Below, piece by piece: positions 1 through 64,000 of a stretch of DNA of 64,000 nucleotides (position 1 is its first letter; every line of letters starts with the position of its first letter). The translations under genes and the position numbers were made by a program. The notes under the pieces were generated by a model. That model did no database searches, had not been told where the DNA came from, and worked only from the letters and a program-made list of their open reading frames with translations. The stretch lies in the NCBI GenBank assembly GCA_054600435.1, contig BAAIJX010000059.1, positions 62,001 to 126,000 of the forward strand. Reading direction: 5' to 3'. The stretch comes from Neophaeotheca triangularis. Lineage: Eukaryota.

Positions 1-3000
1 TCGGTATTGTCACAGTGTAGGTAGCGAGAATAGGAGGTGATATTCCAACAATATATGATGATGTGATGTAATGTAGCTGCTGGGTCAGGGTCAAGAGGTG
101 TTGGTGAACGAGACGAAGAACTTCTCTCTTTCCCATAAGCAACGAATCAAGCCTTGGTCCATTGAATTCAATTCTCCGATATGATGTACATAAATTCTAA
201 TAACACGATCTAGCCTGCGAACCCCGAGCCCTCCTCAGTAGTAGTGCCTCACACTCGAGGCCGGCCTTACAAACACAAAAAAACCGCGAATAATTCTAAT
301 GCTCGTCTCGTGAGTCGTCAGCGTTTTGCCGTCTCCGCAATCGGCCGGCCGAGCTTGGACTCTTCCACTCCCCCGGATCCGAATTGCATAAGCCGGTTAA
401 GTTGTGCACATCATGTCGGGTCTCGGGGGTTGCATAACAAAACCAAATGCAGCCGGCCGCTTGTCGGAGTGGATAAAACTAACCCCCCCTCAAGAATCGA
501 ACCGAACCGTCACCGGTCTTGATAGATAATAAACTGGGATTGAACGAAATACCGAGCCTGGGGGGCCATAGGATCTCAACTTCAACCCAAAGGTGATGCA
601 TCGATGCTGAGCCCATGCAGTCTGCAGGTGGTCTTGTTTGCGGGAGTCCAAGCCTACCCCCAACCCATAAGGTGAGTCGGGAACAGCTACCATGCAATCT
701 CCAGCCCCTTGACCCCCCCTTCATTCAGGCTTCATCCAGGTACCTGCCTGCAACGACACCCTCCCAATTGGAGCTTCAATACGCGTAGCGATACTACAGC
801 GATGGCTCAGTCAGATGCACCGCTTCTAGGAATCGTCTTGAAACCTTCGAAACCTGCTTTAGAGAGATCGTAGATCCTCTGCGCCACTTCTTCCCATAGG
901 ACATTCCGTTATTCGTCTTGTACCCAAACAGGATCTCACCAGTCGCCAGGCATCTTGCGATCACAGTCATGACCTTGCACTTCATATAGGAGCTTGAGCG
1001 TTTCATGAGTGCGCTGATGGTATTCACCAACACGTCGATAAGTGGTCCGCGTTCAATCAGGTTCCAGAACTCACCTGCGAGCTCCATACGAAATCACGCA
1101 GGTGGATTGATACGGCAGACCGAGCAGGACTCGCTGGACTCCGAAGACAATAGCGAGCGCCCTAGAGAAAATGCCGCCCACCACGAGGGGTATGGTGAGC
1201 GCCCCGAGGAAAATGGCGTCTGCCCGATAGGTGGGATGTTGGATTGATGAGCAAGCTGGATCAAGAAGATGCCAAAACTGGAGACCAGTAGGGAAAGGGA
1301 TTCTCCGAAGTCTTTCATCACTTGAAAATTGCGACATAGTCCGAATTTCGACTCTGAGAGTTCATATCTCTGGCTTCGAAGGAGGGACATCGCCTCCGAG
1401 TGCGCTGCGAAGAGGAGCTCTTACTAAGCGAGCTGCGTACCTGGCCGAAGCCATCACACTGCCAACAACACCTTAGCGTCTGGCACTGCGTGTATTCAAA
1501 GCACAACTTCATGCACGTTGATCGCTGCCCGCGTCGTAGGCAGCCCGCCCTCAACAATATTAGTAACTTCGGCCAAGTCCTAGACCTCGATTCAACGAAA
1601 CCATGGGTCCTGAGGTCTCACGGTCAAAGCAACAATAGGAACAAAGCCACCGTACAGCCGGAAGACTGCTGACTCAAGAGATGCTCAGCATGCCGAAGTC
1701 GCCCAAGCCTCATCAAGGAGAGCATGCCGAAAAGCGAGACTTCGCTAAGAAGCTTTGATGGAGAAACTTCCCGTTCGAATACTATGTCGACCACTTTTCT
1801 CCCCTGAGGCTACGACGAGCTCTCCTCCGCGACGGTGTAAGATGCGCCTCCTCCTCTAGAAGCAGAAGAACGTGGTCGCGTCTTGGTATCCAGTAACGGA
1901 AGCGCCCTCATATGTCTCTGATTCAAGCTTATACCCCGGAAGTCGAATTACCCAAATGATGCGGTCGTGTCCAGACATCTAGTAGCGCAAGTGCCTCTTC
2001 TAAGTCCAAACCTATCCTCTAGCAGCTGAAGAACCCAGAACGTGGTTGCGCCCTGGCTCCACGACCCAACCTACTAAGCCTGTTGTGTTGGCTCTTTGAG
2101 CGATTCTGCCGCGAGAGCAAATCTCGCGATGCCTTACACTCCACGCAAAGTTGGCAAACTCGTAATCCCTGATCCGCTTCTTTCAAAGTACGGTCCTCTT
2201 TATCCGACGACGACTACTTCTGGGTTTCGCGATACTTTACAAACCGAGATGGATTAGGAAATCATTGCCAGTCAGAGTGATGACTTAGGAGATTGACTGC
2301 TTATGTAATTGTCATTCAAGGGGCTTTGCTAACATTTCACCTCCCGCGCTACATTACAGCATGATCTGAAAGCAGAAAACTTGACGAATAATGAAGTAGT
2401 GCTGAACGACGTTTTGCTCCATGCCGATATGTTCAAAGATAGAGAAATGAGATCTATTGGGGATGATGATGGCAACGAGTGATAAGGGTGTTTAAACCCA
2501 ATTAACCAGCTTGGCTGCCTTCTGCTCGAAGGCTTCGTCTTAGTGAACGGAATGTGATGCAAAATGCGTTATTGAGTGCTGACAGCCACGCACGCTAACT
2601 GTTTGAGATATATCGAAGCTTCTTAAGGAGCGCCTAAGATTATTATGAATCCAGATTGGCTGAAGAGAGGGTTTTCAAGATACCGAAACAGTTCGGTCCA
2701 AAATTCGTTCCTTCTGTTGTGTACGCAAGTTCAGATAAAGACGATTGATTCAAAGAAGAGCTAACTATTAGCTGTCCGAATTAAGAAGATATGAATGTGT
2801 GATTCTTAGCAGATATGCCTTAGGTATGAATTCCCTCTATCGTGTGTCCTCCCAACTCACTCATAATACATGCCGCTTAATCTTAAGTTAGATGTCCTCC
2901 AAATAGGCAAGCTTCCACGGCGACTCGACTATCTCATAAGAATCGTCATAACACTAGGTATCCGAGTACTGTCAACGTAAAGAGATCGCGGTTCTACTTA

Positions 3001-3052
3001 CTCGCTCATGCGACAACAACTCTGAGATTCAAAACGCAATCCGTCTTTAAAA

Positions 3053-4744
3053 ATGTCACAACTCTCCATCGATTTGACCGCGCCCAACGGCCGAACTTGG
3101 TCCCAACCTACCGGTCTCTTCATCAACAATGAGTTTGTAGAGAGTGAGAGGGGTAATAAACTCATCACTTTCGATCCCGCGTAGGTGTCTCCGATTAACA
3201 TACGTGCGAGGGCGTGTCTACTAACAATCGTCGAAAGCACTGAAGAGGAGATCGCTACAGTCCACTACGCAGGCGTGGAAGACGTTGACCGAGCAGTCCT
3301 CGCTGCTCATAAAGCTCTCAAAAACCCATCATGGAAGCGACTACCCGCCACCGATCGTGGTATGCTGATGCTGAAGTTGGCCGACCTGATGGAGCAGAAC
3401 AAGGAACTGCTCGCCACAATCGATGCCTGGGACAATGGTAAGCATTACCCATACCAGCGGGTAGAGCTATACAGTAAAGAACTGATTTGCGACCTTTCAA
3501 AGGCAAGACATACTCCGAAGCGCTCAACACAGATTTACCCGAGGCAATCCTAACCATCAGATACTATGCTGGTTGGGCCGACAAGAACTTTGGTCAGACC
3601 ATCGAGACGACTCCCGAGAAGTTCGCTTACACCATCCGCCAACCAATTGGTGTTGTTGCTCAAATCATACCATGGAATTACCCTCTCTCCATGGCCACTT
3701 GGAAACTGGGCCCAGCTCTCGCATGTGGGAACACTGTCGTGATCAAAGCTGCAGAAAGTACGCCGCTCAGTATCCTGGTACTGGGTAAGCTAATCAAAGA
3801 AGCCGGGTTTCCTCCTGGCGTGGTCAATGTACTCAACGGGTACGGCAAGGAGACTGGTTCAGCTATGGTGCAACACGAGCTCGTCGATAAAGTTGCTTTC
3901 ACAGGGTCTTCCGGTACTGCATCGCAGATTATGAAAATGGCATCCGCTTCTCTAAAGAACATCACACTCGAGACTGGCGGCAAATCACCACTGCTCGTCT
4001 TCCCTGACGCAGACATGGAACAAGCTGTCAGATGGTCGCACATGGGTATCATGTCAAATCAAGGCCAGATCTGCACGGCAACGTCGCGTCTGTTGGTGCA
4101 GCAGGACATCTACGACGAGTTCGTGGAGAAGTTTGTCAGCCAGCTGAAAGCCACTAGCAAGGTCGGGAACCAGTGGGACGATGCTACTTACCAAGGGCCT
4201 CAAGTCTCTCAGGCTCAATACGACCGCATCATGTCGTATATTGACATTGGCAAGTCAGAAGGCGCAACAATCGTCGCAGGCGGCGCCCCAGACAGCGCCC
4301 GGACTTCCAATGGCGACAAAGGCTTCTACGTCCAGCCAACAGTTTTCACCGGCGTAAAGCAAAATATGCGCATCTACCGCGAGGAGATTTTCGGGCCCGT
4401 GGTAGTGATTGCTAGCTTTGCCGACGAAGACGAAGCTGTCAAGGCAGCGAACGACACTACGTACGGTCTGGGCTCTGCAGTATTCACAAACGACTTGAAG
4501 CGTGCCCACCGTGTTGCGGCGGAGATTGAGGCTGGCATGGTGTGGATCAACAGTACACAAGATTGCGATCCTCGCATTCCGTTCGGAGGTGAGTCGAAAC
4601 GATATGAAGAATCTGCGATGATTCAAATGCTAACGTGTCGTAGGGGTCAAGCTCAGCGGTATTGGTAGGGAACTGGGACAAGCTGGTCTCGAGGCGTATA
4701 CTCAGACAAAGGCGGTTCATGTGAATATGGGGAATGATTTGTAG
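3053..4744 (+). CDS. NAD-dependent aldehyde dehydrogenase (fungal ALDH1/2-type), 4 exons; introns 3181-3237, 3438-3502, 4589-4643
   Basis: Typical fungal ALDH N-terminus MSQLSIDLTAPNGRTWSQPTGLFINNEFV. Motifs IIPWNYP, FTGS, LETGGKSP, catalytic Cys in [18 protein letters not shown], and PFGG|VKLSGIGRELG across the last intron. Introns are canonical GT..CTRAY..AG. Confidence 0.95.
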
Positions 4745-5173
4745 AGAGGAAAAGCATCACGACGCTCAAAATATGTGACCTACTCTTCGGTCTCGCTGTG
4801 ATTGAACCAAAAGACCTAGACTTGGTGCTTGCAAGACAAGTTTCAAACATCTACCCCCTTTATTGACAGCACGTGCGGTTTTCGACTCCTGATAGTCTTG
4901 AATTTGGCAGTGGTATTACCTTCACTCAGATCACCTCTCACTTATCGCCGCTGTGAAGCTTTGCACCGGTATCTATAGCAAAGCAAAAGCCCAATCCAGC
5001 CTAGAGCGTACTACCTAGTAGAACACCTTGTATAGAGCATAAACTTCCTCTATGGCTATAAGAACGATACAGTGCAAATAACTACTAACCAGACGCCGAA
5101 TGCTTATGCTTCAAGGCTAGATACTAGGAATCGATTCACGCAATCTTTTCACAAGCGCCTAGAACTCATCTGT

Positions 5174-6589
5174 CTATAACTTAGCCAGGAGACCCTGACT
5201 GTCCAAGAACGTAACATGGCTTCTTGTTATTTCCTTAACAGAACGGCACCTGTGGACAAGTTAGCGCTATAGGCCTGGCGCAAATCAAGGAAATGTTTTG
5301 CATACCCGGCGAGACCCATAGTCAACCTCAATTCGTGCATCAAGATTTTGAGGCCAAGCTCGACACCCTCTTGTCCATTGTACTGTGACAGACTTAGCAA
5401 ATTCGAGCAGAGCAGCCAAATCTCTAGAAGGTACTCACAGCAAGACCCCAAATAGGTATGCGCCCGACAAATACATGGCAGGCACCAAGCGCGAGTGCTT
5501 TGAAGATGTCCGAGCCTCTGCGGATACCACCATCGACCGCAATAGGAATCTTCGACCCAGCTGCGACGGCACACTCTCTCAGGGCGTCGAGAGTGGCAGG
5601 GACACTGTCCAGCTGTCGGCCGCCATGGTTCGAAACGACGACTCCGTCCAATCCGTACTTGATCGCAAGTGCAACGTCGTCGGCTGACAGGACGCCTTTG
5701 AGCCACACTTGGAGCTTCGTCTGCGAGCGAAGCCACGGCACAGCGGTGCCCCAGTCAAGCGAAGGGTCTGATCCCGTCAAGTCAGATGATACTCCGTTAC
5801 ATGTCGGATCCGGTTCGATGCTTACCGAACTCGTAACTGCGCGTCTCCTGGGTGTGAACGTTTGCGTCTTGGTTCAGCTCGGCTCTGCCGTCGGACAACA
5901 AGTTCGGCCACTCCATGCTGTCGGGGAGCTTGAAATCGTTGCGGAATTCGTTTAGACGTCGTCCGAGCAATGGCACATCTACCGAGAGGAATATCGCTGA
6001 GTAGCCTGCTGTTTCGGCCCTTTCGCGAGGATCTGCTTTGTAGTTTGACGGTCCCGTAGCACGCAAAGCTGCATAGCGTATGGATTAGAAAGGCCCTGTG
6101 CTTTGACATTTTCCATTGACTCTGTCGAGTACGAGGATAAGACCATGGCGATGTTGTAGTTCGCTGCAGCTCGTGACGTTCCGAGCTCGCCGTCTGGGTG
6201 TGCTAGACGATGCATGGCAGATGGACTGAAGCCGAGTGGCATTGAAGTCTGAAAGTGCGTCAGCGTCACGCACGAGCGACCTGGAAACGTTGACGGTATA
6301 CCTTTTGACCGAATAGCTCGGAAGATGTATCGATACTGTCGACATTGACAAGAATACGAGGTTTGATCTTGTAACGATCAAACGCAGCCTCATTGTCCCG
6401 CAGGCTATCTCGTTAGTCAGTCTTCTGGAGTAGCAATTAAGCGCGATAGCAGCACACGTACGTGATTAAGTCCATGGCACCTTCATTGTAGTACTCGCGG
6501 TACATCTTGGGAAGCTTCTTGCTGCCGTACTCGCGAAGGTCGGCAATGCTGTGGACCCGAGCATCCCAAGATTGTCCGCGATTGGCCAT
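5174..6589 (-). CDS. FMN-dependent (S)-2-hydroxy-acid oxidase (glycolate/lactate oxidase family), multi-exon, C-terminal PTS1 (-AKL); apparent frameshift near 6022-6028
   Basis: Starts MANRGQSWDARVHSIADLREYGSKKLPKMYREYYNEGAMD. Motifs SPSAMHRLAHPDGE, SVDVPLLGRR, VSNHGGRQLD, DGGIRRGSDIFKALALGA. Last exon CRSVKEITRSHVTFLDSQGLLAKL*. Homology switches frame at ...KQIL/ERAETAGY with no intron. Confidence 0.9.
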
Positions 6590-7122
6590 GATGATGAGTC
6601 TGAAGCGTCCTGATATATGTATCCTTTATTCAAGAATATGACTGGGACAGTGAACAGTTCCTCGCACTCGTGAAGGATAATGAGCGTGTCGTGCTTATGA
6701 ACGCAGTGAGAGAGAGAGAGAGAGATATAGAGAGAGAGTCATAGTATAAAGTACATGCCTCTACGGGCAACGGCTCGCCGCCACCATCAGAGAGTACCCA
6801 AGGGCCTATGGGGCGGAGCTGGTACAACCACAGATGGCTCGTGGAAAGCTTCCACATCAGGACGATTCACGCTGTCTTTCTGGCAACACTTCGACATCTG
6901 AAGCGGCCCACCTGCTAATGTACATGCAATGTCGCCTCGATCAAGGCGTGTGCTTTGATGATGTGCTGTCAGACGGGTCTGTTCGCAACTCGACTCAATA
7001 GCACCGAATTTAGAGAGCTTATATATTCAGCTACTTGTACCGTACAAATGCCCACGAGAGCCGCCAACAACAGTCAACGGTCGATTCACGTTCCACAGTG
7101 ATTCTATTGAGAAAGACGCAAC

Positions 7123-8809
7123 ATGCACACCGCCAGGACCGTACGCGCTCTGAGCAGCCGCCTAACTCAGCCAGTCCGATCATCGATCGGAGTTGCGCAA
7201 AGGACCATGGCCACGGCAACATGGTCCATCACCCACGAGAAGATTCAAAACATAAAGCCCACGACCAACTTCATAGGCAACGCTTTCACGGATTCCAAAG
7301 CAAAGCAGTGGATTGATCTTCACGATCCTGCCACCAACAACCTCGTCACTCGGGTACCGGAAAGCACGGATGAAGAACTGAAGGAAGCTGTTGCAAGCGC
7401 CCAGACAGCTTTCGAGTCGTGGCGCAACACGAGTTGGCTTTACCGACAGCAGATCATGTTCAAATTTGTCGCTCTCATTCGCGAAAATTGGGATCGACTG
7501 GCGGCATCCATTACACTTGAACAGGGTAAAACGTTTGCAGACGCGCGCGGTGACGTTCTCCGAGGCCTCCAGGTCGCAGAAACCGCTTGCGGCATCACCA
7601 CGCAGGCTCCCGGGCAGGTACTCGAAGTTGCGAAGGACATGGAGACCCGAGAGTATCGGGAGCCGCTTGGTGTCGTGGCAGCTATCTGCCCTTTCAGTGA
7701 GCAGCTCAAGCAAACCCGGTTGCGAGAAGCTAAGCTGACCACCCTTCACAGACTTCCCGGCTATGATCCCATTATGGTCGATTCCAATTGCAACAATCAC
7801 GGGCAACACTTTGGTCCTCAAACCCTCAGAGAGAGATCCTAGTGCCGTCATGATCCTGATGGAGCTCGCCGAGAAGGCCGGTTTTCCTCCTGGCGTAATC
7901 AACGTGATCCACGGTACTAAACGAGCGGTCAATTTTATCCTCGACGAGCCTGCCATTAAAGCTGTCAGTTTTGTTGGCAGCAACTCTGCGGGCGAATACA
8001 TCTACTCCCGAGCTTCCGCGAACGGAAAGAGAGCCCAGGCCAACCTCGGTGCTAAGAATCATGCAATTGTGTTGCCAGATTGCAATAAAAACTCGACCTT
8101 GGATGCTATCGCAGGGGCTTCGTTCGGCGCTGCCGGTCAACGTTGTATGGCTTTGAGCACTGTCATTCTCACCGGAGGCCAAACGCAAAGCTGGCTGCCG
8201 CAACTTGTCGAGAGGGCCGAGCGACTCTCGATCAACGCCGGATTCGAAGAAGGAGTCGACGTGGGTCCGCTCATCAGCCCCGAGAGCCGTGAGCGTGTGG
8301 AACGTCTTATCGAATCTGCAGAGAAAGAAGGCGCCACAATCCTCCTCGACGGCCGTGGCCAAAGACCAGCAGACTACCCGAACGGCAACTTTGTCGGTCC
8401 TACCATCATTACAGGCGTGAAGCCCCACATGGAGTGTTACCGCGAAGAAATCTTTGGCCCCGTTTTGCTCTGCATGGAAGCCGACTCGCTTGAACAAGCG
8501 ACGGACATTGTCAACAAGAACAAGTATGGCAACGGCTCAGCGGTCTTTACAAACTCGGGAGCCTCTGCGGCATGGTTTCAGAAGAACGTGGAGGCTGGGC
8601 AAATCGGCATTAATGTGCCTATTCCCGTGCCTCTCCCCATGTTCAGCTTTACCGGCAACAAGGCCAGCATTGCAGGCGGAGGTGCCAGCACGTTTTATGG
8701 CAAGTCGGGACTGAATTTTTATACCCAAACGAAGACGGTGACCAGTTCATGGAAGGCGGAGGACGCGAAAAGCTCCGTATCTTCCACGAACATGCCGTTT
8801 CAGAAGTAA
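7123..8809 (+). CDS. mmsA: CoA-acylating (methyl)malonate-semialdehyde dehydrogenase (ALDH6), mitochondrial; intron 7697-7751
   Basis: Motifs [69 protein letters not shown]-terminal presequence is Arg/Ser/Thr-rich and lacks acidic residues. Confidence 0.95.
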
Positions 8810-9196
8810 CCACAATAGAATTCGAACATTCAACTCCATTCGTGTGATTTGTTGATGTGTGCAATGATTAGCGAGCAGTCCACGGGTGTCGGATCTTTGG
8901 CCGGCCACGTCCATTTCCAGTGTCTTGACGTCTCTCCTTGGGTACACGTAGGTAAAGGACGTGCTCCAAAAACTTCCATGTTGAGGTGGTGCCCAATGCG
9001 AGGTGTCGCCGCAAATTGAAAATCTTAGCCTTCTTTGTCAGCGCGTCTTTGATGTTTGAGGAAAGCGACCACGAAGGACGTATGCCAGTCACATACCTAT
9101 ATACAACTTACGCTGATCTTCTTGTCTACTTTGGCACTCTCAAGGCATCTGAGAAACCGGGCGGTCAGTAGGAACTCAAGAACCTGAAGGCACAGG

Positions 9197-10402
9197 ATGA
9201 CGAAACTCTTTTTGTATGTGACTTCACTTGGTTTGCCTTCACAATTCAACGTCGACGGCCTTCCACTAATACTCTTCCTTAAATTAGGACCGGCGCCACT
9301 GGCTATATCGGCGGTGATTTTCTCCATGCCGTTACCAACGCTCGTCCTGGGCTCGCAGTCACAGCCCTAGTCCGTCAAGAATCTGCGGCGATCGAGTTGA
9401 AGAAGTTGTACCCTTTTATTGAAATCGTGCAAGGCGATCTTGACGACAGCGAAGCATTGGCTCAAGCTAGCTCAGATGCCGACATCGTGCTCAGTGAGGC
9501 TGGCTCAAAGTTCGTCTCGTTGAGATTATCTGCTAATGTTGGCTTTGAAGATCTCGCGGCTACAAGCCATCTCCCGAGCCTGAAGGCCTTCCACAAGGGT
9601 GCATCAGGTAGAAAGTCTTGTAAGTCACGCCGCGTCGTAAATAGCAAGCCTTCCCTTGGCTAATCCCTTTGCAGCGCACATCATACAGCTCTCAGGAGCT
9701 ACCGTAGTGTCGCAAGACGAGATCAAAGCGAAGAATTTCGGCAACGCAACTGATGACGAATACAACGACATTCGCGACGAGAAGGAGCTTCATAGCATAA
9801 TTCGCAAGCACCAGAATCGTGCTGTCGACAACTACATCTTGGACATTACCGAGCAGACACCACGCGTAAAGACGGCACTAGTCTTCCCTTCGTTAGTCTA
9901 CGGCAAAGGAAACGGTCCTGGCAATCAAAGAAGCATTCAAGTGCCGGAGCTCGCTCGCATTGCCCTTGAGAGAAGGCGAGCCGTCCAAATCGGTCCTGGT
10001 GCGAACATCTGGAGCAACGTTCACATCTCCGATCTTAGCTCGATGCTCGTGCATCTTACCGAGAGCGCTATCACAGGATCAGATGACAAGCAAATTTGGG
10101 GCACCAATGGCTTGTTCTTCGCTGGCGCCCACCCCGGGATACGCTTCGGATCACTAGCGAAAAAAATCGCGGAGGCAGCTTGCAATTTGGGTCTGATCCC
10201 AGACGTAGAGGTCGATGAAATCAGCGCTGCAGAAGCAGACAACCTTTCGCTACACGCATCGGCAATCATTGGAACAAATGCCCGTACGTTGAGCGAAAGA
10301 GCACAAAAGGCGCTAGGGTGGAGTGCAAAGGGGCCCAATCTGGAGGAGGAGGTTCCCTCTACAGTGGCAAATGAAGCGAAGCGGGTGAAATCGACTCCGT
10401 AG
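9197..10402 (+). CDS. NAD(P)-binding Rossmann-fold epimerase/dehydratase-like (atypical SDR), 4 exons
   Basis: Spliced N-terminus MTKLFL|TGATGYIGGDFL (GxxGxxG). Also GDLDD, LVYGKGNGPGNQRSIQVP, WSNVHISDL, and RAQKALGW near the C-terminus. Confidence 0.85.
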
Positions 10403-10866
10403 ACCACGAGTATAGCACGCTTTGAATACAGCCCTGAGCCGACGCCAGTTATGCCACCTGCGACACAGTCTCTACATCTGCGCCAAAGCCCGGGCGTCAC
10501 TTCCGAACATATGTAAGCTTCGCTTTTACGGTCTTCACTTTTGGTTGTTACATATCAGCATGCTGAGAAAGGCACAACTCTTCGACCAAGTTTTCAATGA
10601 TCATGTTGCCGTAGGTTAGGCATCTCGTCAACAACACGCAAACAATCTGTCATGGTTGTACTGAGCCAAACATTGAATGCACAAGTCTTTGTACAAATTT
10701 GCTGGTGCAAACGCTATCATCTAGGTGTCAAAAGCTCCTAATATCCGCAACATTGTACCCTCTGGCTACTCGCTTCTGTCGACAACTTGGAGCTGGACCA
10801 ATTCGTTACACCCCCTTCTCACCAAAACTGGTAGAGCACGGGTATCTTCTCAAACATTGCAGCAAT

Positions 10867-12494
10867 TCAACCATCTTTGAAGATCGATTCAAGTGTCTCG
10901 ACCAGTAGATTTGCTGGGATAGAACTGTCAGTGTACTACCACAAAGCTCTGACCGATGATCCGTTCTTACCATGCTGGTGTTGGAAGATAAGCATAGGGC
11001 GAAGGCGGATGGCGTTCGCTCCGCTACTACCTATCAGGATACCCCTGGACAAAGCCTTTGCAATCACTTCCTCGCGCCTTGGGCTGTCCCACGCGATAAA
11101 CGTGCCACGGTCCTTGCCACGCAAGTTACGGATCTCGTGTGGATACTTTTTCGACAATTGATCCAACGAGCTATAGAGCTGGTCGCCCACTTGAGCGGCG
11201 TTTTCGACCAGACTGAGCCGTTCGATCTCTTCGAAGATGGCTCTAAATATCAAAGCCCGTGCCGGGTCGCCCATCCATGTATTGAACTGGCGATACGGCT
11301 GCTTTGGTCGTAGATTCTGTTTGCCGTAATAGAAGCCGGCGGCTTGGGCTTTCTTGGAGAAGGTGACCATGTCCGGGGGAGTAGGCAAGTCCCAGTGTTC
11401 ATGAGCCCAGAACTTGCCACTCGCGCCGACACCAGTCTGTACCTCGTCAACAATTAACAATACGCCCTTTTGTTCCGTTAGTGCCCGCAGCTTGCGGAAA
11501 AACGAAGCGGAAGCATGGTTGTCGCCGCCTTCAGATTGAATGGGCTCGACGACAACGGCAGCCACAGGTTGAGCCGCTGTGTCCAAAACACGCTCGACCT
11601 CATCTATACAGCGTTGCTCTTCAGCGGCGTTTTCCGAGGTGAACTGGTCGAGAGGGTAATGCAGCTTTGGGAACGGAGCGCTTGGCCAGTCGAAAGAGGG
11701 AATGTCAAGTTTGTGGATGGCCTTGCTTCGAGTCGTGGCAAGACTACCGAATGTGCGGCCATGGAAGCCGCCATTGAATGACATGATCGAGTATTTGGGT
11801 GCACCCGGGGCCTGATTCTGCATGGAAGATTCGATCTCCTCCATTGTAAAATCAGCGTCTCCGCGCTCTCTTGCCCGACGCCACATGAAGGCGGCCTTGT
11901 AGGCTGTTTCGTTGGCATCTGAGCCTGTGGATGCCGTGAATACCTGGTCCATCCCAGGCGGAGTGGCTCGTAGAAGTCCCGTAGACAGGACGCTATCCAT
12001 ATCCATAGAGGGAAAGTTTCCAAGAGCTGGTCTGTTGACGAGAGCCCTGATCATCTCTGGCGATGATGCAGCTTTTGCAACGTTGGGGTTGTTGTACCCA
12101 ACAGCGATTGAAGCGATCTGTGAAAAGCTTGGAATCGCTCTTAGTCTTCTTGCGATAGGCCTCGTTTAGGATGATCGTGTCTTACGCATCGAGGAATTGA
12201 TTACCATCGGCATCAACGATGCTACATAAATATCAGCACATAATGTGACTGGCTTGAGAGCTTCTTCGTGACCTACTAGTTACCACGGCTTTGTTCATAG
12301 TCGACAAGCATCCGCATCGCCGCAGTGTCGAAAACGCGGCCTAATTTTGCTCGGCCATCGATTGATCGAGGCCCGGGAAGGGCAGTCTGGACAGTGGGTT
12401 GCTGAGGTTGGCCTGCGAAAAGAGTCGCATATTGCCGGACTGGACCTCTAAGTAACGAAGGGCGGAATCGCGAGGCGTTGTGGCGATGCGACAT
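10867..12494 (-). CDS. 4-aminobutyrate / beta-alanine aminotransferase (class III PLP, Uga1/GatA family), 4 exons, probable mitochondrial presequence
   Basis: SRGNY|IVDADGNQFLDA|FSQIASIAVGYNNP, GSDANETAYK, FHGRTFGSLATTRSK, EPIQSEGGDNHAS, VDEVQTGVG, PLP lysine in VTFSKKAQ, FNTWMGDP. Last exon ANLLVETLESIFKDG*. Confidence 0.93.
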
Positions 12495-12946
12495 GGTTAC
12501 GTTTGAGGGAATGGAACAGAACGTAGAGATCTGGCGGCGACATTTTTATCTAGACCAAGTTGTCAAAGGCATCATCCGGCAATGTTGTCCTCCATCGGTA
12601 CTCCATACGGTAGTTCAGATGCTCATGCCCGACTTCCTTCCAGGTGTTGTGCGAAGCCTGAGGTTGCTCGTGGACGCCTGCCAATCTGCGCGGCCGGGTC
12701 TGCCCACTGCCATTTTATGCTTTGACAACCAGAACAAGATGACCTTTTTGGAAAGTTCATGACCCATAGCCTAAAGTTGTCATTTACCACGCGTCTCGGT
12801 AATAGAAAGGAGCTCATGGCTTTTAATCTCTCTCAAGCGCCACCTTGTCCGTCTCTGAACGCCATCTCGACATTCGAAGCACGTCAGAAATAGCACTCGC
12901 ACCCTAAATAACAATCCTCACATTACCAGTGCGCTCCTATCTCAAC

Positions 12947-13846
12947 ATGGCACCCCAAGAACTCAAGGGGATCATGGTAGCGCTTATCACTCCATTCACC
13001 GCCGACCAGAAATCTATCGATGAATCCGCATACAAACAGCACATTGATCGCCTCATCGATGCTGGAGTTCACGGTCTGGTTCCCGGCGGTAGCACCGGAG
13101 AGTTCACTGTTCTCTCCTACGAAGAGCGCAAGCAGCTCGTCGAACTCACGGTCAAATCCGCCGCCGGGCGCGTCCCCGTCCTGGCAGGCATTGGCGACAC
13201 TTCCACCGACCGCGCCGTCGATCTCGCCGTCCACGCTGCCCAAGCCGGTGCCGCAGCTGTCATGGTCGTACCTCCGTTCTACGACTCGCCCAACCTCCAG
13301 GAGCTGCACGAGTTTCTCGGAGAGATCCATAACGCCTCCAAGTTGCCCATCTGCTATTACAACATCCCGTCGGCGACCGGGGTGTCACTCTCGCCAGCAG
13401 AGATTGCTGACCTTTCGAAAGTCGGCGTTAAGTACCTCAAAGACACCTCCGGTAACGCGCCAGGCCTTACAGACCTGCTGTTCGACAAAGAGGACCAGAT
13501 TACCGCTTTCAACGGCTGGGACACGCTCACCTTCTATGGCCTCGCTGCCGGTGCCAAAGGTTCCGTCTGGGGAGCGACCAATATCATTCCCGAGCTTTCC
13601 ATGGAGCTTTGGAATGCTGTTGCGGTCAACGGCGACTTGAAGCGCGGTCGCCAAATATGGAAGAAAATTTGGCCGGTGTGCAATTTCCTCGAGAATGGCA
13701 ATTACGCCGCAGCAGTCAAGACCGGGATGGAGCTTCGTGGGTGGTCTACAGGTGGTTTGCGCAAGCCTTTCTCTTTGATGCAGGGTGACCGAAGGGCGGA
13801 GCTTGCCAAGCTCCTAAACAATGCTGGTGTTTCTGTTGGAAAGTAG
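12947..13846 (+). CDS. DHDPS/NAL-family class I aldolase or lyase, intronless
   Basis: GIMVALITPF, GGSTGEF, YYNIP (catalytic Tyr), YLKDTSG (Schiff-base Lys), about 299 aa. Fungi use the alpha-aminoadipate lysine pathway, so this is unlikely to be a true DapA. Confidence 0.9.
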   Translation: MAPQELKGIMVALITPFTADQKSIDESAYKQHIDRLIDAGVHGLVPGGSTGEFTVLSYEERKQLVELTVKSAAGRVPVLAGIGDTSTDRAVDLAVHAAQAGAAAVMVVPPFYDSPNLQELHEFLGEIHNASKLPICYYNIPSATGVSLSPAEIADLSKVGVKYLKDTSGNAPGLTDLLFDKEDQITAFNGWDTLTFYGLAAGAKGSVWGATNIIPELSMELWNAVAVNGDLKRGRQIWKKIWPVCNFLENGNYAAAVKTGMELRGWSTGGLRKPFSLMQGDRRAELAKLLNNAGVSVGK

Positions 13847-14804
13847 CTTATGCAGTGTGATTGAATGAGATGATACAGCTGTATAAAAATCGCCCCTCTC
13901 AATGTTGCCACAGCACCCATCCATAGATCGTCGCAAACATCAACACAAAAGACAAGATGTTCAATGCGAGGATTTCAGTCGAAGCTTCCAGACTCGTTCG
14001 ACATTATGGCTCATGTTTTCGGATCATGAAGAAAGCAGCACAATTTCAGATACGCCAGCGCACGCCCTTGTGAATCATTCGTAGCAGCCTCTCATCCAAC
14101 AAGAAAGGCTGCCCAAGCAACAAGTAACGTCAGATCATGCCCGTGGGCCACATGTACTTGCGAGTGAACCGCTTTACTACTAGCATCCAATGTACCTTGC
14201 CAACTTCCTATCCGAACGAAAAATCAATCTTTACACTATTGAGTCGAGTCTACTCTGTTCCTTTTGTTGTCACACGAGCCTACGTCAACCGTCATGTGCC
14301 TATGACAGTCGACCTACCGTGGTCCGTCCTACCCAGCATGCACTACAACCCCAGCAGTGACCCATCGTATCTTCCATTACCATGTTAGGTCTTGATTTCC
14401 GAAGGTCTTAGACCAAAGACGGCAATATAGCCCACTGAACGATAAACTGTGGGTATAAGACCTCGGAGCAATTGGTTGATAGTACCGCTTATGAACTACA
14501 GCGAGATAACAAGTAGCCGCTGTACGTCTGTGGTTTTGTCCCGCATATCCCCAGATATGCGGCAGGGTTAGCGTTGAGCTGTTTTGGAAACAAAGCAAGT
14601 GTCCACGATGAGGTCTGATACTCGTGACTTGCTCCTGCCAGGTATACTACCCCTGTATCCCCTGGTTGGTATAGATGAAGGCAGGTTGATATGTATCTCG
14701 TGTTGCACTCGCATTCTGAGCCATCATTCTTCGTTAGAATACAGCGCTCTATTCCTGCTTCGTTCTGCTTCTAATCCGCTATTTGCCCTCGAGGCTAGTA
14801 CAAA

Positions 14805-16449
14805 ATGTCGTCCAACGTGCTAGGCAAAATGACTTCCAAGACAAGAGACGATAAACATCTGGGTGACCTTGCTCCAGTTCCATCCGCCCCTGGAGAAGTC
14901 ATCGACGGCGGAGAAGTAGAAGAAGGAGACGCTGTTTTCGGTCTGGTGCAAGGAGGCGGACCAAATTACAGAAACGTACGTAGCAACCACGTGAAAGCGC
15001 GATTGATGCACGTCAGCTGAAAGCTATACAGGTCGGCTGGATCCGGACGACTGTTCTCATGATGAAGACACAGATAGGTCTTGGAGTCCTTGCCATTCCT
15101 TCAGTGTTCGATACACTCGGCATGGCACCTGGTGTTATTTGTCTGTGCGTTATCGCTGGGCTGAACTCGTGGTCGAACTATCGAGTCGGTGCGTTCAAGC
15201 TGAGACATCCGGAGGTATACGGCATCGACGACGTAGGCCAGCTCATATTTGGGCGCATCGGTCGAGAAGTCTTCGCCGTTATGTTCGTCCTTTGTATGAA
15301 CACCAGCCCTTCTAGTCTCTGGATGACCACTGACCGACGACTTCCAGACGAGATCTTCGTTTCCGCCTCCGCCATTTTGAGCACGTCGATCGGGCTAAAC
15401 GCTGTGTCCACACACGGCGCGTGTACAGCCACATTCGTGGGAGTAACTGCAATTGCTGTGTTTGGGCTATCAAGCATCAGGACTCTCTCGAAGCTCTCGT
15501 GGCTCGTATGGGTTGGTCTCAGCTGCATTATTGTATCTAGTAAGCATATGTCAACCACAGAACGATCATGCAAATTACTCAACACACAACTAGTCTTCAT
15601 CCTCACCATCGCATCCGGGGTCCAAGACCGCCCGGCAGCAGCTCCACCGAACGGCCCCTGGTCGTCCGACTTCAAGGTCGTCAACTCGCCCACCTTCGCA
15701 CAAGCAATGGCAGGTATCTCGTCCCTCGTCTTCGCCTACGCCGGCACGCCTACTTTCTTCCCGATCATAGCCGAGATGCGAAACCCCGACGATTACCTTA
15801 AATCGTTGATCGTCAGCCAGAGCTCCGTGTCCTGCATGTACGTAACAATAGGCGTTGTCGTCTACTACTATTGCGGCTCGTATGTCGCCTCGCCCGCGCT
15901 CGGATCCGCTGGCGTGCTCATGAAGAAGATTTGCTATGGAATCGCGCTGCCTGGCTTGCTCGTCACCGCGGTGCTCATCTGCCACGTTAGTGAATCGTGA
16001 AAAACAAACCTACCACAGGCTAACAGATTCATGCACAGATGCCTGCTAAATACTTGTTCGTCCGTTTGCTACGCGGTACTTCCCACCTGAGCTCCAACGG
16101 CTTAACCCATTGGGCAGTGTGGCTCGGCTGCACTGCCTCAGCGGCCGTCATCGCATATATCATTGCTAGCGCAATCCCGGAGTTCGACAGCCTCGTTTCG
16201 CTCGTCGGAGCTCTGCTCGGTACGCCTCTGTCATTCCATCCTATGGGCTTCATGTGGCTGTATGACAACTGGCAGAGTCCGCGCAATGGAGTGTGGAAAG
16301 CTAAGGCGGCTTTCAGCGTATTCATGATCGTGGCTGGAACATTCCTAATGGTTGCTGGGACATATGCGTCAGTGCTCGGGATCATTGAGGCTTACGATCA
16401 GCCAACAACAGGAAGCTGGTCTTGTGCGGACAACTCAAACTCGGTGTAG
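14805..16449 (+). CDS. Amino-acid permease (AAAP/Aa_trans family, Mtr-like), 5 exons
   Basis: GPNYRN|VGW, MKTQIGLGVLAIP, FKLRHPEVYGIDD, FAYAGTPTFFPIIAEMRNP, YVASPALGSAG, C-terminal WSCADNS. Multiple hydrophobic helices and canonical introns. Confidence 0.92.
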
Positions 16450-17115
16450 TAGTACGAGTCTTTATATTGAACGATATATGGGGGCATAGGGAGTCCGCTT
16501 ACCGTAACGGCTAAAGGTCGGACTAGGGACCTTCACAAAGGCCCCGTTTACCTTCTTAGTTACTACACATAGTTCTTAGGGCGTAGATCGGTTATTACAT
16601 AGGAGGAAACTATCTTACCGAGCTTTGCGACCGAAGGTGAATCCGTCCGGTCTTGGCCGAGACGGATTAATGCATGCCTGAGGCATCAATGAAACCACAT
16701 CTGTTGCGGGTAACGGTCCAGATACGGGAGAGCATGAGGAAGCGTACAGTGTAGTTCCATCTAGATGAGTGCCCAGATATTACGAAGTGGTGGTAGTTAC
16801 ATAGTGAAGTTCGATAGCGTTAGGCATCGCGGCAAAAGTTTAATGCGATATTCATTCGTCGAAGCCGTGAATATTTCGTAGCTTATCATCGCTCAGCATG
16901 CTCGTGCCCATTGTAGGGACCTCATGCGATGGACGCAGGGTCAATCGAGCCCGGGCTCACCACTCCAGCATCCAGCATACTGAGCGGCGTTGGTGCGGGT
17001 CCAGCGTCTCTGCTCTAAGTCGAGCTATTAGCGGTCTATCTATAAGCTTGCGACCAGCGCAGTGTTAAGCCACATAGCATCACAACGTTGTGACAACGGA
17101 GCCAAAGTAAATGCA

Positions 17116-18585
17116 TCAATCAACAGACGCAGCAACAGCATCGGCAGGACTTGCCTTGACAATCCTCCTCTCCACCCACCTGACCCATCTCCTCCGCCTC
17201 CAAACCCCCCTTTCCCCTCTCCCCGTCCCTTCTTCCCACCCACTTCTCGCCACCGCCTTCCTCGTCCCCAACCCTGATACCTTCTTCGCTTTTCCCTTGT
17301 CCGGCGACGAGACAGAAGGCCCTTCAACATCCACATCCGGTAAATCGTACACCCACCTTTCACCCTCGGTCTCAACTTCCACTCCCGTGATCATCCTCCC
17401 TTCCACCCACTCCCGACTCCAGAGATCCAGGTTCCACTTCTTATCTTTCCATCTCCAGCCCTCGGGTGCCGCGACTTCCTCGAAAAACTGCGTTCCTTTC
17501 GGTCTCTCGCCAGCTATCCGCGACGGCGAGAGCGGGTCGTAGGGCGCCGGGGTGAAGAGCCAGGCTTCCCACTGCCCGGAGGCCGGGTGGTGTTTCTGCA
17601 GCTCGAAAACCTCAACTTGCCGCAGCTCGCCTGGCTCATCGAGGACGATGTCCTGGATAATCCAGTCACGTAAGTGGGACTGAAACCTCTCGAGTTTCAG
17701 ACGGGCTTGTTTGAGACTGTGGGAAGAGAGGAGCAGATGCTGCGATTCTGGGTGACAGAGACCAGTGCTGGTCCAGCCTGTGAGGAGGAAAACTAACCGC
17801 CAGGGCACGAGATGGGAGGCCAGAAATGCGGCGTTGGCGGTCAGGAAGAGTACGAGGAAGAGCGTGGAGGAGAGCTCTTCGTCGCTGAAATTGGTGTAAG
17901 GCGTTACGTATTCATTTGCTGTATCGTGCAGGCGTGAGAAGTCTTCCATGCTGTTTTGCAGGTCGCGCATGTTGCGGAAGAAGTCTTTGCTCAGCTCTGG
18001 GGCTGGCTTGACTCGGGACGGGGGAGCGATGGGAGGTCCGTAGCGAGCGGGCTCTATGCGGGGGTCGTTGGTAGGCGCTGGGTGGCGAGCGAGGAAGGAG
18101 GGGATCATGATGTAGAAGAGGACGAGAATCAAGGGGACTAGAGGAATGAGGGAGGGCTCGAGGCAAAGCAAGGTGTATACACCTAGGAAGGAGAGTGTCT
18201 GGGTTGGACGGCGCCAGGTGAAGAGATGGATCAAGCGGTTTTGGAAGACGAAGATGATTCCCACGCGTGCGTTGAAGCGGCGGAAGTTGGCACTCATAAG
18301 GCCGACGCTGAAGTTTGGCCTGTCCACGTATTTGCGTGAGCGGTAATCTTTTGGTTTGGTCTCGTCGTCATCGTCATCGCCCGGGCCTTCTGAAGGGATG
18401 ATTGAAGACATGATGCCGGCGAAGAAGCGATCTTGCAGCCCAAGCCTGGAAGATGCAGTTGGGGGTCCACGCTCCTCCATTTTGTCTTTGATTTTACCGA
18501 CGGCCTTTTCTCTGAACTTGTCGAACCCGACCACCGGTATCGGGTCATCGCGGTTCACGATGGGCGACGCTTCGGAGTCGCCCAT
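17116..18585 (-). CDS. Pex24p-domain integral peroxisomal membrane peroxin (Pex28/Pex29-like)
   Basis: FSVGLMSANFRRFNAR, SKDFFRNMRDLQNSM, NFSDEELSS, VEVFELQK, dysferlin-like Trp-rich tail (EGWRWKDKKW, WVYD, WRRRRWVRWV). The ORF is open to 18684; the ATG at 18585 is preferred. Confidence 0.85.
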   Translation of the reverse strand: MGDSEASPIVNRDDPIPVVGFDKFREKAVGKIKDKMEERGPPTASSRLGLQDRFFAGIMSSIIPSEGPGDDDDDETKPKDYRSRKYVDRPNFSVGLMSANFRRFNARVGIIFVFQNRLIHLFTWRRPTQTLSFLGVYTLLCLEPSLIPLVPLILVLFYIMIPSFLARHPAPTNDPRIEPARYGPPIAPPSRVKPAPELSKDFFRNMRDLQNSMEDFSRLHDTANEYVTPYTNFSDEELSSTLFLVLFLTANAAFLASHLVPWRLVFLLTGWTSTGLCHPESQHLLLSSHSLKQARLKLERFQSHLRDWIIQDIVLDEPGELRQVEVFELQKHHPASGQWEAWLFTPAPYDPLSPSRIAGERPKGTQFFEEVAAPEGWRWKDKKWNLDLWSREWVEGRMITGVEVETEGERWVYDLPDVDVEGPSVSSPDKGKAKKVSGLGTRKAVARSGWEEGTGRGERGVWRRRRWVRWVERRIVKASPADAVAASVD

Positions 18586-19671
18586 GTTGATGTTGGTGTT
18601 TTTCGAGTAGAAAGGATTCGGGCTGCTAACACAGCATAATGCGTTAAAGTCTCCAAGAGGCCTGTCGATGTTGGGATGTCTCATGTGACAATGTGAGGCA
18701 GGGAAAGCGGCTTGCTTGCGTGTGCGCGAGGTGCGGTTGGAGTGAGACTCTTTCCATTGGCTGGAATTGTGTAGCCGCTAGCGCAGGGCTTTCTTGGCAA
18801 ACTGACCAATCTAGTACGTACCGTACCTTACCTACATTACCTAAGGTAGTAAGGTAGATCACAGGACATGTCTTCCAACTTTGCATCCAGTCCAATTTGA
18901 GCATTTACTCTCCTACATAATCGTCATCATACCTAATCATCACCATCAACGAAATCTCACATTTCTTCTCACTGCGTCTCTTTCATGTTTTTCCAACCTC
19001 AATGCATCTCGTGATGCCACCCAGGCGCTCCAGCATCTTCTCGGATTCCGTCGAACAGGGAGGTGTGCAGGGTTACTCGGATCATTTTCCAAAAGAAATT
19101 TCCAGTTGGCTGCGACTCTGTGTGGCCATGCAAAATACGCCATCCCATACAATACCACGCCATCTGGTCAGTCGCCTCATTACTGGAAGTTCCAGCGCGG
19201 GATCCCCATCAAATCGCAATGCTTCGTTGAACCCTTCGCACTCTCCCGGTTCCATACGCATGTGGAAGTGCTGAGCGTCAGAGGTTATCTTCTCTACTTC
19301 CCTTGATGCCCTCAATGTTGTTCAAACGCAGAGGCATACGCAGGTAAGATCTCGCCGTGTGCGAAGAAACCTCAGGATGGAAACGGCCATCGCATCAGCT
19401 AGCTGATCAGCTTGCGACTCGCCAATGGATCACTCTGCAAAGGTAAGGCACATCAGCAATGGCTTCCATCCTGATTACTAGCAACCATCGAGCGCAACTG
19501 CCCTAAGGGAGTTGTTGTGAGTACTGAACATCACTTTGAATACCTTTAAACCGCAATTTATTTAAAGCCATTAACTGCCTTCTGCGCCCTATCTGAATCT
19601 CGAATCTTTTTTCCGTGTCTTTCGTATCTCCTCCTCGAAGCAACTCACCTCGATCCTGGAACTTCGTCGAT

Positions 19672-21647
19672 ATGGGCATCCCTATTCATACCGGAAACGA
19701 TGCACAGCGTGTACTCCAGCTCATCGAGAAAGCTAGGACAACCTCGCGTGAACTACAGTTCGCAGAGGCTGCAGCACTCAGCACCACTGCGTACGAGCTG
19801 GGCCTGAACGACTTGGGACCCACGCACTACGCAACCATCAGTGCGAGAGTCTCACTGAATAGCTACACTCTGACACAAGGGCGACTATTGGACACAATGG
19901 AGACACTGAAGCTGGCGGCTACCCACCTGGGCGACTCCAACCCTATCACGCTTCGCGCAGCAGGGAACACAGTTCGTGAACTTGAATCTCTACAAAAGTT
20001 CTCGGACGCAGAAGGCTTGGCGAGATATATTCTCGAGGTGTCAAAGACTACACAGGGAACCAGACAAGCCGGCTCACCGCAAGCAATGGTTACGCTTGCA
20101 GAGATCTTGTACCAACAACGAAAGCTTCCTGAGTCCGTGAGGTTATACCAGAAAGCCGTTACGATATGCGCACGCGAAAACGGCCCCGATAGCAGCTCGA
20201 CCGGTCCTATCCTCGTAGGTCTCGCCAGAGCATTGGCTGCGGCAAAGAAATTTGATCAGGCACTGGCCGCTAGCCGGAGAGCTCTCGACTTGACACCAAA
20301 TCAAAACTTGGCAACCTTGATCAACGCCAAACAGGGATACGCCATGGTGCTATATGCATGCGGTGGGTACGCTGGAAGTGCAATGGTGAACGAAGAGTTG
20401 TACGAGTTTCTCGTACGGCACCATGTAAACCACCACCCGTGTTTTTTAAGCATGGTCGTATCCTATGTTCAGGCTCTTTTGATTGCACATCGCTCAGAAG
20501 CAGCGCTCACGGTCGCTGTCACTGCTTTGAAAAACAGCGTTGAGTGGGAGGTTGACAGGCTTGCTAGACAGGCAACAATTTTGCTTGTCCTGGGTGAAGT
20601 ACTGTTGAGCTATGATGGCAGGCAGGCCCAAGGCCTCCGAGTTATGGAAGCTGCTCTTGCCATGAAACGTAGTGCCCGAGACAAGAGCGACCGTGACTTG
20701 CGCTGGGATGAAGCGCGGCTTGCTACCGCCGTAAGGCGGTGCCAGACTGCCACAGATCACTCACCTATCGAACCTGCGTTGCGACTCTTCGACAACATCA
20801 CCGATGACCGCGAATGGTACACTGTGAGCCCCCAAATAACCCATTCGCTGTGTTTTTTCAAGACAACTTCGGAAACCGATTCCTGCCGTGTCGAGCGAGA
20901 CGTACATCTCAAGTTTCGTCCTCTGCCCGATCTTGCAGACGAGTTTGTCGGAGGCGAGAATATCCAGCTCGCGCGACTCCCTTACATCGGACAATGGGCT
21001 CTCGAGATCAGACCAACAGATAGCCCAGACCACTATGAAGGTCTTACGTGGGAGATCAGCCCCAAGCTATATCCTACTCTGCGCTTCGAATTGGACTTTG
21101 GCGTCTGGACCTTTCCACAGCTTGAGGAGACCATCAAGCCTTTCCGCTTCATCCAGAGCGTTAAAGCGAAGGTGGGCACCACGAAAGCCACCGACGACGA
21201 GATTGATCGCTATGGTGAGTACTTTGAGAACATCGACTCTTCTACCTGTGGCCTGCCGCTAACCGAAATAATCCAGCTCTGGAAAGACTGGACACCATCC
21301 ACCTGGGCTCTTGCAGCCCGCTTTGGCAACTATCGAATCCAGAAACGCAACAAGCTCGCAGAAGCACGTCTCAAGACTCTGGTACCGAAATGCCGTCATC
21401 CAAACAATCCCCGAAGCTATCGGCTCCAGAGCTCAACGCCGCTTACAGAGTCTCTCATGACTTTGCCGTCGACATGGCAGCGCAGCTTTGTCCAGACCGT
21501 TGGCTCCAACGGCCCACGGTCAGAAATCGCGCCGGTAAAGCCGCAGCAAAGCTGGCCGCAATGCGTTCCGCTGCTTATGTTGTCTTGGAAACCTGGGAGG
21601 AAAAGGCTTCGCCTCAGTCGTTGACTGTGCTGAGGGATATGTTTTAG
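19672..21647 (+). CDS. TPR-repeat protein with a C-terminal PPPDE-like domain; intron 21215-21276
   Basis: Kinesin-light-chain-like repeats (LGPTHYATI, LGDSNPITL, LAEILYQQRKLPES, LARALAAAKKFDQA). A GTGAGT..CTAAC..CAG intron shifts the frame into the 21390-21647 ORF. Confidence 0.65.
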
Positions 21648-22860
21648 TGGCGACTTTTGCGTCTTGCATAGTGTCTCGGCGACTTTACATCCCCAAGGGA
21701 CCGGTAGCGTGGGCGCTCTTCCTTTGGCATGCCGCTGTATTCAGGCGATCTGGCCTTCAGTAAACTAGGGCTTTGAGTTGCAAAGCTCGCCGGGATAGCA
21801 AATTTCACTGCCGTAGCGAACTCGATGGTAATCAGTAGAGCGGAAAATGCTTGTTTGATATTTCAATGCAAGACCTCCCGGCGTTGTTTCACCTTTCAGC
21901 TCCATCGAAATCATATTGCTAGCAATTGGTCAAGTCTAAATACACCAGCACCGCCCCTGCAGTGGGCTGAACAAATCTACGATCAAAACCGCAGGGAGCC
22001 TTTTTCCGCCCTGTATTCTGACGTTTTTGCTTTCGATGCACTAGGTTTTCGCTTGGCATCGTTCGACAAGCCATGTTTTTCAAACTCTCCCTGCGGTATC
22101 TTGCTTCTCGAATCTCTTACTACGTTACAATGAATGCTCGAAGCAACCCATTACCCAGGAGCCCCAGCAAACCAACCCACAGCACTCTCTCGATATTGCG
22201 ATCCGAAAACCCGCCGAGAACACACTAATGACCTGCATTTAGTCCAAACACCACCAACACCGCCTGCATCGCACATAAAGACCTAGTTTGCTAGAGTCTC
22301 TCGGCGATATGCCACCTTTCAGAACTCCACGCCACGGCCCCCTCTACCTGGACAAAACCCAGGATAAGCCGCGGAAGCTTTGACGGGGGGCGGGTACCCT
22401 TTTCACCAACCTGCGGGCGCCGAGAAGCCAATTTCGACGTTGCATTCTGCACGAGCGATTTCCCCCCGGCTCTGGGCGATTTGAAGTCTTCAAATTGCTA
22501 GTGCACTTCTAGCCCGGCGCTGGCCAGATCGATGTTCCATGGCAAGCTGTCCTGCAGCTTACACGCTGTGATTTCCAAGCGGGCTCGCCGGGAGCCTAGC
22601 TAGCTCTAGGGTAGTGAGGGTGTCTGAAGTGTCTACGGCGGGTTTAGAGTGGAAAGTTGGACGACAGCGGGTAGTGGCACGCTCGCACCGTGCTACTTTA
22701 CCAAGCGTGGAGGGTTGGTAGTTGCACTTAGTGGGTGACGTTAATATGCTAGGAGAGATAGGGGTGGCGCGGTAGTAGAGTGATACATAGGTAGCATAAA
22801 GCCAAAATAGTCCGTCCTTTATGGAGATTTTGCTGTTTTATTAGGCGTTAAAGAACGTTC

Positions 22861-23063
22861 ACGTAGTTTACTTAAATGTAGTACGGTAAAAGAACGTTAA
22901 GATGCGATAACTTAGGGGTTAGTCAATCAGGAACGAATAAACAGAAATAATAAATATCACTAATTGAAAAGAGTTCACAAAACGCGTTCTAAGTGTTCAA
23001 TCAGCAGTTTTTACTAGTTATCTATTCCTGATTATCGCCTCTTAATGAATAGTAACTACGCGT
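22861..23063. repeat. Degenerate AT-rich inverted repeat (fold-back, MITE-like)
   Basis: Nested complementary blocks: TTAAGATGCGATAA (22897) / TTATCGCCTCTTAA (23032); AATCAGGAA (22925) / TTCCTGATT (23025); CTAATTGAA (22960) / TTCAATCAG (22996); CGTAGTTTACT (22862) / AGTAACTACG (23051). Confidence 0.65.
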
Positions 23064-23115
23064 CGGTGTAGTAGTCGGTCGTTTTCATCTCACTCTTCTC
23101 CCCTCACGAGGTACT

Positions 23116-24150
23116 TCACACCTCGCCTCTGAGCAGACGTAGCAACTTCTCAACCCTCGCCTTGTCCGCCTTACGTAGCAAACGGTGCCACTCCTCTTCC
23201 ACCAAGGGCACAAACCAGGTTGGGTGAAGTATACCGCCGATGGTCACAGGCAGTGGGATGCCCATTTGGAACGGAAGACCCACGTGCCCGAGCCATGGCT
23301 TAGCGCGACCGAGAAGGCGGATGGTCGAACTGCCGTCGGCGTAGCTCTGGCGGCTCTGGGTGTCATGCCAATAGATTGTGCGGGGTGGCTGCGTGAGAAA
23401 CATGTTGCTCCAGGAGTGGTTGGGGTTCAGGGGCTTGAGGTAGTAGCCTGGGATGTCGAGCGTGGGGTTACCGTGCAGGGCTTTGAGGGCGACGGTGATG
23501 CGCAGCTCGATGGCGAATTTGTCGGGTCGGATGATGACGGGGTAGGCGGGGTTCTTGATGTGGTGGCCCAGTTCTAACCTGCAGGAGCCGTTGCTGACGT
23601 TGATGGTCATGATGAGTTGCTTGCCATCGTTGAAGTTGTCGAAGAGGAAGGGGTTAAGTTCGGCAAACTGCTGACCTTTCTCCTGGACTGGAGCGCGGAA
23701 GGTAGCACGCTGCAGTCTCACGGAGCCGTCGATGACAGCCTTCCAGTGTTTGCTGACCTGTTCACATTGCAGGATGCCGTAGGGACCAGCTTGGAGGATC
23801 ATCGACTCGAGAATCTCAGTGGTCCCTAGGGCTTCGGCACGGGCGGACCTTTGGGGAATTTCTTTCTTGATAAGGCGCACTGGATTGACTTTTGATATAA
23901 AAATGTCTTTGAGAGAGCCCAAGCGGCCGTTTTCGTATGAAAGGCAATCGTTCTCGACTTGCATGCCGAAGTTGATATCCTGCAAGGTGGAAATCTTGTG
24001 TTGCAGCACAAGGTTTTCGGTTTGCAAGTTGAGATTCTTGTCTTCGAGCAAGCGAAGCTGGAATATGATGCTATCGATCTTCGCTGTCGACAGGAAAGGA
24101 TAGAACGTGGAGGCCAGATCGTCAGCCAGGGAAGGTTGAGGGAAAGCCAT
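23116..24150 (-). CDS. F-box-like protein with N-terminal coiled coil, intronless
   Basis: ALGTTEILESMILQ...VSKHWKAVIDGSVRLQRATF, ELNP and SWSNMFLTQPP are shared with the genes at 44537 and 46118. Heptad-like N-terminus (LEDKNLNLQTENLVLQHKISTLQ). Confidence 0.75.
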   Translation of the reverse strand: MAFPQPSLADDLASTFYPFLSTAKIDSIIFQLRLLEDKNLNLQTENLVLQHKISTLQDINFGMQVENDCLSYENGRLGSLKDIFISKVNPVRLIKKEIPQRSARAEALGTTEILESMILQAGPYGILQCEQVSKHWKAVIDGSVRLQRATFRAPVQEKGQQFAELNPFLFDNFNDGKQLIMTINVSNGSCRLELGHHIKNPAYPVIIRPDKFAIELRITVALKALHGNPTLDIPGYYLKPLNPNHSWSNMFLTQPPRTIYWHDTQSRQSYADGSSTIRLLGRAKPWLGHVGLPFQMGIPLPVTIGGILHPTWFVPLVEEEWHRLLRKADKARVEKLLRLLRGEV

Positions 24151-24249
24151 TGTGCTTGACGTGGGTTGATGTTGATGTCGTATTGATAAAGGTCGAAGAA
24201 GGTTTGAAGGCTAAAGTAGCTTTCGAAGTCAGAGTCTTTGCTGCCCTTG

Positions 24250-25900
24250 TAGACGCACGTGCTGAGAAGACCGCTTGAGCTGATGGTGGAGGATGGCAAA
24301 GGTGGAAGAACAGGTTGAGCCAGAAGATAGCTGTATACTACTCAACTAGAGGCACGTGTCGAAGATTGTTCAGACCGGAAACCGCAAGAGCCGGTGGAGC
24401 CCGAGAAGGATAGTGGAATATGCCTAACCCGAAGTTGACTTTGCTCGAAAGGGCCGGTCGTGGAGGATAAGAAAGGTAAAGAAATAAATCAGACCAGATG
24501 CCAGTTTTATCCTGCTTCTTTGGAGGCACGTGTGTCGGGGATCGGTGACGCCGGGGTCCTTGGGGCTATTGGTGAAGGTTGACAAAGGTAGAAGATCAGC
24601 TTGGACTCGGAGCCACCTTTTATACCTCTTAGTCTGGAGGCATATGTCAATGGAGGTTCGGGTCGAATCCCGTTCGGGCCGAGAACCGCACGGGCCGATG
24701 TTGGAGAATGAGAAAGGTAGAACAACAGGTTGGACTTGGAGCCAACTTTTATCCCACTCGACCTAGAGTTATGTGTGAATGGAGGCACGTGTCGAAGATC
24801 GTTAGGGCCGGGGACCGTAAGGGTCGATGTTGGAGAATGAGGAAAGTAGAAGAATGGCTTGGATTCGGAACCAGCTTCTGTTCTTGTGCCGAAGATCGTT
24901 CAAGCTAGGGTTCGCGAGAGCCGGTGGTAAAGTGTGAGGAAGCCGGAAAGATAGTTGGACTCGGAGCCAGTTCTTTTCTTGCTTCTCAGGATGCACGTGC
25001 CGGGGATCGCTCAAGCCGGGATCTTTGAGGGCTAGTGGTGTAGGATGAGAAAGGCAGAGGAATTGGCTGGACTTAGAGCCGGTTTTCTTTCTGCTTTGCC
25101 GGAGGCACGTGTCGAAGATAGTTCAGGGGCGGATCGTAAGGGCTGCTGATGTAGATTAAGAAATGTAGAGGAAGTCGTTGGACTTCGAGACGGCTTTCGT
25201 TCTGCTTTCCCGGAGGTACGAGTCGACAATCGTTCTTACAGAGGATCGTAAGATTTGATGATGTAGGACGAGAAAGGTCGAAGAATTGCTTGGTGTCGAA
25301 GCTAGTGAAACCTTCAGCTTTTTGTGAAGCACTTGTTGAAGATGTTTAGACGTGATCAAAAGACTTGACCGTGGAGGCCAAGGGCAGATAATGAGAAAAA
25401 TAGAGGCCTAGGTTAGACCGGATGCTGGCTCTCATCCAGATATTCTCAAAGAATGTGTCGAAGGCTGTCCAACGTGATCAGAGGCGGTAACCGTTAAAGC
25501 TGGTAGTGTAGGAAAAGAAGGGTCAAGAAATCAGTTCGACTGGAAGCCGACTTCTTAGTTTTCCAGAAGCACGTGTCGAAGATCGCTGACTGTAATCAGG
25601 GGCTGGGGCCGTCAAAGTCGGTGGTGGAAGATGAGAAAGGTCGAGAAATCAGTTCGACCAGAAGCCAGCTTATATGTTGCTTGTCAGAGGTAAGTGTCGA
25701 AGACCACTGAACGTAATCGGGAGCGCGGGCCGTCAAAGCTAGTGGTGGAGGGTGGAAAAGGGTGTCGGTCCGGCCAGAAGGCAGCTTGTATACTAGTTCT
25801 TTAGGGGCACGCGTCGAAATACCCCTGGCGTGACCGAGGGCAGGGATTGTGAAAGCTAGCAGTTGAGGTTGGGAGGAGGTAAAGCACTGAATAGATATGA
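24250..25900. repeat. Degenerate tandem array, about 13-15 units of roughly 100-145 bp (mostly 111-122 bp)
   Basis: Recurrent core GGAGGCACGTGTCGAAGATCG, with core hexamers at 24256, 24353, 24527, 24641, 24786, 24994, 25106, 25217, 25330, 25452, 25570, 25691 and 25808. Most units also carry GATGAGAAAGGTAGAA...TTGGACTCGGAGCCAG..TTTT. Confidence 0.85.
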
Positions 25901-28900
25901 ATCGCGGCGTATTTCTGCTCCTACGGGAATGTGGTGAACAATCGTCAATGTGTCCGATGATGATGGTTTGTTTGTTCGTGGTAGATGCTGGAAAAGACAG
26001 GGAGATGGATCGATGCCGAATCCAGCTAAAGCTTTTGTCCAGCTCCTCCGATTGAAGCCGTGAGACTCGTAGTCTCTGAAGAACGAGGCTGTAAGAGACT
26101 CGAAAAGAGATTTGGGAAGGTAGACGAATTGCTCACACCGAGATACCAGCCTTTTGCTCTCGCGTACGGACAAGCTTCGACGACTTGAAGCTGGTGTTGT
26201 CGGAGCGTGAGATCTCGTTCCTATCTCAGAGCGTATCAGGCATTCAAGTATGGCCCAACTGGCTTGAGATCCAGTAGGTGCTTCTTCCGACCGTTGTTGG
26301 CCAATTTGGAGAATGAGTGGGAACTCGATGATCTTCGAGATCAGGTCTCGACTTTATTCTGCAGTAGGACGTACCCTAGCCCGGTTGGCTGCGGCAGGTG
26401 GGTGATAGGAGCAAGAGATGCACCCTAGATTTGGAGGTCCCACACAATCAGGTATCACGAATGCACCTTCTGATGCTGCTGGGTCCCAACCTGTGTTGCA
26501 CAGAGATGCCGAAGCCCACTTAAGCGCAATCAAGGTGGTCGGGAAAAAGAATGTCGATATATTTCCAGTGGAGGTCAAAGAATATAGAAAAGAGTTTGGC
26601 TTCCTCGAGGTCAGCTTTTTCAGCCGGCAATGTATCACAATTGACGTTTTCGGGTTCGAGACGCCTTGGAAGTTGAAGATGTCGCGGAACAGCTAACCAG
26701 CTTCGAGAGGGGTCTAAAACCACGTGCAAACGCCTGAATCCAGGGGATTTAGTCTCAGGGGCAGCGGCTTAGGCCATAGTAACCGATTCGTGCTTTCGGA
26801 GCAGCCGGATCCGAGTTTCGATGTTGTTGTGGTGGTGAGAGGAGGAAAGAAGGAGGATGGCGCCTCGAAGCAAGATAGGTAGACTCCTAGCAGCGTGTCC
26901 GGCACTTGTCGAGTGGTATATTGGAGACACTGGGACCACCAATGGCGCCTTATCGCAGCTGACTGTAGATAGGCAATACCTTTGTGGTTCGGAAGTCGAG
27001 AGGGTTGAGGTCGTTTTTGAGAGAACTCAAGGAATTTGTGACCCTTGAAAGCCAGGTGGCCAACTTCGCCACGTCTTAAGAAGCACGTGTCAATGGTGGT
27101 GGCTGAAGTCCAAAGTTACAGTCAACGAGGATTGATTTCTTGAAGGGCATTGAGCGACTCTCGCGAACTCTGCACTTAGATGTTGATGTCGCTAGGAGAG
27201 GAATTGAGAGAAGGAGGTGGCCTTGTCAAATGCCGAAGCCAGCTGGTCAGCTTCTATTGCGGTCTGCTCATCGCACGTGTCAGCGCTGCTTCGATCTATT
27301 CGGCGCAGATGGTGAGAGAATGAGTTAACCATTCACGATCTAAGCAGCTTTTGTCAGACCCAGCTCCGTCTGCCCGGCGGGTTCAGATACCCGCTAATTA
27401 AAAGGGGCGAGGAAGGGGTAGCTTTCCCTTGAGCTTGCTACAGTCTTTCTCCTCGACGAGAGAAATTGGCTCCGAGACTGCCTTGATTGATGTGTCAAAG
27501 GAGTCAGAGGAAGCTTGGTCGCAGGTCGAATGTCGGGCCGCCGATTGCTTCAGGCAGCCAGGTTGGAATCCGTCCGGACTCCCGAAGGAACAATTAATTG
27601 ACGCAAAGTGGCAGAGACGAGCGGCAGCCTCGTGCAACAGCCTAACCGTCTCCGGAAGGGCTCGGATACCGAATTCCACGTGCCAGCAATAGTCGAAGTC
27701 CAAGAGAGTCGACCAGAAGACGACCTTGATGTGACTACAGAGATCGACCTTGTATCGATATGAGGTAGAGTAGTAGTCTTGTCCAGCTAGATGTTTGGTT
27801 TCAGCAGGGTGTCCCTAGGGAGATGCCGTCTTTACTGTTCTTGTTGTTGTGGCAAGAGAAGTCGGAGGAGGCCAGCCAGCAGGACTCGTGCTCTTATAGC
27901 GTCAAAACAGAAGCCGCGCATGTGAAAGCATGTGATTGCAGAAGCCGAATGCTCGTGATCCAAGTTCGCCGGGGCAGGAAAATAGCAACAGCTTCGGCTA
28001 GCTTTCGTCATCCAGCCCGGTAAATACTGTCGTGTTTAGTGGACAAGTAAATTAGGGAGCAGAAGTGATGGCTTTCGTGCCTTACGTAGGAAAATTTTCG
28101 CCCCGGGAGCTGTACTCGTTGTGATGAGGGGGCCGAGAAGTCCGAATGGGGCGAAACCGGATTGAACAGCTGGGTTATTGCATGTTCCTGCCCGTTTCTC
28201 GTTGGTCCGGTCTAGAGGTTGTCCAGAGCTGGAGTTGACAGCCTAGCAACAGCGATGTATGCGGCCTTTAGTAACCCAGGCTTTACGGTGCTTTCACAAG
28301 CTTGTGACCTCGGAATCCGATGCAGGTCGGAACCTGCAACTTTCAGGGATTCTGATGCACCATTTTTTCGGAATGCCGCAAAGTAGAGAACGCCTGATCG
28401 AGCATATTGGTAGTGAATCTTATGGCGTCGTGCACTCCAGTTGTTGGCCGATTTCGAATGAACCTCTGGCAGGTGTGAGCTTGGAAGAATAGAGCTCTCC
28501 GGTGTGGAAAATTATGAGATGCAAAACAATCTCTAAATCTGTAGCGCTGGTGCATACGCGCCGTCAATCACCATTCGCTGCGAACGTTGGACAGCATAAA
28601 GGAGAAGTCAACAAGATGAGAGAGGGACGGTGGCAAAGCAAATATCAAGCTCTGGTTAATTCTGGCCAAGAATCTGACAGATGAACATCAAGTCGGCCGA
28701 AGTTCAGCATCGAGACTGTGATACTTGCCGCGCCCTGGCTTCCCCACGCGTGGAACCTTCACTTGTGCCAGAGTACGCCTACCTCAAGGTCTTTGTTGCC
28801 CAATACGCTCAACTACATCCATGTGTTCCACCAAAGGTCGCTCGAAGTATCAACGAAGCATTTGTGACAGGGAAATTGGAGGTTGCGAGCTCGCCGGGCC

Positions 28901-29308
28901 ACCAGTAAGGTCGTTTTCGTGAATTGGCGGAAGCCCGTGTTATTCACACATCATCTTGGACATGGAAAAGCAATCAGTGATTGCATGAAGGAGGTCAAGT
29001 GAATGATTAGTAAGCCTAGGTAGGTGAAAGGTCCACGTGGAGAGAAGGTTATGGAGAGAACCTTGGAAGGTTTTGGCTTGACGGTGCTTCGGCATTTGAG
29101 CAAGTGTCACTCCCGTCTCGGCTCGTGTCACAGACCTTCGGCATATCACATCCTGTGCTCCTGACTTGCGGGGCTTTACCCACCCTCTGTATGGATTATA
29201 TCATGCAAACGTGGAACTCAGATGCCAGAATGACTTCAACCATTCATCCTCGCTCAGTGATATTTCTGCACTCAACCGCAGGGAAAGACCACACCTCGAC
29301 ACATAACC

Positions 29309-30538
29309 ATGTCCCAGACCGGCACCACATCAGCTGCCCCTCCCGCGCAGCGAGCCGAACAACATGGGCAGGATAGACCAGTAACCTTGACGGCGCAAGG
29401 AGGCGACCGCACCGAACCGAACCATGGCTCCTCCGTCTTGGACAAGGAGGCCATGGGCGAGCAAACCGAGTCCATGACTTCCTGGCAAAAGCGCAACGAC
29501 ATCGATCCATCGAAACAGATCAAGCTCGTCCAGCTCGCACACATGCGGTATCAGCACCCCGACCTCGAGTTAGCGACAAAGTTCTTCCAAGACTTTGGCA
29601 TGCACGTCGTCAATCGTACAGACGACAAGATCTGGTACCGCGGCTACGGCAAAGACCAATACGTCTACTTTGCGCAGAAAGGCGAGAGGAAGTTCCTCGG
29701 CGGCACGTATGAAGTTGAGAGCATGGCGGAGTTGGAGCGAGCAGCGCAGTTGGAGGGTGCAGGCAAGATTGAAGAGATGAGCGATGCGCCGGGAGGGGGT
29801 CACATTCTCACTTTGACGGATCCCGAGGGCTTCCCAGTGAACTTGATGTACGGCCAACAGCCTGCGCCAGTGGGCGAGCTGCCTGAGAAGATTGTCTACA
29901 ACGACGAGACCAACAAACCGCGAGTGCGTCGCTTCAACCGCTTCACGCCCGGTCCAGCGGCGGTGCACAAGCTCGGCCACTACGGACTGTGTGTGCAGCA
30001 ATTCGACAAGATGGTAAAGTGGTACACGTCGACTTTCAATCTGGTGCCGACAGATTTCATGTACGTGCCAACCGGTGAGAACGGCCAGACCAAAGACGTG
30101 GCGATGTTTGCGCACATCGATCGAGGCGACGACCCCGTCGATCATCACACCTTTTTCATGAACACAAATCCTACGAGCCATGTGCACCACGCGAGTTTCG
30201 AGGTTCACGATTATGATACGCAGCATTTGGGCCATCAGTGGTTGGGGAAGCAGGGGTACAAGTCTGTGTGGGGCATTGGGAGACATATTCTGGGGTCGCA
30301 GTAAGTCTTGTCTCTGTCCCCTGCTGAGTTCTGATGGACAACGCAATTGTTTGAGAGAGCGTTCGCTAACGATTTTAACAGAATTTTCGACTACTGGTGG
30401 GATGTTCACGGCAACATGATTGAGCACTACGCCGACGGGGACTTGGTCAACAAGGATACACCCATCGGATGGGGTGAGGCCGGCGATGAGGGTCTGGCTG
30501 TCTGGGGGCCTGAAGTGCCCAAGACGTTCTTAGATTAG
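29309..30538 (+). CDS. VOC/glyoxalase-fold extradiol ring-cleavage dioxygenase (trihydroxytoluene oxygenase-like); intron 30301-30381
   Basis: LAHMRYQHPDL, DPEGFPVNL, metal ligands KLGHYGL / HVHHASFEV / IEHYADGDLVN, and WGIGRHILGSQ|IFDYWWD. Confidence 0.88.
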
Positions 30539-31162
30539 ATATATGCCTCGAATGTAAATAGCTCAGGCGGTATCATGATGAGCACAGTCAATCGAAAAGG
30601 GTAATCAAACTCCAAATTACAAGCGTACACCTTCTCTACTCAGGCTTGAGAGAACACAACCACCTTACGACCCCGAGATTCCCGTCACGTAAGTTAGACT
30701 ACTGACCGCACTAATAAGTCTACAAGTATACAGCAATATACAAGCAAGCACCGATGTCCTCCATCGCTCGATCCCAGCCCGGTATAATAAGCGCGAGCAT
30801 CGTCACGCCATCCACACCTCAAGCACCACGTGCGCGCCCAACTCCGCTTTGCTCACCAAGCCGCAGGCAAAACATTTCCTAGCTGGGTAAGGTAGTAAGC
30901 TACCGAGCTACTTGAGCAACCTACCGCAGGCCGTGCTTGCTACAATCACATCACTGCACATGATGCAGAGTAATCTGACGATTTGTGTACCTAGTAAGCC
31001 ATGCAAAGGTATAGAAAGTACATAAAACACCGCACCTCCCCTCCACCAAACTCTCCCCTTTCCACACCAAAAGCTCTCGACACTCCACACGAAAACACTC
31101 CACGTAGCAGACAGACACACACAGACAGACAACCAAACCCCAAAGTCCCACCAAAACAAACC

Positions 31163-31369
31163 ATGCCCCCCTCCTTCTCATCCATCCTCTCGCTCTGGGC
31201 AAGCTGCCCCCAATCGAGCCAAACAACCCTCGTCCCAGCTCCTCCGCGTTCGAAACCCAGCTCGTCGCAACCCGGCAGTCCCCGAGGTTCGCTCAGCGCC
31301 TCGCCGGCATCGAGTGCGGCGGGCACGCCTGTTTCGGAATCGGGTAGGGTTGGTGGCGGCCTGCTTTGA
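31163..31369 (+). CDS. Possible small Ser/Pro-rich hypothetical protein
   Basis: ATG in a good fungal context (caaaccATG) after a CA-rich leader. No recognisable domain. Confidence 0.25.
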   Translation: MPPSFSSILSLWASCPQSSQTTLVPAPPRSKPSSSQPGSPRGSLSASPASSAAGTPVSESGRVGGGLL

Positions 31370-32237
31370 GAAGGTCTCGGGCGTCTTTCCGGACTGCGAA
31401 GGGATCGAGAAAGAACAAAAAGCCATCGAGTTGACTCGAGGCGGTTTTCAATGTTCGGGCGCGGCGGCGGGTCGCTTGTCGCGCGCCTGGTTGTGAGGGC
31501 GCGTGGTTGCTGGAAGCTGGACTCCGCACTCTCCTGTCGATGGACACGCCGGATCGCCTCACGCGGCAGTGACTACAAGGCCGTACTGACGCCGGGTGCC
31601 GTCGTGAAAAAACTTTGAGCTTAAACCTCCTAATGGGAATCGCCGGCGCTATACATCTACTTCAGTATCCCATCTCCCTATCGGCACCGTGGAGCTCAGC
31701 AGAATGTAGTACCCCTGCGCCAACCATTGCCCGCGTCACGCCACGGGCTAAACGATGTGGACAGGGCAAAGGTCATTGAGGCTGTCTATCGTTCGCTTGC
31801 GCCAACGAGTTGAGGCTCGCGGTCAGGGCTGTCAGGGTGGTGAAGTTTGAGGCAAGGAAGGGAACGACGTCGATAATGCTCTGGGGCCCGGTAGTCGGCA
31901 GTTACGGGGCAGTGCTTCGAGCATGGGAGTGACTGGAGAGGTGGTATGTCATGGAATCGAGCGTATTGTGAACGGGCATGGCTCGGGGGTAGAAAGGGCT
32001 TTAGTGCAAGCACGCCCTGGTCAATGGCTGTTTTAGAGAACTGGGCTTGCAGAGGGCTTGACATGCAGCGCGTGTAGTAGTCGCGGCAGAAGTCTATTTC
32101 GCTGTATCTACAGTCCAAGATCTAACTATCGTTTTTTGTCCTTCTCCCCAAATCATCATATCGTAACATCATCAGCTCTATCTGAAGGAAAGAAAAATGT
32201 CGCTTTGCCGCGCAAAAAGAAAGGTCGATCTTCTCCA

Positions 32238-33710
32238 TCAATACCGGCAAAGCCCCCCCTGACTGTCCTCCGCCCCCCAAACCCCGGCCAATCCCTGCTC
32301 TTTCTCCTCAGCCGGCGCCAAAGCTTCCACACCCGAACCGCTAGGCAACTTCAACATCAAACGCCTCGCCCAAGCATCGACAGCGGGCTCGCCAGTCTCA
32401 TCCCTGGCCTGTCTGAGGAACGGAATCAAACTCGTGCCACCTGTCCCCTTCAACCCTTCCTTCTTACCATCCCCCCCGTCCTTGCCCTTGGGCCGACTAG
32501 CGAGATTGATCTTTTCAACCTTCTTACCTTCCTTCTTCTCCTCCGTCGCCGCCGCTTTCTTCGCTTGCTGCGATTTGACGATGATGTACCTGCTCACGAT
32601 TTGAATATGCTTGTCGCGGAAAGCCGACAGCATCGCCAGACAGGCGTCAAAAGATAGCGAGAGCTCGCGGTCCCAGCGGTGCTGTTGCACGAAAGAGCGG
32701 ATGTTGGCGACGCGGGCGACGGCGCCGAGGAAGCGGGCGTGCGCGCCGGGCATGTAGGTACGCATGTCGTGGATGAAGTTGGTGCTCGGGGGGCCCGAGG
32801 GAGGGCCTTTGGGCTTTTCTTGGTCGGCGTTGCTGGGTGCTTTGGTGCCGGTTGGGCGGTGCTCGACCGAGAGCGCGATGTCGAAGAATTGGATTAGGCT
32901 GCTTTGGGCGTTGCTGCCGCCGGAGTATTGCACGTATTTTTGCTTGTTGATGGGACCGCCGTTATCGAAGATGACGCCGTTCGGGAGCCCGGCGTCGGCC
33001 ATGTTTTTGCTGCCGGCGAGGTAGGGGCGCAGACGGTGATAGAAAACGTGCGGGTCGCAGTTTTCGTACATTTTGCCAAGGATGGCGGTTAGATCGTCTA
33101 GCCTTTCCGCGAAGGAGCGGAGGTTGGCGGTCACGAGAGCGCGGTTACCGTTGCGAGCGGCGGAAATGGCTTCGAGCATGAGAGGGATGATTGGGGCGCC
33201 ACGTGCTTCAATGGCGACGGAAATGAGGTAGAACCACTTCTCGTCCAATGAGCCAGTGAAGGTGTCGATCATGTCGAGGTTGGCAAGAGTGTCCATCGGT
33301 TCTTCGGGGAAAATGGGTTTCCAATTCCAGAGAACGAGGCCGGAGTATGTGGCCACGGGTGGTAAATCGAGGTGCTTGCATGTGGCGAGGAAGGGAATGC
33401 TGATTGTAGGGGGCACTCTCTCTTTAGGCTTGTCGCCGCCCCAGATGTATGCATGGGCAATGAAGGCGAGGACGCTGTACGCTCGACGCCATTGCCCCTC
33501 GTCTTGCAGTCTGTCCGTAGTCAAGATATCGAGATCCTCGACTACACCTCGCAATCTCTTGCTCAAGATCAAGCCCTGCAAGTTCTTGACGACATACTCC
33601 CACGGCTCGTAGTAGGCATCGGGGAGGCTCTGTAGAGGTGGGGAGGTTGGGAGGAAGGCATTCGTGGGAGAGACATCGAAGTCCTCCGGGTCCGGGATGG
33701 ATGGAATCAT
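32238..33710 (-). CDS. BNA2: Indoleamine 2,3-dioxygenase
   Basis: LAFIAHAYIWG, LPPVATYSGLVLWN, FTGSLDEKWFYLIS, FYHRLRPYLAG, GGSNAQSS, MRTYMP, heme-ligand His in FRDKHIQIVSRYI, GTGGT. Confidence 0.95.
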   Translation of the reverse strand: MIPSIPDPEDFDVSPTNAFLPTSPPLQSLPDAYYEPWEYVVKNLQGLILSKRLRGVVEDLDILTTDRLQDEGQWRRAYSVLAFIAHAYIWGGDKPKERVPPTISIPFLATCKHLDLPPVATYSGLVLWNWKPIFPEEPMDTLANLDMIDTFTGSLDEKWFYLISVAIEARGAPIIPLMLEAISAARNGNRALVTANLRSFAERLDDLTAILGKMYENCDPHVFYHRLRPYLAGSKNMADAGLPNGVIFDNGGPINKQKYVQYSGGSNAQSSLIQFFDIALSVEHRPTGTKAPSNADQEKPKGPPSGPPSTNFIHDMRTYMPGAHARFLGAVARVANIRSFVQQHRWDRELSLSFDACLAMLSAFRDKHIQIVSRYIIVKSQQAKKAAATEEKKEGKKVEKINLASRPKGKDGGDGKKEGLKGTGGTSLIPFLRQARDETGEPAVDAWARRLMLKLPSGSGVEALAPAEEKEQGLAGVWGAEDSQGGLCRY

Positions 33711-34672
33711 TTTATCGAGGAAAAAGAAACCAGACGCAGGCTTGCGACGTGGCGACCGTGGGGTCTCGTAACCGACGCTGCAAGCCCAGCCGTACGTGTC
33801 AAACTAAGTTGGTGATATCTTCAGCGCAGTTGACGAGGGCGAGGTGTATTTGTAGTCGCGTGGTCAATCAAATCGAAGGGTAAAAGCGCTGGGTAGTAGA
33901 CGTCCAATGTGGAAGGTCTCAATTGCTTGAATAAGGTAGGTAGAAACGGGTGAATGTATGATGTAGCCGAGTGAATCGAAAGTCGTAGTCTATGACCTCG
34001 GAAGCGGGAAGTCGTAACTCAGGTAAAGGCAGGTTTCGGGTTCTCGACGAACGATGCAAGAGAAGCTGTGTCGATTGTTAAGAAATGTCGTTGACTTCTT
34101 CCGGGACTCGCTTCTGCTGCTAGGAGGTATGTTTTAGCTGGCCGTTGTCTCTGGTTCGTCCGAGTGCCGAGAGTTCGAGACCCTGCTCAGTCAGCCAGGC
34201 CAGCCAGCCAGCTAGGGATTAATTTGATTGCGATGTCGGAGATGGCGGGATGGAGAGACGTCAGGATCTGAACGGCGTGTCACGTGCGAGAGACAAAGCC
34301 ACTACGGGAAGACATCCGTGAATTCATACTCGTGCCTTTGACCTCTGTTAAAACCGGGTGTTTTGTTAGATGTCTTTTTGTTCAAAAGATTCGAGCTTTA
34401 CTAGGTAGTATGCAATTAAACAATTTTTAAAGCCTCATAGAACATAACAAAAAGGGCAAGAAAGGGGTGACGGGAACAAACGTAGGGAAACCAAAAGCTA
34501 TCATTTGATAAATCATATTAAAATCTATCTATATAAAAGAAAAGCCTATCAAACTAAAGTGTTAAGTTCCACTACTTATTCAGCAGGCAAAAATGCCTAG
34601 GTACCCCTGCGATATCGTTCAAAAAAAAAAGATTATGCATTCTTTGTTGAGAAGGCAAAAAGAAAAGTTATA

Positions 34673-34793
34673 TGATAACGGAGGGATTCGAACCCTCGCG
34701 GGCAAAGCCCATGAGAAAACATCTGACTTTGTCAGACAAGCGCAGCTGTCGCCTAGCTTGAGTCACACACCATAACCACTCGGTCACGTTACC
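34673..34793 (-). tRNA. tRNA with CAA anticodon (tRNA-Leu), type II long variable arm, intron about 34718-34756
   Basis: Minus strand reads GGTAACG TG ACC GAGTGGTTAT GGT G TGTGA CT-CAA-G [intron] T TCTCA TGGGCTTTGCCCGC GAGGG TTCGAAT CCCTC CGTTATC A. A and B boxes are present, followed by a T-run Pol III terminator. Confidence 0.9.
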
Positions 34794-36873
34794 TGATGCA
34801 GCAAAATTACGGATTATCGTTTATAATACAAGTCAAAATCGAGGTGCACGCTTGCCATCTCGAAACTGCGATCTCGCATGTTCAACATCGCATTCCAAAG
34901 GGCGAATTACAAAGCACGCTCTTATCTCCGACGAGCTGTTCACGTCCACCAAGTGCTTGCCGGAGATTTGGGGTACTGTTGCGCAAAAGCATCTTGCCTG
35001 CGACGCTGAGACTCGGATGGGATGTTTCGAGCCAAAAGCATTTCATGACTACCGCTGTGCGCAAAAGCCTCGGCATAGCCCATGGGTGGTGCTAGGAGGT
35101 TGACGGATCGGTAACAAGTCAACCTGACTCTACGGATCGCTCTCTCTCTCTCTCCGCAAATGAAAACCGAGGAAACGCAACAGCCTGCAGACCTCATGCC
35201 AATGTGATGATTATCAAACCTGAAAACGCTCATGTGAAATCCCTCAACCCAGCAAGGACCCGAGTCGCCTCAGCACAAAGGCTCAATAAGCATTGTTGGC
35301 GATCTTGCCCCATGCTGCCTTGCACGTAGCGTTGTGGTACAAGTGGGAAAACCAGAAAAACATGATAACGGCTTCTTTGGTGGGCCTGCGGCTTCGTTGG
35401 TATTGACCGAATGAAACCAACTAAAGACCAAAACTTGCCTCCAAGTCATAGATCATCTGGTAGAGGTAGTCGTACGCCCAGCCACGGTTGGTAGAGACGA
35501 AGGATCGGACCGCACGCATCCCCACTCTTGTGTCGCGAGTGCCAACCGACTTGATAGCCCGAGTCACCTTGTCCGTGACCTGGGAGGGACTAGGCAGAGT
35601 CAAGGAGGTCAGTCTTCTTTCGCGCACAACAACTTGAAGTTGTTGATGAGCCCCGGAGTACGCTCTTCATCAAGGACGAGACGCTGTGAGTGCTTGAATG
35701 AGACCAGAGCCACCTCGAAGGCGCCGGTCCATTGCGCAAGTTGGTCGGACGACTTTGCTGCAGCAGAATCATTTGCCCACTTCTTGTAGCAATCAACGAC
35801 TTGGGATTGGAGTCTGTTGTACTCATCTGTGCCGAGTGTGTCAATAGCTCCTGGAAATAGTCCGCTCCGGCCTGCCGTGACAGGGCCGCTGTCGTTCGCT
35901 CATGCTGGCTGTGGGATGGAATCTGTGCTCGGTTGTAGATGGGTAGCCAAGTTGGTACGGCTAATCGATAGATAGAAGGCTAGTGACACTGAACTTATTC
36001 TTCTCTCCAGGAAGTTGCCCGATCTTTGGCGCTAAGAGCTATGGTTAGTATACTATGCAAGGCCCCGTCAGTAGAGACAAAGACCTTCCACATTCGCGTT
36101 TCATAGACGTCCTCTGCCGCACATAGATACCCGTTACTCGCCCGGAAGCCGGACAAAAGCGCCTGTTGGAGCTGCTCAAAGGGGTTGAAGATAGACTCTC
36201 AAGTTGGGCAAACGACACCGTTGGATGACATAGCTTATACAACTTTCTATATGCAGATTTCCTGGAATCTTTGCGGCTTTCTGCATGATTCAACGCACGC
36301 TGCAAACAGCAAATAACCCCATGGCTTCATTAATGTAAGCCTGGAACCCCTATTGCAGAGACAGCTCGTTTAGCGTGGCGCCATTGAACATACTCAGTGC
36401 CTCCAGATCGTTCGAGCACTGGGACGAGGCTACTGCGTGCCGTCATCTCTCAAGTCAATGTAAAGGTGCAGAAAGTGCTATCCAACTCTCGCTGGGCCCG
36501 GAGGATCCCATTAGAATGTTCACATCAGATACGGTGATTGAAGCCAATTTGATTCAAACTTCAGAGGTACTATAGCAGCAGGGTTACTGCTTACATTCGT
36601 CAGACTACGTAAGAGCTTGATCGCTCGAACCGTGGTTACCATAACTCGCCACCGGCATTCTCTCGAGATAACCCCATAACGCCGTAAACATCACATCGGC
36701 AGTCGAAGTGCATTGCCATATCAGCGGTGCATTTTTTGCCAAACGCCTTCGCTATCGTGAAAGATGCCGTGATGATCCATCCCGTACGCTCAGATGCAGC
36801 AGCAAGGGTATCATGCATGCTGAGCACAAACGCCGTGATCCCCTTAACGTTACTCAAGAAAGCCAGCAAACTC

Positions 36874-38194
36874 CTACTCAAGTCCCGCACCCATCTTCTT
36901 GATCTTCATCTTGCTGAGGTTCTCGGCCACAGCCTCGCCCTCATCGCGATCAACTCCCGCAACCCACTCCTGGATCTTCTCCTTCTCCTCATTGGCAACC
37001 ATCATGCTGGCGCGCTTGACGGGCTTGGAAGCCGATGGGGGAGAGGCGAACGTCGTGGCCGAGGCAGGGTGAGAGCCAAGCGGGTTGGGAGCGCGTGGGG
37101 CGAAAGGAATCCAGGGCGAAATGTGAATGTGACCCCCACCAGGAGAGGGGAGGTAGCGAGGGCACGGTAGATGGGAGGTGCTTGGAATGCGGAACCTGTC
37201 AGACGGGAGCTGTTAGTGTAGTTCTCTGGCTGGGGGATGTTCCGGTAGGGATGGTGTATGTGCAGGGTTTTACTTACGCAACGCCACCAGGCAGCATGTA
37301 GTCGGTGATCATCTCGCCTCCGGCACCGGCGACGAGGTTGCGCATGAGGAGCTCGGCGAGGCGCTGGTCCGTGCCGTCTTTTGCATCGATGGCGGCCTGT
37401 AGGGGTAGCATAGTCAGCACGTCGCCCGCCACAAAGTTTAACCTAGAGGTAAGTCAACTTACAAAGTACGCCTGTCCTCCAGCCAGCTTCTCCGCCTTGT
37501 GCTGGTCTTCGCTCTGCATCTCGAGCTGCTTCCTCAAGCTCTCTGGGATCTCATCGTCATCGCGCGTGCCCGCGCGAGACGGAACGGCCGGAGCCACTCT
37601 CTCCTCCCCGATTGCGTCGATCTTCTTCGTGCCTGCGGCAACGAACGGGTCAGCCTCGTCTTCGTCAATCGTGCCCAACCCCACCCCCCTTTGCACCGTC
37701 TCTTCAGGGGAGTACGAGGGCAGGGGAGGCGAGGTGGGAAATGCGGCGGCCAAGGGGGAGTTCTCTATACCCATGAATCCCCTGCGCTTGCTCGGGGCGA
37801 CGCCGGCACCGCGCGAACTCGGTGTGTAGTAGCTTGGGCTACTATCACCAACCATGCCCTCGCCTTCACCCTGGCCGAGGGTCTTGCTGGGAGTTGCGCC
37901 CATGGCGCCGGAGGTGTTGATGACGAGGGGACGGGAGGCGAGGAGGGGTGAGCCAGCGTCCTCTCCGGTGAGGTGGGGGTTGATACGCAACCCGAACGGC
38001 GAGGAGATGGTCGGCTCACTGGCCTTTCTGCCTCTGGCAGAGGTGAGGGAGGGGGTGGCAGGGCCACGGGAGTTGGCGGCCGGAGAGGAGGCGTCCGGGG
38101 AGAAGGACACCGCCCTCTTAAGGGCGCGCAGGGGAGTCCAACGGCTCTGGGCCGTGGTAGGGGTGTTCGGGGCGGTGTTGCTGTCGCCCGACAT
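36874..38194 (-). CDS. Low-complexity Ser/Pro-rich hypothetical protein, 3 exons
   Basis: ORF from MSGDSNTAP. Two canonical GTAAGT..CTRAC..CAG introns join frames through AAIDAKDGTDQRLAELLMRNL and ...EKIQEWVAGVDRD...MGAGLE*. Confidence 0.65.
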
Positions 38195-40920
38195 GGTGTT
38201 GGAGGAGGCGGATGAGAGGAGGAGAGGAGGAGAGGAGGAGAGGAGGTTGGAGGAGTGGCGGTGGTGGTGGTGAGGTGAGGTGAGGTGAGTATTGACGACC
38301 GAGAGCAAGCGGAGCAAAGAGCTTTAGTAGGCTGATGAAGTATTGCAGGAAGTGGTGCTGGTGAAGAAAACAAGGGCCTTGGATGGTACGCAGTGCTTGG
38401 TGTCGTTGTTGCTGCCGTAGAAAGGAAGTAAAGGAAGCAAAGAACGAATTCGCCAAGTTTGTAGTGCGAATGTGGGAATCTCACTTGAAGGGCAGGCACG
38501 GCGGAGATGAGCTCACTTGGCGCTGACTCCGCCTGCGTCATAACGACGACGTAGGCAGCAGCGCGGAAAGTTCACTGAGGGCATGAGGGGGTGTAGTGAG
38601 GTCGATGTGCCAAGAATTGGGTCCCCGATGGTGAGGTAGCCGGTTAACAATGCCATCCCGGTATGCGCAGCGCCTCTAAGTGATGAAGCCATCCTCCGCT
38701 GGGGTTCAGAAAGGACAACAGCTCGCTGCGATAGGTGCTAACGATTGGTGTAGTATAACAGGCCGTGAGACACCGAAATGAACTTATAACTGGTCTTGAG
38801 CGAGGGTGGACGAAGAGTTTAGCAGTCGCCGGCACGCTGATATGGTGGCATCGATGTTATCCCGGCTTTGCTTTGACAGGATCCTGATGGCCCAGTCTGT
38901 CCCAAAGTATGAAAGTCGAGCGGCTGGTTGACCGGAAAGGGTATGGAGGAGTAGAGTAGGAACGTGTAGCTCAGCCGGCGGCCGCCACGAGTGAGTTGCA
39001 GCAGCTCTCGACTAGGGGGGTGAAAGGAGTGTGACCAAAGCCGTTGTACTGGAAGGGAGCGAACAACGGCGTCTCGGCCTTGATCATACATTACTGTCCT
39101 GCAACCATTCTGCAATTGCACCAAGAACGTATGGCTGACTGACCATGAATGGCATTGACGACCGAGCCAATAGCACAAGCTCAAGCCGCCGGGAATGGAT
39201 TCAAATAAGCCTCTTGCGAAGCCAACAAGTCGTACAATGACTGCGACGATGCTAAGATGAGGTGATAAGTCCGTCCTGGCTCTTGCCGCGCATTTTTGTA
39301 ATATAGCTGCTCCGCAATAGCATTCGGCAAAAGGGTACAATACTGCGACGGGTGTTAGCGAACGAAGCTGAACAATTACACCAAGCAACCGGGAAGGTGT
39401 TGCGTCGGGCCTAACTTGAAGCTAGGAGAGAAGCATCGTGTGTTCAGAGGACGCCTACCTCAAATTTCCGAAAGCACTACACTGGAGTATAGCGTGGAGC
39501 GCCCGATGAAGACCTCAAGGCTAATTGAAGGCTTCATCAACTCCAGTGGCATAACTTTCTCCGGCCGCAATGGTCCGACAGGTCATTGGTAGCCATGGCG
39601 ATCCATCTTAACACACCTAGGCCGTTTCGTCCCTTCTGGATTCAGCTGTAGATGGCGAGTACGTGTCGAGCATCGCCGAGAAACCCCCATTTTCTGCGCA
39701 GCAACTTTCGCCGAACATCTAGCCTACTCTCGAACTAAATATAAGCCGACGGGATCTATGTATAGAGCACTGTAGGATTATGGCGTAGGCAGGAAGGTCT
39801 CCACTTGTGGCTGTATCAGCATCTTTCCACGGTCCGGGCAAAGAATCCCTCAGTTTGGTCCAGCCCCACGGTAACAATGTAACCATGGGGCAGGCGACAT
39901 GGCCTTATTGAAGCACGTTGTCCCGGGCTTTGTATTGGTGACTTCGCCTGCAGGCAACTGGACGCAGCACTCGACAGGCGAGGGCATCAAACAACAAGAA
40001 ACATGTTGTGCGCTCCGACAATACGGACAAGATGGAAAGCACGGATAGTGAAGCGAAGAAAAAAGGGAAACCTCGTTGCTGCGGTACGATGTGACCAACC
40101 TGACTGCAATCTCGTAGCTGTGTGCCAGGCAATTGAATAGTGTGCTAATCAACATGCCAGTCCATGGCAGATCGACGTTGCTACGACGCCTTACTGCCTC
40201 CTCCTCAAATGCTGATGCGAATGACCGTTCAAAGTAGGATGCTGCTGAGATGACAGTATCCGAGTGGCCCCACGAGATGCTGCTGCTCCCTGGCAAAAGA
40301 ACGCGAAGTGTAATACCAGGGCCTAGCTAGCAGTTCATGTTAAGGCATCATCGGATTGTCGCCCTGGCGCCCAGTCATATGATTCGCAATATCGATTCGA
40401 ACGCCGCGAGAGTCGATATCTAGGCAGATGCGGAGCTGCCCCTCGAGGAATGTACAGCCATCATTTAGCAGTCCTGCAACTCACACCTGGGACAGCGCTG
40501 TTCCATATGATCAAGTGGCAATGGCGGCTCGATCGGTCCAGGATAAAAGTGTCAGACCGCACAAGCTACGGGGAACGCCTACGGTGGCCTGGTGAGCGGT
40601 AATGAAAGCGCTTTGCTGGCGATACTGAGGCATTGCTGCGGACCAGAACGCCCGTGATCAGCTAACAGGTACTTGCAAAGGCCTTGTTGTCTCGGTTCGG
40701 GGTTCAATTCAGTTGAGCATCTGATCGGTATTCCGTTCATGATGTGTTGCAATCGATAGTCGAAGAGAGGTGAAGTCAAAGTAGACAACGGACTAGCGCG
40801 CCAAGCCAAGCTTCGATTGGCTTGTTCCCGAAAGGAGATGGCATTCCGGGGCTGCATCTGCCAACGAGCAACTCCCCAAAAATTGTCCAGAACCTCCGCA
40901 CTGCTGGGTGATGGACGGCA

Positions 40921-41972
40921 ATGCCAGACGATGACACGACCTCGACGCATGCTGGAGAGCGCAATCTGAGCAAGGATGCAGCGAAATCCGACCAGCAAAC
41001 GCAACAGCGCGGTTGGTTCTCCATACCCCCCGCGCTGAAAGAAATATTTGATCGATACCCGCTGGTCGAATACGCGCGGAACGAGCTACCACTGCGGGCT
41101 CCGAGGAAAAGAGAAGAGAACGTGTTATACATCTTTACTACGGAGCGAGATGCGCGAGCTGGGCGAGCGAGCTTCAACCCTGCGTGCTTGAAATGGCAGG
41201 TCAGTGAAGATCAAGAATGAAGCAGGCTTGGCAATCGCTGACAGGCTCATTGTAGACATATATGAAGTTCACAGAAATCGCCTTTCAAGTCCGGCCATCA
41301 AGTAATCACGCTTCGCCGTCAGGCGCCTTGCCTTTCTTGCTGCCAGCCAGTCCGAGCATCGATTCAGAGAAACCAGTGGACCCTGTGCCTAGCAACAAGC
41401 TCAGGAAGTGGCTGAGTTCTCAATCAGGCACCGAGCTGCCCGCCGAGCCAGAAGACGTCCGGTACGAAGCTTATGGCGCCCTTGTAGAAGGGGCTATTAG
41501 GAAAGCATGGGTACGGCCCCTGGACCCCCTTTACGTAGCAGTTCAAGAGACCCTGTGCAACTGACAGTCCTCCCAGCTCTATCAACTCTACATCAATTCC
41601 GCCAACCGCACTCTCCTCCATCGCCTCTATACCCGACCAAACTCTACAAATCCTTTTGTGCAAGCAGCCATAGTACATCAGCTTCGCTCGGCAGCCACAG
41701 CTGAGCTCACGAAAACGACGTTCACCATCTCAGAAGCAGCACTCATGCACGACGCTGAAGAGGCTTTCGCAGCGCTGAGCCAATTGCTTGGAGAGGAGAA
41801 TTGGTTTTTCCAGCAGGACAGCCCGGGGCTCTTCGATGCCAACATTTTCGCGTATACCCATTTGATACTGGATGAGAGGTTCGGCTGGGGAGAGAACAGG
41901 TTGAAAGGGATTTTGGAAGGATATGCGAATCTGGTAGCGCATAGGGACCGCATACGGGAGATGTACTTTTAG
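40921..41972 (+). CDS. SAM35: Mitochondrial outer-membrane SAM complex subunit Sam35 / metaxin-like, 3 exons
   Basis: IPPALKEIFDRYPL, SFNPACLKWQ|TYMKF, SSNHASPSGALPFLLP, GST-C-like AFAALSQLLG...PGLFDANIFAYTHLIL. Confidence 0.85.
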
Positions 41973-42559
41973 CGGTTAAAGCGCGTTGTGAGAGTAATGG
42001 TTGGAAATTTCGAATCAGCTCGAGACAAGACACAAAACTTGTTGACGCGGTGAGCCTTGTATCATATTCAGTGCCAGCCGTTTCCAGGTAAGCATTGCTG
42101 GTTCTATCTGCTGGGAGTTTTATGAAGTTCTGTCGAGCATGCCGTACCTTTTCAGTAAGGAATCATTTGACTTTTCTTAAAGTTCTCTGAAAACATGTTC
42201 CGGGTTTTTACTGTATGCCAGCCTCGCCATCCCTGTGCCTCCATTTTTCGCGCCGATGCACAGCGGGGGCTGAATGGCAACCTCGACGTCCTAAGTGCCC
42301 AGGTGCATAGGTGGGAGACCGATGGAGCTTCGTCAGCCGAGATCTTCAGCTGCACCCCGCACGCCTCCAATGGCATTACATTACATCGAGACTACTTGAA
42401 CGAAAGACCCATACACGACATCGACGTTTTTGTCTTTACAATCGCAGTCGCGCACCTTAGATCATATCATTTCGTGCTCTTGTCGATTTAACGAAAGATA
42501 CTGGACGCAACACCAAGGGCTGTCAAGGCTCGCAACGGCATCGGACATCACAAAATACC

Positions 42560-44005
42560 ATGGCAGCTCTACGAGTCTCTCGAATGACTCCACGATTAGC
42601 ACCAAAGCTCTTCGATCAAGTGGTTGCCTCGCATCAACAGAGAGCTGGCTCGCAAATCAGGCGCAAAAACATCCGCAGCCTGGCAACAGCCTCAGACTTC
42701 CCTAAATACCTTAAGTCAAAACCCCCCATTACACCCGACTTTAGCCCCAACGCCGACGTCCCCAGCATCGTCAAAGGCGTCATCGACGACATCCGCAGCA
42801 ACGGCGATGCAGCAGTCAAGAAGTATTCGACCAAATTCGACAAATGGGACCCAAGCGAAGGTTTCAAACTGAGCGCCAGCAAGATTGACGAAATCATGTC
42901 GACCGTGGACCCGCAAATCATCACTGATATCAAAGAAGTCCAGCTCAACGTCCGGAAATTTGCGGAAGCTCAGCGTGGCAGCCTTCGCGATTTTGAGATG
43001 GAGAGTGAGCCGGGTGTGTTTATGGGGCAGAAGAATATCCCCATAGCGTCCGTTGGGGCGTACATTCCCGGGGGCAGGTATCCGCTTCTTGCTTCTGCCC
43101 ATATGACTGTACTCACGGCCAAAGTCGCTGGCGTGCCGAATGTTGTGGCTTGTACGCCACCTATCGCTGGAGAAATCCCCGCTTCGACGGTCGCTGCCGC
43201 TCACCTCGCGGGTGCGGACAGTATCTATCTGCTCGGAGGTGTGCAAGCTATCGCAGCTATGGCAATGGGCACGGAGACGATCGACGCCTGCCACTTCATC
43301 GCTGGGCCAGGAAATGCATTTGTTGCCGAGGCGAAGAAGCAGCTTTTCGGCGCCATTGGAATAGATCTGCTGGCAGGGCCGACCGAGGTTTTGGTTGTAG
43401 CCGATAGGCATGCGGACCCGTATACCTGTGCTGTGGACTTGTTGAGTCAAGCCGAGCACGGACCGGATACCCCTGCAGTTTTGATCACAGATTCGGAAGA
43501 AGTTGGCAGTAAGACAATCGAATGGGTGAAGAAGTTGTTGCCGATCCTACCGACCCGGGATCTGGCGGGCACGAGCTGGGAGAACTTTGGAGAAGTGATT
43601 GTAGTAAGGGATCTGGACGAAGGGTACAAGCTGGCAGACGAATACGCGAGCGAGCATGTGCAGATTCTTACGCGCGAGCCTAGGCAAGCGCTGGAGAAGA
43701 TGCGCAATTATGGTTCCATCTTCCTCGGCGAGAACACTTGCGTGTCTTTTGGTGATAAGTGTATCGGAACTAACCACGTCTTGCCCACAAAGAAGGCGGC
43801 GCGATACACGGGAGGTCTATGGGTTGGTAAGTTTTTGAAGACTGTTACTTGGCAGGAAGTTGTGGATGAGAAAGCCAGTGGAAGGCTGGGCAGGCTTTGT
43901 GGAAGGTCGGCGAGGGCGGAGAGGTTTGAAGGGCATGCAAGGAGTGGTGATTTGAGAGCGAGCAGAGGGTTGGGTGACAAGTTTGCGTGGATGAAGGAGG
44001 CGTGA
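42560..44005 (+). CDS. Stand-alone histidinol dehydrogenase-family protein (HisD/HpsN-like), intronless, with mitochondrial-type presequence
   Basis: YIPGGRYPLLASAHM, GGVQAIAAMA, GPGNAFVAEAK, GIDLLAGPTE, DLLSQAEHG, ASEHVQ, GDKCIGTNHVLPT. The HisI/HisE domains of trifunctional His4 are absent. Confidence 0.9.
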   Translation: MAALRVSRMTPRLAPKLFDQVVASHQQRAGSQIRRKNIRSLATASDFPKYLKSKPPITPDFSPNADVPSIVKGVIDDIRSNGDAAVKKYSTKFDKWDPSEGFKLSASKIDEIMSTVDPQIITDIKEVQLNVRKFAEAQRGSLRDFEMESEPGVFMGQKNIPIASVGAYIPGGRYPLLASAHMTVLTAKVAGVPNVVACTPPIAGEIPASTVAAAHLAGADSIYLLGGVQAIAAMAMGTETIDACHFIAGPGNAFVAEAKKQLFGAIGIDLLAGPTEVLVVADRHADPYTCAVDLLSQAEHGPDTPAVLITDSEEVGSKTIEWVKKLLPILPTRDLAGTSWENFGEVIVVRDLDEGYKLADEYASEHVQILTREPRQALEKMRNYGSIFLGENTCVSFGDKCIGTNHVLPTKKAARYTGGLWVGKFLKTVTWQEVVDEKASGRLGRLCGRSARAERFEGHARSGDLRASRGLGDKFAWMKEA

Positions 44006-44536
44006 ATGCGCAAGAGTGAACTAGATCAGGTCAGTGAATATGTTCTAGCATCGGTGCTGAAGCATGTCATGTGTTGCAGAAGCCTCAGAATTCCCCCGGA
44101 TCCTCGCCTCGAAGCTTACTCAGTAACACCTCCGTGAAAGTGAAGTGTTAAATGAGTCTACCCTAGGGGTCATGACTTTCCAAAGTATTGTTTCTCATTG
44201 CCAACCTACCACTAACTTACCTCTCAACCGTGCTTTTGTGCGAAGAATCACCGCCTCCCTCTGGAATGCAACGATTCACGAAGATATCGACCGTACCCTG
44301 GCCCTGATCCTGTTCTCAGCTTTCAACAGCACCTACTGCTGCACACTCACCAAGGGAGGAGGTAAGCCAACTCGACCGGCACTTTCTAGGCTACGGTATC
44401 TGACGCCGCAGACAGGAAGCTCAAACCCCCACGGGCCGCCCACTTTCGTCTTCTAAAATCCACGAGAAACCGAAATCCACTATCCTTCAAGCTCACTCAC
44501 TTCACCAAATTTACAAGACACCGATCACGACCCAAA

Positions 44537-45157
44537 ATGCCCATCACCACGAACACTCAAGCGCGGCGCACCGCCCTGGGTCTCAACAAAACCGAAGACA
44601 CCCGCTCTGCAGTCCAGAATGTCTTTGAGACAGTCGAGCTACTTGAACCAATCCTTGCGCTTCTCCCTATCCGCGATTTGCTGGTGAACGGCTCTCGTGT
44701 CTCACGCGGTTTCAAGGCTACTATTGATGACTCGCCTACGCTTCAAGCCAAACTTTTCTTCCGCCAGCCGACCGCAGATCTACCCGCAGGCGTGGAAGTT
44801 GAGCTCAATCCGGTCCTTGTCGGATCCCCATGCTGTGACGAAGGGTTTCTCAGCAAATTCCGCTGGTACAGCTCAAAACGGTTCGAGGGGTACGATCGGG
44901 AGTTCTTCCATCTGATTCCTGAAGCGGACCCGTACCGTGAGTTCGAACTTTGGTACGCGCGGTTTGACATCTTTCGGAAACGACTGGAGATCCAACTAGG
45001 TGAAGTCATATCTTCACGAGCGAGACCACCATCTAGAGGTTCATGGCAACGCATGTTCTTGTCGCGATACAAGCACGACATATTCTTATTACGTACGGAC
45101 CACACAGATGATGATTTCTTTAATGAACGCCTTCAGTCCGAGGAGGGGGGTCCATAG
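44537..45157 (+). CDS. F-box domain protein
   Basis: VFETVELLEPILALLPIRDLLVNGSRVSRGFKATIDDSPTLQAKLFF, ELNP, GSWQRMFLSRY. Confidence 0.75.
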   Translation: MPITTNTQARRTALGLNKTEDTRSAVQNVFETVELLEPILALLPIRDLLVNGSRVSRGFKATIDDSPTLQAKLFFRQPTADLPAGVEVELNPVLVGSPCCDEGFLSKFRWYSSKRFEGYDREFFHLIPEADPYREFELWYARFDIFRKRLEIQLGEVISSRARPPSRGSWQRMFLSRYKHDIFLLRTDHTDDDFFNERLQSEEGGP

Positions 45158-46117
45158 GAGACTGTGGCAAACTTGTTTGGAGGACCGGACTACCATTGTT
45201 ACTGACCTTCGCGCTTTTCTCCGGACGAAGAATGAAGAGTCGAGACAGAGACTCGCCATGTCACTGAACAAGAGAAGCGGTAATGGTTTCCTCGGCAAGC
45301 GATGAAGTGGCCAAGACAGGTCATGGCGGGCATGGCATCGCGAGAACAACGACCGAAGCGCTAGGCAGAAGTTTGCAAGGGTTCTGAGGTGTAGTGTAGA
45401 AGGGGTCACCTAGGTGGAGATTGCGCTGCGATCCTGTGCGCTTTCTGCGTTCGAAGATGATGATCGGGGTACCTTCACGCTTGTGAAGAGTGCCTCTCCT
45501 TCCTCACGTATCGAAAGCCTGCATTGGACGTAGAGAGCGGCCGCCAGATTCTTCTAGCCAGACCAGTATCTCGTTAATATCTGATCCTTCAATCTCCGTG
45601 ATTTCGTGCTCTCACACCGTTGCTTTTCGCTATTCCCATTGCCTGAACACCAAGACCAAGGCCGTAGCAACATGTCGCTCAGGTCTCAGTCAGAGACACT
45701 GCATAAATGAGGTGACGTCGCAAAGTCCACGTGACGAATCTTGGCGCCGAAGTGCCCAAAGCCACCCATCAACGACTCGCCCACTTCCACATAACTCCTT
45801 CTCTTCAACAATGCTTGACATAGGCTAGTGAGACAGTCTTCTTAGCATTCGAATACAGGAGTACGAGTATCTTGCAAGAGCAAAGAGCGAGGTCGATAAC
45901 GCTCCTTTTCAGCCAGCCGTAGCGTTTGGGTTCGATCTGTTTATTTCCCACTGCAGAACACCGCCTTCAACTTCACATCACGCTTTAACCCTGGCACTGG
46001 AGGGTTGCATATTCGATAGTGGAGTCGATTGCATTGCTTCCTGTCCCCTTTCTGCGCCATTCGCACCTCGATTGCTTCCGAAGCGCACCAGATCAACACC
46101 GCGTAGAGCCAGCCACC

Positions 46118-46828
46118 ATGACGACTCCAACCTGTACTACAACCTCCACCTCGCCCCAACTCGCTCCAGACCCACGCTCCCCCGCCGAGAGAACCCTCAA
46201 CACCGTCGAACTTCTCGAGCAAGTTCTCCTCCATCTACCAGAAAAAGACCTACTAGTCAACGCGCAACGAGTCAACCAGCAATTCAAAGCCACCATCGAC
46301 GGTTCCTTTATCCTGCAGGAGAAGTTGTGCTTCCGTCAAACCAACAAGGAAGTCCCCTTCGACGAGACCGAGTGGATCAATCCCCTCTTCACCGGCAACA
46401 AGAACATCCTGACGCGCGCAATCTGGTACGCGAGGAAGAAGGGCGCGCCATCTCTCGCACCTGTAGATGGGGAGTGGGTTGATGACTGGGGTATGGACGA
46501 CCGCAATGCTGTTCTCGAAGAAATCGATACGCAGACGAACGTAGACGAAGGGGTCGAGCAGCCAAGCATCGTTCTCACCTACACCCCCCGCCAGTGTCGC
46601 AGACACAAGTGGTACAAGACGTTTACAGTACCGCCAGAAGGATCATGGCAGCGCATGTTTCTGTCGCGTTACCGGTTCATCGAGGTTTTGGCGGAGGTGG
46701 ATATTGGTAATCAAGGGCACTCGTGGCTCTGCAATGAGGAGATGGAGTTGGGATTGCTTTTCATGTGCGAGGAAGATGATGCGGGGCGCGAGGACTACTT
46801 CAACTTCGGCGGCCAATTCAGTTTTTGA
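46118..46828 (+). CDS. F-box domain protein (tandem paralog of 44537)
   Basis: TLNTVELLEQVLLHLPEKDLLVNAQRVNQQFKATIDGSFILQEKLCF, WINP, GSWQRMFLSRY. Confidence 0.78.
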   Translation: MTTPTCTTTSTSPQLAPDPRSPAERTLNTVELLEQVLLHLPEKDLLVNAQRVNQQFKATIDGSFILQEKLCFRQTNKEVPFDETEWINPLFTGNKNILTRAIWYARKKGAPSLAPVDGEWVDDWGMDDRNAVLEEIDTQTNVDEGVEQPSIVLTYTPRQCRRHKWYKTFTVPPEGSWQRMFLSRYRFIEVLAEVDIGNQGHSWLCNEEMELGLLFMCEEDDAGREDYFNFGGQFSF

Positions 46829-47083
46829 TCCGGGCTGAACTGGACGGAGGTCGAGCTCATTCTCTTGCGATTTTGAGTGGAAAAAAGAGATTCGGCGTGA
46901 TAGCGATATAGCTCCGGAGATGACGGGAAAGGGTGGTATCTTAGGGGATCGAAGTTTGCGGGAGAAATGAGCTGGGCAGGTGTCTTCACCCTACAGTGAA
47001 TAGAAAGGTAGTTGACGAGCTCGAGGGTGGTGCTGGACTTGCGAAGACAAAAATTGTCAGATTGGATATCTCTTCGGCGTTCG

Positions 47084-47869
47084 TTACTCAATCGAGCCAC
47101 CTCTTTCCTTCCAAATCTTGATCCTCTTCTTCAAATCACCCTCACTCCTCTGCATATAATTAATCTTCATGTCCCTCGCCATCTTCCCGTAATCCTCCCC
47201 ATGCTTCCTGACAAGCTCTTTGATAAAAGCCACCTCGTTCTCAGTCTGCTTGCGCTCGTACTTGGCTTTGGGCCGACTCGCCCTAGCCTCCAACGCCTTC
47301 ACCACCTCCGTCTTGCCCTCCTCGTCATCCTCATCATCATCCTCCCTCCCCTGATCCCCCCTCAACTCAAGATCGTGCTGCTGCTTCGCCAACTGTTCCC
47401 ACGAAGCTCCCTCCTCCCCATCCTCCTCATCCAAACCCTCAACCTCATTTAACGGATCATTCAGCGGATTCGGCTTCGACCTCTTCTCCTCCACAACCCT
47501 CAGAATTCTGCCCGTCTCAGGATCCCTCTCAACCCTCACCTCGCCCACATCAAGTCTCTCCTTCCGCTTCGAAGAGCCCGACGTCACATGCAGCGAATCA
47601 GCACCACTTCGCTTGCGCTTCCTGCCCTCATCGTCGCTGCCATCGTAGACTCCCAAATCTATGTCGCCGCCCTTGCGCTCGACGCCACCGGTGTGTTTGT
47701 TCAATTTTGTCGCGAGACCGAGGCGTTTGTAGTTTTGTGAAAGAGTCTGTGATTTGTCCCAATTTGCGGCGATGATGGGGTTGGAGAGGATGTGCTTCTG
47801 GCTTTTGGGCTTTTGTGTCACTTTCGCGGTGGAAGAGCGCATCTTCTTTTTTTGGCGTGGGTTTCCCAT
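47084..47869 (-). CDS. NOP16: Nucleolar protein 16 (ribosome biogenesis)
   Basis: MGNPRQKKK, IIAANWDKSQTLSQNYKRLGL, LVRKHGEDYGKMARDMKINYMQRSEGDLKKRI. Confidence 0.92.
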   Translation of the reverse strand: MGNPRQKKKMRSSTAKVTQKPKSQKHILSNPIIAANWDKSQTLSQNYKRLGLATKLNKHTGGVERKGGDIDLGVYDGSDDEGRKRKRSGADSLHVTSGSSKRKERLDVGEVRVERDPETGRILRVVEEKRSKPNPLNDPLNEVEGLDEEDGEEGASWEQLAKQQHDLELRGDQGREDDDEDDEEGKTEVVKALEARASRPKAKYERKQTENEVAFIKELVRKHGEDYGKMARDMKINYMQRSEGDLKKRIKIWKERGGSIE

Positions 47870-48081
47870 GTTGTCGGTGGAAGGAGGTTACTGGGGTTTT
47901 GTGGTATCGTTGGGTATATCGAGATAGTGGTGATTGGGAGGAAAATGATATCGAAGTTTTGGAAAAGGTGAAGCTGAATTTTTGAGTTTGGAAGGTTTGC
48001 CGAGCGGGCGACTTCACTCCCTCCCAGCTACTAGCTGGCCTGACCACGTGCCGTTAACCTTAACAGCCATCAAGGTTAACT
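47870..48081. promoter_or_regulatory. Short bidirectional promoter between NOP16 and the ZIP transporter
   Basis: Head-to-head ATGs about 212 bp apart; one CACGTG near 48045. Confidence 0.5.
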
Positions 48082-49367
48082 ATGGCGGTCCTCTCTTTCA
48101 GACTGGCATTGTTGGTCGCTGTAGCTTTCTTGGTATGCGTTGTTGTCGCGCAAGACGGCGATATCAAGTCAAAAGCGGTGGATGTAGCATCTCTGACCAC
48201 TCAGGAGATAGAGCAACATTTACAAGTAGGCGCTACGTTTAATCATGGCGCAGAAGACATTATACTAATGTAGTGATATAGCAATGCCCTGTCCTGGTTG
48301 ACCTTGCCGCTCACCATGCCTTCACCAACCCGCCAACTCAATCCTCGCTCCAGAAAGCCTTCACCTACCTCTTCCCCTCGTCGTCTCCCGCTTTCAATGC
48401 GCTATTGGGAACGCTATACATATCTGGCCCACCGAACCTACTCCTGGCGCTATGTCCCACCGATATCGACCCGCGAAACCTGAATATCATGGTGGCTTTT
48501 GCAGTGGGAGGGTTGCTGGGTGATACATTGTTTCATCTTCTCCCCGAGATCTTCCTCGGCGAGGTTCCTGCAGGGGAAGTACGAGCAGTGCTTGTAGAGC
48601 CTAACAAGAACCTGCTTCTCGGCGTGGCCATCATGGTAGGCTTCGTCACTTTCGTGGCCATGGACAAAGGTCTACGTATCGCAACGGGCGGCGAAGGACA
48701 CACCCACGACCACTCCGGCCATGACTCCGCTTCCACGTCCAACGGCTCAACCACCACCGCAACCTCCCAACCCGACACTTCATCCCTCAAACAACGCAAA
48801 CCTCGAATGGAAGCCACTAGCACCGACACCACCAAAACAATCGAAACGAAAAGCCCCCGAAAAGAAATCAAACTCTCCGCCTACCTCAACATCATCGCCG
48901 ACTTCACCCACAACATCACCGACGGCCTAGCCCTCTCCTCCTCCTTCTACGCCTCCCCAACCATAGGCGCAACAACAACCCTCGCAGTCTTCTGCCACGA
49001 AATCCCCCACGAGGTCGGCGACTTCGCACTCCTCATCCAAGGCGGTATGAACAAGCGCACGGCCATGGGGTTACAGTTTGTGACGGCTTTGGGAGCAGTT
49101 CTGGGTACGGCAATTGGTATTGCGGTGCAGGAGTTTGGTGCCGGGGGTGGCGAGGCCGCGGAGGGTTTGTGGGGCACGAGTTTGAGCTGGGGGGATTTGT
49201 TGCTGCCGTTCACGGCTGGTACATTTTTGTACGTCGGCACGGTTGGCGTTATTCCCGAGATGTTGGAGACGGGGCCGGAGAAGCTGAGGGAGTTGAGGGG
49301 GATGGCGATGCAGTTCTTGGCTATGGCGTGCGGGGCGGGGATTATGTTGGGGATTTCGTGGGAGTAG
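48082..49367 (+). CDS. YKE4: ZIP-family (LIV-1/ZIP7) ER zinc transporter; intron 48226-48281
   Basis: Signal peptide, FAVGGLLGDTLFHLLPE, His-rich loop HTHDHSGH, LNIIADFTHNITDG, HEIPHEVGDFALL, PFTAGTFLY. Confidence 0.92.
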
Positions 49368-52300
49368 GGTGCTTTCGGCAACGATTCTGTGGTGAACTGT
49401 TGTGACTGGAGATTTGGCAGAGTGGGCAATTGCAGGTTACATGGATCGACCAAAGGTGGCGATGCTATCGTTGTACATGCCCAAAACGACTCCCATCGTC
49501 GTCAAATAGCGACCGAGAAAAGGGATCCTTAGCGGTCGCGGGTCTCCTAGCGAATGGGTCTTGGCAGTTTTAGTCATTTCAGGCCGTCACTGCGGTTATC
49601 AAAAACCTTCTGGCCTCAGATTGTTCTCCATATATACGGGCGAGGGTCGCAATGGTCTTGTTGCGAGAAGTAGAAGTTCCCACGGGCTTTGGCGCTCCGG
49701 AAGAACAGGTGAAAGCTCATGTCGGCTTGCTGTTCTTAGTCTACGCGTGACTTGATAGGTCCCAAGCGACCTTTCTTGGGCTGGAATGAGAGGTTATGTA
49801 CGGATTGTGTTAGTAAGTGGCGAGCTTCTGCCCTCTGCGAGACTCTACGAGGCTGTCTGATACGAGTTTTCGAAAGCTGGTCCTAGAGTAACCGTCGCCG
49901 TCTTTAGGGTCGTTAGGGTCTTGCTAAAGAAGCTGCCACATTGGCATTGAACTTGTATGAGGTACTAAGGGGATGAGAATCGAGACCCTAGAACTTAGAT
50001 AGAGAGGCTGCATCTTTAGCTAGGTGCTTGCCCTTCGATAGAGCCAGCACGTTCTCACAGTACGCCACGGCTGTCGCGAAGAGGCGAGTCTACTACCGTC
50101 GCTACCTTTTAGGTGGTTGGTTACTACTCTGGTCTAGCAAAGTCCCTGTCACGATCGTTTAGTACTGCCGGAGAGGTGGTCTCGGTCCTAAAACCACACC
50201 CGTATCCCTTTTCCGTCTCTGCTTAACCATAACACCCCCGGAGAGAACATCAAGTCTATACAAGCTTTCCGTCCCTTGCATAACCGACACCGAGCAGCAG
50301 TGGCTGGGGCGATGCTTGCTTACTGCCGGTACGGAAGTCCGTCGACCGGGTATCGGATCGCCATCGTTCATACTTCGCAGACTGCTCGTAAACGGTTATA
50401 CCGCTACATGCTGGTTGTCCGTAAATGTCCTATCGTGTCTGGTGATCATTTTGTGGGGAGCCCAGGGGCAGGAGGATAGTAACGTTTAGGCGACGGGTCC
50501 CCGCCGGGGAGCGGTGAAGGCTTTTGAGCGGGTTTGTTGTTGTGCGTGTTGCGAGGTCAATGCAGCTAGTGGCGTGTGTTGAGCGTTACGAGGCAGATTG
50601 CAGGTGGTGGAGCAGATGGAGTGATGATTTGGTCATGTGAGCTGTATGGTGCGCCGAATAGATCGAAGCCGGACAATAATGTTGCTGTCGGGCTTCAAGA
50701 CAATGCCTCCGCGGCTACCAGATGAGTCCTAATAGACTAACGTGACTACTGCAGCAGGGGTACATCCGGTGAAAGTTTCTTGGAGTCCTGGGGCTTCAGC
50801 CTTCGTCGCATCAGAATTGGGTTCCTCGTGGACTTGAGCCCAGGCACCATCTTGCGCGAATACTGTTGGTATGTGGCAATAAAGCCAACGTCCAACGGGG
50901 GACCCTTGAACCCTTAGTGCATGCAGATGAATAGGGCTAGTAGTCAATAATAATGCGACTAACGTTTGGTCGATTCTTTTAAGAAGCAAGCAAACTCAAC
51001 ACCACGATTCCACGAACGAGCACTCAACCCCAACCGAACATGAGCGTGTCTATGTCGAACCTCAGGCACCCACCCAAACCACCCACAAAGGACGAATCTC
51101 GGAAATTATTATCGTAGAGAATCAAGATCAGGATCGAAAAGCAATCTGACCATCCACGTATCCACATAACCGGTTAGCCGCGATTCCGCAGTGGCAACTG
51201 GCCGATTGCAAGCCAGACTCCATAGTCCCACTCATCGGACGCTAGCATCTGCCGCGGCTCGTGTCGTGTGTAGCTAGCTCTAGGGCGCAAGCTTCTTTGA
51301 CTGCTGCGGTTTTGCTTTTCCTTTGTGAAACAGGTCCAAGGGCAAACGAAATCTCCGAAAATCCGTGGATCTTGAGGGCTTGTGATGTCGTGACTACTCG
51401 CGAGTTGTCGCCTATTCCTCGCACGAACACTACGGAAGCTAGAAGCATTAGGGTTAGCCTTCACCCTTCAATACCATTTCATTCGCTGCGTGCCGAGTCA
51501 TGGAAGGAGTTTCGTTGAAAGAGGGAAACCGTGGGTCGATAACGCAGATTATTATCGTTGCGAGGCTTTGGAGTCAAGGAGTAGGGCTAGTGGCGGACTC
51601 GTATATTCAAGCACTAACTACGATTGTTGCTGCCCAAGTTTAAACGTAGCCACGTTCTAACAAAGTTGTCGCTAGCCATCCGCGGCGTGTAGTGTGCACC
51701 GACGCTGTCAGTTCCTTTCCACTGTAGCAGCCAGCCTCGCAAACAATAATGTCCGAGTACCGGATGCCCGGCTTGATTTCCTAAGAGAGAGCAGCATCTC
51801 GTGCCTCGATAACCGCCCAAGATATGCAATGCCTACAAGAGGACATTGGAATTGTACGGGTGCCGGCCGATTGGTGCAGTTGTATGCTGTTGACACCTGC
51901 TGTGCAGCCATCTTGCGTGCCTGCAGACCAGTACCTAGTTCTACTGAGATTGCTCCATCGGTGCTGCACTGTGGTCGTGTATGCGTACGTACAAACTGCC
52001 CGAAGCCAGCCAGCCAGCCAGCCAGCCAGTCCTGTTGGCTCGATCTCGAAGTTCGCAGCAGCGTTACTGTGGGATTAATGTATGGCAGGCATATCGACGA
52101 ATCGCCGGCGTCCGGTGTCCAGCGTGTCACGAGAGCTGTCGTAACTTGCGGTTGACAGCGGCAAGCCCTTTTGCATTATTATTACGGTCCGGGTCACCTG
52201 AGCCGGACTTCAGCTGCAAGAGTAGAGGCGAGTCAGATTCAATCTTGACCGCTATCTACTATGAATTTCATGAGTCTTGTTTCGCTTGATGAAGCCTTGA

Positions 52301-54798
52301 CAGCGATTCAGCACACTACTACCTACCTTACCTCGTAAAACTACTGTATCGCGATTCTGGATCTAGATGGGAGTGGTGGGGCACAAGACTTGCCACTAGA
52401 AACACGTGTCTGACCCGCGCACCCTTCCCGCTGCTAGTTTGTGGACACTGAGTGGAGTTGAGGATGCTTGATGATGAGGCGTCCTAACAGAAGGTTGGTA
52501 CAGCCTAGCAGCCCGGCAATAATTCGAATCAGAAAGGTCGATGGATTGACTCGAGCAAGTCTTCTTTTCTGACAGTAGGTACTGACATTGTTAGATTAGG
52601 ACAAGGCGTAGAAAAAAAGACCGACTAAACAAACAGTCATGTATTCGAGGCAACGGAATGGTTCCGCAGACAGACGATCCGAAAGGTGCAAGTGTTAACG
52701 AATCTTTAGTGTCGAGAACGGTCTTGGCTGGTGGTGGTGGCGCGCCGTTGACGTCCGACGATGGCCTTGGGGAGATACTCTGCTCGATGATCGGTGGCTT
52801 GCTTCGTCAGGGTCCGGCGTGGCTTGGCTTCTACGGTGTCAACGGCTTTTGCCGCTGCTGTGCGGCTATAGAGCCTACGAGCCAAAGTAGTCGATCAACG
52901 GGTCATTACATGACAGTCATGGCTATCGCTACATGGTGTGTCTACCTACTATGTACCTAGGTAGGTAAGGAAGGGGTTGCTTCTTTGCACTAAATGCACC
53001 ACTACCCGCAGCCTAAGAAAAGCCATCAGCCGATACCGTAGTAGCCTGGGCAGCAGGTGCAGGTTCAGCCAAGTCAGCGATGATCCCTACGTATCTGAGG
53101 TCTCGAGATGCGATCTGAGTTCGTTAGAGTAAAGATTGACCTGAAGATTCCCACGGCTGAGCGTCGGCAGTTTTGCCGCATCCTCTCGCGAACCTAGCTG
53201 CTGCTGTTTTTGAAACCATTGTCTTGTGATGCTGTCTGCTGAGGCCTTGCAAAATCATTCAGAGGAGAGCTAGCTGCTGCTTTCTGCTGTGTTATAGAAG
53301 AGTAGAGAGTTGATGAACTACAATCACCGCTAATCATGGATCTCATCGAGAACATCGCGTGTCAGCGTTCGGTACGGGGTTAACGGTACGGAAGACACGC
53401 TAAAGCGCAGGGATCAGGCCTCGGAGTATGATCGATATTGATTGGACGAGACGTCTTTGGGATCCACACGCATTGGCCCATACTCGATCCTTGTACCGGT
53501 AGTGTATGAACTCTCTATTAGGTGGAGAATGAGAGATCACAGTACAGTAGGCGATAACGACTTCTTATCTATGCTTGCACGACGATGGAGGTGCGACGCA
53601 AGGACAAGGAGGAAGCTGGCAGTAGTAGTCAACAGGTGCGTTATGATATGTAACGGCAAACCTTGTTCCAAACAGTAGTGCATGGTAAGGTTAGGTTTGA
53701 TCGAAGGTATCTAGGAGAAATCCCGGCAGATCTGGTGAAATCGTTGGTTCGCTCGCCCGGAGTAGATCCAGCCGTAAAGCACATATCTCGGCGCTCATCG
53801 CGTCGTGTCTTGATCAGATTCGACCCTTGCCGTCATGGCGAAATTACCGACTTTTTGCGCGAATGGCGGCCGGTAAAATACAGGGCCAATACCTGCTAGG
53901 TAGATAGGTAGTAGTAGTCACTTGTTGTAGAAGATTCGAAAAGGTCTGGGCAGATGCCACAGTGGCGTCTACGGTCCTGCAGAAGAGTCGCCGTTGTCCT
54001 CGACAGGGGTGCTCCAACACCGATCGGAGATGGGACAAAGGTTCGGCTACCTGCTCTGCGTCGCTTAACGAATCGCAGCACGGCGAGGGGTCCCTAGTTC
54101 GCCATTTTCGCTCGCGTCACTCGTGCCATCTTGCCGTTTGCCCTCGACGAGATCCATCTCCTCTCGTCTCCCGGTCGTCTCGTCTCGTCTCGTCTCGTCT
54201 CGTCTCTGCCTCTTTGCTTGCTGACTACTCATCTTCCCCTTCTCTCTACTACCTACCTACTCTCGTCTATCCTGCAGCGGCACAGCGTTTCGACTGGACC
54301 ACACACACACACATATACATACCATCTACCAACACAACACACCACACCACACCACCTACACATACTACTGCACGCATACCACCGTCTCGACAAGTCGACG
54401 CGGCCGAGCTCGCACCACCTGTTGATGACCATCTCAAAGCACGATTAGCGAGCATTTCAGGCGGCTGTTTCGTTTCAAGCAGCAGCGCCGCACTTCGTGG
54501 GACCTTTGACCTACCCACCCACCAGTTCGACTTTGCAGGCTTTTTCCCATTACCACCGACTACGACCTTCTCAACACATCTTGGGACTCTGCCAAAGTTA
54601 CCAATTGCTCACTCGTGCATCTACACGCCCTCTTCACCATCTTTGGCACGGCCCACATATCGCACCAGCGTCTCCGCGTCATTGAAAGCCACATCGTCTC
54701 GGGCGAAACGGACTTGGAATACTTGCTTGCATCGAGGACCATCGACGCTACTTATTTCCCGAGAGTAGAGTCGGCGTACCGACTCACAGGCACTCACC

Positions 54799-56502
54799 AT
54801 GGACGTTCCGAACACGCGGTATGTAGACCCGTCGGCCTCGTCGACTCTCGATTTGCTTGATACAAAAGCACAGTGTGCTGACCACTTGCAAAGACCTCAG
54901 TTGCCCGCCTTGAGTTACTTGGACCACGAGAAAGTTAAACGGGAAGAGGATGCGTACCAAAACAGAAACACATGCGCCCCACAGACGATGCCCATTCCTT
55001 CGCTCGCGGCGAGCCCCGTCCAGCATGGCTACCCACCAGGACCACCTCCGCCCTACAGTCATCCAGGTCAACCGCCAGCTCAGCAGTACGCAAACAATTT
55101 GCCTGCGGTTCAGACTGGACGTCATTCGCCTCTTGGATCTCACCAAGCAGGCGCAGAAAACGAGAAGGAGAACATTAAGCAAACAGTCCGACAATCTTTG
55201 CCATCCATCTCCGAAGCATTGGGTGTAGATGGTGCATCCTACTCCACCGCACCTCCTGCCCAACAGCCTGAACATGCATCTCTCCCGCAATCCGCTGCTC
55301 CGCCATCGCCATCTGCGACTGTCCGACACTCCCACATAGGCATGGAACCGCAGCAACAACACCAGCATACTCACTACAATGCTTCGACTTACCCACCTCA
55401 TCATGCCTACCCCTCGGAGCCGGCACAACACCAATCGCAACTGCCACACGACACTCCGAGAGCTGGTTACGCACCCGATCCCATCAAGGCGCAGCCTCAC
55501 CACATTCACACTCAACAATCGCCCGCCCAGCAACACTCTCAACACCCATCATCTCAACACTACACCCCAAGGCCGTCACCGTCACAAGAGCAGTCAAACT
55601 CGCAATCCAATGGGACTATGCGTCCGCCTGCCACTTTCCCATACGGCTATACATCTTACCCTCAACGATACGCCCCACCTACGCCTTCCTCGAACGTAAC
55701 GCATGGGCCCATCTATCAGCCATCTTCCACATACGCAGCACCACCCACATCAACACCGGCCTGGGCTTCATCCGACAGCGGCGGTTTTCGCCCGCAGGCT
55801 GAAAGGCAGTATGGAGACTCGGTGAAGCGGCATCTCGATCTTTACGATATGGAGTCTGCATTAACCGACGTATGTATCGAACTTCACTGTCACATACGAT
55901 CTCGACTAACACTTGAATTGCAGATCTCATCAACAAGCAGGATAGTCCTTGATTTCTCCGGACGCTACAGTGATCGCATGCACTCAACTGTGCGCTCCGG
56001 TCCGACTCCTTCCACTCTTCCAGGGATGATCGAGATTGACGACATGGTCAACAAGTCTCGTGTGCAGTTGGAATCGCTTCTCAAGATTCGAGAAGTTGTC
56101 CTCGCCCAGCAGGCCGCTTACGAGCAACAAGCCATTGACCAACGCGATCGCGAGCAACAAGCTAAGCCCTCGTTTGCGCCACCCGAACACCACCAGCCAG
56201 GTCCTCACCATGGCCAGCTCGAACGTACCGAGCCTTCCGAAGATGGCCGCAGTGTAGGCTTCGCTGGCTCAGACCCCAAGAAGCGCAGAGGTCGTGCTGC
56301 GCCCCCTGGCCGTTGCCACAGTTGTAACCGCGCCGAGACACCCGAATGGCGACGCGGTCCAGATGGTGCTCGCACTCTTTGCAATGCTTGCGGACTGCAC
56401 TACGCCAAGCTCACGCGCAAGGCAAACAACGCGGCAAGCAAGAACGCATCTGCTGCGGCGGGTAGTTCGAATTTGAGGCCAAAGGAGAGCGGAGGAGCCT
56501 AA
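54799..56502 (+). CDS. nsdD: GATA zinc-finger developmental regulator NsdD/SUB-1; intron 55870-55923
   Basis: RQSLPSISEAL, YGDSVKRHLD, KKRRGRAAPPGRCHSCNRAETPEWRRGPDGARTLCNACGLHYAKLTRK. Confidence 0.92.
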   Translation: MDVPNTRYVDPSASSTLDLLDTKAQCADHLQRPQLPALSYLDHEKVKREEDAYQNRNTCAPQTMPIPSLAASPVQHGYPPGPPPPYSHPGQPPAQQYANNLPAVQTGRHSPLGSHQAGAENEKENIKQTVRQSLPSISEALGVDGASYSTAPPAQQPEHASLPQSAAPPSPSATVRHSHIGMEPQQQHQHTHYNASTYPPHHAYPSEPAQHQSQLPHDTPRAGYAPDPIKAQPHHIHTQQSPAQQHSQHPSSQHYTPRPSPSQEQSNSQSNGTMRPPATFPYGYTSYPQRYAPPTPSSNVTHGPIYQPSSTYAAPPTSTPAWASSDSGGFRPQAERQYGDSVKRHLDLYDMESALTDVCIELHCHIRSRLTLELQISSTSRIVLDFSGRYSDRMHSTVRSGPTPSTLPGMIEIDDMVNKSRVQLESLLKIREVVLAQQAAYEQQAIDQRDREQQAKPSFAPPEHHQPGPHHGQLERTEPSEDGRSVGFAGSDPKKRRGRAAPPGRCHSCNRAETPEWRRGPDGARTLCNACGLHYAKLTRKANNAASKNASAAAGSSNLRPKESGGA

Positions 56503-58345
56503 ACGGAGCCGAAATCTGTCGGCGCCTGGGCCACGCTGCTGTCCCCACGACCAGCTCGCAGCCGATTTGCCGACCACCATTACTTTGAAAATTGCCAGGT
56601 TGCCTTTCCATTTGCCTTTGCTTTTTTATGATACCCCCCGCAAAGAGAAACGAAGATGCATTGTTGTTGCTAAAAAAAAAGCATCGTTGTTGCTTGAGCG
56701 CTTTATTAGAGGCCGCTCGCTTCTTCCCTGTGATGGAAGAGTTGCTTTATTAGAGGCCTCGCCCTTCCTTTTGATCGGTTTTAGTCGATTTATATACCAC
56801 GATGTTACGACCATTGCGCTTGGTTTTGCCGCTGCGTTATTAGACGCGGGCGATGATTGGGGGCTGCATTTATTCTAGGGGGATTTTTACCCGCAGGAGG
56901 GATCTTTTTTTTTCTGGCCCAGGAGTCTGGATTCAAGATGAGGAAGGAGTGTATTGAAGGATCTGGGGTTCACCCGCTTGCTTCTGCGCTGCGCCGACCT
57001 CTGTGGGATTAAAGAGAGTGGTGGAGCATTGCCGGCTGTTGTTTGATGGGTGACTGATGGTTGTACATACCTTTGTAGCTTGAGAGCGCTAGTTGTACTG
57101 ATGCTGTTCCATCACTCGTTTTTTGTTCGTTTTGGCACATCTTTCATTCCATTACTAATCTGGCTTTGAGTAGATCTCATCTCGCAGATGCGCCCTGCGA
57201 ACGACACAGATTGATTAAAAGGATGCAGGTACCTACATGCGGGCAACAAGTGAATGTGCTTACTAGGCTGTCTGTGTTGAACGCTCACGTACACTGACGA
57301 ACGATTCAGAGCCTCGAGGGAAGAGCTGAGCTCCTCACAAGAACTCAAAGCCTCGAGTCAAGTTGAATTCACTCAGACGCGTCGTGCGAATGCGGATTTT
57401 CCATGATGATGCAGGTACAGGCGGCCAAGTGAAGGTGCTTCTTGGACTTTATGTTTAAGCTATATAGTTACATAGACGTGGGTACCTAGGTACAGTTGTT
57501 TGTCCCTGGGACAAGCAATGGTTTCTCGTCTTCTCTTCGGCGAGTCCTGCACGTGATATTAATGGGGATGAAGGCGACTTTTCGTTCGTACCGGCTGGTT
57601 TCGTGCTTCAAAAGGAACTGCACTGCTATCTGTTGCTATCGTCGCGAATCAGACGGGAGCGTAGATATACTGTCCAGGATCTGCCTTCCTAAAGGGGCAA
57701 GCTACATGTGAGAGTGGGCTCGAAAGCTCCAGAGGTGGGATGGGATGATTGGAGGCGTGGGACTGAAAAAAGTTCCCGCCTAACGTGTTAGCTCTCGGCA
57801 TCATTGGTTTGTAATCGACTTTACGACAGCGCCCTACGCATGCGGCATGAATGGTTTTGTTATTTCTATGGTGCTGTTCTTGTTGCACCCTACGGAGATG
57901 GACATGTAGTTGACATTTCAAGCCAAATTGCACCGTCCCTTCTACTTCACTTTCCCCTTCTCCCACCTTCCCATTCCTGCCTCGGAAACGTCATGACCTC
58001 GTGCTAGCCAGCCAGCCCGAACCCCACTTCCACAAACCCCCCATCACTCCCACGTCTTCCACTCTGGGCAACCAGGTCTTACGAAAACGACCACGCCACC
58101 GACCGCGATAGGAGGCACCGATCACCCTCCATCGGTAGACAAGACAAGCGACAGCTCCGTCGGAAGAAGCACGATCGCCGCGACCCGGAAGGCTTGGGCA
58201 GCAGCGCATACGAAACCCTCGCAGAGTTGCACGGCATAGGAAGTCGCGATCGGAGGCGCGCATACACACATACACACAGACAGACAGACAGACGCTGTGA
58301 TTCGAGAGGCGCTTTTGCGGTGCGCGACGAGGCGTTGGAGCCACC

Positions 58346-60692
58346 ATGGGATTGCTGTACGCCCTCCAAGCACACCTTTGACCCCTCTTCCCACGCTTTT
58401 GGCTGGTGAGAGTATTTGCGGAGTGAGAGAGTTGACAATCGTTTGTGATCTGCAGAGCGATAGGCACGCCGCTGGAATGGCCCGAGGCGAAGAAGGTGGC
58501 TGGACATGTCAGGGAGTGGGGGATTGAGGTAGGTCGCGGTGTCGTCCGAAAGCCGGCGAGAAGATTGTGGAATTGAGGGCTGATGTACGGTTTGCGCCCG
58601 CAGCAATTGATGGCGATATGGAGGAGAGCCAAGGGCAAGGAGAGAGATGCGCTGCTTTGGGGCGATGAGGTATGGTAAGCCGATTGTGCGACTGGCGAGG
58701 TGAATATGGCAAGCTCATGCGTGGCGCAGATCGAGTACCTTGTCGTTTCGTACGACGATGAGAATCGCCAAGTCAAGCTGTCGTTGAGGCAGGCGGATAT
58801 CCTCGAGGCGCTGGCGAGTGATAAGGAGCTTTTGAAGCAGGGTGGGGGTGTGCCTGATCTGGCGCGCGGCCCGAAGAAGTTCGTCTGATTGAGATGAAGA
58901 AATGATGGGGCTGGGGTGCTGACGTTTTACCAGGCAGGGCAAGACTGCGCCGGTTTTCCATCCAGAGTTTGGTCGATTCATGCTCGAGGCCACGCCCGGA
59001 GAGCCGTGGGGCATTGGTTTAAAGGATCTGCTCGACGTTGAGCGAGACATGAAGTGGAGGCGAGAAATCGCAAAGAATCACATGAACTCTCGCGAGTATC
59101 CCATCACTTTGACTACCTTCCCACAGCTTGGCGACCGCAAGTCGATAACGCCGTACTACCCACCCTCTGGTTCGAAGCTGCGATCGCAATTCCTACCGGA
59201 TGAGATTGCGAACCCGCACATTCGGTTTCCTACACTTGCGGCCAACATTAGAGCACGTAGAGGCAGGAAAGTCGAGCTCAATGTGCCAGTGTTCCACGAC
59301 GAGAAGACAGCTCGGCCATTCCACGATCCTACCGTTGACTACGACTTGCACAACTGGCCGGAGGACGATGATGTGAGGAAGGGCGCCGCGAAGGAGGACC
59401 ATGTGTATATGGATGCCATGGCGTTCGGTATGGGTTCCTGCTGTCTTCAGATCACTTTTCAAGCGAAGAATATAGAAGAGGGACGGAAGATGTACGACCA
59501 GCTCTCGCCACTCGGACCGATATTGCTTGCCTTGACCGCCGCGACGCCAATCTACAAAGGCTTCTTGGTTGACACCGACGTACGATGGAACCAGATCAGT
59601 CGAGCGGTAGATGACCGTACGCCCGAAGAACTGGGTGAGAAACCCCTCGAGAACGACCGCTGGCGCATCCCGAAGAGCAGATATGCGAGCAACAGCACCT
59701 ATATCTCGCAAGACCCGCGACTACGATCCGAGTATCTCGATCCGGACTTGGTCATCGACGAAGAGCTCAAAGGGCGGCTAGTTGATGGCGGAATGGATGA
59801 TCGTCTTGCCACGCACTTCGCCCATCTCTTCATCCGAGACCCCATTGTCGTTTTCGCCGAAGACCTCGAAGAACTCGACCTCAACAAGACTGATCATTTC
59901 GAAAATCTGCAGAGCACGAATTGGCAACACATGCGATTCAAACCACCTCCACCAGGCAACGACACCGGCTGGCGAGTCGAAGTGCGTCCAATGGAGATTC
60001 AAATCACCGACTTCGAAAACGCCGCCTTCAGTGTCTTTGTCGTCCTCGTAACCCGCGCAATTCTCAGCTTCGACCTCAACTTCTACCTCCCCATCCCCCG
60101 CACCACCGAAAACATGGAAACAGCCCACAACCGTGATGCAGTCCTCAACGACAAGTTTTACTTCCGCAAAAACCCCCTGCCCGGCCGGGCACCGCGTACG
60201 AATGGCGCCTCGGCCTCGGCTTCAGGAGCAAACACTCCGCAACAGCAACCCAGCCGCCCGGCCTCGCCCTTCGGCCCCGTGGAAGACGAATACGACCTCA
60301 TGACCATTGACGAAATCATCAACGGCTCAGCAGCCTCCTCGGCGAGCACCAAATCCAGCTCCCAAGAACCTTCAGACTCCGGCTCCGGCTTCCCCGGCCT
60401 CATCCCGCTAGTGGAATCCTACCTCGACTCTGTAAACGTGGACGTCGAGACGCGCTGCGAAATTGCGCAATACCTGGCTCTGATCCGTGGCCGCGCCAAC
60501 GGGAGTCTGTGGACTGCGGCTAAGTGGATTAGGCATTTTGTCAGGGGGCATGAGGCTTATGCCAAGGATTCGGTTGTCGGGCAGGAGGTTACTTGGGATT
60601 TGGTCAAGGCGGTTGAGAAGTTGACGGTAAATGAGGGCAGGGATGGGTTTGGGAGGGAGATGTTTGGGAATTGTGGGAGGGAGGGAGTGTAG
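58346..60692 (+). CDS. GSH1: Glutamate-cysteine ligase catalytic subunit, 5 exons
   Basis: Spliced N-terminus MGLL|AIGTPLEWPEAKK...WGIE|QLMAIW...LLWGDE|IEY. Also HPEFGRFMLEATPG, YMDAMAFGMGSCCLQ, HFENLQSTNWQHMRFKPPP, GWRVEVRPME. Confidence 0.95.
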
Positions 60693-63348
60693 AGGGACGT
60701 GTTGGGAGTGAAAGTTGCGGCACAAGGGCGGGGAGGTCGCTGCTGGACGGTTTGGGAACTAAAGGAAAACTTCGATCTTTCTGATGGATACAGCTTACAC
60801 ACGGAGACACACTTTTTCGAGCCTTTCTTTGGGTTTTGCTTTTTGACACTGGTCCTTCGAGACCAAAGCGTACACTGACTGGTTTGAGCTCCTTAATCTG
60901 TGGAGGAGTATTGACAAGCTCTCGTAACTTTCCAGATGAAAGGCGAGCTGACTCGAACTCTCAGGAGCGAACCTTCAACCGAGCATCGACTCAAGGGAAT
61001 ATCTACACCTTTGGTATCAGTATAAGATAACCCGTCGATTACCAGGAAGGTCTACAATGCAGAAACCCCCCTGACTGTGGGCCAGTTCCAAGACACCACC
61101 CGCCGATTCCGAGACCCAAGGGCCAGTCAGTCAGCGCTCACGGCTTTCTGGCGTCCGAACTCGCGCCATGCTTGCTCAGCTGGCAACTTGCATGCGCAGC
61201 GCTGTACGTACAGTACGTCTCCAAGCCCTCTCGGCTACAACATGTGAGTCGTCAGTTTTGGTGATGCTGGGAGGGAGCTCAGCCGAGAAGAATGAAACTC
61301 CCAGAACCGCTGCCGGCTTGGACAGAAAGCTCGTTGCCGACGGTAACCCTCGATAGCTTAGCAGAGTTGACACTTTGTTTTTTCAAAAAAGCCGCAAGTC
61401 AACCTTCGCTCTTTCGGAAGTTCGAGCCTATCCCCCTCCATTTCCTCAAAAACTGGGCGCGCGTAGTACCTTACAAAACAAACAAACGTAAGTTGGTTAG
61501 ACCCAGAAGCGCACGCGGCGTGCATAGCCTCTCGCGCACGCACTTTCCGAGACCCTTTGGGCCCCAGGCCCGAAGAAACTTGTCGTGTGGATGGATGATC
61601 CAACAAGCCGCTTTGACAGCCATTTCTAAGCGCCTGGCGAGTAATGACAATAATATGTAAAGAATCATCATACCTTACCTTACCCAGCAATCGTGGACTT
61701 TAGGCCGCTGACAAGAAAATAAAAGTATTCTCACGCGCCGGCTGCAATTTTATTTTCTTTTTCTTTTTCTTTTTACACACAACACGCAAGTCCGCGTACA
61801 TTGGCGCTGACTACTGCAACTTGCAAACGTAGCGTCTTTCATCTTGAGCCCCCTCCCCTTCTAACCGAGAGACGCTGGTACTGACCACACTACCCGGCTT
61901 GAGAACGACTCTAGCTGACTTTTGAAACTCGCAAGGCGGGATGGGAAATCTCTCGGACGATGCGATTGAACGGACGGACGGACGGGCCCGACGAGATCTG
62001 GCGGGTGAAGCCCCTTGCTGTGGAGCTGTTGGTGGAAATTGTTTAAACGCTCGAGAAGAAAAATAAAACCCTTCCGAGAGGGAGGAGGAGGGCGAGCGAG
62101 TTTTCTCTGAGTCGGTCGATGGGCTTCACGGGTCGGTTGAGCTGCTGATGCTTCTGAAAAAAAAAAAAAAAAAAAGAGTGGGGGAAGAAAAGGGAGAGAG
62201 AAAGAAGAGGAGAAAAAAGAGAAAAAAGAAAAGAAAGAGGTGCGAGGCTAGGTATGCGAGAGCGATTTGGGAGTTCAGGTGATGTACTTACATACATACG
62301 GGATCAGGTCAAAGTACTTACTTACTACAATGGCCACTGAGTTCTTTCTTTCTCGAGGCATGTACTGTATGTATGTATACCCACAACCGGACGGCCGAGG
62401 AGGAGGAGGAGGAGGGTAGATAGATGTTCGAGCTAGGTTTTGCCTACTGACTAGTAGTGATTCCCTAGTATACTTGATTAGGTATTACTTGCAGCCAAGA
62501 CTGACCAACTACCTGAACAAACTTCCAGGAACACTAACTAATAAGCGTAGGATATCAAGTAACGTAAATGGAGGGCCTAGTAAGTACGTTGTAGCGAGCT
62601 AAAGATCAAGATAGAAGAGTATCGACTACCAACCACCCTTTCCGGTGTCGAAAGAGATAAGACACACTTTCGGCAAATCCAGAAGCAGGAGCCTAAAAGA
62701 TGAAAAATGGCATTTTCTTTTGTCGGCTGTCAGAAGGCGACAGGCTTGTTACAAGCTTGAAGACGGTGATGCGGAAAACATATACCCAGCCCCCTTTTCT
62801 GTCGTTGCTGTTTAATTCAATTCCTGTCGTCAAAAGTTACATACAAAAGATAACCATTCTCTGTACAAAGCAGCGGCGCACTTTCTTTAAAAAGCCAAAA
62901 AAAAAAAAAAAGATCCCCCCCCGCCCTCCCTCCCCTCCTCCCCGAGTAGATTACCACCAAAAATGTATTGACACCCTGTTCGCGCTATACGCCATACCAT
63001 GCCCTTCTGTTTTTCCCTCCTTCCCGTTCAACGCCCAGTAGGAAGGGGGAGAAAAATCAACCCGCCTCTTGTTCAATCCCTCGGCCTCGATCTCCGTTTT
63101 CCGTACCAAGGCTATGCATCAAAAAGGAGAAGCGGAAATAGTCGTGCGAGAGAGAAGAGAGAGAGGGAGATAAAGGGTAACGTGCAAGCAAGCAAGCGCC
63201 CAACTCATCGCAGCAGCAGCAGGGCCCATACCGTTGACAACTGCGCCCGCAGCCACGAAAGCACGACAGGCGCCCGGCAAGATGCGAAACCCCAACCCGT
63301 CGTCTCTCTACCTGTCCCAACCCCGAAGTCAAAGAACTGCATAGCTCC

Positions 63349-64000
63349 TTATAGAACAATTGCCAACCCCAAGACTGCTGCTCCTGCCATACCGAGCAGC
63401 CCCATGCCCTCGGAGCCAAAAGGCCCAACGACACTGGCGGCGTTCTGTAAACTCGGGTCGCTTTCGTCATCAGTGGGCTCGGCTTCCTCAGCCCCGGCAC
63501 CCTGGGCCGTAGCAGTGACTTGCCCACCCACGACGGCGAAACTGGTGATAGTCCTCGGTCCCCTGTCGCCGGTGATGGTCTGGATGACCAACTCGCTGAC
63601 CTGGCCGCCTTCGCCCGTGTAAGTGGTGGTGAAGGTTGAGCCTTGAGCGTTGGTGAGGGTGAAGACTTGGCCCTCGCCTGTGACATCGGAGAGGGTTATG
63701 GGCGAGCCGTCGGAGTCGGTGGTTGTGATGTCGCGGCCGTCAGAATCGGGTGTGGCGGATGGGCCGGTGGTTGGGGCCGGGGAGGTCGGGCTCGAGTCGT
63801 CGTCGTCGTCGTCGTTGGAGCCTGGAGCTGCATTGGAGGTCACTATGCGACCGCCTGAAGCTACGAGGACATTTGCTAGGGGAGAAGTTGATATGTCCCC
63901 GGCGTCGTTTGTGACGACAGCGCCTGCGACGCTGGAGCGCGTTGTGATGGTGCTGCCGGAGTCGTCGGTGGTGGTAATGTCGACCTCGACGCTGGCCGGA
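63349..64000 (-). CDS. 3' part of a Ser/Thr-rich, probably GPI-anchored cell-surface protein (5' end lies outside the window)
   Basis: Frame is open from the window edge. Internal repeats DITTTDDSGSTIT / DITTTDSDGSPIT. Omega-site-like QNAA is followed by the hydrophobic tail MGLLGMAGAAVLGLAIVL*. Confidence 0.75.
   Translation of the reverse strand, partial: PASVEVDITTTDDSGSTITTRSSVAGAVVTNDAGDISTSPLANVLVASGGRIVTSNAAPGSNDDDDDDSSPTSPAPTTGPSATPDSDGRDITTTDSDGSPITLSDVTGEGQVFTLTNAQGSTFTTTYTGEGGQVSELVIQTITGDRGPRTITSFAVVGGQVTATAQGAGAEEAEPTDDESDPSLQNAASVVGPFGSEGMGLLGMAGAAVLGLAIVL

Follow-up and report, generated by a model that had tools for sequence, protein, structure and literature searches.

The seven genes at 3053-16449 of the 64,000-nucleotide stretch of DNA from the black yeast Neophaeotheca triangularis analysed here (the window) would, with a probability that we put at roughly 55%, form an enlarged, lineage-specific cluster, in which a beta-alanine-type module has been stitched into a hydroxyproline-type core. 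By its sequence, this core comprises an ALDH, a peroxisomal FMN oxidase, an atypical SDR and a DHDPS-family enzyme, and is widespread in Pezizomycotina; it is often joined by an Aa_trans permease and a Zn2Cys6 regulator, the latter missing from the window. The core most likely breaks down 4-hydroxyproline or a closely similar imino acid by a route unlike the bacterial one, which would lead from hydroxyproline via alpha-ketoglutarate semialdehyde to 2-oxoglutarate.

An earlier note had described seven contiguous genes with two divergent pairs at this place, and this layout was borne out by Pfam (run on exon-sized frames) and by hand-built gene models with GT..AG introns of 53-74 bases, one gene being frameshifted. 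Reading frames are open in six of the seven models, the exception being the FMN oxidase, and the gaps between neighbouring genes are 387-958 bases:

3053-4744, plus strand: ALDH, 504 aa, four exons (3053-3180, 3238-3437, 3503-4588, 4644-4744), open; Pfam Aldedh at 3478-4668 (E 4e-145)
5174-6589, minus strand: FMN oxidase, six exons, frameshifted; Pfam FMN_dh at 5424-5873 and 5979-6377, minus strand
6590-7122: divergent promoter region between the FMN oxidase and MMSDH genes, 533 bases, from the gene models
7123-8809, plus strand: MMSDH, 543 aa, two exons (7123-7696, 7752-8809); Pfam Aldedh at 7111-8809
9197-10402, plus strand: SDR, 339 aa, four exons; Pfam NAD_binding_10/NmrA/Epimerase in exon 2, at 9283-9663
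10867-12494, minus strand: aminotransferase, 485 aa, four exons; Pfam Aminotran_3 at 10936-12165, minus strand (E 4e-102)
12495-12946: divergent promoter region between the aminotransferase and DHDPS-like genes, 452 bases, from the gene models
12947-13846, plus strand: DHDPS-like protein of the DHDPS/NAL superfamily, 299 aa, single exon; Pfam DHDPS at 12908-13846 (E 9e-64)
14805-16449, plus strand: permease, 475 aa, five exons, open; Pfam Aa_trans in two exons, at 14984-16449

Unrelated genes lie in the downstream flank (a Pex24p and a TPR protein, according to Pfam), and no Pfam match was obtained in the upstream flank (1-3000). We found no pathway regulator in the window, no shared k-mer or CGG..CCG motif among the cluster promoters, and no proline-racemase or D-amino-acid oxidase (DAO) gene in the 64 kb.

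The hydroxyproline reading of the core starts from the DHDPS-like protein. In actinobacterial 4-hydroxyproline clusters, the DHDPS-family member is a deaminase/dehydratase that yields alpha-ketoglutarate semialdehyde. The best 80 prokaryotic relatives of the DHDPS-like protein share 47-69% identity with it and are all from Actinomycetota according to their record titles; 75 of these 80 loci have a proline-racemase-family and/or DAO gene within 6 kb (proline-racemase-family in 72, DAO in 58, both in 55), and a close ALDH is additionally present in 44 of them. Such a neighbour is also found in 50 of 58 non-fungal metagenome loci, and the identity of Pro_racemase and DAO was verified by Pfam in sampled loci. 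In the DHDPS tree, the 23 fungal rows all group together (100/99), and their sister group (99/92) is a Geodermatophilaceae clade; Lys165, Tyr138 and Thr50 are unchanged across 21 fungal orthologues. A plasmid search for characterised deaminase relatives gave matches of at most 41%, and an Azospirillum brasilense region inspected as a deaminase comparator turned out not to be the Lhp cluster.

Around DHDPS orthologues in 22 fungal-like metagenome loci (gene content checked by Pfam on seven of them), we identified an FMN oxidase in 18, a Zn2Cys6-type regulator in 18, an SDR in nine and a permease in five; some loci are near-duplicates (L009/L010, L014/L015/L017, L023/L035), so there are fewer independent lineages than loci counted. 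Four loci that are close relatives (L001, L002, L003, and L006; DHDPS identity 86-88%) have the oxidase, the SDR and the DHDPS-like gene without intervening genes. Eight of 23 fungal loci have an orthologous ALDH beside the DHDPS-like gene (89% identity in L001, 84% in L002, and 63-73% in L009, L010, L011, L016, and L029), and permease orthologues (53-70%) adjoin this gene in L009, L010, L014, L015, and L017. Since the same genes recur together on other fungal contigs, their co-location is more than chance, and the proposal of a conserved catabolic cluster stands. No published description of such a fungal cluster was found in the literature, in agreement with the earlier note, which knew of none. 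None of the 18 oxidase-bearing fungal loci has a Pro_racemase or DAO gene, whereas the fungal locus L028 has both, beside a fungal regulator and without the FMN oxidase; this is the pattern expected if one gene set replaced the other.

The beta-alanine-type module consists of the MMSDH and the aminotransferase. The MMSDH scores above the NCBIfam TIGR01722 cut-off (487 vs 448, from the second exon only), has Asn in place of the hydrolytic Glu (ANLGAKN) together with the catalytic Cys, and starts with an Arg-rich N-terminus resembling a mitochondrial presequence; by these marks the gene at 7123-8809 is a CoA-acylating methylmalonate/malonate-semialdehyde dehydrogenase. The aminotransferase (class III, omega, GABA-transaminase-type, also with an Arg-rich N-terminus) scores above the cut-off of TIGR00699, the eukaryotic GABA-transaminase model (620 vs 567). 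By their trees, both are extra paralogues rather than the housekeeping gatA and MMSDH orthologues: the MMSDH groups with second copies from Hortaea werneckii and Cladosporium fusiforme (eight rows, SH-aLRT 100), separate from the species-like clade, and the aminotransferase groups with Hortaea (seven rows, 100/100), outside the gatA clade (13 rows, 100/100), which includes other Dothideomycetes. On other contigs of the same run, conserved stretches of the ALDH, MMSDH and aminotransferase were matched at <90%. The branch proposed earlier, from beta-alanine through malonate semialdehyde to acetyl-CoA, is still the natural reading of the pair.

The pair may instead be an independent beta-alanine/3-aminoisobutyrate unit that was rearranged into a decaying hydroxyproline-type cluster and shares neither substrate nor regulation with it, an account that we consider doubtful, though the strongest of the alternatives. 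It would explain why the pair is missing from most fungal loci (only L011 among the 22 has both genes), why the oxidase, SDR and DHDPS-like gene are uninterrupted in the four loci named above, and why the promoters have no common motif, and it fits the frameshifted oxidase and the missing regulator of the window. In Actinomycetota, an aminotransferase-MMSDH pair lies within 6 kb of hydroxyproline genes in Kocuria (L141) and Streptomyces oryzae (L156), and the S. oryzae pair brings its own PucR-type regulator, which would suit an independent unit; on the other side, the association recurs independently in that phylum. Of the 80 actinobacterial loci, 17 have an MMSDH gene within 6 kb of their hydroxyproline genes; 12 of these repeat the MMSDH / DHDPS / proline-racemase layout seen in Nanopelagicales loci, most of them being MAGs of uncultured Nanopelagicales or Actinomycetota, so that one lineage dominates the 17. 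Against an independent unit there are also the different gene orders in which the pair is found inside the cluster (the window vs L011), and the origin of both genes as extra paralogues alongside housekeeping copies. Furthermore, equal-sized contigs recurring across separate protein searches, which is indirect evidence, suggest that at least two further contigs (46,070 and 13,145 bases) each hold DHDPS, aminotransferase and MMSDH orthologues, that a contig of 30,079 bases holds DHDPS and aminotransferase orthologues, and that contigs of 38,317, 34,970 and 29,051 bases hold aminotransferase and MMSDH orthologues together.

The FMN oxidase, by its sequence a peroxisomal (S)-2-hydroxy-acid-oxidase homologue, ends in AKL (PTS1), and AKL or ARL is terminal in 14 of 14 fungal orthologues. 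Two extra bases near 6024, in exon 3, shift its frame and bring a stop after about 175 residues; they are missing from all six orthologous loci whose alignment spans the site (seven were tried), and they are retained in the probable source run and absent from a second sample. In the sequenced strain, the oxidase step of the pathway proposed below may thus be lost, and the cluster may be in decay. Among solved structures, HAO1 and glycolate oxidase come closest (about 1e-94). Compared with HAO1, the enzyme retains the catalytic His, Arg, Lys and Arg, while Tyr132, which contacts the substrate oxygen, is changed to Cys, and Trp110 to Tyr. Tyr occupies the Tyr132 column in 120 of 147 aligned family rows, vs Ser, Cys or Leu in 8 of the 10 closest representatives (>=47% identical). 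We propose that the enzyme is an L-hydroxyproline (imino acid) oxidase, although the Tyr to Cys change is only suggestive as a pointer to that substrate.

The same enzyme may be an ordinary 2-hydroxy-acid oxidase in a hydroxyproline cluster, acting on glycolate, 2-hydroxyglutarate or a similar side product, with pyrroline-4-hydroxy-2-carboxylate coming from unlinked enzymes or from the SDR. Its nearest solved relatives and the catalytic residues, retained but for one Tyr, would favour this, and there is a mammalian precedent, in which a DHDPS-family enzyme and HAO1 both take part in hydroxyproline catabolism. We regard it as unlikely, since, among the neighbours of the DHDPS-like gene, the oxidase recurs most constantly (in 18 of the 22 fungal-like loci), the oxidase and the epimerase/DAO pair are mutually exclusive across loci, and the substrate-contacting Tyr is lost throughout this oxidase subfamily.

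The earlier note had read the cluster differently: a 4-hydroxylysine or 4-hydroxypipecolate-type acid would become a 4-hydroxy-2-oxo acid, a DHDPS-family aldolase would cleave it to pyruvate and 3-aminopropanal, and the ALDH (to beta-alanine), the aminotransferase (to malonate semialdehyde) and the MMSDH (to acetyl-CoA) would follow. This scheme accounts for six of the seven genes and for the two dedicated paralogues, which are interleaved with core genes, with divergent promoters in common (L011 has the same interleaving in another order), and the Schiff-base Lys that aldol cleavage requires is present. Its aldolase step found no support: the DHDPS-like protein scores far below the NCBIfam cut-offs for aldolases (NAL 145/281, KDG aldolase 118/390, HpaI-type 140/397), and no solved aldolase is prominent among its PDB matches. 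The protein is probably not an aldolase; it is also under the dapA cut-off (195 vs 206). The ALDH has the catalytic Glu (LETGGK) and Cys (GQICTA), with no specific NCBIfam subfamily assigned. Because most fungal clusters with the ALDH and the DHDPS-like gene lack the aminotransferase and the MMSDH, this enzyme need not be a 3-aminopropanal dehydrogenase, and its substrate should not hinge on that branch; from the conserved adjacency, we propose that this ALDH1/BADH-like protein is an alpha-ketoglutarate semialdehyde dehydrogenase. Since the DHDPS clade includes members of actinobacterial 4-hydroxyproline clusters, and given the ALDH partnership, hydroxyproline is a better fit than 4-hydroxylysine or 4-hydroxypipecolate, and the older scheme as a whole appears improbable.

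A non-nitrogenous 2-keto-3-deoxy acid, as for KdgD or L-2-keto-3-deoxyarabonate dehydratase, is a very improbable core substrate: the DHDPS superfamily does include 2-keto-3-deoxy-acid dehydratases yielding alpha-ketoglutarate semialdehyde for an ALDH, and an FMN oxidase forming the 2-oxo group would suit a 2-hydroxy acid, but the KdgD models give scores of 113-129 where the cut-offs are 278-374, the permease belongs to an amino-acid family, the relatives' gene context is that of hydroxyproline rather than sugar acids, and neither a sugar-acid dehydratase nor a lactonase turned up in the fungal loci checked by Pfam.

For the hydroxyproline-type core, we propose that the permease (Aa_trans, AAAP-family) imports imino or omega-amino acid substrates. 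The peroxisomal FMN oxidase would then oxidise the C2-N bond of the L-imino acid to give delta1-pyrroline-4-hydroxy-2-carboxylate, the weakest step; acting directly on the L-imino acid, it would dispense with the 2-epimerase and D-amino-acid oxidase of the bacterial route. The DHDPS-family enzyme, judging by its clade and its relatives' gene context, would dehydrate and deaminate this compound to alpha-ketoglutarate semialdehyde, which the adjoining ALDH would convert to 2-oxoglutarate. The SDR (atypical/extended, NmrA/Epimerase-like) may be a reductase, an epimerase or a regulator: its Gly-rich NAD(P) motif is present and YxxxK is absent, its neighbours in the atlas are fungal Epimerase-family clusters (score 0.98), and a PDB sequence search with one orthologue gave no match. 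In the second module, the aminotransferase and MMSDH would most likely degrade beta-alanine, or an omega-amino acid like it, to acetyl-CoA via malonate semialdehyde, the module having been inserted into the cluster in the present lineage, where its genes and core genes share divergent promoters.

Bacterial hydroxyproline clusters resemble this locus: their DHDPS-family enzyme falls in the same clade (with up to 69% identity) and adjoins an ALDH and an amino-acid transporter, there is a dedicated regulator (in relatives), and 2-oxoglutarate is the expected end product. They differ in their epimerase and D-amino-acid oxidase, absent from the window and from all 18 oxidase-bearing fungal loci, which have the peroxisomal FMN_dh-family oxidase and the atypical SDR instead; the fungal genes, being eukaryotic, have introns and bidirectional promoters, and the transaminase/MMSDH module is added. 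Mammalian hydroxyproline catabolism (PRODH2, ALDH4A1, GOT2, and HOGA1, with HAO1 in the glyoxylate/glycolate branch) runs via 4-hydroxyglutamate to aldol cleavage into glyoxylate and pyruvate. It likewise involves a DHDPS-family enzyme, an ALDH, an aminotransferase and an HAO1-type FMN 2-hydroxy-acid oxidase, but its HOGA1 is absent from the best 60 solved-structure matches of the window's enzyme, and the aminotransferase classes are unlike.

Lachancea kluyveri has a Pyd4-type beta-alanine transaminase. For fungal malonate-semialdehyde catabolism, the examples are Candida albicans Ald6p and Aspergillus pseudoterreus ApAld6 (PMC8058442). A GABA-transaminase-family enzyme and a CoA-acylating MMSDH are common to these systems and the window, but the window pair, as extra paralogues, falls outside the housekeeping clades and lies inside a cluster of another kind, and its substrates are putative. 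The prn cluster of Aspergillus nidulans, for proline utilisation, is likewise a fungal imino-acid catabolic cluster that includes a permease and a dehydrogenase, and it shares a Zn2Cys6 regulator with relatives of the window locus. Its enzyme families are entirely distinct, the window core having neither proline dehydrogenase nor P5C dehydrogenase, and its chemistry is at C5-N, in contrast to the C2-N chemistry proposed for the window cluster.

The window carries fungal DNA with short introns, and Pfam scans of exon-sized frames recovered, in order, Aldedh, FMN_dh (reverse strand), a second Aldedh, an NmrA/Epimerase-like NAD(P)-binding domain, Aminotran_3 (reverse strand), DHDPS and Aa_trans; these are the seven families proposed in the earlier note, in the order it gave. 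We built the gene models by hand, with all introns bounded by GT..AG and 53-74 bases long; the two divergent pairs that had been described are real, their start codons being separated by 533 bases (FMN oxidase and MMSDH) and 452 bases (aminotransferase and DHDPS-like gene).

Hand-built gene models of the cluster
3053-4744, forward strand, ALDH
5174-6589, reverse strand, FMN oxidase
7123-8809, forward strand, MMSDH
9197-10402, forward strand, SDR
10867-12494, reverse strand, aminotransferase
12947-13846, forward strand, DHDPS-like enzyme, one exon
14805-16449, forward strand, permease

The genes flanking the cluster are unrelated to it, and no Zn2Cys6 regulator gene was found within the whole 64-kb window. 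In five promoter regions of the cluster we found no 8- or 9-mer common to at least four, and no shared CGG..CCG site. The region 29261-60689 holds ordinary genes, among them those for a glyoxalase-fold protein, a GST, Nop16, a ZIP transporter and a GATA factor. Long reverse-strand frames with no Pfam match (23119-27814) coincide with a GC skew of +0.30 at 24001-26000, and a second extreme (-0.28, at 54001-56000) lies over the GATA-factor gene.

Selected genes in the remainder of the window
32241-33803, reverse strand, indoleamine 2,3-dioxygenase
42461-44002, histidinol dehydrogenase
54769-56499, GATA-factor gene
58923-60689, glutamate-cysteine ligase

Six of the seven models have open reading frames; the exception is the oxidase, in which a 2-base insertion near 6024 in exon 3 shifts the frame and brings in a stop after about 175 residues, the frame being otherwise clean past the insertion and through the C-terminal AKL. 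The two extra bases are absent from all six orthologous loci whose alignment crosses the site (seven loci were tried; the alignment of L008 ends before it). In the probable source run, contigs are identical to the window at every letter, the insertion included; those of a second sample (X2), which has the same organism code, are exactly two letters shorter at 6024. The break is thus specific to the strain or the assembly, a close relative having an intact gene. Further differences in the X2 contigs are the loss of 3 bases at 8246 and of one base each at 8448, 11945 and 15141, all within MMSDH, aminotransferase and permease exons, and 14 additional indels; this sample seems to hold two haplotypes. 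A third run (X3) contains almost none of the stretch.

The DHDPS-like protein matches PF00701 over its full length (E 9e-64). Lys165, which we take to be the Schiff-base lysine, and Tyr138 and Thr50, presumably the catalytic pair, are invariant among 21 fungal orthologues. No close solved relative was found, the best PDB matches being generic DHDPS (E 1.6e-46). The score for true DapA is just below the cut-off (TIGR00674, 195.4 vs 206.15), and NCBIfam scores are far below the cut-offs of all the aldolase and KdgD models, among them NAL aldolase (145 vs 281 and 127 vs 382), KDG aldolase (118 vs 390) and HpaI-type aldolase (140 vs 397); model scores together with the PDB ranking led us to reject HOGA1-like and KdgD-like readings.

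The closest relatives of this enzyme in prokaryotes give clues to its likely function. The best 80 prokaryotic loci (contigs of one genome per species) are all from Actinomycetota, with identities of 47-69%, highest in Geodermatophilus. Within 6 kb of the match, a proline-racemase-family gene lies in 72 of these 80 loci and a DAO gene in 58 (both in 55, at least one in 75), and a close ALDH is additionally present in 44. Similarly, a proline-racemase-family gene, a DAO gene or both were found in 50 of 58 non-fungal metagenome loci; Pfam searches verified Pro_racemase, DAO and Aldedh in sampled loci. This actinobacterial context is that of the established bacterial trans-4-hydroxy-L-proline pathway, in which, according to PMC4113996, a DHDPS-superfamily enzyme turns pyrroline-4-hydroxy-2-carboxylate into alpha-ketoglutarate semialdehyde by dehydration and deamination, and an ALDH carries the pathway on to 2-oxoglutarate. 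The adjacent ALDH is present in the 64-kb window, and tblastn with fungal and bacterial queries found no Pro_racemase or DAO gene there. Searches of plasmids gave 14 records of only 34-41% identity in other contexts, and the Azospirillum brasilense region that we inspected is not the Lhp cluster. We conclude that the core of the cluster most likely converts hydroxyproline to 2-oxoglutarate, and give this statement as a whole a probability of roughly 0.55.

In a tree of 48 DHDPS-like sequences, all 23 fungal ones form one clade (100/99), which is sister (99/92) to a Geodermatophilaceae group, with other Actinomycetota outside (midpoint root). This topology suggests one ancient gene transfer from an actinobacterium to fungi, after which the transferred deaminase gene apparently gathered eukaryotic partners.

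To survey the cluster in other fungi, metagenome contigs were scanned with an alignment of the 21 fungal orthologues, and 80 loci were kept, 22 of them fungal-like; since some of these are near-duplicates (L009/L010, L014/L015/L017 and L023/L035), the independent sample is smaller than the locus counts. Among the 22 (seven of them checked by Pfam), an FMN oxidase gene accompanies the DHDPS-like gene in 18, a Zn2Cys6/Fungal_trans_2 regulator in 18, an SDR in nine and a permease in five. An ALDH beside the DHDPS-like gene is 89% (L001) and 84% (L002) identical to that of the window, by tblastn with the spliced protein, and 63-73% identical in L009, L010, L011, L016 and L029, so that the ALDH is to be counted as a core member. 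Named orthologues of the DHDPS-like enzyme, 69-86% identical to it, belong to Dothideomycetes, Sordariomycetes and Eurotiomycetes; the cluster was found in Aspergillus niger, Penicillium, Colletotrichum and Fusarium (all with orthologues in this identity range), in Hortaea and in many others, and thus offers a concrete gene set for knock-out. The reading as a catabolic cluster is therefore supported by conserved co-location, the same genes recurring together in other fungal loci. In the near-duplicates L014 (2098-4671), L015 and L017, there is a secreted-type subtilase gene (Peptidase_S8, PA and fn3_5 domains), with the genes for the regulator, oxidase, DHDPS-like enzyme and permease a few kb away; the proximity may be fortuitous or may reflect a connection with protein-bound hydroxyproline.

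The oxidase has an FMN_dh domain (PF01070), and its closest solved relatives are human HAO1 and plant glycolate oxidase (about 1e-94). When the orthologue from L023 is aligned to HAO1, the catalytic residues His260, Arg263, Lys236 and Arg167 are seen to be retained. The position of HAO1 Tyr132, presumably the active-site tyrosine that contacts the substrate oxygen, is a cysteine in the window and in every orthologue inspected (L002, L005, L007, L008 and L023). Tyrosine occupies this column in 120 of 147 aligned family rows, and Ser, Cys or Leu in eight of the 10 representatives closest to the cluster enzyme. AKL or ARL, a peroxisomal signal, forms the C-terminus of each of the 14 fungal orthologues for which the last exon was located.

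One fungal locus (L028, 10917-16177) has Pro_racemase and DAO genes beside the DHDPS-like gene, with no FMN oxidase, and also holds a Fungal_trans_2 regulator and a split AA_permease; it is a second type of fungal cluster, with a bacterial-style gene set. Pro_racemase or DAO was found in none of the 18 fungal loci that bear the oxidase. We read the oxidase and the Pro_racemase/DAO pair as alternative suppliers of the deaminase substrate. The FMN oxidase may oxidise L-hydroxyproline directly, a proposal based on this replacement pattern and on precedents for amine oxidation in the family of FMN-dependent 2-hydroxy-acid oxidases; we hold this step with less confidence than the pathway statement as a whole. 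The L-hydroxy-acid oxidase of rat kidney reportedly oxidises hydroxyproline; a literature search for this activity returned nothing usable. If the FMN enzyme is an L-imino-acid oxidase, it would extend the chemistry of the 2-hydroxy-acid oxidase family, and the pathway would be a clear example in which a single enzyme has taken over from two. The remaining core protein, the SDR, has the nucleotide-binding motif GATGYIG and no YxxxK anywhere in its 339 amino acids; its neighbors in the Atlas are fungal Epimerase-family clusters, and a search with an orthologue found no solved relatives by sequence.

The aminotransferase and MMSDH form an accessory module. The second exon of MMSDH alone scores 487 against TIGR01722 (cut-off 448), and the protein has the motif GQRCMA, with the catalytic Cys, and ANLGAKN in place of a motif with the hydrolytic Glu, a residue that CoA-acylating semialdehyde dehydrogenases typically lack. 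The aminotransferase scores 620 against TIGR00699 (eukaryotic 4-aminobutyrate transaminase; cut-off 567). Proteins recorded for Neophaeotheca triangularis are 100% identical to the aminotransferase and to MMSDH. In the aminotransferase tree, the window's enzyme, Hortaea werneckii and five further sequences make up a 7-row clade (100/100), outside a 13-row gatA clade (100/100) that includes Aspergillus gatA and Dothideomycetes such as Cladosporium and Friedmanniomyces. In the MMSDH tree, the window's protein lies in a clade of 8 rows (SH-aLRT 100) that also takes in a single copy from H. werneckii and one from Cladosporium fusiforme, whose second copies group with Aspergillus in a species-like clade. 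Both genes are thus extra paralogues and not the sole housekeeping copies, the case that the earlier note had named as a refutation. Three other contigs (18, 35 and 40 kb) from the probable source run are less than 90% identical to the window over conserved stretches of ALDH, MMSDH and aminotransferase, the MMSDH-like one having 455 letters where the window has 510; they fit unlinked paralogues in the same genome, one of them without a 55-base intron.

Stretches of the window matched by the other contigs
3102-3134 and 4523-4563, ALDH
7309-7359 and 7870-7915, MMSDH
11255-11289 and 11392-11451, aminotransferase

Only one of the 22 fungal-like loci (L011) contains both the aminotransferase and MMSDH; the gene order there differs from that of the window, MMSDH and the DHDPS-like gene forming a divergent pair. 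In the close relatives L001, L002, L003 and L006, the oxidase, SDR and DHDPS-like genes follow one another with no intervening genes. Equal contig sizes across three protein searches suggest that contigs of 46,070 and 13,145 bases carry orthologues of the DHDPS-like enzyme, aminotransferase and MMSDH; by equal contig sizes across searches, one of 30,079 bases may likewise carry those of the DHDPS-like enzyme and aminotransferase, and three of 38,317, 34,970 and 29,051 bases those of aminotransferase and MMSDH.

The earlier note had assigned steps to six of the genes in a chain in which the DHDPS-family enzyme is an aldolase that releases 3-aminopropanal. The enzyme retains the Schiff-base lysine that such a role would use, and a six-carbon analogue of hydroxyproline is a conceivable substrate, but its clade membership, the NCBIfam model scores and the occurrence of the ALDH/DHDPS-like pair without the transaminase branch in most fungi all speak against an aldolase role. 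We consider this chain improbable: the conserved cluster and the extra paralogues are supported, and its central aldolase step is not. Homologues of MMSDH degrade malonate semialdehyde in Candida and Aspergillus, according to PMC8058442, so beta-alanine or a similar omega-amino acid would be the natural input of the accessory module.

A link between hydroxyproline genes and genes of the beta-alanine type recurs outside fungi, since in 17 of the 80 actinobacterial loci the hydroxyproline genes have a true MMSDH within 6 kb (12 of the 17 being one group, mostly Nanopelagicales-type MAGs). Loci with MMSDH near hydroxyproline genes are L084, L096-L109, L125, L126, L141, L156, L033 and L060; for example, the MMSDH of L033 scores 705 bits on TIGR01722. 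A class-III aminotransferase and MMSDH are paired in Kocuria (L141), where they share a strand with the hydroxyproline genes, and in Streptomyces oryzae (L156), with their own PucR regulator; a class-III aminotransferase also accompanies MMSDH in the metagenome locus L060. In the streamlined Nanopelagicales-type loci L033 and L098, AA_synth (PF06684) and EthD genes (at about 5100-6000 in L098) stand between MMSDH and the DHDPS-like/proline-racemase pair, histidine-utilisation genes lie immediately upstream in L033, and no close ALDH of the usual type was seen near the hydroxyproline genes of either locus. A beta-alanine-type module joined repeatedly to hydroxyproline genes, in two kingdoms, merits testing.

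Taken together, these observations may point to an undescribed route for L-hydroxyproline in filamentous ascomycetes, in which a peroxisomal FMN_dh enzyme lacking the tyrosine would yield pyrroline-4-hydroxy-2-carboxylate directly, in place of an epimerase and a D-amino-acid oxidase, the deaminase would have been acquired once from an actinobacterium related to Geodermatophilaceae, and the dedicated pair of transaminase and MMSDH paralogues would be functionally tied to the pathway in both fungi and Actinomycetota. We put this combined account forward tentatively, its joint truth being rather doubtful; if true, the tie would suggest a connection, so far unrecognised, between the metabolism of hydroxyproline and that of beta-alanine-type compounds.

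Plant cell-wall glycoproteins and collagen are both rich in hydroxyproline. Our full-text literature searches turned up neither a description of a fungal cluster for hydroxyproline catabolism nor one of an FMN-dependent hydroxyproline oxidase, and no account of hydroxyproline breakdown in filamentous fungi. Fungi carry homologues of bacterial 3-hydroxyproline genes, and the cis-3-hydroxy-L-proline dehydratase of Trichoderma reesei has been characterised, as stated in PMC5144071.
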